This document shows, piece after piece, positions 1 through 64,000 of a stretch of DNA of 64,000 nt. Within the stretch, counting starts at the first letter, position 1; every line of letters starts with the position of its first letter. The stretch spans positions 1 to 64,000 of the forward strand of contig JBLDXI010000019.1 of NCBI GenBank assembly GCA_047495785.1. Direction: 5' to 3'. Both the position numbers and the translations under genes were made by a program. Below the pieces are notes generated by a model. That model was not told the origin of the DNA, did not search any database, and saw only the letters and a list, made by a program, of their open reading frames with translations. Source of the DNA: Lepidodermella squamata (lineage: Eukaryota > Animalia > Gastrotricha).

Positions 1-1863
1 GGCCACCCAGCCTGCTTTCCAGAGAACCAATTTAATTTTTTGCTGCGAAAAACGTTCGGAGAGCTGGCATATGACACTGCAAAACGCGAGGAGCAGCTGA
101 GACAAAATAATTATAAACTGACAACGATTTATGCTTGCGAGTTCAAATCAATGTTAGCGCGCAATCAGGAGCTAGCTAAAGCACTGGAGGCAGCTGTTTC
201 CGTAATCCCGCCGATAAAGCCTCGATCAGCTTTGCTTGTGATAATTATTCAAAAATTACATTTTTAATCATAATTTTTTTTTTAATTGAAGGGCGGAAGG
301 TGTGAAGTACACCGCTGTTTCTTCGAGAAAGATGCCAATACTAGCTTGTTTTACGTTGATATAAACTCCATGTATCCATTTGTTCTGTGGTCGAAAGACT
401 TCCCGTGTCAAGATGTATCAATGCAAGTTTTAAGGTGGCGTTTGGATGATGCGAAATTGAGGGCAAAGTTTTTTGATACAACGGACCCAGCGTTTGGCCT
501 GATATCTTGCAAGATAGTACCAAACGCTGCTTTGATAATTCCCTGTCTCCCATGGAAATACGAAGATCGATTAGTATTTATCAGTTGTAGGACTTGCTAC
601 GTCGAGAAAAATTCAAAAACGAGATGCAATCATAATGATGAAGAGCGTGCTCTAACAGGTGTGTGGACTACTGAAGAGGTACGTATGGCTGTCGAGAAAT
701 TCGGGTATAGCCTTCAATCCGTTTTCGAAATATGGCACTACGAGTCCCGAGGAAATTTGAACTTTAAGGATTTTATAATATCGCTTCAAAAGCTCAAGTT
801 GGAACATACACAAATAGCCGCTAATCTTGACGTAGAGAAATATGTGTCTGATTGCCGAGCGAAGTATGGTATCGATTTAGACACGCAGGCTATGCTATCG
901 CCGAATCCTGCTATGAAGCAGATATCGAAGATCCTACAGAATAGGTAGATGGCGTTGTTTTTTAGCACTGGTCTTGGTCTTATATCCCTCGTAGCTTTTA
1001 CGGCAGATTTTGTCTCCGAAGCAATAATTCTACTGTGAAATATCTTGATTCGCCAGAGCAACTTATAGATCTGTTCGAAAGTCCAGGGAAAGTTGTTCAC
1101 ACCATACTGCCAGTTGGCCCTGATGACGAATCTCAACGAGTCCGCGTTTCATATTCCGATGCTCCAGATCACGAACAACCCTGTCCGAGCAATTCAGAGA
1201 TAATAGCCGCTTTCATAACGTCGTATGCAAGAATTTTGTTGTACGAAGAGGTTGAAGGAAGCTATTCGAAATCAATAATTTTTAAAGCTCTTTGCTTTCT
1301 AGATGGCTCGACTCGGTTCGAGGGTAGTCTATTGCGATAGTAAGCATTTTTTCAATTTCCGAGATTTTTTTCAAATTCAATTTTTTAAGCGGATTCCTTA
1401 ATTTACACGCATCAAGAGGGCGAGTATAAAATTCCAGAGGGACCCTTCATGGGTGAATTCAAATCGGAATTAAGCGATGGCGAAATCATTGAATCATGGG
1501 TTTGCATCTCGCCAAAGTCATACTCATTCGTAACTAATTTCAGGTATCGATGAAAAAATAATTTCACTGCGGATTTTTCGAGGCTTTGATATTTTCAGAT
1601 CTGAGCTCAAGTTCAAAGGAATAACTCAGAGCCTCGCAGGGAAAAAATTGTCACATGAATCTTTAGTCAAGCTGTTATTTGAATCATTGAGCGAATCTGC
1701 GCATCCATCTCTGACTCTTGATCAAACCAGATTCCACCGGCGGCACGTTCCGGCTTCAGTGACTCTTGAAACGCTTGAAAAAAGAATAGCGCCACATTTG
1801 AATGATAAACGAATATTTTGCCCTACATCCTTTACTTCAATACCTTACGGGTACCGGGTATAA
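1..1863 (+). CDS. Protein-primed family B DNA polymerase (pPolB), 5' end outside window; introns at 238-291, 945-994, 1251-1302, 1340-1389, 1544-1598
   Basis: Splicing five GT-AG introns of 50-55 nt gives one open frame of 533 aa with PRSALL^GGRCE, YVDINSMYP (motif A), KILQN^SFYGRF (motif B), YCD^TDS (motif C), ISPKSY, KFKGI and C-terminal SIPYGY. Bases 1-170 resemble the tail of the Vsr-like nuclease insert of Polinton pPolBs (GHPACF...T..RE..L...Y....IYACEF). Confidence 0.95.
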
Positions 1864-1895
1864 CTCTTTCATGCATTCTTCTTCTATTAGAAATT

Positions 1896-2348
1896 ATGTC
1901 AGACAGCATTTCACCGGATCGATTGGCTCCTGAGAGTGTAGCCTCTTACGAGTTTGTAAATTCTGAAGTTACCTGTTGCATTTGCCTTGGAATCATGCTT
2001 ACACCTGTACACATTTCCAACTGTCAACACGCATTCTGCGAAACCTGCATTTGTCGATGGGGCGATCGAGTTGAAGCTGGTAAAAAAGGTGGTTTGGTGG
2101 CGTATATGTACTCGAAGGCTACTTGCCCGAAATGCCGCCAATTATATACTTGCTTGGATCTCACCCCTGGGCCGGCTGTTGTAGATCGATTAGTCTCCCT
2201 TTTGCAGTTTAAATGCGTGAATGAAAAGCGCGGATGCTCAGTCAAAATGGACTATCTCAGTCTCATGGAGCATCAAAAGAAATGCAATAAACGGAAAGTA
2301 CCAAAATATACTGGAAATTTTAAATTTCTTCGTCAAAAAGCTGATTAG
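1896..2348 (+). CDS. RING-finger E3 ligase with a SIAH/TRAF-type zinc finger (RNF41/TRAF-like N-terminus)
   Basis: C3HC4 pattern CCIC...CQHAFCETC...CPKC, then C.NEKRGC...H..KC. ATG at 1896 follows an acceptor-like ttctattag. Confidence 0.88.
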   Translation: MSDSISPDRLAPESVASYEFVNSEVTCCICLGIMLTPVHISNCQHAFCETCICRWGDRVEAGKKGGLVAYMYSKATCPKCRQLYTCLDLTPGPAVVDRLVSLLQFKCVNEKRGCSVKMDYLSLMEHQKKCNKRKVPKYTGNFKFLRQKAD

Positions 2349-2454
2349 GGATTCAGCTTCCCAATTGAATCAAGTCTGAAATCCATCTGAAATAAATCCA
2401 TATGCACCTAAACAAAAATATGTTTGAATTTTAGGATCAAATTAACTAAAAAGA

Positions 2455-2792
2455 ATGAAAAGTTCGTACATTTTGGAGCTTAAACTGACGAATGGCAGTA
2501 CTTTCTACACGACTTTCGATGAATCATCGACACTTGCTGACATCATAGCACATCTACACGCTGCTTGGCCGCCAAAATGGGGCGACAAGCTTGACCTGGA
2601 TCAATTACAGCTCTACTGCAAAGATCGCGCAATCAGAAAGTCGGTGCTGCTCAAGTGTAAGTAAATTTCTACCTTTGAACCGAGCTTGATGATTTTCCAA
2701 TCCTAGCATTGAGTCGCCGCGAACTACATGGCTACAAGCATCGCACTTATTATGTCACTATTGTCTCAAAAAGCCCTCTTCCCGAGCTTTGA
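2455..2792 (+). CDS. UBL3/MUB-like ubiquitin-fold protein, copy 1 (intron 2657-2706, 95 aa)
   Basis: LKLTNG...TLADII.HL...WPPKWG....LQLYC..R; the spliced tail YVTIVSKSPLPEL resembles UBL3 HLVARETLPEP. Confidence 0.75.
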
Positions 2793-2864
2793 ACTTTCTG
2801 CTAATGTATAGTAAAGAAAAATACTATATTCGAGCTTGTTTTAAACTTAGATTTGTAACTTAAA

Positions 2865-3189
2865 ATGGAACCTCAGGCTTTTGAGGAATTTTCAGCTAAT
2901 GTCGCTTGGAGAAATGGAGATCAAATTAGCTTGCGATGCCATGCGTCAATAAAAGTAGACGCTATCCTACAGCAGATATATGACGAATGGCCAGATAGTT
3001 GGGGTGAGAAGCCGCATGTGAAAGAACTCCGACTATGTTACAACGGTAGATGCTTGCATAGGTTCTACAAACCAATAAGAAAGTATTTCCCAAGTATTTC
3101 CCAAGTGTAATTGTTTTTATCCAACAGAACTCTGCAACTATCTCCGAGTGAACGTTTTGGAGCTGACAGCTACAGCGCTTCATGTCTAA
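2865..3189 (+). CDS. UBL3/MUB-like protein, copy 2 (probable short intron ending at 3127; 3' end uncertain)
   Basis: ILQQIYDEWPDSWGEKPHVKELRLCYNGRCLH aligns by eye with UBL3 IAKHVYDNWPMDWEEEQVSSPNILRLIYQGRFLH. Confidence 0.75.
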
Positions 3190-3258
3190 TGATTTTCTGC
3201 TATGTATAAAAGATGGGTAAAAAAAGGGATCTTTTTAATTTTAGAAACATTTGAAAAA

Positions 3259-3516
3259 ATGACTAAATGGAATTTGAAAATTCGTATCGATAAGCGATTG
3301 AGTCCGAAATTAACTCTCAGAACGATTGGCGATCTTAAGGTAAATTCTCAATTGCGAATCCCGCTAATTATAAGAATTATACTCTGGCAGGTTTTGTTTA
3401 TACGCAATTGTCCATGCCAACCATGCGTGATTGTCTCTGGAACGACAAAAGCGAAGATCTTTCGTCTATCTGACATTGAGACCGCAATTTGCTTTTACAA
3501 ACAGCGTGAAAATTAA
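3259..3516 (+). CDS. Small hypothetical protein (about 68 aa after an in-frame intron at 3340-3390)
   Basis: ATG follows a tttag acceptor. AG|GTAAAT...GGCAG defines a 51-nt intron. Same strand and spacing as its neighbours; no recognisable domain. Confidence 0.5.
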   Translation: MTKWNLKIRIDKRLSPKLTLRTIGDLKVNSQLRIPLIIRIILWQVLFIRNCPCQPCVIVSGTTKAKIFRLSDIETAICFYKQREN

Positions 3517-3573
3517 GTCGTGAAAAAAGTGATTCAGGAATGGTTTTTTTATCTTAGGTTATAAAAATAATTG

Positions 3574-3924
3574 ATGGAAGCATCTCAAGATTGCGATTGG
3601 AGCAGCTGCGAATCCCTTGATTCTTGCAATTCTGTTGATTCTTCAACTCAAACTTTGCCTTATGAGCCGAACTCTTCAGCTCTTCTCCTCAGGTGGGTTA
3701 CTGGCGCTAAGGTCATCATAAAATGTCGAAAGTCGACTCAGATGCGCGAAATTTTGAATAAGCTGTGGGAAAAATGGCCCGATGGTTGGACAAGCCGGCC
3801 TTCGGACCCCAGAAAATTGAAAATTTACTACGGCCGGCTCAACATTCAAGACTTGACTAACGTCTACGAATTGAGCAAGGATCTTGACAAACGTCATTTG
3901 GTATTCAACGTACGCTGCGAGTAA
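3574..3924 (+). CDS. UBL3/MUB-like protein, copy 3
   Basis: LLLRWVTGAKVII.C...ILNKLWEKWPDGW...KLKIYYG...HLVFNVR; clearly paralogous to copies 4 and 5. Confidence 0.75.
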   Translation: MEASQDCDWSSCESLDSCNSVDSSTQTLPYEPNSSALLLRWVTGAKVIIKCRKSTQMREILNKLWEKWPDGWTSRPSDPRKLKIYYGRLNIQDLTNVYELSKDLDKRHLVFNVRCE

Positions 3925-4023
3925 TAGTTCATCACAATTCAAACAGTTGAAATCTGTATTAACCTGAATAATTGACGCAGTAAAATTAAATGGTTATGAT
4001 ATTCTTTTTTAGGCGAATTAATA

Positions 4024-4374
4024 ATGATATACTCGGCTGCGATTGAATCCCCTTCGATGAAACCTTCAATTCCAGTAATTAACCTCGTTCAGGATGACGT
4101 AGCTATCTTACTGAAGTGGGAGAATGGCAACAAAGTAATCATGCGTTGTCGACCATGGCTATCATGCGACTCCGTGTTAGCAGCGCTGGGGGCTGACTGG
4201 CCAAAAAATTGGGATAAAATTGGACCCACTGACAGATTGCATTTGCACTACAATAAACTTTGCCTTCCCCCTTTTGGTTATAAAGTCGGAGATTTTCTGA
4301 AAGATAGCAGACATCGCTTTGTAACGCTACATGTAAAATCATTTGAGCCCAAGATCAAGCGCATTTGTCCTTAG
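4024..4374 (+). CDS. UBL3/MUB-like protein, copy 4
   Basis: ILLKWENGNKVIMRC...ADWPKNW...LHLHYN...FVTLHVK. Confidence 0.75.
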   Translation: MIYSAAIESPSMKPSIPVINLVQDDVAILLKWENGNKVIMRCRPWLSCDSVLAALGADWPKNWDKIGPTDRLHLHYNKLCLPPFGYKVGDFLKDSRHRFVTLHVKSFEPKIKRICP

Positions 4375-4424
4375 TAAAGTGTTTAATTAACTCTGATTTT
4401 TCTAGTGCAGTTAACTAAAATCGC

Positions 4425-4766
4425 ATGGAAATAGCAAACGATATCTCTCAAACCCTAAGCAAGACGGAAGACTCGACAATTCCAGTAATTGACATAGTTC
4501 GGAACGATCTGACTGTCATTCTTAAGTGGGTTACTGGAGATAAAGTAATCATGCACTGTGAAGAGTTGGATTGTCCGTATGACATTATTCGCAAGTTAAT
4601 GGCGACCTGGCCAAAAAGATGGAAATTCGATAAATCGGCTGAACCTCATACATTATACTTATGCTACGGCGGTCTTAAGCTGCCAGGGTGGCACAGGATG
4701 AGGTTTTTTTTACCTGCTAATGATTCCAGCCGACGATATGTAACACTTGATGTCAAATATATGTAA
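4425..4766 (+). CDS. UBL3/MUB-like protein, copy 5
   Basis: VILKWVTGDKVIMHC...ATWPKRW...LYLCYGG...YVTLDVK; shares an IPVI.(L/I)V..D leader with copy 4. Confidence 0.75.
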   Translation: MEIANDISQTLSKTEDSTIPVIDIVRNDLTVILKWVTGDKVIMHCEELDCPYDIIRKLMATWPKRWKFDKSAEPHTLYLCYGGLKLPGWHRMRFFLPANDSSRRYVTLDVKYM

Positions 4767-4873
4767 TATTAATCGTTTGATTTTATCCGTTTATTCAACG
4801 CATAGGTAATAGGTATTCAATAAATATATCATATGTAATTTCGGGTAATTTTTTATTTTTTTAGGAAAATATT

Positions 4874-5790
4874 ATGATAGCTGACTTCTACAATTCTGGA
4901 TTGCCCCCGAATTTCGCGTGGAAAATAGTGAAATCATTGAAGGTTTGCTGACAAGTAGTCTGGACCTAAAACGCATTTTTTGTATTGTAGCCGTTCGACA
5001 ACTTGCGACCAAAATCTGTTCAGCGAGCATCAGGATTCAGGCGGTTGAAAGTGATGTGCATTTCCGACACGCACGACAGCGATTTTGTTTCAAAGGTGTC
5101 GAAAGCTCAAACATCGGCTCAAGCTGATATTTTGGTTCACGCGGGTGACATTACGACTTTCGGAAGTTCAGCAGAACTACGTCGATTTGATCGTCTGTTA
5201 TCAAGCGTCAAGCCAATGTTCCGAGAAGTAGTTGTTATCGCTGGAAATCACGATCGATGTTTGCAAAGCGGCGAATATGAGCTGAAAAATTGCATCTACT
5301 TGCAAGATGAGGCGATCAGAATCAGCGGTCTTCTGTTTTACGGCACGCCGTGGTAAGTTTCTTGAATCGTGTTTCTTGATTCAAGTTTCTTTCGCGAAGG
5401 ACACCGTGGACTGACAGTCGACATTCGGCTTTCACGCGTGCGAGAGGTCGAGAAATTAGCGCGAAATGGGAGATGATTCCCAGCGATACCGACATATTAG
5501 TTACTCATAGTCCCATGTTGGGTGTTCTGGATCAAACATCGAGTGGTGAGCGGATCGGCTGCCTTTCGCTCGCTGATCAAATTTTAACTCGCATTAACCC
5601 AAAGCTTCACATTTTTGGGCACGCTCATTTCAGTAATCATGTAACAAAAGAAAAATTGAATTCAACTTTTTCTTTTTATTAAGGTCGCGGAGAATTTGAA
5701 ACTGATAATACATTGTTTGTGAATGCAAGCCTGTGTGACGACGAGAACAAGTTACAGTTCAACCCGATATCTGTGGAGTTGCTCTACTAA
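4874..5790 (+). CDS. Calcineurin-like metallophosphoesterase, MPPED1/2 (239FB) type; introns 4943-4990, 5353-5399, 5633-5683; 256 aa
   Basis: The five metal-binding motifs are present: ISDTH, HAGD, AGNHD, THSP, FGHAH. Family motifs YLQDE, YGTPW, KW..IP..TDIL.TH and FVNAS appear after splicing. Confidence 0.92.
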
Positions 5791-6587
5791 CGATCTGGCT
5801 TTGGAATCCATGCTGCCCATCCGCCGCTTTGTCCGCGGGTTTTCGGAGGTGATGTCAACACTCGAGGATTCGTCGCCTTTATCGATCCCGCATCGACTAT
5901 TTTGTGTAGTCGTTCTGCTGAATCCGTTGTCAATGGAGCATTCGTATCCGTAATATTTTGTAGGAACTCTAACAACGGCCATGAATCAACTACCGTTCCC
6001 GAATTCGGACTTAACAGATTGATCGTTTTATTTGGTGAAATTACAACCCTCTTGGACCTATTGGGTCCTTTCAAATCACTAAGTATCTTAGTCACCAGCA
6101 ATCTCCGAGTTTTCGACTGGAAGCTATCAATGATTTCTTTAAAGTCCAAGGGTTTTTCAGGAGATACCTCCTCGCCCTGTTCTATTTTGGGAGAGCGAGT
6201 TGCTAACGGAGTTGTAGGTCGTTGCTTCACAGGGGATAAATTAGCTTCAGTCTCGCTTATCTCATTTTCATCCTCTAATGGATCATTAGATTTGGGTTCT
6301 GATTTTGTCTCTGCAATTTTTAATTCGCTTACAACGCGCTGAAACTCGCGGAAGGCAGAGTTGAATTTGTACAGCTTCCGACGAGCGTCTTCCTCTACAT
6401 TGTCGGAAGATGACAATGCAGTTAGCATTTGCATTGCGTTACGCTTCAGCAAGCCTTTCTGCGCAGGTTCAGATGCTTCCTTGATTAATCGTTTACTCTC
6501 TGTCTCAACGGTATTCTTTGCGTCGTCATGCTTTAGCGCTCCTGGAACAAGGGCATAACGCTTTGCAAACTGGCCGAATCCACTCAT
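5787..6587 (-). CDS. Polinton protein of unknown function (probably virion-associated)
   Basis: Last gene of the virion operon. N-terminal KRYALVP resembles the K.M.LVP start I recall from Polinton ORFs at this position; C-terminal QSGG motif. Confidence 0.6.
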   Translation of the reverse strand: MSGFGQFAKRYALVPGALKHDDAKNTVETESKRLIKEASEPAQKGLLKRNAMQMLTALSSSDNVEEDARRKLYKFNSAFREFQRVVSELKIAETKSEPKSNDPLEDENEISETEANLSPVKQRPTTPLATRSPKIEQGEEVSPEKPLDFKEIIDSFQSKTRRLLVTKILSDLKGPNRSKRVVISPNKTINLLSPNSGTVVDSWPLLEFLQNITDTNAPLTTDSAERLHKIVDAGSIKATNPRVLTSPPKTRGQSGGWAAWIPKPDR

Positions 6588-6666
6588 TTTCGTGTGGCTT
6601 TGACAATTGCTTCGACCACTGTGGGAAGTATTCCTAAAATTGGTCTCATTTATCAATTTTTTTTAA

Positions 6667-6999
6667 TTAAAAAATAAGCAAACCAGCTACGGCTGACAAT
6701 AGCGGTACTACAAAAGCTGCCCCGCCTTTCTGAACTATGTACTGACGATTACTGCTAACAGTTCGCTCGCTTTCACCTAATTTTCTGATAGATTTACTAA
6801 ATCTTCGCAGCTTTTTCGCTAATCTCGGCGAAATCTGAAGGTTCTTGTTGAGGAGATTGAGGCAAACTTCGCTTATAATTCTGATGACCGTATCCGGAGC
6901 AATAGATAACAACTGCCTACGCCGATCAATAGATTTTGCTCGAACTATTTCTCTTATAAAACCCAAAACGCGCTGCGATTTATCGTATGACTTGCGCAT
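6667..6999 (-). CDS. Basic Polinton core protein with an adenovirus pX-like C-terminus
   Basis: ISEVCLNLL..N......KKL......IRKL...QKGG followed by a hydrophobic helix AAFVVPLLSAVAGLLIF, like the pX tail GGFLPALIPIIAAAI. Confidence 0.75.
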   Translation of the reverse strand: MRKSYDKSQRVLGFIREIVRAKSIDRRRQLLSIAPDTVIRIISEVCLNLLNKNLQISPRLAKKLRRFSKSIRKLGESERTVSSNRQYIVQKGGAAFVVPLLSAVAGLLIF

Positions 7000-7055
7000 A
7001 TCTTTAGACCATTATAAATGTGAACAAACACCTCATTTATATATACATTTTATTA

Positions 7056-7799
7056 TTATTTCGGTACATAAATTACACCAGGGAAAGCGCCCACCCCAGT
7101 TCTATAGCGCATAAACTCCGGACAATCAGGACTGAGGTCGATAAGTAAGTAACGATGTCCGCCTTTGCTTGTTTCCATTTCGAAACTCTCCACTACGAAC
7201 CGCCAGCGCAGCGGTTCCAATTGCAGGGCGAGATAGCGGAACGATGTGAGATCTGCACGATGCCGAAAAATGAATAAATATTTAGCATTCAGCGTCATTT
7301 CTTTGGACATTTTTCCTTTGCAGAATATTGCTTGCTGAGTAAAAAATACAGATAACTTCAAATGATGAGAGTATCGATAAAATAATTGAAGAATTTTCGG
7401 ATCGTTTCTTCCTGTATCATACAAGTCATCTATCACTAACAATGTATAAGTATCATCTCCACTGCTTGATTGGAATTCTTCAAAGTTTAGTTGCTCTAGA
7501 CCTTTGCGAAACTCAACAGTAAGACCACGGCTTTTTTCTACTTCATCCTTTATTTGCTGATGCATCCCGGTCTCAACCCCGTAAAACCATAACACTCGAT
7601 GCGGCGCTGGTGATATGGATTCCGGGTCGTTAAGAATTCGTCGAATAAGCCATGTTTTGCCTAATATACATAGGATGAAATGAGATAATATTTATGAATC
7701 GCACAACTAACCTGCGCCGCTAGGACCTATAACGAGCGAGCAGAAAGGGGCTTGCAAGCTAAGCGATACATCTATTTCTGATGGCAAATCGCCAGACAT
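7056..7799 (-). CDS. Genome-packaging ATPase (A32/FtsK-like); intron 7661-7711; 230 aa
   Basis: The spliced protein has Walker A VIGPSGAG^KT, Walker B LLVIDDL, YSHH..SVFFTQQ, LNAKYL.IF and YLLIDL. Its ATG (7799) lies inside the 3' end of the protease gene. Confidence 0.93.
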
Positions 7800-8338
7800 G
7801 ACTGGTGACCGCTACAGGTACCGAAATGACGGGACATTTTCTCAGATTTGCTAACTTTAAATATTCGATTCACCTGATCAACTATGAAATTATCCGTATT
7901 TTTATCAGGAAGCATTTGCGCAATCTTATCCATAGATGCTCCCCTCGCGAACCAGTGAAGCGTTAAATATGCGTAGTAGCCACAAACCGCCGTTGAATCG
8001 CTCTGATATTTATGCTTGTTATAAATGTAATTATTTTTCGAGTTGATGTTCGTTAAAAATGCTTCTATAGCCTTGTTATAGAAGTTCCCGCGCCGACCAT
8101 AGCTATCAAAGAATAAAGCCGGCTCGTTTGTTTGTGGGACATAAATTGACAGCCAATGACTTCCCGGCTGACCAGCGGCGTCTGTATTTACAATTAGAGC
8201 CATGGGACGCTCGCTCATCCCCTGATATCGTGATAGATAATCCCATGGTATAGTCTTTTTAACTGGAATTTTATTGAGATTTCTATCACAGCCAAGTAGA
8301 CAGTCCAACTGGAGGGTATTTAGTTGACCTCCGTTCAT
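7772..8338 (-). CDS. Adenain-like cysteine protease (capsid maturation)
   Basis: IVNTD....PGSHW (His), FFDSYG (Asp) and YQS..TAVCGYY (Gln/Cys) catalytic motifs. Confidence 0.93.
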   Translation of the reverse strand: MNGGQLNTLQLDCLLGCDRNLNKIPVKKTIPWDYLSRYQGMSERPMALIVNTDAAGQPGSHWLSIYVPQTNEPALFFDSYGRRGNFYNKAIEAFLTNINSKNNYIYNKHKYQSDSTAVCGYYAYLTLHWFARGASMDKIAQMLPDKNTDNFIVDQVNRIFKVSKSEKMSRHFGTCSGHQSCLAICHQK

Positions 8339-8343
8339 GCTAT

Positions 8344-9633
8344 TCACGTAAAGTCGACCAGGACGTTTCGTGCAAAATTCAGCTCGATAACTTGATCCGT
8401 CTCAAAGTAACAGAGAAGTATCAGGTTATCGGCTAATGCTTTTTTAAATAATAAATCAATAGAAAGCACGCCACTTTTAACCAGACTGTATGCACTACGA
8501 CTTGAGTCGGGTGAGAGATCGAATCCTATAAAGGAAAAGCCGTCCTTGCTGTATTCTGATAGCTTTATACCATTTGTTTTAGTCGAGTAAGGAAACAGCG
8601 TCTCCCTAAGAGCACTCATAGCCCGAGCCGATGTATTTTCGCCCTCTCCAAATTCGAGCGGGCTGTTTGGGACATGCTCGCTATCTATTGTGACAGACAC
8701 GCGCTGAACGCCAGCGTTTTTAAAGTTGTAAGGACTGGTGAAGATGTCGCCTTTGAAATCACTATCGCTAACGAAAGACATCACCAGTCGTCTGGGTATT
8801 TTCCCTAGTATAACGTGCCCAAGGTTGTAGTTAAGAGATCCCTTTTGCAAATTCAAGACTTTAATGAACGATCTGTTCACACCATACTTGGCCGTGGTTT
8901 TTGTTAGTGTTCGATTCAGCGCCAACGTAAATTGCGGAGATACGCGAACGCGACGCAATTTGAGCTTAGCATCAGTAACTGTTAGTGTATAGTCCATCTT
9001 GTCCCCGGCAGGTTTCATCAGAGCAAACGCCTCAGGTGCGCGTATGAAAGTCAACTTGAAGGGCGTAGCCGGAATCAGAAATTTCGGCTGAGAGAATAGC
9101 TCTAAATGTGGCTTGCCTATAAGAACCATCTCGCCTTGCTTTGCCCAAGCAAGTCTGGCGGTATGACCCTTGCCAGCAGGATCGCTGACTTTACCAGCTT
9201 CGTCTGAATAATAGCCTTGCAATGCCAAGTAGCTATCCTTAGCTGTCGGATCACAACTCAGTAAAGTTGAAATATAAGCCTTATAATTATATGTCGGAGC
9301 CGGTTCGCTGATTTGCGTATTATTTATGCTCATATCTATTTGACTGAACATACTATGCAACAGAAGGTTAACCGGCGAGCAAGTAAGGTCAGCTAAAGTC
9401 TTTGACGCGTCGCCATTCACTATTTTACATGTTATTTCCACGTATGAACGGCTCAAATCTGTCCAATCATTGCTTGGAGGGATGTCAAAATCAATGCGTG
9501 ACTGATTGGCGATCGCGGAAACTGGTCCATATTCTGTAATGTAATTGCTCTCTATCTCAACTTGAGTAGGGTTCAACGAAAAGACATTCAGCTCAGCGCG
9601 AATTGCGTTTTCAGAAGAGGGGTGGACGTACAT
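8344..9633 (-). CDS. Major capsid protein (double jelly-roll, hexon-like)
   Basis: 429 aa, intronless. EL.VF...PTQ..I, TDLSRSY, PVNLLLHSMFSQID, YNYKAYI.TLL, LFSQPKFL, G.IPRRL, SPYNFKN and F.GFDLSPD are typical Polinton MCP motifs. Confidence 0.93.
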   Translation of the reverse strand: MYVHPSSENAIRAELNVFSLNPTQVEIESNYITEYGPVSAIANQSRIDFDIPPSNDWTDLSRSYVEITCKIVNGDASKTLADLTCSPVNLLLHSMFSQIDMSINNTQISEPAPTYNYKAYISTLLSCDPTAKDSYLALQGYYSDEAGKVSDPAGKGHTARLAWAKQGEMVLIGKPHLELFSQPKFLIPATPFKLTFIRAPEAFALMKPAGDKMDYTLTVTDAKLKLRRVRVSPQFTLALNRTLTKTTAKYGVNRSFIKVLNLQKGSLNYNLGHVILGKIPRRLVMSFVSDSDFKGDIFTSPYNFKNAGVQRVSVTIDSEHVPNSPLEFGEGENTSARAMSALRETLFPYSTKTNGIKLSEYSKDGFSFIGFDLSPDSSRSAYSLVKSGVLSIDLLFKKALADNLILLCYFETDQVIELNFARNVLVDFT

Positions 9634-9684
9634 GGCAGTGAGATGATTATTTAATCTCGGTTTTAACTCCTTTAAATAGGGTTT

Positions 9685-10147
9685 TCAGAAGGAAACGCGT
9701 TTTGTGCTCCTCTTTTTTTTCGTTGGCATTTTTTGTTTGGCTACGTACCGACGACGACGACGCCGACCAGTTCCGATTTGCGAGCCTACTCTAGATATTA
9801 CATCTTTTGCAACTCCCTTTAACCCTTCCACTGCACGTTGTTTCAAAATCGCTCTGGGATTGGCATCTTTGTTTTCAAGAAGATCCGTTGCAATGTTGGC
9901 TGTTGTATGACTCAAATTCCGAAATATCGGTCCAAGTAAGGGAATGATATGATTGCGAAAAAACCCAGCAGCTACGCTCCCGAACCCGTTTCCTGTCTAT
10001 ACTAACACATTTTACACATTTTCACCGATTGTTACCGATTATTTTTACCTGGTATGAAGGAAAAACGATAGACTGTCCGCGAAATGGCTCTATCCCATAT
10101 CCACTTTGTTGCAACAAAAAAGACTCGTAAGCATCGGCTGAATACAT
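9685..10147 (-). CDS. Polinton core protein with an Arg/Lys-rich tail; intron 9997-10048; 136 aa
   Basis: Spliced: MYSADAYESFLLQQSGYGIEPFRGQSIVFPSYQ^TGNGFGSVAAGFFRNHIIPLLGP...QIGTGRRRRRR...KKKRSTKR. This matches the Q.G.G...F.G...Q.G.GFG..F pattern of the ORF between the capsid genes. Confidence 0.8.
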
Positions 10148-10248
10148 GTTTTATTTAGCTTTGTGTACAGTTTAAATCGAACCTAACTAATCCATTGTCT
10201 TTTTTTACAGCTGAGCTTTCCAACTTTTTCTAAAAACGGATGAATGGC

Positions 10249-11939
10249 TCATAAATAAATAAATAAATAAATAGCAATAGGTCTAATCTGAACTAATATA
10301 ACAGCCTTACCACTAACGAATTTTACAGGTAATCCAGAGTCTTTATATATTTGAATCTCAATAACAGACAAAACGCGACGTTTAATTGGGACAAATATGG
10401 GTTTTTCAAAAGTTTTCGAAAAAAAGCTTCCTTTGTCTATCGTTTTTTCCGTCGGAATTACTCGCAACAGGGGTGTGCGGGTATTTCCGACATACACGTC
10501 ATCAATTACGTCAGCGTACAAGAATAAGAAGGGCATTCCGTAATCAAGCTGGGGTGGAAATCTTGCGATCGCTTGATCGTCAACATGATGGATTGTGTAG
10601 AAATATTCTATTATCGATACAGGTTGCTCTTCGTGACTTGGCGGGTTTTGGTCATTTTGCGGACCAGATGGCTGAATTTCGACCGATGGGCTAGGAGCAC
10701 TTGATGACCGCTCTTTCACCGCTGTGCCGCTCTGATCTGACTGATCCATCGATGACTCGTCTGGCTCACTTTCATGCTGGTCTAGATCAACATTATCGTC
10801 AGGATTCTGATGTGTTGTCTCGTCAGGTAACAAATCTTTCTTTGCTGGATCCGTCGCTTTGTCTGACTCATTCTTCACAACTTCATCGTCACCAACCGCA
10901 GGGTCAGCCGGTTGATTATCATCTGGCTTCGCGGTCACTTGTTCATCTGGCTCAGCAGTCACTTGTTCATCTGGCTTCGCAGTCACTTGGTCTTCCGTTG
11001 ACTCGCCAGGCTTCTTATTATCACCCGATGGAATTGGCGGAAGCTTTCGCTTTCGTTGCGGTGGGTTACTGTCATTCGATACCTTTTTATCATTCGGATC
11101 TTGCCTATTCTCAGCTTCCGTCTCATCCTCTTTATCGACCTTTTTCACATCATCGTCAGCTGGGGGTGGCAACTCTGCATCTTCATCGGATCTTCGAGAT
11201 CTAACTTTACCGGGTACTCTTTCCGGTAAAAATAGCCCACCTTTGAATCTAACTTTGTTGAATTCATTCACATCTGCTGATATGGAACGGTATGGTATTC
11301 TCTGCCTACTTCCAGTAACGACATAGCCAAGCATTAGCCTGAACGCTGCGCCCATTTTAACCACGTCATTTGAAAACCCTTCGTCCTTTCTATCGAATTT
11401 GTGGAATGCAACAAAGGCACCAGGGTACCCTAAAACTTGCGCGAGTTCCTTAGGTATAAATATTCCCCATTTACCAATGGCGACCTTCAGTGACACGCGA
11501 TTTGTGATTTGCACGTACTCAAATGTAATATTCTTCGTTATGCTCTGAACTTCCTTCTCCATGTGAGTAAGCAATTCTTCTATGTTGGAGTAATATACTC
11601 CTCCGACCTGGCATTCATGCAGATTTTTCGTGTCAAATGGATCCGGAGCTTTGTATGCATCAGGTTGTTCCAACCATTCGCAATCAAAAACGTAAAAATT
11701 TGTCGGTTCTATCGACTCCCAAGCTGATGGACCGTTAAATTCCACGAGACCCATTTCCCATTGACCTAAATTTTTTTTTAGTGCGGGCTATAAGTGACTT
11801 TCATTTTTATCATACCCACTGTGCCAAGATCAATATCGTTGGCCAACTTGACGCGAAATGACGACGCTGTGTTGTCAGGAAACAGATCGTTGGATGCGTT
11901 CGATGGTAAGTAAAGTAAAAATTCTTGCCGCGCGCTCAT
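10249..11939 (-). CDS. Minor capsid protein (penton) with a long acidic/Pro-rich insertion; intron 11766-11815; 546 aa
   Basis: Exon 1 FLLYLPSNASNDLFPDNTASSFRVKLANDIDL^GQWEMGLVE and the C-terminal LFLYADVI....VGN..TPLLRVIP...P.FVP......IEIQI..D.G.PV.F..GK are classic penton ends. Confidence 0.9.
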
Positions 11940-12169
11940 GTCGTCGTGTTATTAGCAATGCGATGAAATAGCCGATCCCTCCAAGACCAGTAGATTTCAA
12001 TAGAAAAATATGTGGCGCAGAGAGCTAACAGCGATATTATTCCGAGACCTTTTTTTCTCCTACTAACTGCAGCTGCTAGCCTACTGCTAACACTGCTGTG
12101 CGGCGAACTACTTTTACTTGCTCTTTCGTGTGATTCTTCAGGTGCCTGAGGAGACTCTGTTCCACACAT
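11936..12169 (-). CDS. Small single-TM protein (77 aa)
   Basis: RRKK is followed by hydrophobic GLGIISLLALCATYFSIEIYW. Its stop overlaps the penton start (ATGA) and its start abuts the upstream stop. Confidence 0.55.
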   Translation of the reverse strand: MCGTESPQAPEESHERASKSSSPHSSVSSRLAAAVSRRKKGLGIISLLALCATYFSIEIYWSWRDRLFHRIANNTTT

Positions 12170-12250
12170 TTATCGGCGATGCACGCGTTTGTTACCGCGT
12201 TTGCGTGCTGTGGATTTTCGTTTCCGGATAGCTCGTCTAGGACCAGGCAT
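12170..12250 (-). CDS. 26-aa protamine-like basic peptide MPGPRRAIRKRKSTARKRGNKRVHRR
   Basis: Exactly fills the gap between the integrase stop (TAATG overlap) and the next ATG. TATATAAA lies 34 nt upstream. Too short for the ORF track. Confidence 0.6.
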   Translation of the reverse strand: MPGPRRAIRKRKSTARKRGNKRVHRR

Positions 12251-13497
12251 TACTTTCCCCTCTTTTTGGCCGATTTTCGCTCCTTTATATATTCATTTTG
12301 GACGTCTTTTATTTGGTCAATTGGCTCCCATGAACTTTGAGATTTGGGAAACCCAACCCAGCTAACTAAAACCCGCGTTGTTCCATCCTTGAATTTTCGC
12401 TTCTCTTTACTCACTTCATCTATCAGGTATTCATCCGGTAATTTGACTTTTTGAAGCTCATAGTGATAAAAAACGCCTGCAACAGGTTCGGTGTAGTCGC
12501 CGTTTTCTGTGCTCCATCCATTCAACTTGTATGTATGCGGCCCGTACCTGTCTGGCTTGATGGCTTTCGCTATTTTGAAATACTCATCCGTATAAGTAAA
12601 ATGACGAGCGCGGGCAAAAACGCCTCTCTCTGCTGAGATCCGTACTACATCGTCTAATTTAAAAGCTGATGGCTGCCTGCGACCTTCTTCTATGTCCGCT
12701 CCGAAAACGTTATTGTAAGCTATATACTGCTTAGGGCTGTCCTCGAAAATATCGAGATTAAGCTCCTTGTCACTCCCGATTTTACGCCCACTCTCCTTGT
12801 CATTGTACAACTCTGCGGGTGTGAACTTGGTAGATGAGTGACGGGAGTCATTGTAAACTCTAACGATGTTCTGCAAATCATCGACGAATCTACCGTCGTT
12901 TCGCGCCATCGCAAGCTTAGCCAGTCGCATGCGCAGTAATTTGTTGAATGACTCTATTTGAGGAACTTTCTTTTCCGAATTCGTAGCGAAAAAATGAATG
13001 GATTCTGATTTCAAATATCGCTCAACGTGTTGGTTGAAAAATTCTGAACCTCTATCGAACACAACAGCGTACGGTTTTTGCTTAGCGTCCTTCATAACTA
13101 TTTTCAGAGCTCTAAGTGTTTCGGGACCGGTTTTATTTCGCATCGTTTGCACCCAGGCGAAACGACTGTATGTGTCCTTGGCTGTAAGTATATATTGCAC
13201 GTTGTCGTTCTCGCCCTTTACATTTCTCACGTCCACCAAGTCCATAGCGAACAAACTTCTTCGACTAAAGCATGCCACCTTCCGGGTTACTCGATTCCTC
13301 GTTCCGACCTGCTTATAAACGCTCCACGTACGTTGATTTCCCAACCAGTTCCTTACTTGCCGCATTGTGATCTTTCGACCTGGATACTTGACCCTGTAGG
13401 CTTTGTAAAGAGCTGATACGCTACCGAGACCGCCTGGTTCACCCGGGTCGAAGTAAATTTTTCGCAAATCTCGGTCATCTTGATCTAACGTTGGCAT
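12250..13497 (-). CDS. Retroviral-type (rve) DDE integrase with a C-terminal chromodomain
   Basis: IYFDP..PGGLGS..LY, AMDLVD (D), VFDRGSEF (D), IESFNKLL (E), YN...HSST..TP, FK..D.VRIS and chromodomain YLIDEV...VLVSWVGFP...SSWEP. Confidence 0.95.
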   Translation of the reverse strand: MPTLDQDDRDLRKIYFDPGEPGGLGSVSALYKAYRVKYPGRKITMRQVRNWLGNQRTWSVYKQVGTRNRVTRKVACFSRRSLFAMDLVDVRNVKGENDNVQYILTAKDTYSRFAWVQTMRNKTGPETLRALKIVMKDAKQKPYAVVFDRGSEFFNQHVERYLKSESIHFFATNSEKKVPQIESFNKLLRMRLAKLAMARNDGRFVDDLQNIVRVYNDSRHSSTKFTPAELYNDKESGRKIGSDKELNLDIFEDSPKQYIAYNNVFGADIEEGRRQPSAFKLDDVVRISAERGVFARARHFTYTDEYFKIAKAIKPDRYGPHTYKLNGWSTENGDYTEPVAGVFYHYELQKVKLPDEYLIDEVSKEKRKFKDGTTRVLVSWVGFPKSQSSWEPIDQIKDVQNEYIKERKSAKKRGK

Positions 13498-13552
13498 TTT
13501 CGTTGTATATTCCAACTCTAGCGTTTTGCGTTTTAAATAGTGACATTCTGTA

Positions 13553-14467
13553 ATGGAAAAGTATTCTTACATCCGAGCTATTGGCTCAGGTTCTTTCGGC
13601 ACTGTCAGTTTACAGCGCAACATTCCCCTAAATCGAATGTTTGCAGTGAAAATGATAGATACTACGATCCCCTACAAACTCGAGTCTGCCACTCGGGAAA
13701 TTGAGTGCCTGCAAATACTAAAATCTGCGCCAAACGTTATTAGGTAGGCGACTGATATTGTTTTGACCACCGAATTACTTAAATCGTATAGACTGCATGA
13801 GGTTGTGTTCACCACTCGACGTGCATTTCTTGTGCTGGAATGTCACCTCATGGATATGAAATCCTTGATTGGAGTGATAACTCGACCCTGGCCACTTGTT
13901 CTACTAACCCGATGGTTAAACCAGCTTTTGACTGCTCTTGCATATATTCACGCTTGTGGAATAATTCATCGCGACATTTGCCCGCAGGTTTGTCAGTTTT
14001 TGTCTTTCAGCCAAGTTTTCAACACCTAATTACAGAATGTACTCCTGCAAACCAGCTGGGTCGATGTATCCCTCGCTGATTTCGGCATTTCGCGAACACT
14101 GCCCGACGACACCTGCCCAGATATGACCCCGGAAGTTACGGCGTTTCACTACCGAGCGATCGAAATAGTATTCCCTAAACCTCGATATACGAATAAAATT
14201 GATGTTTGGTCCCTAGCTGCTACAACTATTGAACTTGTTACACTTGCACCGTTTTTCTCCGCTCAATCTACTGTCAACATATTCAATAACATAAAATCTA
14301 AAACTTCCAGTCTTGATGATTTCTTTAGGTGTTTGAACACATTCGTTCACTGCGATTTCACCGAGTACAGGCAATTGCTTGAGCTACTGTTCTCAATGCT
14401 CAATAACAATCCTGAATCTCGTCCATCAGCAGATCAATCTCTAATTCTGCTCAATGCAATCTTATGA
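13553..14467 (+). CDS. CDK-like (CMGC) Ser/Thr protein kinase; introns 13744-13791 and 13988-14035; 272 aa
   Basis: GSGSFG, AVK, SATREIECL (PSTAIRE-like helix), HRDICPQ^N, ADFG, MTPEVTAFHYRAIE, IDVWS, NPESRPSA. Confidence 0.9.
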
Positions 14468-15101
14468 TATCAACATTTCGGTTTCCAACATTGTCGCAAC
14501 CTTCAACGTTGGAACTCCCATAGATCTACATCTCCTTGCTCAGCGTGGGGTTAATACGTTCTTCGATAGCAGGCAAATACCCGTATCAGTAAAGATCCGA
14601 TTCCCCAGTCACATTTCAGCAATGGTTTACTCATCAGGCCATGTTATAGTCATTGGAGGAAAAGGGTCGAAGGACACTGCGGATTTTGAATGCAAAGCCT
14701 TGGTCATCTTACACAAGCTACGGAATTGGATGTCAATTCCTTCTCTAATCTTCGATCGGTTTAATATTAGAAACATTGTCATAACAGGACAGCTACCTTT
14801 TCGATTTTTGCAAATTTCAACACTGTATTCGGAATTTTCATCGGTGAAAATGCCAGGATTCAAAATTGTTTACATACCTGAAATGTTCTGCGCTATGAGA
14901 CTTACCATCAATAATGTGAAAATTAGCTTTTTCCCAAGCTCTCATAAGTTTAATGTTGTCGGCGTTAAAACATTAGATCATGGGCTGAATATTGTTCGTA
15001 CTTTTGTCCAGCTCTGCATTGATATTCACGAAAAAGAGTTGACTGATTTGGGGTTAACCGAGCTAGATTTACTGTTCCTGAATTCCTGTTTCAATAATTA
15101 A
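14454..15101 (+). CDS. Divergent TATA-binding-protein family factor (TBP/TRF2-like)
   Basis: Two TBP repeats: ISVSNIVATFNVG.PIDL..LA.RG.N...AMVYSSGHVIVIG and FNIRNIV.TG.LPF...Y.PE.F.A......IS.F.S.K..VVG.K. Confidence 0.85.
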   Translation: MQSYDINISVSNIVATFNVGTPIDLHLLAQRGVNTFFDSRQIPVSVKIRFPSHISAMVYSSGHVIVIGGKGSKDTADFECKALVILHKLRNWMSIPSLIFDRFNIRNIVITGQLPFRFLQISTLYSEFSSVKMPGFKIVYIPEMFCAMRLTINNVKISFFPSSHKFNVVGVKTLDHGLNIVRTFVQLCIDIHEKELTDLGLTELDLLFLNSCFNN

Positions 15102-15135
15102 AAATTTATTATTCTTAGACAAGATTTATTGAGTC

Positions 15136-15747
15136 ATGGCATTGTCCGCACCAGGTGTTGAGCTGACTGTTTTCAATATAAATCCGCAACTGAACCTCGG
15201 AATCGATAATATGCCCAATGGACACTATCTTCGCAATCAGCAGGTGGAAAAATTACGAGCTGTGAAATCTCACTTTCTAAGGACAATGCACGGCTCTGTT
15301 GTTGTTGACATTGTATCTGGAAAATCCGGCGTTTGCGTCCTCCTACCTTACGTGCTCAAATCTAGCAGAGTTTTGGTGATTACGCCTTCTCAAGACATTA
15401 CACGACAACTAGCATGGGATTTTACCGGAAATTTGAAACCTGAAACAGCCTTCCTGTTTCGCGCAGGCGTTTACACCTTCTGGAAGACATGGCCGACCAT
15501 CATACCTAAATGTTGCATTTTCGATCACTCTTACAATTTTAATCAGGATTTCAACCCACCACCTCTCTTCATCACCAACAGCTTTGATTTGAACCTTATC
15601 CCTCTAAATCTTTTCGATTTAGTAACCGTTGTTAACGCACAAGATTTTCTACTTTCATCTTTGAAGCTCATCGCGGAACGTTTTAAAAAGGTCAAAGTAG
15701 TGTTCCTTGCAGACCGTAAGATTGCCGATTTCAACGTTATTATGTAA
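15136..15747 (+). CDS. Stand-alone, apparently inactive SF2 helicase N-terminal domain (ResIII/DEAD-like)
   Basis: Q motif LRNQQ, degenerate Walker A SGKSG and motif Ia RVLVITPS..IT.QL. The Walker B position reads FDLVTVVNAQ instead of FDLVIVDEAH. Confidence 0.7.
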   Translation: MALSAPGVELTVFNINPQLNLGIDNMPNGHYLRNQQVEKLRAVKSHFLRTMHGSVVVDIVSGKSGVCVLLPYVLKSSRVLVITPSQDITRQLAWDFTGNLKPETAFLFRAGVYTFWKTWPTIIPKCCIFDHSYNFNQDFNPPPLFITNSFDLNLIPLNLFDLVTVVNAQDFLLSSLKLIAERFKKVKVVFLADRKIADFNVIM

Positions 15748-16014
15748 CACTAGACTTGGGTGTCAGGTACTGGTTTCAGGTTCTTTTCTATTAATCCATG
15801 TTGTTAGCCCCATTAATGTCCATGTTCGATGATCCATTGATCAATAAAAATGAGATTCCGTAACGTGTTTTTTTGCTCGAGCGTCAAATAGGTGACTACC
15901 AGACATTCTAGATTTTTTGTTCTGAGATAGATTTCATAAAGTACCATAAAGTACCAAAAATTTGAGTCCTAATTTATTATTTAAAATTAACTTTTGACGT
16001 TGTTTCTTTTTAAG

Positions 16015-16474
16015 CTCCTCACACTTCCTCCTCTCAGGTGCTGATACGACGAGCGTACACCCTAATTACGGCACTGCTCTCGAGATTGCCGCCAAGTTTG
16101 GGAACAGTTTCCCAACAGCCGTGCTGACAATGATCAGAGCTAATCCTAAGTTGATTAACACCGTAGATGCGGTTAAAGGCTATTCGCCCCTACATCGAGC
16201 GGTACTTAACCATAACATTAAGATGATGGAGTTGCTTCTTGAAAATGGAGCTAACCTTGAGGTAATGTCAGTAAAGGGCGAAAGTCCTTTGAATCTGTTG
16301 ATGGGCTCCAACTGCTGTTATCCACAACTTCCAGTGGTTCAGTTCTTAATCGACAACGGTGCGAATATTAACAGTCCTGATTCGTCAGGCTGCACTCCTT
16401 TGTGTAAAGCGAAAAATGCCGGCAAGCGGCCGGAGATCGTGCAGTTTCTGATAGATCACGGGGCTAAATTTTAA
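16015..16474 (+). CDS. Ankyrin-repeat protein (last exon; start exon not resolved)
   Basis: The frame is open from the acceptor at 16014 and contains the repeats YGTALEIAAKFG, GYSPLHRAV...LLENGANLE, GESPL...LIDNGANIN and GCTPL..A...LIDHGA. Confidence 0.85.
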
Positions 16475-16760
16475 AAATGAATAAATGCGAATTGGTCTTT
16501 CGTTTAATTCTTAATCCTTATGAAATGACTGCCGACAGTGAAACCAGTGTCTCAGGTCTCGGGCACGATAAAATAAGACATGTCTGAAAAAAATATTTTT
16601 ATTGAGAAAAGTCACACTCGCAAGTGGGGAATTTTGGTTCTTTACTTCAAAGTTCGAAAAAATGAAATGGTGCTAAGATGGTGCTAAGCACTTTAAATCA
16701 CAAAATAGTTTCTGGTCTTTGTAAAAGTTAGCTCGAGCAAACGCTTCATTATGGCAAATG

Positions 16761-17483
16761 TTAGAAATTGCGATTCTGCGCAGCAACTGGGCCACTTACT
16801 CCAGAGCGGCGCTTGTTGCCAGCAATAGGCGAATTGTTTTTAGGACCTGAACTGCCAGAGGTTCCAGGACGGTGACCAGGACCTGTACGTGAAGCATTGC
16901 CCTTGGGACCTGAGGTGCCAGAGGTTCCATGACGGGGTCCTGAACCTGAGCGTGAAGAATTGCCCTTGGGACCTGAGGTGCCAGAGGTTCCAGGACGGGG
17001 CCTGCTGCCAGCGTTGGTTGAATTACCCTTGGGACCAGTGCTTCCGGTGGCTGCAGGACGGCGCCTGTTCCCAGCGGTGGCTGAATTCGCCTTCGGACCA
17101 GTGCTTCCAGTGGCTACAGGACGGCGCCTGTTCCCAGCCATTGTCGAATTCGCCTTCGGACCAGTGCTTCCAGTGGCTGCAGGACGGCGCCTGTTCCCAG
17201 CGGTGGCTGAATTCGCCTTCGGACCAGTGCTTCCAGAAACTCCAGGCAGACGCTTCGTGGCTACCACGGTTGAGTTTCCCCTGGGACCAGAGCTACCGGT
17301 TTTCCCAAGAAGGCGTTGCTTTCCGATCAAGCCATTGGTACCCGCGTTGACGCTTATTGGTCCGGTTTCACCTCTTAGCTTATCATTGATGAACCGGCTT
17401 TGTTGAGCTGCGTACGATTCCGCAATAATAAGGGATGCCCATAGAATGGTGAAAAGAGTCACTGATGCTGTAATATTTCTCAT
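16761..17483 (-). CDS. Secreted basic Gly/Ser/Thr/Pro/Arg-rich repeat protein (degenerate collagen-like)
   Basis: Signal peptide MRNITASVTLFTILWASLIIAESYA, then about seven 21-aa repeats such as GSTGPKANSATAGNRRRPAAT. Confidence 0.75.
   Translation of the reverse strand: MRNITASVTLFTILWASLIIAESYAAQQSRFINDKLRGETGPISVNAGTNGLIGKQRLLGKTGSSGPRGNSTVVATKRLPGVSGSTGPKANSATAGNRRRPAATGSTGPKANSTMAGNRRRPVATGSTGPKANSATAGNRRRPAATGSTGPKGNSTNAGSRPRPGTSGTSGPKGNSSRSGSGPRHGTSGTSGPKGNASRTGPGHRPGTSGSSGPKNNSPIAGNKRRSGVSGPVAAQNRNF
16840..17300. repeat. 63-bp coding tandem repeat (about 7 units)
   Basis: Units such as ggaccagtgcttccagtggctgcaggacggcgcctgttcccagc... recur every 63 nt. Confidence 0.85.
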
Positions 17484-19203
17484 AGTTGGGAAGTAATAAG
17501 ATAAACTTCAACGTTGAGGAAATTGCTGGTAAATCCAACAATTTTATAAAAGTTCAGAGCCTCGTCGCTTCATTTTATACCCTCATGTAGGCGAGTAAAC
17601 AAACATGGTGTGGTTTAATGATGCTACCCTTGATTTCTTTTTTACCCTTCTACTTCCCTACAGATTTGCTTTATTTTTTGTCTGCTTTTATTGCCAAGGG
17701 CGGCTTGCAGTGGCTTCACCCCAGCGTACTCGTCGCAAGCCACAAGCTGCTTACCTTTCCCCTCTGCGTTTTACTTTCTCAAACTGCACTCATTTGCGGC
17801 AATTCAGCCTCAGAACGAAGCGCCCTCACGCCCTCAAATATCTGCCAACGTTTTTTGTCGTGTTATTTCTGGTGTAGCGATAGCGATTAGGTAGGTGTTT
17901 TCTAGAAAAAACTGTCGTAAAAATAGCATGGCAATTGCGTGTTCGAGTTTCACCTGAGCGTAAACAACCCAAGACTATAGATTAAACTGACAATGGTTGA
18001 CATTGTTAAAACTCGACAATAAATGAAAAAAGGGGGAAGAAAATTATTGCTACGTTCAAAAGAAGCCGTCGATTCGAAACGATGAAACCTCACGCTTGTT
18101 GGTAATCATTTTCGACTGTCTATTTAGCATTCGGAAGTGTTTTCTTCACTCAGCCTTTTGGTCGAAACAGCACCTTCTTGATTCCTTCAAGCCCTCCTGG
18201 ACTAATCTTTTGAAACCGTTCTCGTATGCGTTTGCCCGCGTCGAAGCTATCAACGGCGACTTTGGGACGAATCTTATGGCGAACGCTCCTTGGTACGCCG
18301 GCTTGAGGGGACTGGGCACCTTAAATTCCCTACAGCCAACCGATAAAACAGCGCGACGCGCGACAGGTGCTCAATGACAAATGCACTGCCTGGTTTAATG
18401 CTGCGAATGAATCCTCCTGGGATTAGGATGCTGAGCGAGACAAGTCGGAAGTCATAAGTCAAAAGCATTTTTATTCGCTGCCGATTGGATCTGCATTTTT
18501 TGCTGGAAAGTCACTGCTGAAAAATCAGTCCACGCATTATGAAGTCTTCTCTAATTTCCAAATAAAATGTATAATTTGCAAAACACATTTGAATTTTTTC
18601 AAAGCCTTGCTCCAGATTGCAGAATTCGCCAGTTTTGATGTCAGAAAAGTCTTATTATTTATAGTTATTTTACATCGCTTCGGCGGAGGGGAGATTTGAG
18701 GCTGAAAACGATGGGATTATCCTACTCACCTGCTCACCTGGGCGTAGGAAGCCACTATTTTCTCCTTTTCTGCGGTTTTTCTGCTCAACACATCGTGGTG
18801 AAAATTTGAGGAAAAATGTTTCATATTTTTATATTCACTTTCCAAGGAGAAGTCGGTATAGTCTATGCTTGAGCTTACCGAATTATTTCGTAATATCAAG
18901 AACATTCTCAGCTTGGAAACCTGCAATTCTCGCAGTCGAAGGCTGTTAAAGCGACGTGACTTGTTGTTGTATTCCTTGTTTGAACTTTCAAATGAGGCCG
19001 ACTTACCTACCTACTTGGTTTTTTTTCTCGAGTAGACAATAAGAATTCTATACGTGCGCTCTATTCCTATCTATCAGTACGGCGCCTTGAATTAAAAAAA
19101 AAATAACCCAAATTTAGATTTCAGCGGCGAATCTGACGCTCCACTACATACCCTTTTCCATGTGTTTTCGAGATATTTTTTACACTTCCAACCTGAATAA
19201 AAG

Positions 19204-20241
19204 CAGGGCTGCAAAACATGCACGACTTCCCGCGCACCGATTTAAATTTCCCGCTAAACCCGCTCGCTCGCTTCGCTCGCTCGCGGTGTATTCCGTTCTA
19301 TATTTCATATCAACCACATACTAGCTTTTAGGGCTTATTTTATTCGTCTTCTGTGGCAGGGCGTGCGACCTACTAATTCACCACGAATTTCTTGTTTCGA
19401 GCGATTTCACTATTAGCGATATTTTACTAAAATTTGCGTGTGCTCGCGTTACTGTTAATCAGAAATTAATAACTGCACACGTTAAAACTCAGTTTTCGTG
19501 GGCAACCCGACGCGCGCGCTTGGAAAAAATGATTCACTGATCGCACAAACTTGGCTTAAAAAGACAAAAATAAAGTTTTTGACAATGAGGAATTTCACAA
19601 AACAAATTAGATATTCGGAATCAGCGTAAAAAGTTAGGCAAGTGTGCAAATTTGCGCACGTTTATCTTCCAAAATGAAGAAGAAATGCGGTAGAAAAGTT
19701 TAACTGTGTGTGTGCGCGCGCCTAATAAAACAGCGCGAGTGTTCTCAAATCTGCTCTCTCCAAGTCGAAAGGTGTAGTAAATGCGCGAGAGGTTGTGCGC
19801 GCGCAGCAACGCACACCGCACAAAAGCACACACACATTCATGCGCGCGCGCACTAACGAAATTGAGATTTATTCCCTCAATGTTTTCCCCATTTTTAATC
19901 GCAGCCGCGCGCAAATATGCTATCTAACTCAACTTTTCGCGCTGAATCCGAATATCTAATTTGTTTTGTGAAATTTCTCATTGTCAAAAACTTGATTTTT
20001 TTCATAATATCCGAGCTAAAAGAACAATTTTAGAATTTCCTCCGATTTTAAATATTCGATGGGTTAGCAAAATACGAGTTCCCCCACGGAAATTGTATTT
20101 TCTAATACTTCCCGGTAATGTTTTTCCAAATTTCCCGGTGTTTTTTGAATTTTCCAAGGCGAAATTTCCCAAAAATTTCCCGCTGCGCGGCCAAATTTCC
20201 CGCGCACATTGTGCGCCATTTTTGCATGTTTTGCAGCCCTG
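19204..20241. mobile_element. Non-autonomous hAT-type DNA transposon
   Basis: 19-bp TIR CAGGGCTGCAAAACATGCA / TGCATGTTTTGCAGCCCTG and an 8-bp TSD AATAAAAG (19196-19203, 20242-20249). An internal ~60-bp inverted repeat lies at ~19573-19636 / 19931-19993. Confidence 0.9.
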
Positions 20242-20478
20242 AATAAAAGAAAAGCTTCCAGTTGGAAAAGCAATTCTCATGCGGTATTTGGTAGCTTCAA
20301 ACAAGCTAGCATGTAAAGAGCAGAACTTGAAGCTTTTCCATTTTACTCTACAAAACGTGAAGACTTGAGACTTGAGCACAAATGATTGAAAGAGATGAAA
20401 AATTTAGGTCTATTGAGAAGTTATAACTCATTCAAGGCCACACGATCGCCGAAAATCGCCCACAAAAAATCGAATAAT

Positions 20479-21983
20479 CTAATCCTCAAAGAGAATTATC
20501 TGGCCGTCGTTTTGCAGCACTAAGCCATCACCTTGCGGGCATTGAGCTTTCATAAAAACCTGAAGTGCCTCGCCGTCCTCTCCAAGATCAGGGCAGCGAA
20601 AGCTTTCAATGGCTACCAATCGGGTTACGGTCGCAGTTGGGTCGATTCGAACTATTAATTATCAACAATATAGTTGAAAAAACTAGCGTTTATGAACCTG
20701 AGATGATTACCTTTTCGAATATTTCTTTTTGCAAACGCCAATCTTTGAATGCCGCGGCACTTTAAATGAGAACAGTCGATGAGTCGATCCCATTTCTTAC
20801 CATCAACCGAAGTATCAACGACGTAGCTGACCGTAGAATACCGCCCCGAGTTGACGAAAAATGCCATCGAAGAGACATTGTAGACTGCGGCCAGGTTGAT
20901 CACAATTGGCTTGTCCGTAGGTAAAAAATTGCTGTAATAGGACTTGCCTTCCAAAATCCAGTCACGAAATTGTTCACATACATCATCGACCGTGGCGCCG
21001 AGTTCCACAGTTGCAACATTGCTATTCGGAACTATCGCTTGAATTAGAATAATAATCAATCAATCGCAATCAATCCATTGAAGCCAGTTAAACACGACAA
21101 ACCTTTCGCCAGAAAATTTCGAGGATTTATTTCGCAGGCCGAAACTTCGTCAAATTTAACTCCATTTGCGAACAAAACTTGGAATAACGATGCTGCTATG
21201 TGTAGTTCAACGTCGTTCAGCTTGACCAGTGGAAATCGAACGCAGTCCAGCGCATCTTTTGCATTCTGATCGGGGTGTTTCCGACACCAGTTGACAGCGA
21301 CCGTGAGAATATTGAACTCAGGCGCCGCAAAATCGCTGTCGGAAATTATTTTGACTAGCGCGTTTTTCGACAATTCGAGCAGACTGCCGCTTTGAAGGAT
21401 TTCATCAGCATGGTTAAATACGAAGCTTCGACTTTCCTGGGAAAGTTGCTCCTCGCCCAACAGATCGGCGGCTTCGAAAATCAGAGGAGCCGTGCTTGCA
21501 TCTAGGGTAGTCTTCGAAAAAAATTGCGAGAAAAATCAACCATTTTAAAGAAAAAAATCCAAATTTTACCTCTAAAGCGTTGCTCAAATCAACTACTAAT
21601 TCAGTAACCTGGTACTCATGAGCCATGGCTAAAACCAGCAGGGCCGTTTCTAAGGTCATAATACTTAGATCGATAGTGAACATGTACATGTATTTCAGGA
21701 AAATGCCAAATGCCTCTGGATCCTTGCCGGGCAGTTCGATGACTTCTTCTTTAGATTCCCTGAACCTTTCGTCGAGAAGCAATGCTCTGAGAACTGGTGA
21801 CCGCATGCCTAGGATGACGCGATGGGCTTGAAAGACTTGGTCGCCGACTTTGAAGGTGACATCGCTGCTTAACTTGGACGAAAATAGATTGGCCATCAAA
21901 CCAGTCATCAGTTTTTCTTGATTTATTTCCGAAATGGCCTTGAACGGAGATATTGGTCGATCTCCTGCCAGAGATGGCGCCAT
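20479..21983 (-). CDS. BTB/POZ-BACK protein with a C-terminal discoidin-like domain (BTBD9-like); introns 21512-21569, 21038-21102, ~20652-20710
   Basis: SDVTFKVGDQVFQAHRVILGMRSPVLRALL, BACK DSDFAAPEFNIL.V..W and C-terminal NVATVELGATV...SYVVDTSVDGKKWDRLIDCSHLKCRG.Q.L.F. Confidence 0.85.
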
Positions 21984-22043
21984 TTTTTAAAAACCTAAAT
22001 TAAAAAATTAGAATAGTTCCATCTCAATAATCCCACTCATCTA

Positions 22044-22222
22044 CAGGGTGGCCAAAAAATTCCGCAGAGCGGGAATTCGCTGCGCATCATTTTAATGAGG
22101 AGTTTCAAGAAGTTGAGGAGTTCAATTGGCAGAAGAATGCTTGAAATTCTTCAACTTCGTAAACTCCTCATTAAACTGATGCGCAGCGAATTCCCGCTCT
22201 GCGGAATTTGTTGGCCACCCTG
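22044..22222. mobile_element. Tc1/mariner-type MITE (179 bp, near-complete palindrome)
   Basis: TA|CAGGGTGGCCAA...TTGGCCACCCTG|TA with ~75-bp arms. Confidence 0.88.
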
Positions 22223-23348
22223 TATGAAATGAGACACGCCTTATGATAAGGGCTTCATTTTTTCTGTTGCGTCACACGAAAGGCATTCACTTATGCATTC
22301 ACTACCACAATTTCTTGTCAGGCTTGGATCAAGCCTAATAGCGGAGAAAAATTTGAAATTTCGAAAATGATTTCAATTAATTCTGCACATTTTGGTTGCT
22401 AAAATCCGCTATGTTCTGATTTTTCGCAGAAATAAAGAAAATTGGATACTACTTTTATATAAATCCTGTTAATGACTAAATTATGTCTTCGGCTTGGTAG
22501 CTTTTATTCTAAAATGTGCGATTCGGAGGCGTTTCCTTCATATGAATATCAGTGAATCGAAACGTTGGAGTGATCCTGAAAACGTAAGCATTCGCCGTTG
22601 GGGCACCTTGATTTGTAGCGCTCGCGATCTTCTTCAGTCAATTGCTCTGCTGGACATTGAAACGATGATATAAAGTACTTCGGGAACGATCGGTAGGGCG
22701 GTTGTAATCCAGTAATTCTCACTAGAACAAAAAGTTGATCATAACTTTAATTCTACATTAAAAACATCTATTCTAAATATTGGGCCGTTAACTATTATTG
22801 AAAAGTTGGGTCGGATGGATTTTCCGTATTGTCTAGCGAATCGCAAATAGGTGGCGACTTGCAGAGGGACGATTCTTGAAATTTAAGATGTCTCCTACTC
22901 CTGTACTCCTATAGCATGCTATAGTATATGCGTTTCGTTCCGATTTCCCAAAGCTAGCCTTCAAGACCACTGATATCGGAAAATTACTGATTTTTTGAAT
23001 CGATGCCGAAGATCGATATCGCTAGCTAAAGTACGAGACTCTATCAAAGCCAAATTACGCTTGAATGGGATATCGGTAAGCCACCGTGATCAACAAATTG
23101 ACATTCGAATGAGAACTAGAAACTCGAAAAACCATATTTTTAGTTTTATATTTTTACTTGAATCCTGAATTTAAGGTGTGCACTAGGCACACCAAAATAC
23201 CAAAATAAATCAGTAAGAAATGGGTTTTTTATAAAGTTTTTTAGGTCTAGAGAAGTTCATTATTTTCTATTGTAATAAATGTTTGAAAAATTTGCAGAAT
23301 TTATCAAAACTCTAGTCAATAAGAAATAAGTATTAACGCTGTTATTAC

Positions 23349-24529
23349 CATGTTTAAACGTTCGAGATTTGAAAATAATCAGCTGACGACCGTAACAATT
23401 TGCCATGGAACAGTCAACGATTCTCTCCCAATCCTTTCTGTCGCTGGAAATATCAACAGTCATCGCAGCGCCACGTGTAATATTTGATGCAAATATTCCA
23501 AATGCCATCGAATCGCAGCGGATTGTTACCGCCAAATCGATTGTAACAGCAAAACCAATTTTGAAGGAGCTGCTAGTGGTATTGCCGAAGATGAAATTCA
23601 CCTTAAAAGATCTGTCATACTCATCATCATAGAAAGCATTAGCACCAGCTTCCTCCGTCGCTATGTTTTGCTGAGGAGAAACTATAACAAAATAAAAATT
23701 TGAAACCGATCACGTTAATAAATCCGAAAGCTATAAGAAACGCACCAATCGGCTCTTTCCGTGGAACGACACTCATACCAGTGTTACCCACCTTACTTAA
23801 ATCGACGTTGTTAGCGATGAGAAGTTGATACAACGGTGCAATTTGCACCATAGACATATTACCGAAGCAAACGAGCGAAAATCGGACGTGTTTTAAGATG
23901 TCGCGAACATTTTCACCCGGATTCGTCTTTTGCCAACGGTCAATTGCAAGTAAAATTTCAACCTCCGGCGCGCAGAATAAATCATCGGAAACCAAAGCAA
24001 TAACAGCCGGTTTTGATAGTTGTTCAAAAGTGGGACTTTTAACAACTTTTTCGGCATTTTCGAAAATAAATGTCCTGCTAGCATCGAGGAGTGACTCGTG
24101 GCCGAGTAACAAGGCTGTTTCGAAGATTTTCAAAGCCGTTTCATGATTTATCTTTGTCGGAAGCAAGTCGCTAAGTTCGGAAAGCAAGCCATCAACTTGG
24201 TACTCATGAGCCACGCGTAAAATCTCCAAAATGACCTCCAGATCAAGCTGGTCCCATTTTAACGAACAGGTATACAGGTATTTTAAGAAGGCTTCGAAAG
24301 CTGCGGCGCGTTTGCCAGGTAAATTAATTTCCCGAGATTTTCCCTCACGAAAATTCTCTCCAGCTAGCATTGCCTTGAAAACTGGTGACTGAGCAGCCAA
24401 GATTGCTTGATGAGCTAGAAATCGCCGGTCATCGACAATGAAAGTAACATCAGACGCTGACACATCATTGAAAATCGAAATTGTCAGCCTTTTCAATGCT
24501 TGGTAATGTTTCGCCTCGATCTCGTCCAT
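23349..24529 (-). CDS. Second BTBD9-like BTB-BACK gene (intron 23682-23745; last exon unresolved)
   Basis: SDVTFIVDDRRFLAHQAILAAQSPVFKAML, DDLFCAPEVEIL, NIATEEAGA and SSDRKDWERIVDCS..NCYGRQ; tandem paralog of the gene at 20479-21983. Confidence 0.82.
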
Positions 24530-25313
24530 TTTGCGTTTATTGTTAAAAGCTGAATGAGAGTAATTTTAAGAAATGAGTCATCACGACTCACGATAACGTA
24601 AATCACCATCACAAAACGAAACGCGTGCCACTACGCCATCATAATTATATCTTCATCGCGTGGAAGGTCAGCATGCTTGTTTTCATTGAGAATTTAAATA
24701 CTACTGCCTTCAAAATTTCTCATAAAGGGTTATTTTCGAAGCTGCCTTTATGATAAAGTTGAATCTATTGATACCAATCTGACAAAAAACCCAGGCGCCA
24801 GTTTCAAATTGCTCATTATTAGCCGTGACCTATTTTTGCCAGCCTGTTTTATTGCGATGGTTCGTTATACATATAGGCCAGCACGTGTTTTTGAGGTCAT
24901 AACGTTCGATTCCGGACAAAAATCGGCCGTATTACATTCACGTTTGCGAGATGGAGCCGAATTTGTGGAAATAAAGCTTCCTTTTGTTTTCGAAACATAC
25001 CAGGTTGGTTTCCAGGTGATAAAGTCGACATTATTATGATTTGTCGATAAACAAAGAAGGCTTCGAAAAAAACCCTCATTATTCAAGATATGGCACCATT
25101 TTTAACCGATTTTTCGACTATATCAAAAGCCGCGAAAACCGTCGATGGAAATTTATTCCATAGAAGAGTAAAACATTTTCAAAACGGCATGATAAATATT
25201 TTTAGCCATATAATATCAGCAGAATCGCTTTAAATTCATCATCAAAACACCCTTTTTCGGTTTGCATTAAAACAGGAAAATTAGTCATTATTATTCACCG
25301 GGCGTGTTTCTTT

Positions 25314-26730
25314 TCACTTCGATTCTGCTTCGATCTCGCCTAGCATGGTGTTGAGGTTATCAATTGACGGAAGGTACCAGTTCGGGACCATTACTTGGTC
25401 TTTAGGGTCTTTCGACTTGGCGTGGCGGTTCGCCTCCGCCAGGTCAGAACAGCCGGTGAGAACGAGAAGCGACGACGCGCCAATGGCGGCCGCAAAAGCG
25501 ACATCGGCATCGCACCGATCGCCGATCATAACCGTCCGCGCCGGGTCGATACCGCCGGCAACAGATGCCTGCAACTGGTCGAACATGAAGCGATTCGGCT
25601 TGCCGATGACAACGTCTGGCTTGCGACCGCAGGCAGTCTCAACCGCTGAGGCGATAGCACCGACGCCGGGGACAGATCGCCCCGCCAAGGGGTAATTGCC
25701 GTCCGTATTTGTCACCACGAAGAGACATTTAGGTTGAGTAATTAGCTTGTGAGCTGCCATTGAAAGCCGCCGGTAGTTACTGAAGAAAGAAATTGAATTA
25801 TTTTTCGTAAATTCTCAAATTATTTTAAATTGTCAGAATTTTAGTCAGGTTTTACTTTATTACAATTTTTATTAAAGTTTGCACATTTTAAAGTGCAAAA
25901 ATTAAGGTGGGGTTATTTTTATAGAAATCTATTATTGAAAACTTGTTTCATTGATTTGACCCAGTTTAGAGCGTATAACTACTAACCGTTTAACAGCAAT
26001 ATAGGTCATTAGGTCTACGTGCAATATCGATGTCATTGCGCTTGACCTTGCTCACCATAATACCATAATTTAAAAAAATTGTGGTGAAAATCAGAATTTT
26101 CTATGAAATTTGCTGCTGATTCGACTCACCCCAAAGTAATATTGAAAGGTTACTGTTAACTTACAATTCTTCATCTAAGGAAACTACAACAGCATCGACC
26201 TCTTTGTCGTGGTCATCGACAACCATGCCATCGACGTATAAATCGCTATCACACCTGCATCGCGTGCTCGTTGTCGTAAAATGCTGAATACCGAGCGCCT
26301 CCAACTCAGCGTGGAGGCCGTCATTGCCTAGGGTGAACACGCGTTTGCAGCCAATTTTTTTGAGGTAGGCTGCTACGGCGTGGTTATTAGTCGCCACTAG
26401 GCCTTCATCTTGCAGGGGAAAGCCGCGACTTTGAATTCCAGCAACTGTTTGCGCCTTAGTCGAAAGTGAGCCATTTGTAACATAGCCTACTTTCTGAAGG
26501 ACAAAAATTTGGCTGAGTTCCAAAATAATTTGAAATTTTTGATTAATTACCTTTCCCATGCTAACCAACTTGTGAGCAGTACTAGCGGCACCTGGTATAA
26601 CTGCCTTGCCACACCAGAGAGTTCCATCACAGTCGAATAGCACCACGTCGATATTTTGAAGGGCTGATTTCAGCTCAGCTGTAGTTAACAGTGGTACGTC
26701 TGACGGCTTACTGCTGCCAACATTCCCCAT
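25314..26730 (-). CDS. HAD class IIA phosphatase (PGP/pyridoxal phosphatase-like), multi-exon
   Basis: Motif I FDCDGTLW, motif II YVTN, GKP and motif IV MIGDRCDADV. N-terminal MGNVGSS fits a myristoylation consensus. Confidence 0.88.
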
Positions 26731-27896
26731 CGTAAAATTGCTAGGCATGTCGTTATATTATGGGTCAGTGTATGAGACAGAAACTGTTCTTTGTTTTTTG
26801 CGAGAAAAAAACGCGCAGAGAGATAATGAAATTATTTAGAGCGCAACGGCAATATTTATATCACCGGAAATTTAGGTATGAAATTCGGTCCACGTGTTCT
26901 CGGCAACCCTGGTATGTTCTAGCCGAGTGCATATAGGGAAGTTTAAAAAGCATCCTTATCGCTAACGGGTGTGGGCCGGCGAGTTTGAACAAGGTATGAG
27001 GAGATGGCTTGAATTCTATGAACATTGTATCGAAAGGTCATAACTGGCTGCGTATCGAGAGCGTTTACAGCCGAGATAACAACACACGAGACGCAGCCGA
27101 AAAAAATATTTGCGTCTACCTGCCAAGCATTTCATGTAGTGCAGATATGGTGCAAAGAGAAAAAAACGCTACAGCGAAGAAGATAAAGAGTGGGTATTGT
27201 GTAATAAAAAATGTGCGTAATACCTTGTCTGGGATGCCTCCGCCTAAATAGAAAAAAACAACTGTAGAGGCCCAACAGTAGCCGGGGGAATAAATGACCG
27301 CTGCGAATATACAGGAAATGAGCAGTGAGCGATAATCAAGGCCAAAAAACTATCGAGTCTGCCAGAACTTTTTGTGCCTCTGCTCCTTGAGGAAGCATGG
27401 CAGGTGATGAAAGCGATGATACAACCCACGTGAATTACCGAGGTTAACACACACGCAAGCTATCATGTCATGTCACGCCGTCCAACGCCTTTAAGTGACT
27501 GGGCGTTTTTACTAGTCATAATAGTATATTGCTAATGGGGCTGCTTTTTTGTGCCAAGTTTTTGCATTTTATGACCACGCAGAAATAAAATATACGGAAT
27601 ATTATAGCGTGCCGGAGAAGGTAATAAAATTATTTTTTGCTTTCAATTCCTTATCTCGCACTTTAAACCAGCAAATTTACGTGTATTAAGCTAACTCTTT
27701 TTTATTACAAAAAACATTTGACAATTAAAATTGACGGCTGCGGATCAAAATTCGGCAACTTAAAATCACAATTTATAAGAATTATTAAACTTTCATGAAA
27801 AATGCGGTATTGTGGTGGTCGAAGGTTCATTTTCGTTCCACAAATTTACAAATTTACAATGGGGCTTGATTTTCTGACTTTCTTGGCATCGCATTT

Positions 27897-28097
27897 TCAC
27901 CGTGTCTCGGAGATTTTCCTCAGCCTTGGTTCATCGTAGCGAATAATAGGCGTGACGATTTTGGCTAGGGTACAAGCAAACTTCGCGGATCCACTTTTCG
28001 GGCTTTGGGATTCGGAAGTTCCACAGTTGCTGGCGTTGCTTTGCGCACTGCCAGCGCTCGACTCGCTCGTGGATCGTATCGAAAATGTTTGCGGCAT
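27897..28097 (-). CDS. Putative micro-protein (YDEPRLRKI family, type A copy 1)
   Basis: ATG follows a tttcag acceptor; the frame is conserved in the copy at 32340-32543. Confidence 0.4.
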   Translation of the reverse strand: MPQTFSIRSTSESSAGSAQSNASNCGTSESQSPKSGSAKFACTLAKIVTPIIRYDEPRLRKISETR

Positions 28098-30538
28098 ATA
28101 AATTTTCCTGAAATCGGAGCTTAAATGATCTAAAAAGAAATGAGACCAATATCGCTTAATGAAACCAAAGACCAGAGTCAAAGCACTACTCTAAACTTGA
28201 AATAAAATTACAAATAAATAAATAAATTCCGCTGTCCTTTGAGGTGGTTAATTCTTACAGGGAAAAATTGGTGGTCAATTCCCTTAGCTATTTAAACCTT
28301 AGTACGGCTCTCGATGACGAAAACACATTCCTATAGTTGAAGTGTTAGTATCTCGATTTTATTCGACCCAGAGGTTAAAGGTGATTGCGCTAAGTGATGG
28401 CATGGTGTAGAACGCAAAAATGAAACGAAAGAAACAAAAAATGTTAGCAATTTTGTTCAGCCGCCTTAATGATGGAGTGCTAAAGGCTAAAGACAAGCAG
28501 GATTGAGCAGGCCAACATTTCAATTCGGCCTATAATTAAGCCACGAGATATCTAAAACGAAGGTCATCGAAGGTCATCATCAGATGGAAATGCTGGGCCT
28601 GGAAAAATTAAAAAACTGCTAAAAATGCAGCATAAATCGAAATTTCACCAGTCCAGGCTACTTGCCTAAGTAGAGAAGCTAAACGTAATAAGGAAAGAAA
28701 ATATAAAAATACATAATACTGAAGCTGAAGCTAACTGGGTTGAAGGTCGATAGCTGGAAATAATAAGGCAGAGTTGTTTTGGCACCAATTGCCCAGCGCA
28801 TGTTTACATCAGGAGCGGAGCCAATTTACGTCACGTGTACGATGCATGTTGTTATTATTTTTGTTTTTCCGCGCGTGATTTTTTACCAAGTCCTGACTGT
28901 TTTTTTCTTACCTGCACGATCCTGTTGCCATAAAAAATGCAGTTTTTTGCGATTTACGCGTTCTCCATTCGTACCTGAGGCGCACTCAACTTTTTTTGAT
29001 TGGTGTATTTTCTTCGTATTTTGGGACAAAAGAATCACGTACAGCTTGGACAGCTTTGGGACAGCTTGGAGCTTCGAAACATCGACTGCATCGACTTTTT
29101 AATAGATTGTTTTGCCTTTTGAATTCCTTGCTAGAAATTATTAGATATTCTCAGGATGCTCTTGCCAAACTTCTTGAACCTTGAACTTTGAACCTGATTT
29201 GGCTGATTGATTTACAACGTCACCTCTAAATCTATTCAGGATCGCAAAATACCGGGAAATTCGGTTTTTTTTATTTTTTTTAATAAACGTATTGAGATTA
29301 AAAACAGCATGTACCTCTGAATGGCACCTTCAAAATTCAAGCAGCGCTGAGATAAGTTCTTTCTGTAGATTTTATTAACATTGCCATCGTTAGTGATGTT
29401 CATTAGAGGAGTGCGATATTTTCCGAAGGCGGGGCTCGTCATACCAAAAAATGGGCGCGAAAATTTTCACGAAAATCGCCACAAATTTCGAAGCAAAACC
29501 GTGAACTGCAGCATCTCGCTCTTTATTGATCAGCTTCATTGGCAGAAATTTGTCGCACAATTTGTAATTCAATGTAAAAACTCAACAAATTATACAAGTT
29601 GTCGATCTATATTTTTTTAATATAAAAATGTTATACATTAGGCTAAACATGAATCATCTTTCGTTGCGTATTCATAGGAGAGAGCTATTCTGGTTAGTCC
29701 TTTGAAAGTTATTTAGCTAAAATGATTCATTTAGCATTGATAAAGGAGAGCTATTCTGGTTTTTCCTTTGACAGCCTGTATAGACCGTCCCGAATGAATC
29801 ATTAGGTGCGCGAATTGCCTAAAAAAACGCCAGGAGTTGAAAAATAGCATGACCTTCTCAAACTTGAATTTTGCGTTTACATAATAAATAAATCGGTAAG
29901 TTATCCTCGGTCAACATAACCAACTTTAAAACCCAAGAAATTTCGGCTCAAAGAGCACGAGCCATTTTTCAAAGAGGAACAACAGCTAATAGTCACGAGC
30001 CATAGTTCGGAGCTTCTTTCCCGGCTAGCCCGAGGCCAATGCGGTGGCAGAGTTCTATTCTCAGCTATCGCTGTAATGGCGTGACACTGCTGAACAGAAA
30101 ATTCGGGTGCTAAAACGATTGTTTTTATTTTTGTTGTTATGCAATGATACTAGAAATAAAATAGGTAAGGCACCGCAGAAATAATAGGAGTGCTCTACAA
30201 CAACGGACTTGAGAACACACACCTGTGCTGAGTGGCGGCTTTGATTGCTGAATTTTTTTCGAAGTGAGTCTCTAAGCATATATGCCCTCGCTCAATTATT
30301 TCCCAGGTTCGACATCGGAATTTTGGCTGGACTCGGTCGTACAGCAGTAAAACATCATGCATGGAAATTTCCGCAGAAATAACCCGATTTTTTGTAAAGA
30401 TCTGCAGATAAAAAATTGAATTGATTCTCATCAAATATTTATAGGTGGGTGAATTTTTCAGAATAATACAATGTTCTCCTTCAATTTAATTTTCTTAGCT
30501 GCAATCTGAGATTTTCTTTCAGTTCAAATAATTTCATA

Positions 30539-31687
30539 ATGCTACTAAAGAGCGTCTCATTTTACTGCTTCATTGCTATTGTGGTTGCCCTGGACGAGGC
30601 CTATTTCCCAGCAGTTGAGCTACTGTTAGAAAATTGCAACGTCCGAACGTCGATAAATTCGCCTAACGAAGTCGCAGGAAAAGCCACAAATCTATCTGTC
30701 ACGCTGTTCATCGACCGATTTCACGGCATCGATGATGTGGAAGAGACTTTCGCGTTCAACGGCGCAATTCACCTTATTTGGCAAGTACCATGCGTGGCGC
30801 AATTCGTCAGAAACACCTCAAACAATTGGCCGAAGCACTTGTTTGGAGAAATGTATGAAGTACCAACCAAGAACATGTGGTTTCCACCTTTAACGCTACG
30901 AAACTCGTACGGACAAACGGCGCTAGATGCGGCGGAAGACAACACGTTCCGAAGCTTGGTAATGTTCCCGTCCGGAGGCGTCTTCATAGGCAGTTACACC
31001 GGAATATTTACTACAACATGCGACTTGGAGTTGTTTCAATTCCCATTCGACAGTCAGACATGTGCCCTCGACATTTCAACCCGCACACCTGATCATCACC
31101 TTAACATCAATGAGGCTAATTTCGTGATCAGCCCAGGAGCATCAGATACTTACATGCCCTCGAATTCAAACTGGGATATAGTGCGAAACCAATCATCTCT
31201 AGGCAAAATACCGTTTCCACCATTTGGTAACTTCTCATTTGCAAGGCTTTCGATCACTTTGAAGCGGAAATCTGAATTCATTGTCATCGGCATTTTAGTG
31301 CCCAGTTTCATATTAAACAGCTTGATTTTTGCGTCCTTTGCAATTCCAGCAACTGAACCCGACCGGCCAGCCTTTGCCTGTGCAGTCATGTTGTCGATCG
31401 TGGTTATGCAAGGCCAGTTAGGTGCATCAGTCCCGGCAACCCCAAAACCCATGGTCACTGAATTCTATTTAGTGGGCGTGGTCGTGTTCTCAGCCATCGT
31501 TGCTATGTACTCTGCTGCTATGTGTGGCTTCACGACGCTGTGGCCTGAGAAAGCTGAACGAAAGGTTCAAGTGAACAAATCAGACATGCGACTGTTTTTA
31601 CTTATTGACGTTATATCCTTTGCTATCCATTTTGCCCTAATGACAATATTCTATATAATCACTTTCGCACTCCTGCTGCTTTCGTAG
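30539..31687 (+). CDS. Intronless divergent Cys-loop ligand-gated ion channel subunit, copy 1
   Basis: Signal peptide, WFPPLTLRN (loop A), Cys-loop CDLELFQFPFDSQTC, pre-M1 LKRK, four TM helices and a very short M3-M4 loop. Confidence 0.92.
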   Translation: MLLKSVSFYCFIAIVVALDEAYFPAVELLLENCNVRTSINSPNEVAGKATNLSVTLFIDRFHGIDDVEETFAFNGAIHLIWQVPCVAQFVRNTSNNWPKHLFGEMYEVPTKNMWFPPLTLRNSYGQTALDAAEDNTFRSLVMFPSGGVFIGSYTGIFTTTCDLELFQFPFDSQTCALDISTRTPDHHLNINEANFVISPGASDTYMPSNSNWDIVRNQSSLGKIPFPPFGNFSFARLSITLKRKSEFIVIGILVPSFILNSLIFASFAIPATEPDRPAFACAVMLSIVVMQGQLGASVPATPKPMVTEFYLVGVVVFSAIVAMYSAAMCGFTTLWPEKAERKVQVNKSDMRLFLLIDVISFAIHFALMTIFYIITFALLLLS

Positions 31688-31881
31688 AAAATCGTCTGCA
31701 TCTTCTAAAAGTTTCAAGCGATGTTTAAAGATTAGCAAGCTCGAACTAAGCATATCTTCAAGTTATCTTTGCGGCCTGCCTTACACAGGTTCATGCAATG
31801 TTGTGCGCGCAATCTAGCCTTCTTTCACATTCAAAGGGAATAAAAAATCACTGGCTACGGTTGGGCTTTGGGTGTCCAAAA

Positions 31882-32153
31882 CCCGAACGAAAATTTATAC
31901 ATTATTTTCTGGGTCATTTTGCCATTAATTTGAAATATCCCAAAAATCCCTACAATGTCGGTAGAAAACCCTAAAAAATAACCAGAAAAAGCTCTAAAAA
32001 TGTCGGAGGCTTTCGAGGTCAAAGTTCAGCGCATTGTTTAGGGGTTTTTGGTTATTTTTCAGGGATTTTTACCGAGTTTGTTCAGGAATTTTTGGGATAT
32101 TTCAGATTAATGGCAAAATGACCCGGAAAATAATGTATAAATTTTCGTTCGGG
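31882..32153. mobile_element. MITE with ~65-bp or longer TIRs (CCCGAACGAAAATTT...)
   Basis: cccgaacgaaaatttatacattattttc...tgccattaat at the left is mirrored by attaatggca...gaaaataatgtataaattttcgttcggg at the right; possible 2-bp AA TSD. Confidence 0.82.
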
Positions 32154-32339
32154 AACGTGTTTTTCTTAGCAGCTGTGCTGTGTTTTCGACCCCGCTGAGT
32201 CTGATTTTTACTTCAAATTATTGCCAAGTGTGCAGTAGTAAATTATATAAATTATATTGGATGGAAGAGGTCGAAGATTCATTTTTGTTCCACAAAATTA
32301 CACATGTTTCGGACTTGATTTTTTGCTGGCATCGCATTT

Positions 32340-32543
32340 TCACCTGGTCCCGCAGATTTTCCTCAGCCTTGGTTCATCGTAGCGAATGAAAGGCGTGACG
32401 ATTTTGGCGATGGTACAAGCAAACTTCGCGGATCCACTTTTGGGCCTTTCGGACTTGGATGTAGTTCCACAGTGGCTGGAGTAGCCTTGCACACCGCCAA
32501 CGCTCGACTCGCTCGTAGATCGAATGGACAATTTTTGCGGCAT
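32340..32543 (-). CDS. Putative micro-protein (YDEPRLRKI family, type A copy 2)
   Basis: Same start and stop context as 27897-28097, and one codon longer. Confidence 0.4.
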   Translation of the reverse strand: MPQKLSIRSTSESSVGGVQGYSSHCGTTSKSERPKSGSAKFACTIAKIVTPFIRYDEPRLRKICGTR

Positions 32544-33156
32544 AAGTATGAATTTTCCTGAAATCGGAGCTCAAATAATAACAAATCTAAACAAAATGAG
32601 AAAAATATCGCTCAATCAAATCCATGACCGGGAAGTCGAAGTTCAATCCTACTCAAAACTTGAAAAATAATAAAATATAAAAAATTCCCGTTAGTTTTTT
32701 ATTGAAATTGAAGTTGAAATTTGCCTGAATTCTCCAAGAGAAAATATTAACGGGCAATTCCTTTGTTATCTAAAAATTCCGGCTCGGTTGGCTCAAGGAA
32801 TCAAAAGAAGTATCAAAATACTGAAGCTTTCATAACTAGGTTGAAGGTCGATTACTAGAAATAAAAAGGCAGAGTTGTTTTGGCATCAATTGCCCACCGC
32901 ATGTTTACAACATCAGCAACGGAGCCAATTTGCGTCACATGTAAGATGCGTGTATAAGATTATTTATTGTTGCTATTTCTGTTTTTCCGCACGTCATTTG
33001 TTACCTAGTTCTGACTATTTTTTATTACACGCTCTTGTTGCAACATAAAGACCCAGTTTTTTTCGATTATCGCGTTCTCCATTCGTACCTGCGACGCATT
33101 CTTCTGATTGGTGTATTTCTTTCGTATTTTGGGAATACGAAATTTCGCAATAGTGA

Positions 33157-34641
33157 TTGGGATCCAGCTCAATCCAGCGTCTCCCAGAGTCATATAGGCC
33201 CGTGTCGCTCCTGCCAACGCTGGCCAAAGGTTTGGAAACTATTGTTGCCAAATTTCTATACTATTTTATCGAAAAACACAAACTTCTGCCTGCCCACCAA
33301 TTCGGTTTTCGCTCACTTAGGTCCACCATCGATGCAATTTTCCTTTTCATCAGTGATATTGGTATAGCCCTGTCTAAAAAATATAAATATAAATTAGTTG
33401 CTCTTCTGTTGGATTTTAAAGCCGCTTTCGACTGCATCTGGCGCGATGGTCTTAGGTACAAACTAAAACAGTCTGGTGTTCCTACTTCAATTGTTAGATG
33501 GATTTCCGACTTCTTAAAAGACAGGTCATTCCGGGTAAGAGTAGGATCCGAACTCAGCGATAGTAAAAATATTTTTTGCGGCGTACCACAGGGGTCGCCT
33601 TTGTCTCCTCTACTTTTTATTTTTTACGCGGCAGAAATGCAGCCAAAGTCTTTCGCCCCGGACGACGGCATGCGCCGAGTTGGGAAGGCGACCTTCGCCG
33701 ACGACGCGATTAATTGGGCATATGGGAAAGACTACGCCTCATGTGTCAAGCGGCTCCAGCGACGCCTCACGGCGACTGAAAAATTGTGCAATCGTTGGCG
33801 CTTGAAACTTAACCCTTGCAAATGTGAGGCGATGATCTTAGGACATTACGGCGGAACACCGCCAACTGTGCTACTTCAGCTCTATGGGCAACCCATTCCT
33901 CAAGTGACTAAGGTGCGATATTTGGGCCTTAACTTAACGCCACAACTGTCGTGGAAGTATCATGTTAATTGTATCGCGGCTAATCTTAAGCCCCGCGTCG
34001 GTGCCTTGTATGGCCTGGCGCGGCGCCATGTCCTCGAAAAGCGGCTGTGCTTGTCTTTTTATAGGACGCTTTTAGAATCTGTTATTATTTACGCGGCGCC
34101 CGCGTTTTACTGCCAGCCTCCCTCGACAAAACAGCACCTTCTTGATCTACAGGCCCACGCCCTTCGAGCCCTCCTTGACTTGCCCTATGAGACCGACCCT
34201 ATCGACGTCATTGCCTATGCCCGCGTCGAAGCTATTGATGATGTTTTTGAAAACGCCCTTAAGAACTATGGCTCTCGCTCCATGGCATGCGGCCTTGAGG
34301 TGGCTGAATACCTGAAGGTCGTCGCGGAAATACAGCCTGCCAATGAAACAGCGCGACAAGTGCTTGAAAGCAAATGCCCTGCGTGGCATCTTCGAAACGC
34401 AGTAGCTTCCTCAGCTGCGACAATTGATAGCCGCCAATGGATTTTAATATAACGCTCCAACTACATTGAACGTTTTTACATTGCGAATTCTAATAGACAG
34501 CTACGAATGGCATGATACCACTTCTACCCTCATTTTATATATTTTTACACTACATACATGATTGTTTTGATACATTTTACTCGTTATGAGGCTCGAGTCA
34601 ACGCGCCGAGAGCGTCTATGACGGATGGTGGTACAAATAAA
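33157..34641 (+). mobile_element. 5'-truncated non-LTR retrotransposon (LINE) with an open RT frame to 34452
   Basis: SYRPVSLL, HQFGFR, LLDFKAAFD, GVPQGSPLSPLLF, FADD, LNP.KC and RYLG; AATAAA at 34636. Absent from the paralogous position in duplication unit A. Confidence 0.92.
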
Positions 34642-35958
34642 ATCCTTCACATGCCAATTTCAACAATCATGTTTGATCAAACTGGAATTATTCTTCGGAA
34701 ATCCTTGCTGAAAAAATTCGGAACTAAGCCTCTTTCCTCTAGAGAGAAACCTTGATATTCTGATGAGCTATCTTGAACTTTTAACCTGATTCGGCTCATT
34801 TATTCCCGTTGCCTCTATACATCTATTTAGGGGCACAAAATACCGAGAAATTCTGCCATTTTATTTATTAACGATGCCATCGTTAGAGATGTTCATTAGA
34901 TGCGTGCGATATTTTCCGAAGGCTCGTCATACCGAAGAATAGGCGTGAGAATTTTCACGAAAATCACCGTAAATTTCGAAGCAAAACCATGAATTGCAGC
35001 AGCTCGCTCTTTACTGATCAGCTTTATTGACAGAAATTTGTCGGAAAATTTGTAATTAATCTCAAAAAATTGTGAACATTCTGGGCTTGTTCTTTGATGA
35101 CAGCCTGAATAGACGCTCCCCAATAATATGGTTAACTAACTAGAAAATTAACTAGAAAATCATCGCCAGGAGTTGAAAATAGCATTAAATTCTGGCATTT
35201 GAATTTCACCAACCCAAACAAAAAAAGAAGATCGCAAATTAGTCCTCGGTCAAAATATTATAAAAAATAAAAAGACCAGGAAAATTTGGTTTGAAGAGTA
35301 GTTAAGAACAGCTTTTGCATGTGCTGTTATGCTATCAATCATATCGCAGGTCCAGTTTGGAGCTTCTTTCGCTAGAACTCCGACACCGAGTAAAATGCAG
35401 CAACTTCCAAAGAATCAGCCTAGTTAGCGTTGTTGCTAAATGTTACTCCAATGATACTCCAATGATATTCCAAATAAATCAAGGCACCGTGGCACCCATG
35501 GGGTGTTTCAAAGAAAAAGAACTGGTATGCGTTTTTTAGTCCGGCCTGCTAATATTTCAGTTATTTGGACTCTTTTTCGAATAAAATGGAGCGATCTAAG
35601 ACACGGAACAACGGACTAGAAAACACACACGTGGGCAGAATAATGAAGACGAGTGGCGGCTTTGATTGCTGAATTTTTTTCGAACTGAGAGTCTCTAAGC
35701 ATATATGCGCTCGCTCAATTATTTCTCATTTCTCAGGTTCGACAGCAGAATTTACGCAATTTTTTGGTTGGACGCCGCTATACTTTTAGGCTTAGGAAAT
35801 TTCCAAGTAACCAGATTATTTTTAAAGACCTGCAAATAAAAAATTGATTTTGACCTAATATTTATTGTGCGTGAATTTTTCAAAATGTTTTCCTTCAATT
35901 TAATTTGCTTAGCTGTCATCTGAGTATTTTTTTAGTTCAAACTTCGAACAATTTCAAA

Positions 35959-37107
35959 ATGTTACTTGGAAGCATCTCCTTCAGCTGCTGTATTGCTGCT
36001 GTGGTTTCCCTGAACGAGGCCTATTTTCCAGCTGTTCAGCTACTGATAGAAAACTGCAACGTCCACACGTCAATAAATTCGCCCAACGAAGTCGCAGAGT
36101 TATCTACAAATCTATCCATCTTAGTGTTTATCGACCGATTTCTCGGCATCAATGACGTGGAAGAGACTTTTACGTTCAACGGCGCAATTAACCTTTTTTG
36201 GGAAGTACCATGCGTAGCGCAGTTCGTCAGAAACACCTCGAACAATTGGCCGAAACACTTATTTGGAGAAATGATTGAAGTACCAACCGAGAATATGTGG
36301 TTTCCACCTTTAACGCTACGTAATGCTTACGGACAAACCGCGTTAGATGCGGCTGATGACAGTACGTTTCGAAGCTTGACCATTTTCCCTTCAATTGGCC
36401 TCTTCATCGGCAGTTACACTGGAATATTTACTACTACATGCGACTTGGAACTGCTTCGATTCCCGTTCGACAGTCAAACCTGCGTCCTCGACATCTCATC
36501 CCGCGCACCTAAACGCCATGTTAATGTCAATGAGGCTTATTTCTCGATCGGCCCGGGAGCATCAGACACTTTCATTCCATCTAATTCCAACTGGGAAATA
36601 TTGCGAAACCAATCGGCTCTAGGCACGGTATGGGTTCCACCATTTGGCTACTTCTCATTTGCGAGGATTTCGATCTCTTTGAAACGGAAATCTGAGTTCA
36701 TTGTAATCGGCATTTTGGCGCCCAGTGTCATTTTAAACGGCTTGATTTTTGCCTCCTTTGCAATTCCAGCAACCGAACCAGACCGGCCAGCCTTTGCCTG
36801 TGCCGTCATGTTGTCGATCGTGTTTATGCAAGGCCAGTTAGGCGCAACTGTTCCAGCCACTCCGAGACCGATGGTCACTGGATTCTACTTGGTGGGCGTA
36901 GTTGTGTTCTCAGCAATCGTTGCCATGTACTCAGCCATCATGTGCGGTTTCACTAAGCTGTGGCCTGAGAAAGCTGAACGAAAAGTTCGATTTCACAAAT
37001 CTGACATGCGACTGTTCTTACTCATCGACTTAATATCCTTCACTATTCATTTTGCCTTCGTGGCAATATTCTATTTCTTCATTTTCGCTCTCCTACTGCT
37101 TTCGTAG
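35959..37107 (+). CDS. Intronless divergent Cys-loop channel subunit, copy 2
   Basis: Close paralog of copy 1; Cys-loop CDLELLRFPFDSQTC. Confidence 0.92.
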   Translation: MLLGSISFSCCIAAVVSLNEAYFPAVQLLIENCNVHTSINSPNEVAELSTNLSILVFIDRFLGINDVEETFTFNGAINLFWEVPCVAQFVRNTSNNWPKHLFGEMIEVPTENMWFPPLTLRNAYGQTALDAADDSTFRSLTIFPSIGLFIGSYTGIFTTTCDLELLRFPFDSQTCVLDISSRAPKRHVNVNEAYFSIGPGASDTFIPSNSNWEILRNQSALGTVWVPPFGYFSFARISISLKRKSEFIVIGILAPSVILNGLIFASFAIPATEPDRPAFACAVMLSIVFMQGQLGATVPATPRPMVTGFYLVGVVVFSAIVAMYSAIMCGFTKLWPEKAERKVRFHKSDMRLFLLIDLISFTIHFAFVAIFYFFIFALLLLS

Positions 37108-38126
37108 AAAACAACTTGAAAAATTACGGTTGTGGAAAAATTTTTGGGCAAGTGTGTTTGTGCAAGTACAAGTAAATCGAATCTTGAACGATGCAATCTC
37201 GAAGTATCTTTGAGCTATCTTTGCCACCTGCCTTAGAAGTACACGCAATTTTGCGCAAAATTTTGCCAATTCTTCTTTCACCTGTCAGCCTACTTTTCCT
37301 TTTGGAGCACAACTCAGGAATAATGTTAGAATTCCATCTGATACCTAAGTATTAGTAGGCTATCGATATTCAATTTTATGATCCATAATGGTTTAATCAT
37401 GCTTCTGACGATGCTTGAACTTGATAAGCGCTTGTATAAGCAAGTAGACTCTACTTCTGACGTGGCACGTGGCACCGTGGTGGTTCATAACCTCCGCTTA
37501 GAATTACTCTTCAAAAATGAGCATGAAATAAAAAGTCAATAAGTTATTACTCAACCAGGTGCAATTTCAATTTAGTTCGATGTTCGATGTTCAAAAATGG
37601 TCACGTTTATCATTTCAAGCCGGCTACCTCTTCGATACTTGAGCATAAATGAAGCGAGATGATATGCAAATTCTTATGGAGGCATTTTCGATGAAGCTTG
37701 TCAGGGATTAGAAATAAACTTACCTTCTAGATACTGGGCAATGAGCGAAAGACGAAGACGAGCGGCGGCTTTGATAGCAGAATTATCTTCAACTGAGTCA
37801 CTAAGCATATAACTATTTTCGCTCGCCCAATTATTTCCGGCAACCAGAAAATGGTTTCGAGATCCGCAGATAAAAATTGATTTTGATCAAATATTTGGCG
37901 TGTAAATTTTTCAGAATAATGAACTTCAAGTTAATTTCAGCTGCAATTTGAGTTTTTCAGTTCAAACGATTCGAAAGTTTTACAGAGGAGCGTCTATTGC
38001 TGCTGTGGTTGCTAGTGAATTCAATGGTGGCATAAATCGATGATATGAATGCCAATGTTTAATAAGAAGCTGAAATTAATAGAATTTCTGCTGGAATCCT
38101 GTTTGCGCTTCATTCGAATTTTTATC

Positions 38127-39272
38127 ATGCTGTCGAGGTGCGTTCTATTTTGCTGCTTTATCGCCACTGTTGCGACATTAGACGAGAGCTATTTTCCGGC
38201 CGTTGACATTTTAAGAGGCAATTGCCACATCGACGCATCGGCTAATTCGCCAAATGAAGTCGCTGGGCTTGCTACGAATCTAACTGTCACTGTGATAATA
38301 GACAGATTCCTCGGCATCGACGACGTAGCAGAAATCTTTTCGTTCAGAGGTGGAATACACCTGCTTTGGCATGTTACATGCGTGGGAAATTTTGTCAACA
38401 ACGCCTCTAACAAATGGCCGGCTCATTTCTATACAGAAATAACCGAAGTTCCAACTGAAAATCTGTGGTTCCCGCCGCTAAAACTACGCAACTCATTTGG
38501 TCAGACCGCGTTAGATGCTCCTAATGAAGACACGTTTCGAAGTATGAATATATGGCCATTCGACGGGGGGTTTCAAGGCAGCTACACTGGGAAATTTACG
38601 ACGACCTGCGACTTGGAACTGTTTAGATTTCCTTTCGACTATCAAACTTGTGTCATTGTGATTGCAAGTCGGCTTCACAATCGTCATGTAAACATAAATA
38701 AGGCGGCACTCGTAAAATCTATGAGTAGGAGTAGCCACATGCCCTCGAATTCGAATTGGGAAATGATACGGAATGATTCCTTTATCGATACAATCGAATC
38801 AGGCAAGGATAGGTATTCAGACGCTGTAATTTCGATCTCGCTGAAACGTAAGCCTCAATTCGTCATCATCAGCCTGTTGGCGCCGAGTGTCATATTGAAC
38901 GGGCTAATTTTCGCATCATTCGCTATCCCAGCAACCGAACCAGACCGGCCAGCTTTTGCCTGTGCTGTCATGTTATCCATAATGTTTATGCAGAGCCAAT
39001 TTGGAGCCTCGGTCCCAGCTAGCCCGAAGCCGATACTTTGCGAGTTCTACTTGGTGGGCGTTATCGTCTTCTCGGCTGTTGTAGCAATGTACTCAGCCTT
39101 CATGTGTGGCTTTACAAAACTATGGCCTGAAATAGCTGAGCGGAAAATCAAACTGAATAGATTCGAGGGCAGACTGTTCTTATTTGTAGACTTGGTGTCA
39201 TTTATTATCCATTTCGCTTGCATATCGCTTTTTTATGCGGTGATCTTCTCTTTACTTATTGTCTACCAATAA
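38127..39272 (+). CDS. Intronless divergent Cys-loop channel subunit, copy 3 (most diverged)
   Basis: Cys-loop CDLELFRFPFDYQTC and the same TM region; distinct loop C region IDTIESGKDRYS. Confidence 0.92.
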   Translation: MLSRCVLFCCFIATVATLDESYFPAVDILRGNCHIDASANSPNEVAGLATNLTVTVIIDRFLGIDDVAEIFSFRGGIHLLWHVTCVGNFVNNASNKWPAHFYTEITEVPTENLWFPPLKLRNSFGQTALDAPNEDTFRSMNIWPFDGGFQGSYTGKFTTTCDLELFRFPFDYQTCVIVIASRLHNRHVNINKAALVKSMSRSSHMPSNSNWEMIRNDSFIDTIESGKDRYSDAVISISLKRKPQFVIISLLAPSVILNGLIFASFAIPATEPDRPAFACAVMLSIMFMQSQFGASVPASPKPILCEFYLVGVIVFSAVVAMYSAFMCGFTKLWPEIAERKIKLNRFEGRLFLFVDLVSFIIHFACISLFYAVIFSLLIVYQ

Positions 39273-40396
39273 AATACTACTTTGGCTTGCATTCACCACT
39301 CAACTTAGACAATTGTGGTGCTCCAAGGCTGTCATTCTTTCCGTTCGTAGAATTTCCTAGCTTGAAGTTTCTAGTTTTCTTACACTTGGCGTTCCTGTTC
39401 CTATTGAATTTCTCATGTTTCAACTTATTCAAGTAATAACGCGCCGAAAGCTTCTTATGACGGAATGAATTGGTTTGTGTGGGCTCTATAGCTCCCTCAG
39501 CCGGTAGCTGTTGGTGGTGCCTTTAGCTTTCACCACAGACCTCAGAACACAGATGATTACGGGCCGAAAGCAAGATGATAGAACTCATTGGAAGAAGTTT
39601 TGCTTGATTAATTTAGCTGTGGTTTGGCTAAGCTTGAGACAGGCAGTCAGCTAGACCTTCGACTTGCGTCTCCGGATCTTCAAGGGTGGTTTCACGTGCC
39701 TTTGTCCAAGGAAATAAAGTTTAGGCGAAAGTAGTGAGAATGTGTTCACCCCCAATGGCTTCTTCGAGGTTTGACACGGAGCCAAGAGAGCCTCAAATCA
39801 GAGATTGCAAAGTTAAGGCGCGCACGTTTTACACACGCTATGGTAAAGCCAAGCTAAAACTAAGGTTCCGGCAATGTTTTACACGCTTAGAGTTGGTAAG
39901 CTGGGTGCCGTTTGAACTGAACTTCCTAATTATCAACTCAAAAGCTGCGAGAGATCCAAGGGAGAAGAGTGGTACAAACAAAAAATCATGATTGCGAATA
40001 CGCGAATTATGTACCATGGTTGCTGCAGAAGAATCGATCGCTCTTGTCTAAATTCACTAGACTATTACTATTACCTTTGCATAATATTTGCTCCTAATTT
40101 TTACGTGCGCACATAATAAGTAGTACGCGATGAGTTTTCGATTCTTATATTCGCCATAACAGAATTCATGCAATTTTTAGTTAGACCCGGTTATACAACA
40201 GTAAACATCATGGTTTGAAATTTCCGGCAGAATTAGTCCGATTATGTTCAAAGATATGTAGATAAATTGATTTTGATCAAATATTTGGTGCGTTAAAATT
40301 TTCAGATTAATAAAATGTTCTCCTTCACTTTAATTTTTCAACTGCCATCTGACGTTCAAATAAAGTTCATAATGTTCGCAGTTAATAGTTCATAAT

Positions 40397-41536
40397 ATGT
40401 TACTGAGGAGAGCCTTGTTCTTGTGCTGCTTCATTGCCTTAAACGAGGCCTATTTTCCAGCTGTTGAGCTGCTGATAGAAAACTGCAACGTCCACAAATC
40501 AATAAATTCGCCTAACGAAGTCGCAGAATTATCTACAAATCTATCCATCACGGTATTTATCGACCGATTTCTCGGCATCAATGACGTGGAAGAGACTCTT
40601 AAGTTCAACGGCGCAATTCACCTTGCTTGGCTAGTACCATGCGTAGCGCATTTCGTGAGAAACACCTCGAACAATTGGCCAAAACACTTATTCGTAGAAA
40701 TGTACGAAGTCCCAACCGAGAATATGTGGTTTCCACCGTTAACGCTACGGAATTCTTACGGACAAACTGCATTAGATGCGGCTGATGACAACACGTTCCG
40801 AAGCTTGATGATGTTCCCATCCGATGGCCTCTTCATCGGCAGTTACACCGGAATATTTACTACAACATGCGACTTGGAACTGTTCCGATTCCCTTTCGAC
40901 AATCAAACCTGCCTCCTCGAAATTTACTCTCGTGTACCTAAACATCATGTTAGCATCAATGAGGCTAGGTTCTTGATCGGCCCGGGAGCATTAGAAAGTT
41001 TCATGCCTTCGAATTCCAACTGGAAAATATTGCGAAACCAATCGTCCCTACCCACGGTATGGCTTCAAAACTTCGGTTACTACTCATTTGCAAGGATTTC
41101 GATCACTTTGAAGCGGAAATCTGGATTCATTGTCCTCGGCATTTTGGCGCCCAGTTTCATATTAAACGGCCTAATTTTTGCTGCCTTTGCAATTCCAGCA
41201 ACCGAACCTGACCGGCCAGCTTTTGCTTGTGCCGTCATGTTGTCGATCGTGGTTATGCAAGGCCAGTTAGGTGCATCAGTCCCGGCAACCCCAAAACCCA
41301 TGGTCACTGGATTCTACTTACTCGGCGTGGTCATATTCTCAGCCATCGTTGCCATGTACTCAGCCTTCATGTGTGGTTTTACTAAGCTGTGGCCTGAGAA
41401 AGCTGAACGAAAAGTTCGGGTGAACAAATCAGACATGCGACTGTTTTTACTTATTGACATTATTTCCGTCACTTTGCATTTTGCGTTCATGGCAATGTTC
41501 TATATCATCGTCTTCGCTCTCCTACTGCTTTCGTAG
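40397..41536 (+). CDS. Intronless divergent Cys-loop channel subunit, copy 4
   Basis: Cys-loop CDLELFRFPFDNQTC; paralog of copies 1 and 2. Confidence 0.92.
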   Translation: MLLRRALFLCCFIALNEAYFPAVELLIENCNVHKSINSPNEVAELSTNLSITVFIDRFLGINDVEETLKFNGAIHLAWLVPCVAHFVRNTSNNWPKHLFVEMYEVPTENMWFPPLTLRNSYGQTALDAADDNTFRSLMMFPSDGLFIGSYTGIFTTTCDLELFRFPFDNQTCLLEIYSRVPKHHVSINEARFLIGPGALESFMPSNSNWKILRNQSSLPTVWLQNFGYYSFARISITLKRKSGFIVLGILAPSFILNGLIFAAFAIPATEPDRPAFACAVMLSIVVMQGQLGASVPATPKPMVTGFYLLGVVIFSAIVAMYSAFMCGFTKLWPEKAERKVRVNKSDMRLFLLIDIISVTLHFAFMAMFYIIVFALLLLS

Positions 41537-42215
41537 AAAATTGCTTGCGATGTAAGATTCAATCGTGGCTAAGCAGAGCTAGCAGAGCCTCATCGGTCCC
41601 AGCTAGCCCAAAGCGGATGCTTTGTGATTTCTCCAAAATAAAGTCACGAAATGAAATCTTCAATATTCAAATCGCCAAGCTCTTTATTATTGTTTGCAAA
41701 AATCATCATTCAACGATTTCAGCGAATATCAAAAAATGCCTCAGGACGCCCTAAATTGCGCAATTTTGGGAACACGCAACGGGCGCCGAATAAAAACACA
41801 TATATTCGGTTGAGGACAGTAAATTTGGCCCGTCTGATCCATGATGTGCATCAGGTCGACTGTGATCCTCCGATTGCAGTGGCGCTGTAGGGACCCACTT
41901 GATGGTCCGATCGGCGTGGCTCTTCTGAGCCAAATGCCCCAGTAGGTTAGGGGGGGGGGGGCAATTTTGGGGGACTTGGTCCGCGGCAAATCCCTATTTT
42001 CTTTTTCAAAAATTTACATACTAATATTTTTTTCTCAGATTATGAAAGCGAAATAATTAATAAAAATTCAAAGGGCGCTTTTGGTGACCAGGGAACATCC
42101 GAATTGGTCACTCAATACGTAATACGTAAATCAAGGTAATGTATTGGGATTTTTAGGAGCTGACAAATTTTCGCCAAGTCCATTCGAAAATGAAACGAAA
42201 ATCATTTTATTCGAA

Positions 42216-42525
42216 GGGAGGCACGATGGCTCAGTTGGGTCGTTGAGCTACTGTGTATCTGAGGGGATATCGCTCGGGACTGGGTTCAAGTCCTAGTGAC
42301 GGAACCAGGATCGAGTCCCCCCTCGGCCCCGCGGTGGTTTTACCAATCCATCGCGTTACAAAATAGAAAATTGGGAGGCTGGGAGTGTCAGCTAGACTGC
42401 ACCAGTCGAAATCCGTCATACGGAAATGTTCATCTCAATCTCTTACGATAAGACCTAGGGTTAGAGTAAGTGGCATGCCCTTCTAGCCCTCAAAGTTCGC
42501 TTTGAAAAAGAAATTATTATTATTA
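42216..42525 (+). mobile_element. tRNA-derived SINE
   Basis: A box TGGCTCAGTTGG (42227), B box GGTTCAAGTCC (42283), ~310 bp long, (TTA)n tail. Confidence 0.72.
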
Positions 42526-42654
42526 TATATTTCTCCTTAAACATCGAACATCGATGACGTTGCATAACAAATGCAATTTGGACGGCAATTTTATATGTCG
42601 AAAATTGTTCGGCCAAGTTCGTCCACGCACGAACATGTTTGACCACTTCTCAAG

Positions 42655-42840
42655 ACGTTCGACTAGGTTAGACCATCTGGTGCCGAAAGGTTCAAACAGG
42701 CCAAAACAGCTTCGGCTAGGTTCGACCAAGCTAAAAAAGGTTCGGCTAGGTTCGGCTAGGTTCGACCAAGCTAAAACTGGTTCGACTAGGTTCGGCTAGG
42801 TTCGACCAAGCTATAATTGGTTCGACTAGGTTCGACTAAC
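42655..42840. repeat. 10-bp-period minisatellite (GGTTCGACTA/GGTTCGGCTA variants)
   Basis: Repeated ggttcg(a/g)cta and ggttcgaccaagcta units. Confidence 0.85.
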
Positions 42841-43452
42841 CGGTTCCAAAATGGGTGATGACATCAAGCGAACATTAAAATACGCTAATTCAAATAACTG
42901 TTTTTGAAGAAAAGGAAGCAGAACCTTGTGAAATCGAACTTCCGATAATATGCTAACGAGGTGACCAAATTTCGGGCAAAACGTCCAAATTTAGAGGTTT
43001 CTTCTCCTATTTTGAAAAAAATCCAGGTGAGCTTCTAAATTCTCCAAATAACTTGTCCCGATCCAGATTCCTCGGGCGAAGGTTTGGCAATTTTTTTTTC
43101 ATTTTTTGGACGAAACCCAAATTTCGGAAAACTAAAAAACCTGTTTTGTCCGAAGTTAGGGCACATTCCGGTACCGGCTTAAAATTTTCGATCGATAGAA
43201 AGTCACCAGTCGATGATCGAGCCAGATCGAAATAGGGCCTTTTATTGCAAGAAGTTTAGGAACTTTTAACCGAATTTTATATGTTATCGGCAAAATAAAA
43301 TGCTGGATAAAAAATGTGTTTCTTTCAATTTCCCAACGCTTTGATGTCAGCTGTCGGCCATCCATAATCAAGTGACAAAAATGATTCACACGGGATAGTT
43401 AAAAACTTGGGAAATAAATAGACAATTCGACTTCGAAGTTGGCCAGTTTTAA

Positions 43453-44284
43453 TTAACAGGATGGCGGCGGCTCTGAACAGCGGCAGCAGCTGATGCTGCA
43501 TCCGACGAAGAAATGAATCAGCGTCAGCAAAGCGCTGAAGGCCTGTAAGAAATATGGAACATAAACTCGGTCGGAAATGTCTCGAGATGAAAAAACTCAC
43601 GATAGTAGCGTCAACTGTGTCCCAATAATAGTCCACGTACCACGACACGAAGTAGAATTCGTAATAAATCAACCCGACCGCGAGCGCGTGGCCTGCCCAG
43701 AGAAACGTGTTTAAGAAGTCGTAAACGCCGTGATAAGCCCATGATCGGTTGCTGTAGTTGAACAGCTGTGTAAGGGCAACGGAAAATGTGGAAATCGGCA
43801 GGACTAGCAGCCAAATCCAGTAGAACCATGTAGTATAAGTCATTGAGAATAGTCCGACCAAGAGGCCAAACGATATAATGGCAAAAATCTGAATAGAATA
43901 TAATCATGAAATTGCGATTCCTCATGAAATGTATTATTATTTTACCGCTTGAATCAGCCGAGCAATGCCGTAGCCGGTTCGAATGCGGTGGTTGAAAACT
44001 TGCCCGGATGACATGTATGGTGTCGTATGGCAATGGCTTCCAATGACAGGAGGAGCAGCCATGACAACAACTTGCCCTTGCGGATATTGCTGCACCATCG
44101 GCGCTGGTTGATAACCAGCGTAGACTACATTCTGCTGTTGCGGCGGGTAAGCATAGCCCGGTGGAGGAGCGCCGTAGTAAGGCTGCTGTTGATTTGTTGC
44201 GTAAACTACCTGTGGTGGTGCTGTGGGATTTTGCATTATTTGCTGCGGCTGATATGGCGTGCCAGTCTTGGTCGAATCTGCCAT
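43453..44284 (-). CDS. Pro/Gln/Tyr-rich N-terminus plus 4-TM (MARVEL-like) membrane protein with a Cys-rich tail, copy 1; introns 43889-43945, 43543-43600
   Basis: The spliced frame is open: QQPYYGAPPPGYAYPPQQQ...GIARLIQA^IFAIISFGLL...ATI^AFSALLTLIHFFVGCSISCCRC. Confidence 0.72.
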
Positions 44285-44847
44285 TTTATATATTGCCAAT
44301 TTATGTTATCAGGGATAATATCGCTGATTTAAAATTGAAGGCGGCCTGTTCCGAATATGTCTCGCCAACTGTTTCCGCTCGCAAGTTTTATATCACCAGT
44401 AATATTTTTGCGTTTTCTTATCAGTGCTGGGGCGTATATCAGGTGAAAAAAAATGAAGATAAATATTCTTAGCCATTCATTTTCGCCGAAAATTACTGCG
44501 TGAGATAAGAAGTCATTGCAAGTTCCGACAATTTATCTCTAGCAAATGCCCTCATCCTTACGTGGGCGAACGCTGGCACATGATTAATCAGAGTTGGCCC
44601 CGGGTCCAAAAAGTCGGACCCAAACCCGAATCGGGCCCGACCCGACTGGTCCTGGTCTCGATTCCAGCATTTATCGATCCAGGGAACCAGATCTAAAATG
44701 AAGACATGGGGGGATATGAAAAGAAGTAACAAATCCCGCACTCATATGACCGATATGGAACAACAGTTATGTGTTACAACGACGCTTCTTTTAATATGCT
44801 GAATTCAATTGCTGAAATTAGCAAATAATCGACACAATAAAAATAAT

Positions 44848-45330
44848 ACAATAGAATCAGGCAAGGATAGGTATTCAGACGCTGTAATTTCGATCTCGCT
44901 GAAACGTAAGCCTCAATTCGTCATCATCAGCCTGTTGGCGCCGAGTGTCATATTGAACGGCCTAATTTTCGCATCATTCGCGATTCCAGCAACCGAACCC
45001 GACCGGCCAGCTTCTGCCTGTGCTGTCATGCTGGCAATCGTGCTTATGCAAGGCCAGTTAGGCGCAACTGTCCCAGCCACTCCGAGACCTATGGTCACTG
45101 AATTCTACTTGGTGGGAGTTATCGTCCTCTCGGCTATGGTAGCGATGTACTCAGCCTAAATGTGGGGCTTTACGAAGCTTTGGCCTGAAAGAGCTGAACG
45201 AAAAATCAAAGTGAATAGGTTCGAGGGTAGACTATTCTTATTTGTAGTGAAAAAAATGTGATCTCATTTCTTGCCCATTTCGCTTGCACATTTATGCGGT
45301 GATCTTCCCTTTATTTGCCTACCACTAAAA
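44848..45330 (+). pseudogene. Truncated Cys-loop channel pseudogene (loop C to M4)
   Basis: Near-identical to copy 3 from TIESGKDRYSD onward. The extracellular domain is missing, there is an in-frame TAA at 45157, and indels follow. Confidence 0.88.
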
Positions 45331-46632
45331 TGCCAGACAATGACGGTGTTCTAAAGGTATTATTCTTTCCTTCCGTAGAATTTCCTAACTTGAACTTTCT
45401 AGTTTTCTATGACTGCCGGCGTTTTTGTTACTGTTGTAAGGTGAAGCCTAGGATAGCAGATGATCAGCAGTCAGATGCAGATGCATGCGGAACGAAAACA
45501 CGATTCGGAAGGCAATACAGGATACACGAGATGGTTCTCTTACCCATAGTTTAGGCGAAAGTGGTGAAAATGTGCAGATCGACATCTCAGATGGCTTCTT
45601 CAAGATTGGAAACGGAGCCACGAGAGCCTCAAAACTCAAAACTGAGAATCCAAAACGTCAAGGTAAGACGGGCGCGTTTTACACTCCGCTATGGTAAAGC
45701 TAAATTAAAGCACCGAAGTCCGTCGCCCGATTTTGAAACCTGCAGCGCACGTGCGCAGCGCAATTCTTAATCCCGCACCCAATTTTAAGGTGTGCAGCCC
45801 AAATGTTTACTTTGTCACCATTATTACACGCGCGCAGCTGGAAATATATATTTTGGCAGCCGAAATGTTAAACTTTGCAGCGCAATTATTTATCCACCTT
45901 AATATCAATTTTCTATATATAAAAGCATCCCAAATGGGAACGTTGGCCTGTAAACGGAATGAACTCTACATGTTTCCCGATAATGTTGATGTTATGGCCC
46001 AAGCCTAATATATGGCTGCGTCCGAGGCTGACGATGTTAACGATGAAATTACCCACCCAGGCATCAGGCATCACCCAGGTTTCTGTAAATTTCGAATAGG
46101 TCGGTTCAGGGACGGAAGGTGAGACATGCGCTAAGCCTCGTGATGAGACGCGCTTGCACGAGATGAATAAAGTTGTTTGTGTTACCCGTTACCCATTCGA
46201 ATCCAGACTGGCTGGGAGCCATTCATGGTTAACTCCATAAATTACGGATACAAAAAAATAGTGCTATGCCCGGGTCGACGTAGAGAAATGAGCAGGGTGG
46301 GTTTTAATATCTTACTGCTACAACAGTGGGTCCTAATTATGTAGGGCAGGCCTGGGGTTTAAATCGACGGATTACCCAAATCAGCCGTTTATTGCACTCT
46401 GGGAAACGAACCCAGAACCGAACGCTGTGCTATAAGAGCGCTCAAGACCTCTTACAGCGTTGGTTTCTCAAAATCCAGAACAAAACAAGGAGCAAGATTT
46501 CAACGCTTTGATGTCAGCTGTCGGCCATCCCTAAATAACAATATACAATAAATACTAATGATTCACACTGGGATAGTTAAAAAGTCGGGAAACTAATATA
46601 GATAATTCGACTTCGAAGTTGGCCAGTTTGAA

Positions 46633-47460
46633 TTAACAGGATGGCGACGGCTCTGAGCAGCAGCTGCAGCGGATGCTGCATCCGACGAAGAAATGAATCA
46701 ACGACAGCAAAGCGCTGAACGCCTGTTGGAAACATAGAACATATAAACTCGGCTAGGAATGTCTTGAAAACTGAAAACTAACAATAGTAGCGTTAACTGT
46801 GTAATAATAGTTCACGTCCCACGGCACGTTGTAGAATTCGTAATAAATCAATCCGACCGCCAGCGTGTGGACTGCCCAGAGAAAAGTGTACAAAAAGTCG
46901 AAACCGCCGTGAGAAGCCCGTGATCGGCTTTTGTGGTTGAAAAGCTGTGTAAGGGCAACAAAAGTTGAAATCGGTAAGATTAGCAGCCAAATCCAGTAGA
47001 ACCAAGTGGTAGCAGTCATTGAGAATAGTCCGATCAAGAGGCCAAGCGATATAATGGCAAAAATCTGAATATAATATAATCATGAAATTGCGATTCCTCA
47101 TGAAATTTATTATTTTTTTACAGCTTGGATCAGCCGAGCAATGCCGTAGCCGGTTCGAATGCGGTGGTTGAAAACTTGCCCGGATGACATGTATGGTGTC
47201 GTATGGCAATGGCTTCCAATGACAGGAGGAGCAGCCATGACAACAACTTGCCCTTGCGGATATTGCTGCACCATCGGCGCTGGTTGATAACCAGCGTAGA
47301 CTACATTCTGCTGTTGCGGCGGGTAATCGTAGGGCGGTGGAGGAGCGTCGTAGTCAGGCTGCTGTTGATTTGTTGCGTAAACTACCTGTGGTGGTGCTGT
47401 AGGATTTTGCATTATTTGCTGCGGCTGATATGGCAAGCCAGTCTTGGTCGAATCTGCTAT
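46633..47460 (-). CDS. Pro/Gln-rich 4-TM protein, copy 2 (ancestral ATG changed to ATA; next ATG at 47412)
   Basis: Duplicate of ~43.3-44.55 kb with the same intron positions and open exons. Confidence 0.62.
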
Positions 47461-47821
47461 TTTATAATATATTTGCCAATTTTAGTTTATCAGGAAAAAT
47501 ATCGCTGATTTAAAATTGATCATTGAAGGCCTGCTCAGAATATGTCACGCCAACTGTATCCGCTCGCAAGTTTTATATCACCAGCAATATTTTTGCATTT
47601 TCTTATCAGTTCTTGGGTGTTGGGTGTATATCAGGTGAAAAATGAAGATGAATAGTCTCAGCCTATAATTTTCTCCGAAAATTACTGCGTGAGATAAGAA
47701 GTCATTACAAGTTTCGACAATTTATCTCCAGAGAATATACCCTCATCCCCATCATATCGTTAGCGACGTTGAATAACTCGGATTTAGGCTTGTTTATATC
47801 CGTCGAAAAAATTATGAAAAA

Positions 47822-48116
47822 AAGATTTGGGTTCAGATGAACCGATGGGCTGACTGCGGCGCACATTCACAAGCACTGTCCCGGTACCGCTCACCACGCA
47901 CATCGTTAGGCTGCTTCCGTCAGGACCTGACCTTTGACGTGTCATTACGCAACCTGGGCAGTACGGCCTCCGCCGCACCGACCATGTTGATGGCGTACTT
48001 ACACGGGGCGCTCGATCGACATGTGACATCCGCAGACAGGGCTCCCACCGGCCACCCATTCGCCAAGCCCGGCCCTCAAGTCGCTGAGTCACAGAAGCAC
48101 GCCACTGCTTCCAGCC
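47822..48116 (-). ncRNA. Signal recognition particle (7SL) RNA
   Basis: About 295 nt. Alu-domain start GGCTGGAAGCAGTGGCGTGCTTCTGTGACTCAGC, conserved CATCAACATGGT, helix 6 with a GGAG loop, helix 8 CAGGTCC-TGAC-GGAAGCAGCC, and an oligo-T terminator. Confidence 0.88.
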
Positions 48117-48182
48117 ATAAACTGCTCACAAAATAAATAATTTGAAATGAAAAAATAAAATAAAAAACGAAAAATAAAAAAG

Positions 48183-48254
48183 TTCCCTGACCGGGAATCG
48201 AACCCGGGCCGCCGCGGTGAGAACGCGGAATCCTAACCACTAGACCATCAGGGA
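48183..48254 (-). tRNA. tRNA-Glu(CTC)
   Basis: TCCCTGATGGTCTAGTGGTTAGGATTCCGCGTTCTCACCGCGGCGGCCCGGGTTCGATTCCCGGTCAGGGAA folds as a cloverleaf. Confidence 0.96.
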
Positions 48255-48353
48255 GTGTCTTATCAGAACGTAGTAAGGCGTTATTTTATTATTTCCTCTC
48301 ATTTTTGTTAGCATTATTTTTCGAAAAAAAAATTCAAAAAAATGTTACTTATC

Positions 48354-48425
48354 AGGCCCAGACGGGGATTGATCCCGCGACCTTCTGTTTACAAGACAGA
48401 TGCTCTACCACTAAGCTACTGAGCC
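48354..48425 (-). tRNA. tRNA-Thr(TGT) with an atypical T-loop (A at position 54)
   Basis: GGCTCAGTAGCTTAGTGGTAGAGCATCTGTCTTGTAAACAGAAGGTCGCGGGATCAATCCCCGTCTGGGCCT. Confidence 0.85.
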
Positions 48426-50355
48426 GCTGATGTAGGGTAATTTCATAAGTTCAATAGAAGCCCGCAGCTAATTATGCGCACTGTCATCTGGCGGTGACCT
48501 TCAGTCGACCCCCGATGATTGCTCAAATCCGCCCAGCGTGTGAATATTTTTGTCGATTTATATTTAATTTTTTCTTAATTTACACTCGACATGCAAGCGT
48601 GGCCCCACCGCCTAGATTGAGCCACTCTGAGCCACACAATGCTTTCATTCACGTCCAAACAGCGTTATTTATTGTGAGAAATTTGTGAAGTGAATCTTCC
48701 CGAAAATTTTCAACCCGTGTCGCTTCTATCGTGTCTTTGATCTGTTACACGTAAAGCCGGATAGAAGGGTCATTATAACGTAACGAGTCATGTGTAGCTC
48801 GTAAGTAGGTGAAATCCGCGACTGGGTTCTCAGACGCTAGGGTATCATTTTAATCTGCTAGCGAGATAAAGTCGCGGCTCGAGATGCGCGAATATAATAA
48901 CCCGCTGAGCAAATAAACCCCGTCCGGAGCTGCTTACTATGTATGCGAAATCGAAGCATTTTTGCAGCGCGAAAGAATGCTCGTGAACTCTCGCGCCGGG
49001 TGTTGCGAGCCGCGAGCAAACAAAGCCGGCTGCTTATGTGTACGCAGCTATAACCTACCTGGTGTAACAGTTCGCTGACCGCCGCCGCCGCCTAGGCGAC
49101 GACTGACTTAAGTCACTCGCACGCCACGCGTTTTATATTGCCTAGCTGATAGTAATAATCATTATTGCCATTACGTGTTCCTCCAGCAGCTCGCAACCAC
49201 AGCTTTGTTGTTGTTATTGTCGTTATGATAATAATAATAATAAATATATTATACCGCACGCACTTTTTCACCCGCGACTCCTCGCAAACACCGTGTAATG
49301 CTGCCCGGCTGCTGCAGTTGGGCAAACAAAAATATACATAATACCGCGCGACCACCACTGCACCGCACTGGGAAATATGACGGTAAAACGGCATTATGAT
49401 TATTAATATTATAATAATTATCATCGAAAAATGCCCCTCAAGAAACTCGTTCATATAGTAGCTTTATCCGGTGTATTTTGTTTTGTTTCACTACGAGTAT
49501 AGTTGAAATATAACCTGGCTAAGATAAAGGCTTCGCTTCCTTTTCTGCGCGCACGGCCACTTGTCTTGGCGAAAAACGCGCGCACGAAATACCGACTAGG
49601 TATATAAAATAATAATAGCCGCGGCGCATTACCTTAACATCGCGGCTGTCAAACGCGGCGCTGTTCTATTTGTTGTCTCGACAGTGTTTATCTTACGTTG
49701 TCGTTCGCCCGTCAAAATTCGCCGCGTTGATGATTCGACGACGACTTTATTTTTGTTAATTGCCCCGCTCGAGAGACTAAAACGTTTATTTTTTGCGAAA
49801 TATTTATCGTTAGTAATATCAAACGACCCACTCATGCCGCTCATTTTGACTTGTTTTTTTTAAGCTGCACACCTGTATATAACCTAATGCTCCCTTTGAC
49901 GCGTGAAATTACAATTTTTACTACGAATGGTCGTAGTAGTAGTAGTAGTAGTGGTATGTACATACCTATTGCGTGAGCGCACGAGTTCAGCACAAAAAGG
50001 TGGTGTGATGTGCTGTTATTTTATGTCGGCTAAATAAAAACAACCCGTCACGAGAGGCATTTAGATCCTTTCGAGTGCGATGCCGAAATTTTCGTCCTCA
50101 GAAATTCGGCCATAGTCCCAATTTTCCTTAATTTTAGATATTCTAGAGCCTTATTTAAATTATTTATTATTTAATTTTTAGAGGCTTGAAAAGAAGGAAT
50201 CGTGCATTTGTATTATAATGCGCGATATTTTAAACATCAGCTTGAAATCGTAACCAACACTCGCGGCTTTCGACCGACCTCATATCGCTTGCTTTCTGGC
50301 GAGTTGAACAAACAAATTTCGCTGAGAAATCTGGAGATTTTGTTGTTCTTCGTTT

Positions 50356-53300
50356 ATGGAACCGCGGGAAAAATATGACCCCAAAGAGCCATTCATTATT
50401 CACTCGAGTGGCGGCTCCGTTCGACCGCCCCCCGACGATCGCGAACATCGGCGGAGATCAAAATGTAAGGTCGAATTATTTGTTTAATTTTTTGTTTAAT
50501 TTTGCAATTTTTTAGGCGCATTATGCTGCTGTATTTTCTGGATCATCCTAGCAATATTCGTCCTTTTGCTGATTTTTATATATTTTATATGGATTTGGCC
50601 AAACCAGTGCTTCCTCGTGCTCGACGACGATGCGCCGATTCAGCTGGGCATAAATGTCCGCGAGTCGCGTTTATTTGTCATTTTTACGAAACCTATACCA
50701 ACCGGCATCTTCAATAGCTCACTAAATATATGCGGTGATTCGGCGCCGATTGATACGACTTTTTTACCGGCTTTCGGCGGCCTCGAAATATCGGCGGCGA
50801 ATTTGACGCTTCGCACGGCGAAATGCCAGAATTTACCGCTTGGCGTTGACGCTACAACCGGTACGCTGCGATTTGTCATCGAAAATGACATCAACGAGAC
50901 GCGCGTTACGGTTCGCGACGTCGGCGTGCGTTTCACGGCGCTGGATTTGCCACGCCACGGCTATTTCGAGCTGAAAAGCAACGAGCAAAGCGTGCAAATA
51001 TCGTCTCCATCCAAGGGGTTAGTCAATTTATTTTCCAGTAATTTTTTTACGATTTTTCAATTAATTTATGACTCACTGTGTTGACAAATTTCCACATCCT
51101 ATAGCTTATTCATTATTTTGTTTTGTCCTCCCACTATATGGGCCCATTGAGGCACCTGTTCAAAGAATTAGCGTACATTTTCACGCGCGTGGTACAGGTG
51201 CTATAAGACGTGAATGGCTAGCTAAATTGTATAAAAGAAACCTTTGTTGACTTGAGGAATCTTTTGAAAATTCCTAATGAGATAAAAATGTATCTATAAG
51301 GCACAGGACACCTTTCAAATTAATAGGATTCTGAAGTTTGTGACATTGCAAGTGAAAGCAAATTTTCCCATTTTCGGCCCCAAAAATCGCAGGTCCATTT
51401 TGTTTTGATTGAGCGGAAAATTCCATTATTTTTGTTTGCAGAAAAATATGAGGATATTTTCTTGGATTTCGAATTTTCCCTAAAATTGAGACAATTTGAG
51501 TGGGTTGCCATCGGAAATAAGATGACGAGAAGCTCGCAAAATGCAAAAAATATGAGGCTGGACGAAAAATTGAAAAAATTGAGTGTTAACCAGCAACCTT
51601 GCGGGTCATTTTTGCTTTAATTCGATTTTTTTATTCGATCTTGAAGTTACCGCGAAATCTTGGGCAAAATCAAGAAAAATCCAGGAAAAGTCTCGTTTTT
51701 CGCCGTCAGCTAGCTAAAAAATCAGAATATCTTTTAGCAGAACCAAATTTACCAGTTGTGAAACCAAAATTGGCTGTAGCGGAAAAAAATTTCACGAGTT
51801 GGCACAAAATTAAAAACTATTAAACATTTTCGAAATTGTGTTTAATCACGATTATGAGTTGTTCTCAAAGTGATGGTTATACTGGAAATCGTCGACAATT
51901 TTATGATCATTTATTTGGATTTTTCATTTTTTAAATTGATCGGGATAAGTATTCCAGAAAATTCGGAAGATGCATTTTGTGCGAATCAATTACTCAAAAT
52001 TAGGTGTCGCAACCCGCTACGGTTATTTTTGGTTCCGCTAAAATTAAGATTCTAAAAAGTTAGATCAAAGCACGAATTTTGAATTCAAAATATTGATTGT
52101 TTTTCGATTTTTTTGTAGGGTTGCAATAGATTTCGTCGACGATGGCGTTGTGACGTTCGAACCTGCAATAGGCGTTGTTTACTCGACATTTCAAGCCGTT
52201 TTAGCTTCAGAAATAATTTTATTACCCGGCAACTCGCCGAACAATTACTGCGGCGCACCGGCGATCGGCGTCGGGCTGGACGCGTCAATTTTCGAAAAAG
52301 CCTGGCAAGCTTTTAAATACTGGATGAAAAACTCGTTCCCGGAAATGTCGCCAATCGGCATCGCTCAACTGTTCTCACTCACGGGGCTGCAACTGGACGA
52401 AATTCACATGAAAACTAAACCGGTTTCTTTCGAAATGAAAACTTCAACCCCGCCCAAGCACATGCCTGTTTTCGTGAAACACGGCCAGTTAAAGGTCGAT
52501 CAATCTTCGGTTAGTATCAGTGATTTATCGCTGAAAGTCGAAGGCGATACGCCGAAAACTAAGGAATACCACCTTAAAACTCGAGCGAGAATTCGAGTTC
52601 ATGTACCAGCTGGTAGCGTAGAGGCAGTTGCTATGTTGAAAGAGCGGCTCGAAATCGCAACGTCATTCAACGACACGATATTCGATCTTCCATTCGATAT
52701 CGACATATTCAACAGCAACAGTCGTAAATTGACGAAAAACGAGTCGGTCGAAGAGGTCGGGTTCAGCCAGCGTGAAATTTTAGCCATGCGGCATAACGAC
52801 ACTGGGTCGTTCCGCATGAAACACCTCAGCGTGAGAAGTGCCCTGGATAACAGTACGATTTTCACGCCGTCGCTATCCGGCATTGTCGAGCCGATTTTCA
52901 TCCGATCATCGCGGCAAATTGTCGCGACCCCGCAATGCAACGCCCTGCTTTATAAATTCATCTCAATGGATTTCGTCACGTCCGCCTTAACAGTTCCGGC
53001 CGGCCAGGCGTTGAAGGTTGTAGTTCAGGGCTCGAATCAAGACTCGACCCCGTTGACGATAAATTTGTACCAACTCGGCAGGGTGGCTAATAACATGAAA
53101 CTTATCGTTTCATCGACTTGTCTCGAGGAGAAAGAACGGACGGAAAAGGCGAATCGATCGCAGGAGAAACGGCACAACCGGCCGCGGAGTGATGCGTTGC
53201 TATCAGGCGACCACGCTGCTGGGTCTTACTCTTACAACTACAACATCACCCTAGACCCGGCTTTGACATCGGCAGCAGCGGATGAAGAAGGTGATTTTCT

Positions 53301-53493
53301 AGCCGGTATGAAGTTGCAGCATTTTACGTTCAACGCAACGGAGGTCGACGCGCGCGTTCATCCGTTGCACAATTTTTTGCAAATTGATAAAATTCAAATA
53401 TCGCTCAATGCAACGAATAGCGACAAGGCGAAGCTGGACCTACAAGTTGGCCTCAAGCAGTCGTCGACGCCTCTCATCCGGGCTCTACTGTGA
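50356..53493 (+). CDS. Type II membrane protein of unknown family (exons 50356-50464, 50516-51017, 52119-53493; about 661 aa)
   Basis: Spliced frame MEPREKY...HRRRSK^CALCCCIFWIILAIFVLLLIFIYFIWIWP (basic residues, Cys cluster, TM), then a long domain with many N-x-S/T sites. Splice phases are compatible. Confidence 0.68.
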
Positions 53494-54805
53494 TTTTTAC
53501 GCATTTTATCAACCTGGTAGAAAATTGTTAGTCAGTTATTACTAAAATCCAAGTTTCTTCTTCTTCCATCTCATTTGAAATAATATGCAGAGCGATATCT
53601 CAAGCCGATCTGACTGAATCATTTTATTATAAAAATATATTGAGATTTCTTCGAAGATGAAGCTTTAAAAAACTTTCGCCTCAGTAACTACGCAAATCTC
53701 GAGCTGCAATATAGAAAAATCTTCCAATCCCTATATTCCGATTCCTTACTCCTGAAAAAAATCGTGCTGTTTTTTTTTTGACAAACTTCACATCGAAAGG
53801 CTGCTAAATTTTTTACTCGTATGCGGCTCAAGTTCGATTTCACTTTTTTTCAAACAAAAAAAAACTGTTGTGTGAAAAATCTGTTTTTATCGTTTTGTCT
53901 TCCCGCATATGCTATATTCTCTTTTATTATCGCAGCGTTGAACATATCATTTTAACACTATTTAAACGGCGATTATAATATGATGATGAACCGTGAGATA
54001 TCATGTTGTGACAAATTTCTTTTTTTTTCTTCTGTACAGGTGAAATCACATTGTGAAAAACAGAGAGAAAACTAGCGCAATCGATAATGAGAATGATGAT
54101 TTTTTTGTCCAAAGGAGCAATAAAATATGTGAATGATTGAAAAGTTGCCAATGTTTTTTTTGTTGAATATTGCTCCAATATACAAGCGTCCAAGTGTAGA
54201 ATTGAACCTTAGCACCTTGAACTTTAGCACCTTCTGGCCTCGCGCCATCATATATGTTAGATAGCTCGTCTTGAGTACTATAAACATAGACATAATTTAG
54301 GATAGACTGCTTACTCACGAGAAAGGGTGCTACGCCATGGGCGCCAGATAGTCAGCTGATTCATCGGCGCTTGGAGGAAACGTAAACAAAATATTCGATT
54401 GGTTTTCTACTGGTTCCGTGACGGCTTCGTTTATTTCAAGGGTTCCGTTGACGGATCCAGACAGAGGAAATCACGAGGAACACTCTGATTATTTTTTCGA
54501 AATTTTTGAAGGCATTTTAACTGGTTTTATAAATGGTTTCGTTCGATAAACAATTTGATGAGTGTTCAAATAAAAAATGTTTGCACTTTTGAGGGGAGCC
54601 AGCGCAGGTAGGTCAGGGCTTAATTGTTCTTTGGGCGCGAAGTTTCGAAGTTACTATAGAATCCTCTTGAATTCGATAACTTGAATCGACCAACTACTTA
54701 ATTTTTTCACGTTTAAAAAACCCACCTTAATTTTTGCCACCTTGGAAGATTGAAGCTACAGTGCATAGGGAATAGAGTTACTTATTATCTCTTTCAAATA
54801 GGCGA

Positions 54806-55720
54806 ATGCTGACCCTAATTTTAAGTATTAAATTGAAAGGCTTGTTCTTAACAATAGCCCTGCTAAATGGATGGCTCCATCGAGTTGTTACAAAGAAAGC
54901 CAAGCCTACTCCAATCCCACCTACACCGGCAACCCCAAAACCGCTAACTCTGGCCGCTCATTGGATCCCGCCAGATTACGTATTTATCATGCGTCCTAAT
55001 CGCAAGTTCTACAGGAGACGCAAAGTCAAGGCGGACAACATATGGGAAAAGTTGGGCAAAGGCTGGGTTAGATTCGTTGATTTTCTGCCCATTTCCGAAG
55101 GCAGAAAGTCATTCATGGCGCTTCACGGCGATCCTAGGCACAAATTTCACCGCGGAATCGACTTTATTGAAGGAATAATAACAGAGGATGAAAAACGGTG
55201 GTTTGAGGGCTGGGCGACACCACCATCTACAAAATGGGCAACATACCCGAGACATCTCAAGGTTGATTACCTAAAAAGCATTGAATGGGCCACGCGAAGC
55301 AATGAGGTAGTAGAAAAACCGCCGGAAGAGCTGCCAGCAGAGTCGAGAGCAGATGAGCCGACGTTCACTTGGAAAAAAGCTGGCTGGGTTATCGCCAGCA
55401 TAGTCGCCAATGTGATTATATCAGCCGCAACAGTGGCATTGTTCGTTTTTGTCGTCAACTCGATTCGAGCCAACGATAGGGAGACGAGAATGCAACAGCT
55501 TAATAACGCGAATCACTCTAGATCATCGAACGCTGAGGGACGAATAATCGCTTCGGTATCTGAATTAATTCAAGATTCGGTAAGTCTTCAAAGACTAATG
55601 CAGCATGGCGAAGAGGACTACTTTCCGAGACCTAGTGGAAAATTAGCTTCAAGTGATCGATTCTTCTTACTAAGCCACATGACGGACGATTCAATAAATG
55701 ATTACGATCCCCTTTTTTAG
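54806..55720 (+). CDS. Orphan single-pass membrane protein, family member 1
   Basis: Hydrophobic leader (IALLN), TM AGWVIASIVANVIISAATVALFVFVV and tail AEGR...FP.P...D.FF...S..DY.P. Confidence 0.72.
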   Translation: MLTLILSIKLKGLFLTIALLNGWLHRVVTKKAKPTPIPPTPATPKPLTLAAHWIPPDYVFIMRPNRKFYRRRKVKADNIWEKLGKGWVRFVDFLPISEGRKSFMALHGDPRHKFHRGIDFIEGIITEDEKRWFEGWATPPSTKWATYPRHLKVDYLKSIEWATRSNEVVEKPPEELPAESRADEPTFTWKKAGWVIASIVANVIISAATVALFVFVVNSIRANDRETRMQQLNNANHSRSSNAEGRIIASVSELIQDSVSLQRLMQHGEEDYFPRPSGKLASSDRFFLLSHMTDDSINDYDPLF

Positions 55721-56145
55721 ATTACTACCCTTAAAAAAACGTATCGATAATCGCTTAAACTGCTTGAAAAGTCGGCGAAAACCCTGTTTAATTCATCTTT
55801 CAACCAGCGGTCTAAAAGGTCTCAATCTACATTATTTCATCTCGTATACTGGTGCTTGGTGTGTAACCAAAATCTCGTAGAATACCAAGCCTCAAATCTT
55901 GCATACAAGGTGAATAATCGAAGCAAAAAAAACAAAGTTCAAGTCGTCTATTGCTATCAAAGTTGGGAATAAGCTTATTGCACCCTTGCATTTTGAATTT
56001 CACGCAAAATAGAGAAAAGAGGGATATTATAGGAGAGGAAGAGGTTGTCAAAACCAAAAATTCGTTTCCCAGCAGAATTAAAAAGTCCAGCGTAAAAAAG
56101 AGAGCTTCCTCATTCCTTTCAGTCAGCGCGAATTACCTAGCAGTA

Positions 56146-56973
56146 ATGTCACTTCAACGCCTGGAAAGCTTGCTATGGTCCATTGCTTTGCTTAACCAGG
56201 TGATTTTTCAACCTGTGATAACACAACCCTCCGACGAGGTCAGCAATATTAAAACAGCCTCCGACGAATCAGCGTTAGCGCAGAAGACTCAAGTAGGAAT
56301 TAACAATGAAGCCACGGGGCAATTGCCCGAACACCTTCAAAAACATTTGAATTTCGCCGAAAATGCTGGCGGAACTCAACCAGCTTTAAAGGAGAGGCCA
56401 ATCATACCCTATGGTAAGGAGGCCAATACATTCAAATACACCGGCCAGGAGCCGAAAGGATTTCGCGGAAAAATCAAGATAATTGGGCTCTGGCTGGCTA
56501 AACATTTCTTACCGGGCGGCCTCAAACTGAAAGCGGCGAATTCGATTGACAAGAAAGGGAGGTACCACATGGCCGCCTACTCGGATTCCACTACAGGAAA
56601 GGTGTTATTCTACATCGGTATGTTTGTGGTCACGGTGGTGGTTATTGCTTTGAGTCAGCGCATTTTGGGTGCCTTAGTAACCACCATTAACGACCGAAGA
56701 AAAAACCTTGTGGAACAAGAAGATCGGCTAAACAAACTTATGTTACAACAGTCGGGTAAAGCAGAAGGGCGCGTCGCGCCTTATGAAGTGCTCGATGCTA
56801 TCATCGAAGATAATCAGGTGGATAAATTTGATGATTTCGATCAACTTCTCCAGCTGGAACCAATTTTCCCTCATCCGGACGAAACAACATGCTTGACAGA
56901 TGAATTCTTCAAAGTCGCCAACTTGTCCCAGAAAAGCGTCGAAGATTACTATCCCGCTTTAACCGAGACATGA
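56146..56973 (+). CDS. Orphan single-pass membrane protein, family member 2
   Basis: Leader SIALLNQ, TM VLFYIGMFVVTVVVIAL and the same tail motifs as member 1. Confidence 0.72.
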   Translation: MSLQRLESLLWSIALLNQVIFQPVITQPSDEVSNIKTASDESALAQKTQVGINNEATGQLPEHLQKHLNFAENAGGTQPALKERPIIPYGKEANTFKYTGQEPKGFRGKIKIIGLWLAKHFLPGGLKLKAANSIDKKGRYHMAAYSDSTTGKVLFYIGMFVVTVVVIALSQRILGALVTTINDRRKNLVEQEDRLNKLMLQQSGKAEGRVAPYEVLDAIIEDNQVDKFDDFDQLLQLEPIFPHPDETTCLTDEFFKVANLSQKSVEDYYPALTET

Positions 56974-58026
56974 AGGCTTTCGAAATGAATAAATGGGTAG
57001 TAAAATGTAGAAAGATCCATGCAATTGAATAAAAAGGGATTATGATAATGCGTAATAAGTCCTAAGCCAACGCGCTCTCTACATCGCAGGATTTTCCGAA
57101 AAATTCGCGACTCCGCAGGCAGATTCGCTCGCAGAAAAATCTCTGAATAGTGATAATATCCAGCAGAAAGTTACGCTTATGAAATCGTTCGTGATTAGTA
57201 AAAGGTCACCAGTCATTAAAGTCTGGAGTACCGAGTGTTCGTTCGTATGCGCGATTGCAGCCTGATCATATTTACCGTTATTTGTTTTATTGGAGCCATC
57301 AGTACCTGAAGTTCCTATAGTACCTTCGGGGCGTTTTTATCCCAGTTTAGTACCGCAGCATTAAAGTCCCGCAGCAGGCTTTTTTTCCGCCTGGACGGTT
57401 TTACCAACCATCAGAATTACCGTTGGTAGTCTCCTGTCAACCCCCCTAACTGGTTCACGGCATGTCTTCAATGCCGTGAAGGATTCTGCGATTGGATGCT
57501 TCAGCATCCATCTCCCGCTGACACCGCCAGTGCAGTCGCCAATTTACCAGCTGAATTCTCAAACTTGAGCTAGCTTATTCGAGCGCAATACAGGACCAGA
57601 AACCAGGTTAAACGCGTGTGACATTTTTCGTTTAATCTCAGGGAATTCCTAATCGTTCGCAACTTTTGAAATGCACCGTGAAGATTAAAAGTCTACGCGC
57701 TTACTTAGTGTTATTATCACATTTTCGTCACGTGTCCAAGTTTTCGCACGCGCCTAGGCGTATTCCGAAAACATTTTCGACTGCGGTTCATGCGATATAG
57801 CTGCATGACCTATTTATCAATTTTCTATCACACGCGTCATTAAGAAGTCATTAATACTAGTTCAAATAAAAAAATCGGTCTATTATCTGAGAGAAAATTC
57901 CAATGGAAAACGGTGTTTACCGGTCGTGCTCTCCCACGACATACAGATGCTGTTTTATTTGTTTTGTCCATTATTTAACGGACACAGCCCGCGAGCCATC
58001 TCACATTCGCAAATTTACATTCTAAA

Positions 58027-59673
58027 ATGGTTAACTTTCCACTGACTGTCTTGCTTCTTAGCTTGGCTGTTCAGCACTCATCGGCAGCCACTCGGCAAAT
58101 TATACCCTGGCCTCGTAGAGCCGATCTGCTTGGATTCTGGCCTTTGGATCGTTATTCAGGTTTGAAAGACGTATCCGGTCGTAATGCCAACTGTCAACGT
58201 TCTTGCGGCGGTGTCAGCAACACAGCCTACGCCGGACCGTTTGGTCAGGATGAGACAAGTCACTGGAGAAAAGATGGCACAAACGGCATCTTTGGCATTA
58301 CACTTCAGCCGCAGAATGTCAGCAGCCGCCGATCTATGACTGTGAGCATGTTTGTGAAGGTCCGTTATGTCGATGATGAAAACTTACGCGGCAACTTCAT
58401 TAACCTAACTGATGATAACGGCCAAAGCTATCTGAGCTTGGATTTGAAGGTCGCTTCAGACTTGCACCCTCAGCTGGTAATCAGTGGTCAGAACGGGGAG
58501 ATTGGCACATATGAAGTCTTTCGTGGTAAAGATTGGTCGTTTTTTGCGGTGGTCATTGACAACGACCAGTCTTCTTGCACGGTCGCCGTCCACGGACCAT
58601 GGGGTCCAATGTACGCTGCCACCTACAAGCCTAAATTTTGCGACAATCTTGAAAAAGCCCGGCGACTGGTTGTCGGCTCAGCTTTAACTTCAGATAGATA
58701 TTATCTTGGAACCTCTCTTTCTTGTGTTATGGTTTACGATGCGGCTCTTGCGACGAACGAAGTGCGTGAGGCTTATGAGGCCTGCAGAGCCGCTCATGGT
58801 ACTGTACCCAGTGGAGCTCCTTATATTCCTTACCCGCCAATTCCGCAAGCAACTGCAACTGTTCCGCAAAACGGTCAGTTCCCATGGATAGCAAGGATTG
58901 AAAACAAGAAGGGTTTTAGATGCGCTGGCGTGATCATCGACCCTGTCTTCATTCTGACTTCCGGCAGCTGTGTTTCGGGCGAAGATCTTTTAGGACTGAA
59001 AGTTCTAGCGGGCTTTTACAACTTTACTCTTGGTGCGACCTATCCCGTTTTGGAGTACAATGTGCATCCGCTTTACAATGGCACATTCGCTGATATCGCG
59101 GTTATAAAGCTTAAGGAGTCGATAACCATTGATGGTAACAAATACGTCAATACGGCTTTAATACCAGATTTCAGCATGGTCAAGAGCAACTTTGCGCAAA
59201 ACGAGACGCATTTCTTCTACGGTTGGGGTATCAATGGCCGCGCGCCTACAGTGAGCGTGAACAAGGCGAGATATGCCGCGGGTGCAGTATTTCAAAACGT
59301 GAGTTGCAAGAAAGCTGCGGGCGCGACTTACAGCGAGACTTACAACGCTTGCTTCGAAAGCCGTTTGGAAAAAATGAAGAATGTTCCGTGCGATGGTGAC
59401 GAGGGAAGCCCGGTTATGGTCCCAGCCACAGACATTCTTGAAAACGAACTCTTGAAAACTGTAGGTTTAAATCTACCATCTTATTGTTAAACTGTCAACT
59501 TAATATTCCAATTTGCATAGATCGCTATCGTCTCACGACGTAAGGCTGAGTGTCAAGCTGAAGATCCGGCTGTTCTCACTATAATTAGTCCTTACGTTAA
59601 CTGGATTCGTCAAACGATCGCATGTTATCTGCCTGGGCTAAAGGAACCAGCCACCTGTCCTCAGCCGCATTGA
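58027..59673 (+). CDS. Secreted LamG/ConA-like domain plus catalytically inactive trypsin-like domain; intron 59461-59520
   Basis: Signal peptide; LLGFWPLD...DVSGR and W.FFAVV.D (LamG-like); FPWIARI, CAGVII, ILTSGSC (His lost), DIAVIKL, CDGDEGSP (Ser lost) and ISPYVNWI. Confidence 0.85.
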
Positions 59674-60193
59674 TTACAAAATAAATTAAATGAGAAGAGG
59701 GTTTCCTCTATCTCGGAGACTAATTTCAAATGATTGCAGTCAAGGTCTATAATCTATAATTCTATTCGCTGATCGATCTGCTTGCAAAACTATGATTAAC
59801 TATATAACTCTATCAAATTATCAATGCTGAAATGCAATAAAAACAGTGCAATGCGACCACTGTGACCTCTATATGTTGAAACTGACAAATAGCGCAAGCT
59901 CATTTTATATCATTTATCTATGCATACTTATCATACGTTTATCATACAGGTCGCGCAATCACTTCTTCAATTGCTTTTGTTCGTTAAAAAAAGAAATCGA
60001 CGATAAAGATGTTTGCTTCTCAGTATTGGTACGAATAACGTACATTATTTTTATTCTTTTAGAAGAATATTACATAGGGGTGATTGAGATGGTAATCTAG
60101 CATGACACTTAAGTAATGCATACAGTAGAAAACCGATACAGTCACTACCGCTACAGTGAACGAAATCGCTGGCGCGTGGCTCAAAATAGCTTA

Positions 60194-60284
60194 CCGTAAA
60201 TTCTGAAATACAAGCCCAGGCGGCACTACAAAGAACATCAAAGTGCCGACAAAGACACCTGGGCTTGTATTTGAATATTTACGG
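60194..60284. mobile_element. Small TA-flanked MITE/hairpin (CCGTAAAT termini)
   Basis: ta|ccgtaaat..aaatacaagcccagg ... cctgggcttgtattt..atttacgg|ta. Confidence 0.65.
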
Positions 60285-60499
60285 TAATTTTCGGAATCTG
60301 CTATCGATATATCGTTCTTGCCACCATTCTCTATGCTTGCCGCGCAATATGTGGGATTTCGGGCTAGTGAATGTCATTTATTAGTGACTGCGCGCACGTT
60401 TTGTGTGCTATGTTGTAGCGTCAAGCGAAAAATCAATACTTGCATATTAATGAGGGGCCGTTTATGCGTTTATACAGGCGTGTGTTCGCGGGCGAACTC

Positions 60500-60695
60500 G
60501 CGTTTGAAACTCTGCGGGGATTCCGTGCGCGTTTCATTGATGAGCGAAAGAGAATCGAGAATTTCTTGTTGGCGAACCTCGTTTATATGTTGAGATTGAC
60601 CCAATCTGTGCCCTGCAGCCGTTAAGAGTGGCCGCATTTTCGTCACTGCTACTAGTTGCAAGAAAGTCGTCACTGGAAAATACATCGAAAAGCAC
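60500..60695 (+). pseudogene. Decayed inverted partial copy of AHCY
   Basis: Fragments LRGFRAR, VEIDPICALQ and [20 protein letters not shown] in shifting frames match the NAD-binding region of the neighbouring AHCY. Confidence 0.8.
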
Positions 60696-61045
60696 TCTGC
60701 CATTCATAGTGAACAATGCAGTCGCTTCGCGCAGAGATTATCCTCCGAAACTCATTGATCAGCATAGTCGGCGAATTGCCTGCCTTCGCCCTCTTCAAAA
60801 CCCCTCTTCAAAGACGCTCAGTCTAGAAGAGGCTAAATAAAACTATCATTATTATTTTTTTGCAGTTTCGGCACGTCCCTGCATTTCCAGCTCACCTGAG
60901 ATAGGAAAGGTGATCATCGAGCTGTTGCATCCGTTCATTAAAAACGCGTCAAACGTGAACCACGTAAAAAACCACATGAAAAAACAATCAAACAAAACAA
61001 TGAATTTCCTCAACTTTACTGAAGCCCAGCTGAATGGGGCTGAGT

Positions 61046-62506
61046 TTAATACCTGTAATGCGATGGCTTGAATGGTCCTTCAGAGGGCACGCCTAAATAA
61101 TCGGCTTGGTCATCAGACAAGCGTGTCAGGTTAACATCCAGATGCGGCAAGTGGGCGGCCGCGACTTCTTCGTCGAGCTTCTTCGGCAGGAAGTGAACAC
61201 CGACTGAATATTTCTCCGACTTGGTCCAAAGTTCGATCTGAGCCAGGGCCTGATTGGTGAATGAGCAGCTCATGACGAAGGAAGGATGGCCACGAGCACA
61301 ACCCAAGTTCACCAGACGACCCTCCGCCAACAGAATGACAGAGCGACGTTCGGCATTTTGTACAAATCAACCTGAGGCTTGATAGTGATCTTTTCCTTTG
61401 CGGTTTTGTTCAACCAGCCAACGTCGATTTCGCAATCGAAATGGCCGATGTTGCAAATGATAGCCTTGTCTGGCATTTGTTCGATGTGCTCTCCAGTGAC
61501 AACGTTCATGCAACTGGTGGCAGTGACGAAAATGCGGCCGAGCTTCGCAGCTTCGTCCATCGTGCAGATTTGGTAACCCTCCATGGCAGCCTGTAGGGCG
61601 CAGATCGGATCAACCTCAACAACTATGACCCGAGCACCGAATCCGCGCAGAGCCTGTGCGCAGCCCTTTCCAACGTCGCCGTAGCCGCAAACGACAGCGA
61701 CCTTTCCAGCGATCATGACATCAGTGGCACGCTTTATGCCGTCCAAAAGAGACTCGCGGCAGCCGTAGTGGTTGTCAAACTTGCTTTTCGTCACCGAATC
61801 ATTTACGTTAATAGCCGGGAGTTTGAGAGAACCGTCGGCAACCATCTAAATAATAAATCTCAATTTCATAAAATGTAGATATGTTTCAGAAGACCTTGTA
61901 TAAGCGGTGAGCACCGCAGGTTGTTTCTTCGGAGAGTCCCTTGATGCCAGCAAGCAGGTGAGGATGTTTGTCGTGAACAAAGTTGGTCAGATCCCCTCCG
62001 TCGTCCAGGATCATGTTAAGCGGACCGTCATCGAACATGATGGTTTGCTCTGATAAAATAATTTAATTAAATATTTCATTCAATGGAAGCTTTCACTTGC
62101 CGATGCACCACCAATACTCTTCCTTTGTCTCACCCTTCCAAGCATACACGGGAATACCCTTGGCAGCAATAGCAGCAGCGGCTTCGTCCTATTTGGTTTG
62201 AATACCGTTATAAATAGTACATATCCAGAAATATAAAGCGATAAATACCTGGGTAGAGGACATATTGCAGCTTGACCACTGAACCTTGGCGCCCAATTCG
62301 ATCAAGGTTTCAATGAGGACAGCAGTTTTAACAGTCATGTGCAAAGTACCACAAATGCGCGCCCCAGCAAGAGGCTTAGATGGACCATAAACTTTGCGAA
62401 TCATCATCAAACCGGGCATTTCGTTCTCAGCCAAAGAGATGACTTTGCGACCCAAATCAGCCAAGGAAATATCGGCCACCTTGTACGCGGGATTCTTATC
62501 AGCCAT
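61046..62506 (-). CDS. AHCY: S-adenosylhomocysteine hydrolase with a 1-nt frameshift near 61347; introns 62189-62248, 62050-62100 (GC-AG), 61846-61894
   Basis: [91 protein letters not shown] and GPFKP.HYRY. Confidence 0.93.
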
Positions 62507-63648
62507 AATATAGACTCAAGTTGAGACCAATTTAATTCAATCGAAGTCTAGAAAAGTGGATAATCATGCAATGCTTACAGAAAGCACAAGACCCTTCAAT
62601 ATCAAGTTTAGTATGCTTAGACTGATCGACTGCAATATTTCGTTTATTAGAAGCGCATAGGGGAAGGTCTTCTCGGAGCAAGAACCTTTTTGCAACCGCT
62701 AGCCCCTGGCGACGCAGAAAAGACAGTCGAGCTTGGTGTTTTGACCTTGGATTTCTATTCAATGCGCCTTCGCTGGAACGTCACCATCAGCGAAGTGCAA
62801 CAGTGAAATCAACGGCGATCTCGTGACCTTAAATATACATTTGTATATACATTTGTATCGGCGTCGGCGCGTCAAAAAATACACTCGCGCTTTTACCCGG
62901 CGTGGTCTGCTGTAGAGGTTATTTACATAAAAGTAAGCAGCGCTGCAAAAATTTCTGTAGCCCGGTAATCTGTTACAGGAAGGCTCGAGGTGGAAGACAA
63001 ATTAGCATTAAAGTAACATGAACGTGTGCTTTCGACAATAAATTTAAACTAGGATACTAGAGCTGAAAGTAGTGCACTCAATGCTTATATTATGAAAGCA
63101 GAGCGCTAATTCTATATTATATTGAGCGCAATGTTCGCACCGTTAACTAGAACGATCGAAATGAACTAGTTTTATTTTACGTCATTTAGGTGTATGTGAT
63201 AGTATTTGGTTTCAAAGTGAAAACAGACGGCCTCGCTCTTGAGCAACAAAGTCATTGATTCATTTCAAGTCCTTTCAGCCTGAGCAAGCATGTTTTACGA
63301 TCACGAAGTACCAATGCCCAGCTGAGATAGAGGAGGGAGGATAGACCAGTCTTTTGTTTCTCCCATGCACCGTGGGAAAGGTCCAAGCTGCCAATCTCAA
63401 TCTCGCGATCCACCGTAGTAGAGCTTCGGCCAAAGGCAGTTCAAGTATGTTGTAATGCTGTAAAGCGTAAAGCCCGGCCAAGCCACAATCACACATACAC
63501 CATAGAGGGCTGCCACGCCAACATCATGCCGAACTCGAACAAGCTTCTCCCCTTACTTTTTAAAACATACTTTTAAAAACTCCTGCTTAATTTGCAATCT
63601 CGATTAAAATGGGCAAATAATCCAATAGAGATGAGAGAGTAGCGAACG

Positions 63649-64000
63649 ATGGTATTCACCCCTATCGTCAAATCGAGAAGTATAGTTCTATCGTTGGCCT
63701 TGCTCAATCAACTACTACATCGAATAGAAGCGAAAAAAAGCAAAAAGCCGACTGCTCCGGCCAACAATGTGGACAGCCAACTTCCACCGACAACACCAAG
63801 ACAGCTGACTTGGTTGGAGCAAGCCTATGTAATGGAACCGTATATACATTACAAGCACCCGAGGGGACTGATGTTTATAAGAAGACGCGGGGTCAAAGCG
63901 AAAACTATTAGCGAGAAGATATCAAAGTTTCTTGTTAGAGTCATCGACTTATCACCATTCAACCAGGATTTAAAGTCCGAAATGGCAGCGTATCGCGATA
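63649..64000 (+). CDS. Orphan single-pass protein family member 3 (runs off the window end; not in the ORF track)
   Basis: MVFTPIVKSRSIVLSLALLNQLLHRIEAKKSKKP...RRRGVKAKTISEKISKFLVRVIDLSP aligns with member 1 IALLNGWLHRVVTKKAKP...RRRKVKADNIWEKLGKGWVRFVDFLP. Confidence 0.72.
   Translation, partial: MVFTPIVKSRSIVLSLALLNQLLHRIEAKKSKKPTAPANNVDSQLPPTTPRQLTWLEQAYVMEPYIHYKHPRGLMFIRRRGVKAKTISEKISKFLVRVIDLSPFNQDLKSEMAAYRD

Follow-up and report, generated by a model that had tools for sequence, protein, structure and literature searches.

In three sources (PMC8097293, 10.1101/2022.07.12.499685 and PMC4028283), the core genes of Polinton/Maverick elements are described as intronless, and intron-bearing cargo genes, kinases included, are known from nematode Mavericks. 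Full-length Polinton-type elements with intron-forming sequences are represented by dinoflagellate polinton-like proviruses, whose introners are, according to PMC12166617, repeated, transposon-like, mostly acquired after integration and located in coding regions in about 25% of cases. Among DNA viruses of other realms and sizes with protist hosts, mirusviruses (PMC12768974) and a punuivirus GEVE (10.64898/2026.10.09.758095) carry spliceosomal GT-AG introns, described as a ratchet that binds them to the nucleus. Introns of mirusviruses are most often close to 80 nt long, with endonucleases encoded in some of them, and the punuivirus has a two-part plan in which host-like genes bear introns and virion genes have viral promoters.

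The element described here lies at the start of the window, by which we mean the whole analysed stretch of 64,000 nucleotides from Lepidodermella squamata (GCA_047495785.1 JBLDXI010000019.1:1-64000). It resembles the animal Polintons and adintoviruses, as characterized in these sources, in its pPolB, rve integrase, protease, A32-type ATPase and double jelly-roll major capsid protein (MCP), in a penton gene lying one gene from that of MCP (the position rule given in PMC4028283), and in its host-like cargo genes. It differs from those descriptions in having eight putative introns in the pPolB, ATPase, core and penton genes, and a cargo cassette with an acceptor ahead of every ORF. No fusogen was seen in the element. 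In contrast to the dinoflagellate introners, its introns are mutually unrelated, frame-critical and placed in intact core genes, and unlike the mirusviruses and the punuivirus it is an animal element of ~20 kb with empty introns of ~50 nt. The genes are as follows.

1..1863 (+), pPolB; PF03175 at 1e-13 on exon 2; 151 homologs align over the junctions
1896..2348 (+), RING/Sina-like zinc-finger ORF, whose ATG lies 5 nt downstream of a T-rich acceptor
2455..4766 (+), cassette of five ubiquitin-like paralogs (2455, 2865, 3574, 4024 and 4425) and ORF 3259
4874..5790 (+), MPPED2-like metallophosphoesterase (MPPED), four exons; PF00149; acceptor 9 nt upstream of the ATG
5787..6587 (-), 266-aa ORF; no match among the locus ORFs or in PHROGs
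6667..6996 (-), small conserved Polinton ORF with a QKGG motif; 28 homologs in related loci; TATATAAA at 7043
7056..7799 (-), A32/IVa2-type packaging ATPase, two exons; 26 homologs; TATTTAAA at 7863
7772..8338 (-), cysteine protease resembling that of adenoviruses, uninterrupted; TATTTAAA at 8450
8344..9633 (-), double jelly-roll MCP, uninterrupted; TATTTAAA at 9678
9685..10147 (-), basic protein, two exons, provisionally labelled core-like following the original prediction; 71 homologs in related loci
10249..11939 (-), two-exon gene of the penton (minor capsid protein); 66 homologs
11936..12250 (-), two small overlapping ORFs, one of 26 aa and arginine-rich, one of 77 aa with a hydrophobic stretch and no Pfam match; TATATAAA at 12291
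12250..13497 (-), uninterrupted rve integrase carrying a chromodomain; TATTTAAA at 13539
13553..14467 (+), three-exon CDK-like kinase lying head to head with the integrase; CDK2 matches
14454..15101 (+), TBP-like protein overlapping the kinase stop; PF00352 at 4e-14; TBP structures at 2e-8
15136..15747 (+), 204-aa ORF, weak ResIII (helicase N-terminal) match; acceptor-like site ~16 nt upstream

The gene content is that of a Polinton/Maverick. Motifs A, B and C of pPolB align with those of the 151 homologs, and the integrase (PF00665 at 7e-8, with the PF00385 chromodomain) has 50 matches in related loci. MCP was recognized by a fold search (pLDDT 84; Foldseek matches to the mavirus MCP at 3e-16 and to PBCV-1 and Sputnik) and the penton by homologs and position. 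The packaging ATPase was accompanied by the protease, whose Peptidase_C5 match (E = 0.001) lay just under the cut-off, and two ubiquitin-like copies matched Rad60-SLD_2, their cassette containing the repeats D2 and D3. Animal genes come next in the same window, and the 204-aa ORF probably adjoins the right end of the element. No long inverted repeats were found in 1-30000, the left end being beyond the window; ACTACT and AGTAGT were absent from 15701-21000, and none of the listed contigs spans the break near 15990-16030. A contig of the source run extends ~3 kb past position 1, the 5' part of pPolB lying outside the window. Because a contig of run X1 matches 1-10159 save one base, the sequence is no assembly artefact. 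Point stops and frameshifts were absent from all element genes within 1-15,750, unlike in many of the 80 metagenomic relatives.

The 15 GT-AG segments of 47-55 nt that the original prediction placed in these genes are all present; they are listed here with their exact coordinates, together with a possible 16th.

238..291 (+), pPolB intron 1, 54 nt, phase 0, in-frame stop; directly ahead of the GGR motif
945..994 (+), pPolB intron 2, 50 nt, phase 2; interrupts motif B (KxxxNS)
1251..1302 (+), pPolB intron 3, 52 nt, phase 0; in the helix upstream of motif C
1340..1389 (+), pPolB intron 4, 50 nt, phase 1; splits motif C (YxDTDS)
1544..1598 (+), pPolB intron 5, 55 nt, phase 2; ahead of KxKG, frame requires removal
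2657..2706 (+), candidate intron of ubiquitin-like copy 1, 50 nt, phase 1; donor equal to the consensus
3340..3390 (+), candidate intron of ORF 3259, 51 nt, phase 0
4943..4990 (+), MPPED intron 1, 48 nt, phase 0, in-frame stop
5353..5399 (+), MPPED intron 2, 47 nt, phase 2
5633..5683 (+), MPPED intron 3, 51 nt, phase 1, in-frame stop
6683-6634 (-), possible 16th intron, 50 nt, at the 3' end of the small Polinton ORF starting at 6996
7711-7661 (-), ATPase intron, 51 nt, phase 1, in-frame stop; splits Walker A
10048-9997 (-), core-protein intron, 52 nt, phase 0; frame requires removal
11815-11766 (-), penton intron, 50 nt, phase 1
13744..13791 (+), kinase intron 1, 48 nt, phase 2, in-frame stop
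13988..14035 (+), kinase intron 2, 48 nt, phase 0, in-frame stop

With X placed at the junctions, no exon contains a stop, and the segments are richer in A+T than the exons (0.69 vs 0.56). The claim that each removal restores the frame is loose: eight segments shift the frame, six have lengths in multiples of three and an in-frame stop, and that of ORF 3259 is in frame and stop-free in an ORF without a homolog. Homologs fixed 11 of the 15 junctions, mostly without a gap, including all eight in core viral genes (five in pPolB and one each in ATPase, core and penton). Of the other four, MPPED introns 1 and 3 take out in-frame stops, and those of ubiquitin-like copy 1 and ORF 3259 stay candidates. 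The chance of GT..AG at a given start and length in the element is 0.0025-0.0034, and the joint chance for the nine best-fixed junctions, taking 25 slide positions per junction, is ~2e-10, or ~5e-6 with one codon of slack also allowed. The GT-AG ends of all 15, a T-rich 3' end, and the homologous frame obtained on removal, with 11 junctions fixed by homology, are the features of U2-type introns.

Of the homologs spanning pPolB intron 1, 124 of 133 had no difference in length; at intron 2 the figure was 125 of 132. Zero difference was the modal class at introns 3 (62/115) and 4 (59/113), the motif being aligned at the latter, and the mode was +1 at intron 5 (42/108), where 6 nt are common to the exon end and the intron end. 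The ATPase junction was gap-free in 21 of 21 spanning homologs. At the penton junction, all 50 spanning homologs differed by at most 1-2 residues; the same protein holds an open in-frame insertion of ~280 aa. Motifs aligned on either side of the core junction, near which the window protein has five more residues than 62 of 65 homologs. Homologs could be aligned across motif B, motif C and Walker A, all three of which had been predicted to contain introns, and MCP, protease and integrase, predicted to be intron-free, are single stop-free ORFs aligned to relatives over residues 3-428 of 429, 6-161 of 188 and 1-390 of 415, respectively. The proposed check of gapless alignment to intronless homologs thus succeeded at most of the 11 fixed junctions but gave no homology gain for ubiquitin-like copy 1 (22.0 vs 21.8 bits; 125 of 500 shuffles matched the exon 2 score). 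The possible 16th intron gave near-equal scores in the homology test (51.3 vs 50.4 bits).

On the sequence evidence, the segments in core viral genes can very likely be read as introns of the spliceosomal type. By the frames and the homologs, the spliceosome would therefore be required to express pPolB, ATPase, core and penton, as had been proposed. Our main reading, with a probability of roughly 0.8, is that the element is an integrated Polinton/Maverick whose polymerase, ATPase, core and penton introns are very likely removed by the major spliceosome of the host.

The original prediction treated the introns as one class, but two can be told apart: the eight in viral core genes must be gains, and the five of MPPED and the kinase may have been inherited with captured host genes. 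The latter idea is based on presumed exon boundaries of MPPED2 and CDK2, on which a literature search gave nothing usable. On MPPED2 (PDB 3rl3-5), exon 2 extends to residue 180 and exon 3 starts from 181, and exon 4 searched alone gave no PDB match. At the site of MPPED intron 1, a diverged 145-nt contig of run X1 has a canonical donor; this was the sole sister-copy junction compared. The kinase pieces cover contiguous Pkinase nodes (1-62, 62-126 and 127-257). In the kinase, cysteine replaces the catalytic-loop lysine of CDK2.

The donors and acceptors of the element are similar to those that host introns use in this window, down to the weak donors and the AAG acceptors; several element donors are weak (GTGA, GTTG and GTTT). 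As predicted, host introns read by eye were mostly 49-65 nt (eight of ten; one is 385 nt, and a doubtful one of 39 nt was dropped), tblastn support among them being limited to three AHCY introns. The element introns are shorter than the short host introns (median 50 vs 58.5 nt; p = 0.005; n = 15 vs 8), and "host-type" is therefore only approximate. Intron-like splits were seen in none of 26 ATPase, 60 penton, 80 MCP and 6 pPolB relatives and in one doubtful case among 70 core relatives. Introners were rejected within the window because the best intron pair scored 23, equal to the shuffled median (23; 95% point, 28), and the mutually unrelated introns argue against a recent burst of one introner. 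Group I/II self-splicing introns were also rejected, the segments being only 47-55 nt rather than hundreds with a conserved fold or ORF. Folding of six introns gave z values of -1.6 to +1.5 for five and -2.4 for candidate 16.

The original prediction also offered a control switch, in which intron retention blocks replication or packaging, or an escape from silencing. We consider such a role unlikely, even though it may coexist with our main reading. Three of the eight core introns split catalytic motifs (B, C and Walker A), and the mean conservation percentile at the eight core junctions is 0.68 (p about 0.04, a value inflated by the penton insertion). The termini of public pPolB proteins pile up at the same motifs B and C, hinting that many such intron-bearing elements may exist. 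The splicing of P-element transposase, regulated between soma and germline, provides a precedent, and in the punuivirus latency genes are reported to be marked by introns (10.64898/2026.10.09.758095). However, any retained intron kills the protein, so the location in a motif adds nothing; three of the eight core introns lie at ordinary positions, and both early and virion genes bear introns. Exon ends are AG in nine of 16 cases, and proto-splice contexts could account for the hot spots. The motif enrichment is weak, and no result supports a switch or silencing avoidance.

Less probable still is that the introns are real but were gained after the copy had become immobile, as a domesticated or dormant provirus kept by the host, and mark its assimilation. 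The contig depth over the element (160-190, which does not equal copy number) is no higher than that of the right flank and gives no sign of high copy. Introns of endogenous giant viruses are taken as decay or assimilation in PMC12768974, and the mostly post-integration introners (PMC12166617) point in the same direction. In contrast, eight unrelated core-gene gains without a stop or frameshift imply long purifying selection on the replication and virion set, diverged sister elements occur in the same run, one sharing the pPolB-MPPED-ORF6587 order, and the public pPolB proteins end at the same motifs. A decayed element in which the segments arose by chance insertion or through errors of assembly is very improbable: Genewise "introns" in vertebrate Mavericks are taken as degrading insertions in PMC8097293 and the AHCY gene of the window has a 1-nt frameshift, suggesting that the assembly may contain errors, but the GT-AG ends and narrow length range have a chance of about 5e-6 or less, decay in the relatives takes another form, with point stops and shifts of 1 nt (MCP is split 23 times in 80 loci), and the independent contig agrees over 1-10159 but for one base.

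In adenovirus transcription units, as in the operons that nematodes, flatworms and tunicates resolve by spliced-leader (SL) trans-splicing, several ORFs share one unit and each is headed by a 3' splice site. Several ORFs of the element likewise have a predicted 3' splice site of their own. A T-rich acceptor 5-20 nt upstream of the ATG, a rule defined after inspecting these ORFs, was found in all eight plus-strand cargo ORFs compared with 47 of 278 AT-matched ATGs (17%). In the ubiquitin-like cassette and ORF 3259, a T-rich TAG acceptor lies 11-20 nt upstream of each ATG, and most cassette ORFs have an AATAAA-like hexamer 45-64 nt upstream. Upstream GT donors for the cargo ATGs showed no excess over chance, two ATGs having none, and the predicted 3' splice sites near the ATGs are unpaired, as in SL trans-spliced operons. 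The plus-strand cargo is likely arranged as in such an operon; since such acceptor sites precede the ATG in a few of the window's host genes too, the cargo acceptors could instead belong to 5'-UTR introns. A loose literature search on adenovirus transcription units and spliced-leader operons gave no mention of Polintons among the matches listed. The TATA boxes (TATTTAAA or TATATAAA) number seven on the minus strand of 1-17000 and one on the plus strand; the TATA-like box of MCP is not special, because 36 of 64 relatives have one.

These observations suggest a scheme in which host RNA polymerase II would transcribe the element in the nucleus, and DNA-to-DNA copying without reverse transcription would leave introns unpurged. 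Introns gained in a working ancestor would then persist as a ratchet, limited genome space keeping them short. The plus-strand unit (pPolB, RING, the five ubiquitin-like genes, ORF 3259 and MPPED) is likely one polycistronic transcript, which would be cut at the acceptor upstream of each ATG by spliced-leader trans-splicing or shared-leader splicing. The virion module is likely driven by TATA promoters, possibly aided by the TBP-like protein of the element. The introns are most likely tolerated passengers tying the element to splicing-competent hosts, a designed switch not being favoured.

The expectation that ORF-based scans would miscall the element agrees with the ATPase, whose unspliced exon 2 matches no Pfam ATPase family, whereas 10 of 11 intronless relatives match Pox_A32 and 10 of 11 match Adeno_IVa2. 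Screens in the literature either set a minimum of 900 aa for pPolB ORFs or relied on gene callers made for prokaryotes. We tentatively propose, as an idea that may well prove wrong, a widespread and overlooked class of working intron-bearing animal polintoviruses with repeated gains at the same polymerase motifs, within which the present lineage would express its early genes as an operon trans-spliced to the SL of the host and its virion genes from TATA promoters served by its own TBP-like factor. If this is true, the host range of this lineage would be confined to animals with tiny-intron splicing and trans-splicing. The finding matters because the literature presents these elements as free of introns, and a standard gene finder would take such copies for dead.

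Most of a Polinton/Maverick occupies positions 1 to about 15,750 of the window. The main features are listed here with coordinates where they are discussed.

Plus strand, opening of the window: protein-primed polymerase (pPolB, PF03175), within which the window begins
Plus strand, after the polymerase: RING protein, five ubiquitin-like paralogs (UBL), an unknown ORF (ORF3259) and an MPPED2-like phosphoesterase (MPPED)
Minus strand: two small ORFs, packaging ATPase, protease, major capsid protein (MCP), basic core-like protein, penton and integrase
Plus strand, head to head with the integrase: CDK-like kinase and TBP-like gene
15998-17507, on the right-hand side of the element: ankyrin-repeat gene (several variant contigs; cargo or host alike possible) and a secreted, collagen-like ORF that contains 63-nt repeats
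Rest of the window: Cys-loop channels, BTB-BACK genes, trypsin and AHCY
30467-45159, plus strand: four Cys-loop ligand-gated ion channel genes in tandem, apparently without introns, and a fragment; a non-LTR reverse transcriptase ORF (33157-34452) lies among them
61345-61348, minus strand: 1-nt frameshift in host AHCY relative to a homolog of 89% identity (a slip in the assembly, or a pseudogene); the gene also has one GC-AG intron at 62100-62050

The genes in the rest of the window show that the host is an animal. An AHCY search narrowed this no further than 'animal-like': its best unnamed matches reached 81-89% identity, and the named ones, mostly from vertebrates, 74-79%. A search for the element's ends within the window sequence did not find them; a single contig of sequencing run X1, which is probably the source of the window, spans 1-10159 with one base different and extends ~3 kb further left. 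A diverged contig of the same run matches pPolB, MPPED and ORF6587 (a 266-aa minus-strand ORF) in identical order, in pieces at 37-89, 1139-1234, 5046-5070 and 6316-6377, and on this gene order is a sister element carrying the same cargo. The predicted fold of MCP is a double jelly-roll (pLDDT 84), with structure matches to mavirus MCP (3e-16), PBCV-1 and Sputnik; a scan of the MCP alignment against viral contigs found no relative, and 50 loci with identities of 21-32% emerged from the pPolB scan. PDB searches returned nothing useful for kinase exon 1 (E 1e-4), MPPED exon 4, ATPase exon 2 or the MCP profile. The PHROGs search with seven proteins and the Atlas search with ORF3259 gave no match, and the Atlas search with UBL4 gave only ubiquitin-like leads, all below 0.9. 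A 'pPolB1' type for the polymerase was dropped; exon 1 looks VSR-like by its likeness to homologs, one of them annotated VSR, and VSR is assigned to a pPolB2 subgroup by Jeong et al.

The penton holds an insertion of ~280 aa (10630-11470, minus strand), largely acidic and proline-rich with 24-nt repeats and absent from 66 homologs; it is read as coding, as it stays open in frame, and possibly forms a spike or loop. Ahead of the penton on the same strand lie a 26-aa arginine-rich, protamine-like ORF (12170-12250) and a 77-aa ORF that includes a hydrophobic stretch (11936-12169); the two are coupled, the stop codon of one overlapping the start codon of the other. At the position of the CDK2 catalytic-loop Lys, the CDK-like kinase carries Cys (13960-13990, plus strand), and on this substitution it may be impaired or a decoy.

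The original prediction placed 15 GT-AG segments of 47-55 nt in the element's genes: five in pPolB, three in MPPED, two in the kinase, and one each in UBL1, ORF3259, the ATPase, the core protein and the penton. Each gene was read through with an X placed at the junctions, and coordinates were fixed for all 15 segments. All are present with GT-AG borders at these lengths, and every exon is free of stops. The further claim that each removal restores the frame is loosely put: it fits the eight segments that shift the frame, whereas six others carry an in-frame stop and that in ORF3259 has neither effect. MCP, protease and integrase are uninterrupted ORFs, as had been predicted.

A gapless fit of the spliced proteins to intronless homologs had also been expected. 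In an alignment of 151 pPolB homologs, the length difference was zero at junction 1 in 124 of the 133 spanning homologs and at junction 2 in 125 of 132, and zero was the modal difference at junctions 3 and 4 (62/115 and 59/113); junction 5 lies in a variable loop with a mode of +1 (42/108). Comparison with the best 80 of 510 metagenomic loci, from 33 of 64 parts scanned, placed the ATPase junction without a gap in 21/21 spanning homologs and the penton junction within 1-2 residues in 50/50. The core protein aligns on either side of its junction, yet exceeds 62 of 65 homologs by 5 residues in length. Among the cargo genes, the boundary between MPPED exons 2 and 3 falls at MPPED2 residues 180/181, and the kinase's three pieces correspond to Pkinase nodes 1-62, 62-126 and 127-257. 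Excision of MPPED introns 1 and 3 takes out in-frame stops, and a diverged 145-nt contig has a canonical donor at the position of MPPED intron 1. Removal of the UBL1 and ORF3259 segments brought no gain in homology support. Judged from these alignments, 11 of the 15 junctions are fixed by homologs. At a given start and length, GT..AG pairs arise by chance at a rate of 0.0025-0.0034, which the observed fit far exceeds; our own arithmetic gives about 5e-6 for nine junctions with generous slack.

Two further segments were considered. An intron in UBL2 at 3083-3127 was dropped, its removal giving 43.7 versus 44.3 bits. A candidate sixteenth intron (6634-6683, minus strand) folds into a hairpin (z -2.4), and the spliced ORF would stop on a codon overlapping the next ATG. 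MPPED intron 3 contains a near-perfect AT-rich inverted repeat (5646-5677, plus strand) that is not significant against shuffles (z -1.6).

The frames and homolog fit uphold the core of the original prediction, host-type introns in core viral genes, and suggest, with a probability of roughly 0.8, an intact Polinton whose core genes carry spliceosomal introns. The segments resemble the window's host introns in donors and acceptors, including weak donors and AAG ends, but are shorter (median 50 versus 58.5, p = 0.005, against host introns chosen by eye with one doubtful case excluded), so that 'host-type' holds only approximately. The segments are not copies of one another, which argues against introners, and are far too short to be self-splicing introns. 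Motif B, motif C and Walker A are each split by one of the eight core introns, but taken over all eight the enrichment in conserved columns is weak (p about 0.04). An added regulatory role for the introns on top of this reading, whether as a switch or as a way round silencing, seems unlikely. Less probable still is domestication after integration, in which the introns would have been gained once the element had inserted. Decay without any introns is a very improbable source of the segments, since the splits in the 80 related loci are point stops and 1-4-nt shifts (23 in MCP alone), whereas the element shows the reverse, with zero point lesions and ~50-nt GT-AG segments as its sole interruptions. 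Intron-like splits were found in 0/26 ATPases, 0/60 pentons, 0/80 MCPs and 0/6 polymerases of these relatives, with one doubtful case among 70 genes for the core protein, in a scan that would miss in-frame, stop-free introns.

Public pPolB proteins offer a lead to similar introns elsewhere. Sixty homolog alignments end between HMM nodes 321-539; motif B accounts for 12 of these ends and motif C for 9, against 1.6 expected per motif, an overstated excess as conserved motifs attract alignment ends. Of the 102 proteins that show the motif C pattern, five continue D-T-G with K, E or I and end within 29 residues, as would follow from a GT donor in the codon after it; of the 91 that show the motif B pattern, three run N-R and then stop, like the window's own unspliced frame. 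In a FastTree tree of 152 sequences, the early-ending proteins, among them those of a mealybug and two spiders, are scattered and lie apart from the window's protein, whose own neighbours are supported at no more than 0.84. They may reflect recurrent intron gain at proto-splice sites or ancient introns held in common.

In the accessible parts of the sources, the ORFs of intact vertebrate Mavericks are intronless (PMC8097293) and nematode Mavericks have introns in cargo only, with intronless core genes (10.1101/2022.07.12.499685), whereas the present element has eight in its core genes; endogenous polinton-like viruses are likewise said to 'not contain introns' (PMC10120064). Precedents are dinoflagellate elements that carry introners (PMC12166617), cryptophyte PLVs with group I introns (PMC12220804), intron-rich mirusviruses (PMC12768974) and an intron-bearing punuivirus (10.64898/2026.10.09.758095). 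Term searches within PMC8502044, PMC6431247 and PMC4028283 revealed no spliceosomal intron in Polinton genes, and the literature search, at the level of listings and passages of openly available papers, found none described for core genes of intact animal Polintons.

The plus-strand cargo also carries a distinct upstream signal. Between 1877 and 4864, 8/8 cargo ATGs are preceded at 5-20 nt by a T-rich TAG, by a rule drawn up after inspection; of the AT-matched ATGs across the window, 47 of 278 fit it. In most cases an AATAAA-like hexamer also precedes the cargo ATG, at 45-64 nt. At 41-71 nt ahead of these ATGs, GT donors are not above chance and are absent for two, so the acceptors look unpaired. 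Only ORF 15136 among ten other starts passes the same test, and about 5 of 13 inspected host genes carry a similar acceptor. A different signal precedes the integrase and virion genes, in seven copies:

7043, 7863, 8450, 9678, 10349, 12291 and 13539, minus strand: TATTTAAA or TATATAAA boxes

A comparable box before MCP is frequent among the relatives too (36/64). The element itself encodes a TBP-like protein (14454-15101, plus strand); Starrett et al. include a TBP label for non-animal MELD viruses in the legend of a figure. From these upstream signals we infer that the early unit may be operon-like, resolved via trans-splicing or a shared leader, with late genes TATA-driven.

Introns of human MPPED2 and CDK2 probably sit at the places of the second and third MPPED introns and of the first kinase intron, which would mean that these cargo genes were captured as genomic host genes. 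Transcripts would be made by nuclear RNA polymerase II and spliced by the major spliceosome. An element that copies itself from DNA to DNA never passes through reverse transcription and so has no step at which to shed introns; gains would accumulate as a ratchet, an argument also made for mirusviruses (PMC12768974). At somewhat less than even odds, the element may represent a class of widespread intron-bearing polintoviruses with a trans-spliced early operon.

Surveys lean on long ORFs or prokaryotic gene callers, assuming that Polintons and polinton-like viruses are intron-free; one demands pPolB ORFs of at least 900 aa (10.1101/2023.08.22.554363), a threshold against which the longest pPolB exon in the window measures only 653 nt. 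By itself, ATPase exon 2 is not recognized as a member of any ATPase family, in contrast to 10 of 11 relatives. ORF-based scans would therefore miscall the element, as foreseen, and an intact element with eight core-gene introns means that such surveys can misscore working elements, mistaking them for fossils and undercounting capsid-competent ones. The element is a compact case of intron gain in genes with intronless ancestors and shows where new introns land. If the cargo acceptors are trans-splice sites, it would be a virus-like element fitted to its host's RNA-processing dialect, which would form a barrier to horizontal transfer.

What the first reader, a model, noticed from the sequence alone, without database searches (positions are those of the whole stretch)
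1864..4874. Every plus-strand accessory ORF is preceded by a 3' splice acceptor: possible trans-spliced operon or shared-leader splicing
Seen: a T-rich tract ending in TAG lies 5-20 nt before the ATG of RING (AG ends 1890), UBL1 (2434), UBL2 (2850), ORF 3259 (3244), UBL3 (3557), UBL4 (4012), UBL5 (4405), MPPED (4864) and the helicase-like gene (15118). Intergenic gaps are only ~30-110 nt, too short for separate promoters. Several host genes here also show an acceptor just before the ATG. Inference: a polycistronic viral transcript is resolved either by host spliced-leader trans-splicing or by adenovirus-like alternative splicing to a common leader.
Basis: partly seen in the sequence, partly recalled or inferred. 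Interest (0 to 1): 0.82.

Follow-up and report, generated by a model that had tools for sequence, protein, structure and literature searches.

The report
Leader-splice sites in Maverick cargo operon
A virus-like Maverick/Polinton transposon in an unidentified small animal has a string of tightly packed cargo genes, each preceded by a splice-acceptor-like signal that mostly lacks a matching donor, which likely means that one long message is cut into single-gene messages by the host's spliced-leader RNA, although no RNA data exist to show it.

Summary
All nine T-rich TAG sites are at the stated places, 5-20 nt before the ATG. They precede 9 of 11 plus-strand genes (0.8 expected from shuffles), 0 of 10 minus-strand core genes and 6 of 327 ORFs in distant Maverick loci. 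The region is the cargo arm of a young Maverick/Polinton in an animal I could not name. The sites end in TTAG more often than ordinary introns here (8 of 9 against 4 of 28). Only 1 of 9 has a good donor at normal intron distance, and 7 of 9 follow a poly(A)-like hexamer by 22-46 nt. [quoted passage not shown] It is untested: there is no RNA run, and SL use by this host is not shown. Rivals are gene-by-gene promoters (0.23) and an adenovirus/adomavirus-like shared viral leader (0.17). The 'gaps too short for promoters' argument fails, because core genes have TATA-like boxes 42-46 nt before the ATG. This scan noted similar things before on other DNA: SL-capped Polinton genes in sea squirts, and a gene-by-gene promoter reading in another Polinton.

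The parts
1..1863 (+). 3' part of protein-primed DNA polymerase B gene (start lies upstream of the window), with five predicted cis introns: 238-291, 945-994, 1251-1302, 1340-1389, 1544-1598
   Evidence: Pfam DNA_pol_B_2 E=1.4e-4 on one exon; introns predicted from reading frames and polymerase motifs; no RNA
1879..1890 (+). T-rich TTAG acceptor-like site, 27 nt after the pPolB stop and 5 nt before the RING ATG; no GT at 45-65 nt; a donor-like GT at 33 nt inside the pPolB end
1896..2348 (+). RING finger plus Sina/TRAF-type zinc finger gene
   Evidence: Pfam zf-C3HC4 E=9e-7, Sina_ZnF E=6e-4
2391..2434 (+). AATAAA (2391) followed by T-rich TTAG site (AG ends 2434)
2455..2792 (+). UBL1, UBL3/MUB-like ubiquitin-fold gene, predicted intron 2657-2706
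2810..2850 (+). AGTAAA (2810) followed by TTAG site (AG ends 2850)
2865..3209 (+). UBL2, UBL3/MUB-like, predicted intron 3083-3127
   Evidence: Pfam Rad60-SLD_2 26.4 bits, above cut-off 23
3205..3244 (+). TATAAA (3205; overlaps the UBL2 stop; poly(A)-like, and the only strict TATA-like box among the nine) followed by TTAG site (AG ends 3244)
3259..3516 (+). Small ORF of no known family, possible in-frame intron 3340-3390; not shown to be a gene
   Evidence: no Pfam hit; no Atlas hit
3546..3557 (+). T-rich TTAG site before UBL3 (no poly(A)-like hexamer found upstream)
3574..3924 (+). UBL3, UBL3/MUB-like
3979..4012 (+). AGTAAA (3979) and ATTAAA (3985) followed by TTAG site (AG ends 4012)
4024..4374 (+). 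UBL4, paralogue of UBL3 and UBL5
4373..4405 (+). AGTAAA (overlaps the UBL4 stop) followed by T-rich CTAG site (AG ends 4405)
4425..4766 (+). UBL5, paralogue
4819..4864 (+). AATAAA (4819) followed by TTAG site (AG ends 4864); the only one of the nine with a good donor at normal intron distance (52-59 nt)
4874..5790 (+). MPPED-like metallophosphoesterase gene, predicted introns 4943-4990, 5353-5399, 5633-5683
   Evidence: Pfam Metallophos E=2.5e-9
5787..13497 (-). Maverick core block on the opposite strand: packaging-ATPase-like gene 7056-7799, adenain-like protease 7772-8338, major capsid protein 8344-9633, small gene 9685-10147, putative minor capsid 10249-11939, rve integrase-chromodomain 12250-13497. 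No pre-ATG acceptor in 0 of 10 genes; three predicted cis introns (7661-7711, 9997-10048, 11766-11815)
9671..9678 (-). TATTTAAA box 45 nt before the capsid ATG
13532..13539 (-). TATTTAAA box 42 nt before the integrase ATG; on the plus strand it overlaps the AATAG before the kinase
13553..14467 (+). Protein kinase gene, predicted introns 13744-13791 and 13988-14035; no T-rich acceptor
14454..15101 (+). Divergent TBP-like gene overlapping the kinase end; only a weak CAG inside the kinase coding sequence
   Evidence: Pfam TBP E=3.5e-14
15097..15118 (+). ATTAAA over the TBP stop followed by T-rich TTAG site (AG ends 15118)
15136..15747 (+). Helicase-like (ResIII N-terminal-like) gene
   Evidence: Pfam ResIII E=0.0018, below cut-off
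15948..16036 (.). Likely right terminal repeat and end of the element
   Evidence: contigs hold this stretch twice; one contig leaves the window at 16036 into another flank, and another enters at 16033 from other letters and runs on into the ankyrin ORF

Best explanation
The cargo arm of this Maverick is likely transcribed as one or a few long pre-mRNAs that the host's spliced-leader RNA would cut into single-gene messages at the T-rich TTAG sites. In this model RNA polymerase II runs from the polymerase gene through RING, the UBL genes and MPPED, and separately through kinase, TBP and the helicase-like gene. Each upstream message ends after the poly(A)-like hexamer, or at the acceptor itself where none is seen (before RING and UBL3). 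The unpaired acceptor then takes the capped host leader 5-20 nt before the next ATG. The opposite-strand capsid and integrase genes use their own TATA-type starts instead. Shown: sites, enrichment, lack of donors at normal distance, hexamer layout, strand asymmetry. Inferred: that the sites are spliced, that the host has an SL, and that the genes are co-transcribed.
For: Acceptor-like sites precede 9 of 11 plus-strand genes against 0.77 expected, 0 of 10 core genes and 6 of 327 ORFs in 81 distant Maverick loci.

They are unpaired. The 28 predicted introns are 45-82 nt long (45-55 in the element). A donor scoring 4 or more at 45-65 nt is present for 20 of 28 introns (leave-one-out), 1 of 9 pre-ATG sites and 28 of 168 background TAGs.

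They are a distinct class: TTAG in 8 of 9 against 4 of 28 intron ends (P 1e-4), with more T in the tract. In 5 of 9 an in-frame stop lies between AG and ATG, so these are 5' ends, not internal coding exons.

A poly(A)-like hexamer lies 22-46 nt before the AG in 7 of 9 (2.3 expected), while a strict TATA occurs in 1 of 9 (0.9 expected). No 4-mer at a fixed offset is shared by more than 3 of 9. Ciona passages say that SL acts on unpaired acceptors and give intercistronic lengths of 23-30 nt (Oikopleura) and about 100 nt (C. elegans) (PMC1488885).

The helicase-like site lies 10 kb away beyond the antisense core block, so a single cis leader would need a second leader or read-through. A host SL needs neither.
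Against: No SL is shown for this host, which could not be named. No SL RNA family matched in the window. Host genes give little support: 4 of 14 have a T-rich YAG near the ATG, some host acceptors have good donors, and none of the host genes here is operon-spaced. Four of the nine sites have donor-like GTs scoring 4.3-5.2 at 28-33 nt, and MPPED has a strong one at 52-59 nt, so very short 5' UTR introns are not excluded. Poly(A) signals are expected under all three models. No branch-point motif was enriched before the sites or in the introns. An adomavirus uses acceptors right before ATGs with a cis leader.
Confidence: 0.55

Rival explanations
1. Each cargo gene has its own compact promoter in or just before the gap. 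The T-rich TAG is then part of a start signal (possibly read with help from the element's own TBP-like protein) or the end of a very short 5' UTR intron.
For: Core genes of the same element have TATA-like boxes 31-64 nt before the ATG (5 of 10), so promoters fit in such gaps. A-rich hexamers at 33-46 nt could serve as variant TATA boxes, and ORF3259 has a strict one. The element encodes a TBP-like protein. GTA occurs 28-46 nt before the AG in 6 of 9 against 2.2 expected (window chosen after seeing the data). An earlier AI note on another Polinton reached this reading (e1-9578067).
Against: Strict TATA 1 of 9 against 0.9 expected, loose TATA 3 of 9 against 2.9. The hexamers sit 22-46 nt from the AG, too variable for a TATA-initiator pair (fixed spacing is recalled knowledge). 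No shared word at a fixed offset. Bases after the AG are not conserved beyond a purine. Introns of 28-41 nt would be shorter than all 28 predicted introns (minimum 45).
Confidence: 0.23
2. A leader exon encoded by the element upstream of the polymerase gene is cis-spliced to each acceptor in turn, as in the adenovirus major late unit and adomavirus late genes.
For: Adomavirus passages: acceptors immediately upstream of the LO4-LO7 ATGs are used, with a three-exon leader (10.1101/341131). Unpaired acceptors with alternative poly(A) sites fit this too. The roughly 3 kb upstream of the window, where such a leader would lie, could not be read (a contig runs on there).
Against: In the adomavirus passages the leader feeds the late genes. 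Here the structural genes have no acceptors (0 of 10). Joins would span several kb past many donors in an element whose introns are all 45-55 nt. The helicase-like site would need a second leader, and the best donor-like GTs near the kinase start score only 2.7-4.4.
Confidence: 0.17
3. The sites are leftovers without current use, carried in when host genes were captured and multiplied by tandem duplication of the UBL unit.
For: Five of the nine genes are paralogues, so the sites are not independent.
Against: Four unrelated genes (RING, ORF3259, MPPED, helicase-like) have the same site at the same distance. The UBL proteins are only 21-25% identical to UBL1, yet the sites persist.
Confidence: 0.05

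Closest known systems
SL-resolved operons of tunicates (Ciona, Oikopleura) and C. elegans SL1-type operons (PMC1488885 passages; PMC7986045 passages)
   Same: Same-strand genes 30-110 nt apart, unpaired acceptor just before the ATG, poly(A) signal shortly upstream, AT-rich spacers
Adomavirus late (LO) genes and the adenovirus major late unit (10.1101/341131 passages)
   Same: Acceptors immediately upstream of ATGs in a small DNA virus of the same broad kind
   Different: There a cis leader feeds the late genes; here the acceptors precede cargo genes and are absent from capsid, protease and ATPase genes
Nematode Mavericks with intron-bearing cargo (wasp proteases, krma kinases; 10.1101/2022.07.12.499685 passages)
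   Same: pPolB, integrase, ATPase, adenovirus-like protease, capsids, plus host-like cargo with introns
   Different: Core genes there are described as intronless, while here pPolB, the ATPase-like gene and the putative minor capsid gene have predicted introns; 'splic', 'operon' and 'SL1' do not occur in that main text; the cargo differs (five UBL3/MUB-like genes, RING, MPPED, TBP-like)
C. elegans Cer1 retrotransposon (PMC3315495 passages)
   Same: A mobile element whose mRNA receives the host SL1 leader
   Different: An LTR retrotransposon with a single SL site, not an operon in a DNA element

Membership tests
Maverick/Polinton | Protein-primed DNA polymerase B | tested here: met
   Pfam DNA_pol_B_2 E=1.4e-4 on one exon, below cut-off; DTDS-type and C-terminal PYGY motifs read across exons (motif names recalled)
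Maverick/Polinton | Retroviral-type integrase | tested here: met
   Pfam rve 33.2 bits above cut-off, plus Chromo
Maverick/Polinton | Double jelly-roll major capsid protein | tested here: met
   Model pLDDT 88; Foldseek best hits mavirus and Sputnik capsids, E about 3e-15; 6274 relatives
Maverick/Polinton | Adenain-like protease and packaging ATPase | tested here: met
   Peptidase_C5 E=8e-4; protease and ATPase relatives in 34 and 10 of 81 capsid-bearing loci; Walker A motif split by a predicted intron
Maverick/Polinton | Terminal inverted repeats and target-site duplication | tested here: inconclusive
   Right end at about 16032-16036 with a stretch that contigs hold twice; left end lies outside the window
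SL-resolved operon | Same-strand genes with short gaps | tested here: met
   Stop-to-ATG gaps 32-107 nt
SL-resolved operon | Unpaired acceptor before each downstream gene | tested here: met
   8 of 9 lack a good donor at 45-65 nt; sequence-level result only
SL-resolved operon | Non-genomic SL joined at the acceptors | not testable with these tools
   No RNA holder listed
SL-resolved operon | Host has SL RNA genes and trans-spliced mRNAs | tested here: inconclusive
   No genome held; no SL family in the window; transcripts of relatives could not be fetched; host genes mixed
SL-resolved operon | Co-transcription from one promoter | not testable with these tools
   needs RNA
Adenovirus/adomavirus shared-leader unit | Leader exon(s) with a strong donor encoded upstream in the element | not testable with these tools
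   Region upstream of pPolB is outside the window
Adenovirus/adomavirus shared-leader unit | Leader feeds the late structural genes | tested here: not met
   0 of 10 core genes have a pre-ATG acceptor

The most novel reading that the evidence does not exclude
A capsid-encoding Maverick has built a eukaryotic operon of up to nine genes (polymerase plus eight cargo genes) that it expresses through the host's spliced leader, and keeps separate TATA-driven starts for its structural genes. The sites would then also be the first sign of SL trans-splicing in an animal lineage that has no named proteins in the databases searched, and SL dependence would limit the hosts such an element can move between.
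Probability: 0.35. Interest if true: 0.75.

Novelty: new variant of a known kind. Interest (0 to 1): 0.52.

Why it matters
If RNA confirms it, a virus-like DNA element uses host trans-splicing to pack many genes at 30-110 nt spacing. That would tie Maverick gene expression, and the fate of horizontally moved cargo, to whether the host has an SL. It would also give a sequence-only marker for SL use in poorly sampled animal groups. The two strands suggest two expression modes in one 16+ kb element. None of my seven searches on this topic listed a paper on SL trans-splicing of Maverick/Polinton genes, but the library lacks most subscription journals. This scan has AI notes of the same idea in sea squirts, so the idea is not new to the scan.

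Tried and rejected
RNA evidence: no RNA holder listed. The single run X1 behaves as DNA contigs, shows no splice joints in 1-16000 and may be the source sample, so it is not independent.

Naming the host: AHCY is 89% identical to one unnamed protein, 80-83% to four more, and about 76% to fish. A second search gave no named member. A tree puts the window exon in a supported clade of six unnamed rows, apart from vertebrates, arthropods, gastropods and Strongyloides (48 rows chosen by hand from the AHCY hits). The ion-channel search found no relatives.

Fetching transcripts of host relatives to look for a shared leader: the pattern scan was empty.

Close Maverick relatives: none in viral contigs with the window capsid or P0131. 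One distant locus and 80 metagenome loci have 27-41% capsid identity and no cargo homologues, so conservation of the sites could not be tested. A TBP-like scan returned no locus.

Fusion by cis-splicing from internal donors: 8 of 57 donor-acceptor pairs would be in frame and open, which gives no sign of design.

Branch-point motifs: not enriched in either class.

Corrected on the way: the minus-strand test used two internal ATGs and treated the core as intronless; it was redone with corrected starts with the same result. The kinase 'acceptor' was dropped because it overlaps the integrase TATA box read on the other strand.

The tapeworm densovirus paper (PMC6880638), the nematode Polinton papers (10.1101/2023.08.22.554363; 10.1101/2024.01.15.575659) and the Oxyrrhis paper (PMC12721341) had no passage on SL use by the element for the terms I searched.
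Full report
What the region is. Window 1 to about 16036 is the larger part of a Maverick/Polinton. The plus strand carries the 3' part of a protein-primed polymerase (stop 1863), then RING, five UBL3/MUB-like genes, a small orphan ORF and an MPPED-like phosphoesterase. The minus strand (5787-13497) carries an ATPase-like gene, an adenain-like protease, a capsid protein and an rve integrase. The capsid has 6274 relatives, and its model (pLDDT 88) matches mavirus and Sputnik capsids. A second plus-strand group (kinase, TBP-like, helicase-like) follows at 13553-15747. In the one public run, contigs list no other letters over 1-7698, one contig leaves the window at 16036 into a different flank, and another enters at 16033 from other letters and runs on into the ankyrin ORF. 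I read this as a young insertion with more than one copy. The run may be the source sample.

The host. It is an animal (metazoan SRP RNA; Cys-loop channel and BTB genes) with short introns. It could not be named: its AHCY groups with five unnamed proteins, apart from the named rows. No genome is held and no RNA holder is listed.

The observation. A T-rich TAG 4-25 nt before the ATG occurs in 9 of 11 plus-strand genes, against 0.77 expected from shuffles, and in 22 of 210 AT-rich ATGs across the window. It occurs in 0 of 10 minus-strand genes and in 6 of 327 ORFs of at least 100 codons in 81 distant Maverick loci (that count includes spurious ORFs). The rule was written after seeing the sites, and five genes are paralogues, so the P values are generous. 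The kinase and TBP-like genes are the exceptions.

Are they ordinary intron ends? I predicted 28 cis introns from reading frames and homology, 16 in the element and 12 in host genes, without RNA. They are 45-82 nt long, 45-55 in the element. Their ends vary, and only 4 of 28 are TTAG, against 8 of 9 pre-ATG sites (P 1e-4). With a donor matrix built from these introns, 20 of 28 score 4 or more when left out, against 1 of 9 pre-ATG sites at 45-65 nt and 28 of 168 background TAGs. The exception is MPPED, which may have a normal 5' UTR intron. Against this, four sites have donor-like GTs scoring 4.3-5.2 at 28-33 nt, and GTA occurs 28-46 nt upstream in 6 of 9 (2.2 expected). These would be introns shorter than any predicted here, and they partly coincide with AGTAAA/TATAAA hexamers. 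Five of nine spacers hold an in-frame stop, and only 8 of 57 internal-donor joins would be open and in frame, so the sites mark 5' ends.

Layout of the gaps. A poly(A)-like hexamer lies 22-46 nt before the AG in 7 of 9 gaps (2.3 expected). A strict TATA lies there in 1 of 9 (0.9 expected), and no 4-mer at a fixed offset is shared by more than three. Host 3' regions use the same hexamers. The core genes differ: 5 of 10 have a TATTTAAA-like or TATATA box 31-64 nt before the ATG. This shows two kinds of gene start in one element.

Host genes. Four of 14 have a T-rich YAG within 25 nt of the ATG. LGIC1 and BTB1 have acceptors with good donors 54-57 nt upstream, and so probably 5' UTR introns. BTB2 has an unpaired TTTAG at 11 nt, and AHCY has a CTAG at 41 nt with no good donor at 44-85 nt. 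This neither shows nor excludes host SL use.

Mechanism. I favour host SL trans-splicing of a cargo operon (0.55). It explains unpaired, unusually strong acceptors, short gaps with upstream poly(A) signals, and the isolated site at 15118 with one assumption, that the host has an SL. Passages of PMC1488885 state that SL acts on unpaired acceptors and give operon gaps of 23-30 nt in Oikopleura and about 100 nt in C. elegans. The abstract and discussion of PMC11155486 add that trans-spliced acceptors have weak paired donors and AU-rich upstream regions. Separate promoters (0.23) remain possible, because promoters are compact here and the element encodes a TBP-like protein, but I found no fixed spacing or TATA enrichment. 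A shared viral leader (0.17) has a precedent in adomaviruses (passages of 10.1101/341131), but there it feeds late genes, which here lack acceptors. The 3 kb upstream of the window, where such a leader could lie, was not readable.

Comparison and novelty. The element passes the Maverick tests that could be run. Membership of the SL-operon class is met on layout and untested on the defining feature, the leader itself. A mobile element taking a host SL is known for Cer1 (passages of PMC3315495). Nematode Mavericks carry intron-bearing cargo, and that preprint's main text has no hit for 'splic', 'operon' or 'SL1'. Searches listed no paper on SL use by Mavericks; I saw listings and passages only, bioRxiv supplements were closed, and most subscription journals are missing. 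Other papers seen only as passages: PMC7986045, PMC12582326, PMC6880638, PMC12721341, 10.1101/2023.08.22.554363 and 10.1101/2024.01.15.575659. Unchecked AI notes of this scan report RNA-supported SL capping of Polinton genes in sea-squirt genomes and a gene-by-gene promoter reading in another Polinton. I used them as leads, and the second prompted the promoter tests. Verdict: a real and strong sequence signal, most likely SL trans-splicing of a Maverick cargo operon, unproven; a new variant of a known kind; interest 0.52.

Noticed in passing
window 238-1598 (+), 7661-7711, 9997-10048, 11766-11815 (-): Core Maverick genes carry predicted spliceosomal introns of 50-55 nt: five in the visible part of pPolB and one splitting the ATPase Walker A motif. 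The long pPolB ORFs in L001, L034 and L055 are unbroken, and nematode Maverick core genes are described as intronless.
   Followed up: partly
window 14454-15101 (+): The element encodes a divergent two-repeat TBP-like protein next to a kinase and a helicase-like gene; no homologue in the 81 distant Maverick loci.
   Followed up: partly
window 2455-4766 (+): Tandem family of five UBL3/MUB-like ubiquitin-fold genes beside a RING ligase-like gene; best single-stretch solved relative is UBL3 (1wgh, 2gow; E 2e-5). They lack a clear C-terminal CAAX by eye.
   Followed up: partly
window 16033-16474 (+): The element appears inserted into a host ankyrin-repeat gene; a contig without the element runs into the ORF at 16033.
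   Followed up: partly
L055 (minus strand, 1239-codon pPolB) and L071: Two distant Maverick loci have a T-rich CAG directly against the ATG of the polymerase ORF, either an upstream exon or a leader site in another host.
   Followed up: no
window 30539-41536 (+), fragment 44803-45159: Four tandem Cys-loop ion-channel-like genes with unbroken coding sequence and a shared putative 5' UTR intron; no relative passed E 0.001 in the protein search.
   Followed up: partly
window 61046-62506 (-): Host AHCY has a predicted GC-AG intron (62050-62100) and a frame change near 61346-61348 against P0001, perhaps an assembly error; an inverted 60-nt copy of part of it lies at 60630-60689.
   Followed up: no
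window 47821-48425 (-): SRP RNA gene next to two tRNA genes.
   Followed up: no
window 33157-34452 (+): Reverse-transcriptase ORF of a non-LTR element among the ion-channel genes.
   Followed up: no
window 16761-17483 (-): Secreted-looking protein with 63-nt (21-residue) Gly/Pro/Ser-rich repeats and a TATA-type promoter.
   Followed up: no
window 6587-6649 (-): A 20-codon ORF ends across the ATG of the 266-codon core gene (overlapping stop and start), a possible coupled-translation arrangement.
   Followed up: no

Follow-up and report, generated by a model that had tools for sequence, protein, structure and literature searches.

The first 16 kb of the window (the whole 64,000-nt stretch analysed) is a Polinton in which pPolB, integrase, packaging ATPase, protease, and major and minor capsid genes are all present, and which extends ~3 kb to the left beyond the window. 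The integrase scored above its Pfam cut-off and the polymerase fragment and protease below theirs, and the capsid genes were recognized by homolog searches. This Polinton is apparently intact and carries a gene for a TBP-like protein. The features are as follows.

1..1863, plus strand: 3' part of the protein-primed DNA polymerase B gene, with several short introns
1896..5700, plus strand: accessory genes, from profile matches (RING/SIAH-like ligase, several ubiquitin-like ORFs, calcineurin-like phosphoesterase)
6667..6999, minus strand: conserved Polinton ORF, whose homologs adjoin the ATPase in metagenome loci L001, L002/L004 and L014
7056..7799, minus strand: packaging ATPase, Walker A motif split by an intron
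7772..8338, minus strand: adenain-type (C5/C48-like) protease, below the Pfam cut-off
8344..9633, minus strand: major capsid protein, F54H12.2-like (27 homologs, 23-36% identity)
9685..10147, minus strand: small basic protein, likely intron
10249..11939, minus strand: putative minor capsid protein, one likely intron; homolog beside the protease in L004
12170..12250, minus strand: 26-aa Arg/Lys-rich ORF
12250..13497, minus strand: retroviral-type integrase with chromodomain (Pfam)
13553..14467, plus strand: CMGC/CDK-like protein kinase, frame kept across two 48-nt GT-AG introns (13744-13791 and 13988-14035)
14454..15101, plus strand: TBP-like gene, 215 aa, uninterrupted from ATG to TAA and intronless
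15136..15747, plus strand: 203-aa ORF with weak ResIII (SF2 helicase N-terminal) similarity (E 0.0018, below the Pfam cut-off)
15948..16005, no strand assigned: last stretch common to other copies, part of a subterminal repeat unit

We take the name F54H12.2 to be a marker of Maverick capsids, and the small basic protein and the 26-aa ORF are presumably pX/cement-like and core-protein-like, respectively. The kinase has intact HRD and DFG motifs, with the catalytic-loop Lys replaced by Cys, and diverges from the integrase across a gap of only 55 nt. The start of the TBP-like ORF overlaps the final 14 nt of the kinase ORF, and an ATTAAA lies at its stop codon. Among the accessory genes, a tandem array of small ORFs (five or six, of which at least five resemble one another) directly follows the RING/SIAH-like ligase (2455-4766, plus strand), and three of them gave weak ubiquitin/SUMO-like (Rad60-SLD_2) matches. 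A contig break falls on a (TTTA)n tract (10244-10280) where the putative minor capsid gene ends, and copies may differ there.

Contig depth in one sequencing run was 160-192 over positions 1-15986, with one substitution across three long contigs, and dropped from ~160 to ~60 past 16005 (58-61 at 16033-17928; 26-89 on host contigs farther right). This step fits several near-identical copies of the element, where depth does not equal copy number. The TBP-like gene is on the 160x contig, adjoining the 192x integrase contig, and lies inside the element, ~900 nt from a right edge near 16005. That edge is defined by the depth step and a repeat joint; neither a terminal AGT/ACT repeat nor an inverted copy of 15948-16005 was found in the window, and the left end lies beyond it. 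At ~16005 other contigs continue into a tandem subterminal repeat, and an ankyrin-repeat exon with a splice acceptor follows here from ~16038. The right end of this copy may be truncated or may lie in a host intron.

The host sequence analysed was that of the window, where neither terminal inverted repeats nor a target-site duplication could be marked out, which leaves some room for the gene to be the host's own single TRF2 or TBP gene beside the element. We consider this very improbable, however, because the gene sits well to the element side of the depth step, on a contig whose depth is that of the element, because its start overlaps an element gene, and because a clade with animal TBP is rejected and the TRF2 signature residues are missing (below). 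The claim of the initial annotation that the gene is Polinton-encoded and not a lone host gene is thus upheld by its integrase and capsid flank as well as by depth. The host is an animal, judged from the genes it contains. Three features were observed to the right of the element: an intronless 240-aa collagen-like ORF at flank depth just outside it (16761-17483, minus strand; Gly-X-Y with a 63-nt repeat and a signal-peptide-like start); a tandem array (30539-45145, plus strand) in which at least four long ORFs, each of ~380-407 aa and without introns, are joined by part of another copy, and of which the single ORF scanned contains a ligand-gated ion-channel binding domain but matches no transmembrane family in Pfam; and a 10-nt tandem repeat array (42678-42838).

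The Pfam TBP family (PF00352) matched the 215-aa protein at 52.8 bits (cut-off 22.9; E 3.5e-14). Only the first repeat (residues 8-88) clears the cut-off by itself, and the second is indicated by predicted structure. Matches among PDB sequences were TBPs (E ~1e-8). A structure model made with a 114-sequence alignment has two lobes (pLDDT 93), and its predicted fold aligns with human TBP over 176 residues (Z 19.4, rmsd 1.8 Å, 21% identity), with which Foldseek agrees; a single-sequence model was poor (pLDDT 37.6), so the good model depends on the TBP alignment. In that model the core begins at about residue 4, which leaves no N-terminal extension. The C-terminal 25 residues include five acidic, one basic and seven Leu, and residues 203-213 form a predicted helix. 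Divergence is high: among 1.84 billion representatives the best E-value was 1.1e-10, 181 proteins were retrieved at E 0.001, and identity was 23-42% across matched stretches. A word-index homolog search with the protein gave no matches, nor did the prokaryotic genomes searched. The ESM Atlas puts the protein among TBP clusters, which we treat as a lead only; viral members dominate the top two clusters and eukaryotic ones the third, with Nematoda the most frequent group. As modeled, ORF 14454-15101 is a complete two-lobed TBP fold without an N-terminal extension and with an acidic, Leu-rich tail, in agreement with the initial description of a highly diverged, intronless, full two-repeat core. 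Two divergent TBP-like proteins from our searches (P0014 and P0081, one from the mite Leptotrombidium) have acidic Leu/Met-rich C-terminal tails.

Residues are given here in what we take to be the corresponding yeast numbering, and partner surfaces (TFIIB, TFIIA and others) are those to which we presume the residues belong. The protein keeps N69, V71, N91, R107, S118, K127, K138, N159, V161, E188, F190, F207, K211 and K218, and K145 is also retained in the alignment with the PDB TBP matches. Altered positions are F116 (Tyr), T124 (Ile), T215 (Val), V213 (Asn), P191 (Cys) and I194 (Arg). The DNA face accordingly retains N69, N159, V71, V161, F190, F207, S118 and R107, with Tyr at 116, and both DNA-contacting Thr (124 and 215) and Pro191 are changed. 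The core is also less basic, with 19 Lys and Arg against 26-30 in four canonical TBPs. The intercalating Phe and the TFIIB surface, which the initial annotation had singled out for checking, are preserved in part: position 99 is deleted or Ile, 116 is Tyr59, and 190 (Phe145) and 207 are Phe, and the TFIIB stirrup Glu pair is incomplete, with E186 replaced by Ile141 and E188 retained as Glu143. Other partner-surface changes are E93 to Phe, Y139 to Ala and the loss of three basic residues of helix H2. According to the available part of PMC3142196, the Phe pair of the C-lobe enters the box at its 5' end and that of the N-lobe at its 3' end, which makes the 5'-reading half of the protein the intact one.

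Relative to structures of cellular TBP (human, yeast and Arabidopsis), the protein shares the two-lobed saddle (Z ~19), N69/N159, F190/F207 and E188, and differs in its low identity (~21%), missing N-terminal extension, extra acidic C-terminal helix and changes at F99, T124, T215, P191 and E186. Like TRF2 (TBPL1/TLF), it has the one-residue deletion at Phe99 and a G-[VI]-N motif, and N-lobe identity reaches 35%. The deletion gives a 13-residue spacing found in 17 of 252 aligned rows (this protein, 11 flagged TRF2-like and five others), compared with 14 residues in 222 rows. Unlike TRF2, it has Tyr59 and not Trp at 116 and Phe145 and not His at 190, a signature that is also read from the alignment made here, and its C-lobe strand is not shortened. 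Arg194 is present in all 12 Polinton-clade rows and in seven others of the 252.

Phylogenetic placement differed between analyses and between lobes. In a 25-row tree of the whole core the protein joined TBPs borne by other Polintons (L001, L004, L007, P0012, P0211 and others) at 94/93, unstarred and on a long branch; in a 63-row quick tree it was unplaced and did not group with them. Whole-core trees put the protein outside the TRF2 clade, and AU tests on the whole core rejected an animal-TBP clade (p 0.001) but not a position sister to TRF2 (p 0.096). The N-lobe scored 64.9 bits with a TRF2-enriched profile, 47.3 with a canonical one and 27.9 with the Polinton TBPs, and grouped with TRF2 in its own tree (85/83), whereas the C-lobe scored best with the Polinton TBPs (32.5 bits, against 21.3 and 10.5 for the other two profiles) and grouped with them (91/84). 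Neither alternative placement was rejected by lobe-wise AU tests (N-lobe p 0.40, C-lobe p 0.16). The TRF2-enriched set was picked by a residue rule that admitted four non-TRF2 rows and missed some TRF2-like ones, and the cellular sets all came from searches seeded with this protein or with an alignment containing it, which may bias the scores. The protein also has Arg194 and two loop insertions in common with the Polinton TBP clade. One further protein, P0005, had been suspected to be a Polinton TBP from the size of its contig (17 kb) and turned out to be TRF2-like.

The gene does not qualify as a standard TRF2 or as a recently captured TBP, and the label TBP/TRF2-like is apt, given TRF2-like traits in the N-lobe and their absence from the C-lobe. 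Judged from these alignments, the disagreement between lobes may reflect a hybrid origin, with convergence on a long branch as likely. A more specific version combines a two-origin hybrid (TRF2-derived N-lobe, Polinton-TBP C-lobe) with the CDK-like kinase and the helicase-like gene into a three-gene minimal initiation module for box reading, Pol II tail phosphorylation and promoter opening. We regard this version as distinctly improbable; if true, a transposon-virus of ~19 kb would possess an early/late switch in the manner of herpesviruses, its early genes operon-like and its late genes driven by TATA boxes. The N-lobe score and grouping, the AU result for a TRF2 sister position and the plus-strand genes without boxes (below) would also suit a TRF2-like or private DNA-binding factor that acts at TATA-less plus-strand promoters or at terminal repeats, in replication or integration, and not at TATWTAAA boxes. 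This role is rather unlikely in our view, since Trp116, His190 and the shortened C-lobe strand are absent and since the C-lobe and the whole core go with the Polinton TBPs.

Other Polintons have TBP-like genes as well. Searching with a profile of the nearest family fetched 80 metagenome loci, and in six of them a TBP-like ORF has Polinton genes as neighbours (checked with Pfam for L001 and L004):

L001: polymerase and ATPase
L002/L004: integrase and ATPase, with protease and minor capsid also in L004
L003/L014: ATPase
L007: polymerase

Near-duplication within L002/L004 and within L003/L014, and an assembly prefix common to L001, L003 and L007, reduce these to about two independent lineages. 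The remaining 74 loci, many of them short, showed no Polinton gene. A Heterodera protein (P0211) and the P0012 group, known from protein sequence only, fall within that clade too (support 97, 63-row quick tree). Viral-contig scans with P0012, P0174 and capsid, TBP family and ATPase alignments returned no loci. The statement in the initial annotation that TBP is not a standard Polinton gene holds in that it is not a core gene; it needs amending in that the gene recurs at these loci and that a TBP is labelled in the Fig. 5 legend for MELD viruses with adintovirus-like PolB (Starrett et al. 2021, PMC8502044). The MELD-virus gene is likewise TBP-like and in a Polinton-like midsize dsDNA element; in the available text of that paper it is a label only, with no residue or promoter analysis, and a search of one supplement for TBP gave no matches. 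Among the relatives, the TBP-like genes at L001:2180-3547 and L003:953-2122 apparently have an N-terminal extension on a separate exon, unlike 14454-15101, and this extension is homologous to the N-terminus of Heterodera P0211. In L004, where the TBP gene directly follows the integrase, PAZ-domain and NADAR-domain ORFs lie at 1833-2156 and 3757-4053.

Pairwise dN/dS among five TBP ORFs of the L001 lineage was 0.10-0.25 in nine of ten pairs, with one pair saturated; the values describe relatives ~25% identical to the protein studied here. The codon comparisons suggest that TBP-like genes of that lineage are under purifying selection. This recurrence under selection, together with the shared Arg194 and loop insertions, the intact frame and the retention of fold-defining residues at ~25% identity, argues against the gene being passenger cargo, captured long ago and unimportant to the element. 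That explanation would suit an element with varied cargo and a gene that has no close relative in the databases searched and whose selection is measurable on relatives only, but we think it quite unlikely.

We found 22 TATWTAAA sites in the whole window, compared with 10.2 expected. In the 7.8-kb structural module (5751-13545) there are seven on the minus (coding) strand and none on the plus strand, confirming that the sites noted initially are real, and the host part of the window has 14 in 48 kb. Across 500 shuffles of the module the mean was 0.64 boxes and the maximum 4, so that none reached seven; the motif was named after the sequence had been viewed, and these figures therefore overstate significance. 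Four of the seven boxes end 33-37 nt before an ATG (integrase, small basic ORF, major capsid gene and the ORF after the ATPase), such that a box at this fixed distance is present at only four of nine module genes, and the other three are 56, 89 and 104 nt from an ATG. Clustering as tight arose in none of 100,000 random placements, a comparison in which the motif was post hoc and placement ignored AT-rich spacers. The boxes, all on the minus strand, include:

13532..13539, minus strand: TATTTAAA, ends 34 nt before the integrase ATG, in the 55-nt integrase/kinase gap
12284-12291, minus strand: TATATAAA, ends 33 nt before the ATG of the 26-aa ORF
9671-9678, minus strand: TATTTAAA, ends 37 nt before the major capsid ATG
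8443-8450, minus strand: TATTTAAA, 104 nt upstream of the protease
7856-7863, minus strand: TATTTAAA, 56 nt upstream of the packaging ATPase
7036-7043, minus strand: TATATAAA, ends 36 nt before the ATG of the conserved ORF 6667..6999

No exact box lies within ~100 nt of any of 11 plus-strand starts, that of the TBP-like gene included. An acceptor-like site lies within 30 nt of the start in six of nine plus-strand genes (TBP included), in none of nine module genes and in six of ten host ORFs (background 13%), counting ORFs other than two on the plus strand and three on the minus strand with doubtful starts. The contrast between six of nine and none of nine points to two promoter classes. Pyrimidine-rich acceptors were seen 5-24 nt before the ATG of most plus-strand element genes (1896-4425 and 14454-15136), suggesting that early genes are trans-spliced in an operon-like manner or share a spliced leader.

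We give roughly an even chance to the reading that the element encodes an early viral TBP that binds the TATWTAAA boxes before the integrase, capsid and packaging genes and helps host Pol II to start late transcription. Under this proposal the plus-strand genes (polymerase, kinase, TBP, helicase-like) would form the early class and the box-bearing minus-strand genes the late class. The intact C-lobe Phe pair would grip the 5' TAT half of the box, the weakened N-lobe pair would loosen the hold on its 3' half, and the altered partner surfaces could release the protein from normal TFIID, TFIIA or NC2 control. More speculatively, the acidic tail or the neighbouring kinase might aid Pol II recruitment or release. 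The spliceosomal introns in element genes point to transcription by host Pol II. Late-promoter reading is supported by the seven strand-specific boxes, four of them at a fixed distance from an ATG, and by their absence before plus-strand genes; by analogy, the herpesvirus protein ORF24 may offer a precedent (below).

The strongest argument against this reading is that both box variants also function well with yeast TBP. With purified yeast factors, canonical TBP transcribed TATTTAAA at >75% of the wild-type CYC1 level, and TATATAAA matches the TATAWAWR consensus (both from the available part of PMC2396422), so that these boxes can work without a viral factor and host TBP alone could serve the promoters. 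Redirection of Pol II to late promoters, as first suggested for this gene, is thus consistent with where the boxes lie but not demanded by what they are. Late-promoter reading is further weakened because Phe99 loss is mostly shared with TRF2-like proteins, and TRF2 does not bind TATA boxes (available part of PMC3142196); because Thr124, Thr215 and Pro191 are changed, the matching Pro being essential in ORF24; and because the core is less basic and the fixed-distance box is confined to a minority of module genes.

If host TBP reads the late boxes, the element protein could instead be a decoy that likely binds TFIIA, TFIIB, NC2 or Mot1, shifting them off host promoters or relieving repression. 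Besides the function of canonical TBP on the boxes, such a dominant-negative is favoured by the TRF2-like N-lobe, as TRF2 can inhibit transcription by sequestering TFIIA (in the part of PMC3142196 available), and by retention of the TFIIB-stirrup E188 along with N91, R107, K138 and K145. However, the partner surfaces are eroded beyond what a decoy would lead one to expect (E186, E93, Y139 and the H2 basic residues), and the DNA face retains both Asn and three aromatic positions. We consider a decoy unlikely, and the dominant-negative effect on host transcription raised in the initial annotation found no specific support.

The precedent for a viral late-gene TBP is KSHV ORF24, whose homologs are BcRF1 in EBV and UL87 in HCMV. 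ORF24 reads TATTWAA ~30 bp upstream of late starts, and promoters that it binds include TATTTAAAG and TATATAAGA (available parts of PMC12529657 and PMC6541308). As far as those texts describe ORF24, the two systems share a viral TBP-fold protein, TATT-type late boxes (four of the seven boxes here fit TATTWAA), a proposed use of host Pol II and a Leu-rich stretch outside the core. They differ in that ORF24 has additional N-terminal (Pol II-binding) and C-terminal (DNA-binding) domains, whereas the 215-aa protein is almost all core; in that ORF24 keeps four Phe and lacks both TFIIB-binding Glu, whereas the Polinton protein has lost one Phe position and keeps one stirrup Glu; and in that the Polinton protein, unlike ORF24, is recognizably a cellular TBP by sequence. 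ORF24 also needs five other viral factors (vTAs), and no partners of that type were found among 50 ORFs or ORF fragments scanned, 37 of them from the window. Nucleocytoviricota (BFVD matches) and mirusviruses likewise encode a TBP fold, but also their own RNA polymerase (in the available part of PMC10132985), whereas the section of the element inside the window showed no RNA polymerase gene; structural identity to the protein here is only 9-20%. Viral TBPs are thus already known in giant viruses, mirusviruses and herpesviruses. Our literature search, which covered few subscription papers, found the MELD-virus figure label and no paper analysing a Polinton TBP or late promoter.

If early production of a box-reading TBP is correct, compact varidnaviruses would have independently reached the late-transcription strategy of beta- and gammaherpesviruses; to our knowledge the timing of capsid-gene expression in animal Polintons has not been described. 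Because the viral TBP is small, stands alone and lies beside a defined 8-bp box, the question can be tested directly with one protein and one oligonucleotide, and the lobe-wise mix of TRF2 and TBP is a natural experiment on the residues needed for TATA recognition. Finally, we compared boxes across relatives, all of them TBP-bearing Polintons. In L001, L003/L014 and L002/L004 the ATPase gene is preceded by TCTATATATAC at a distance of 31-35 nt, and TATATATA lies 50-52 nt upstream of the L007 ATPase.
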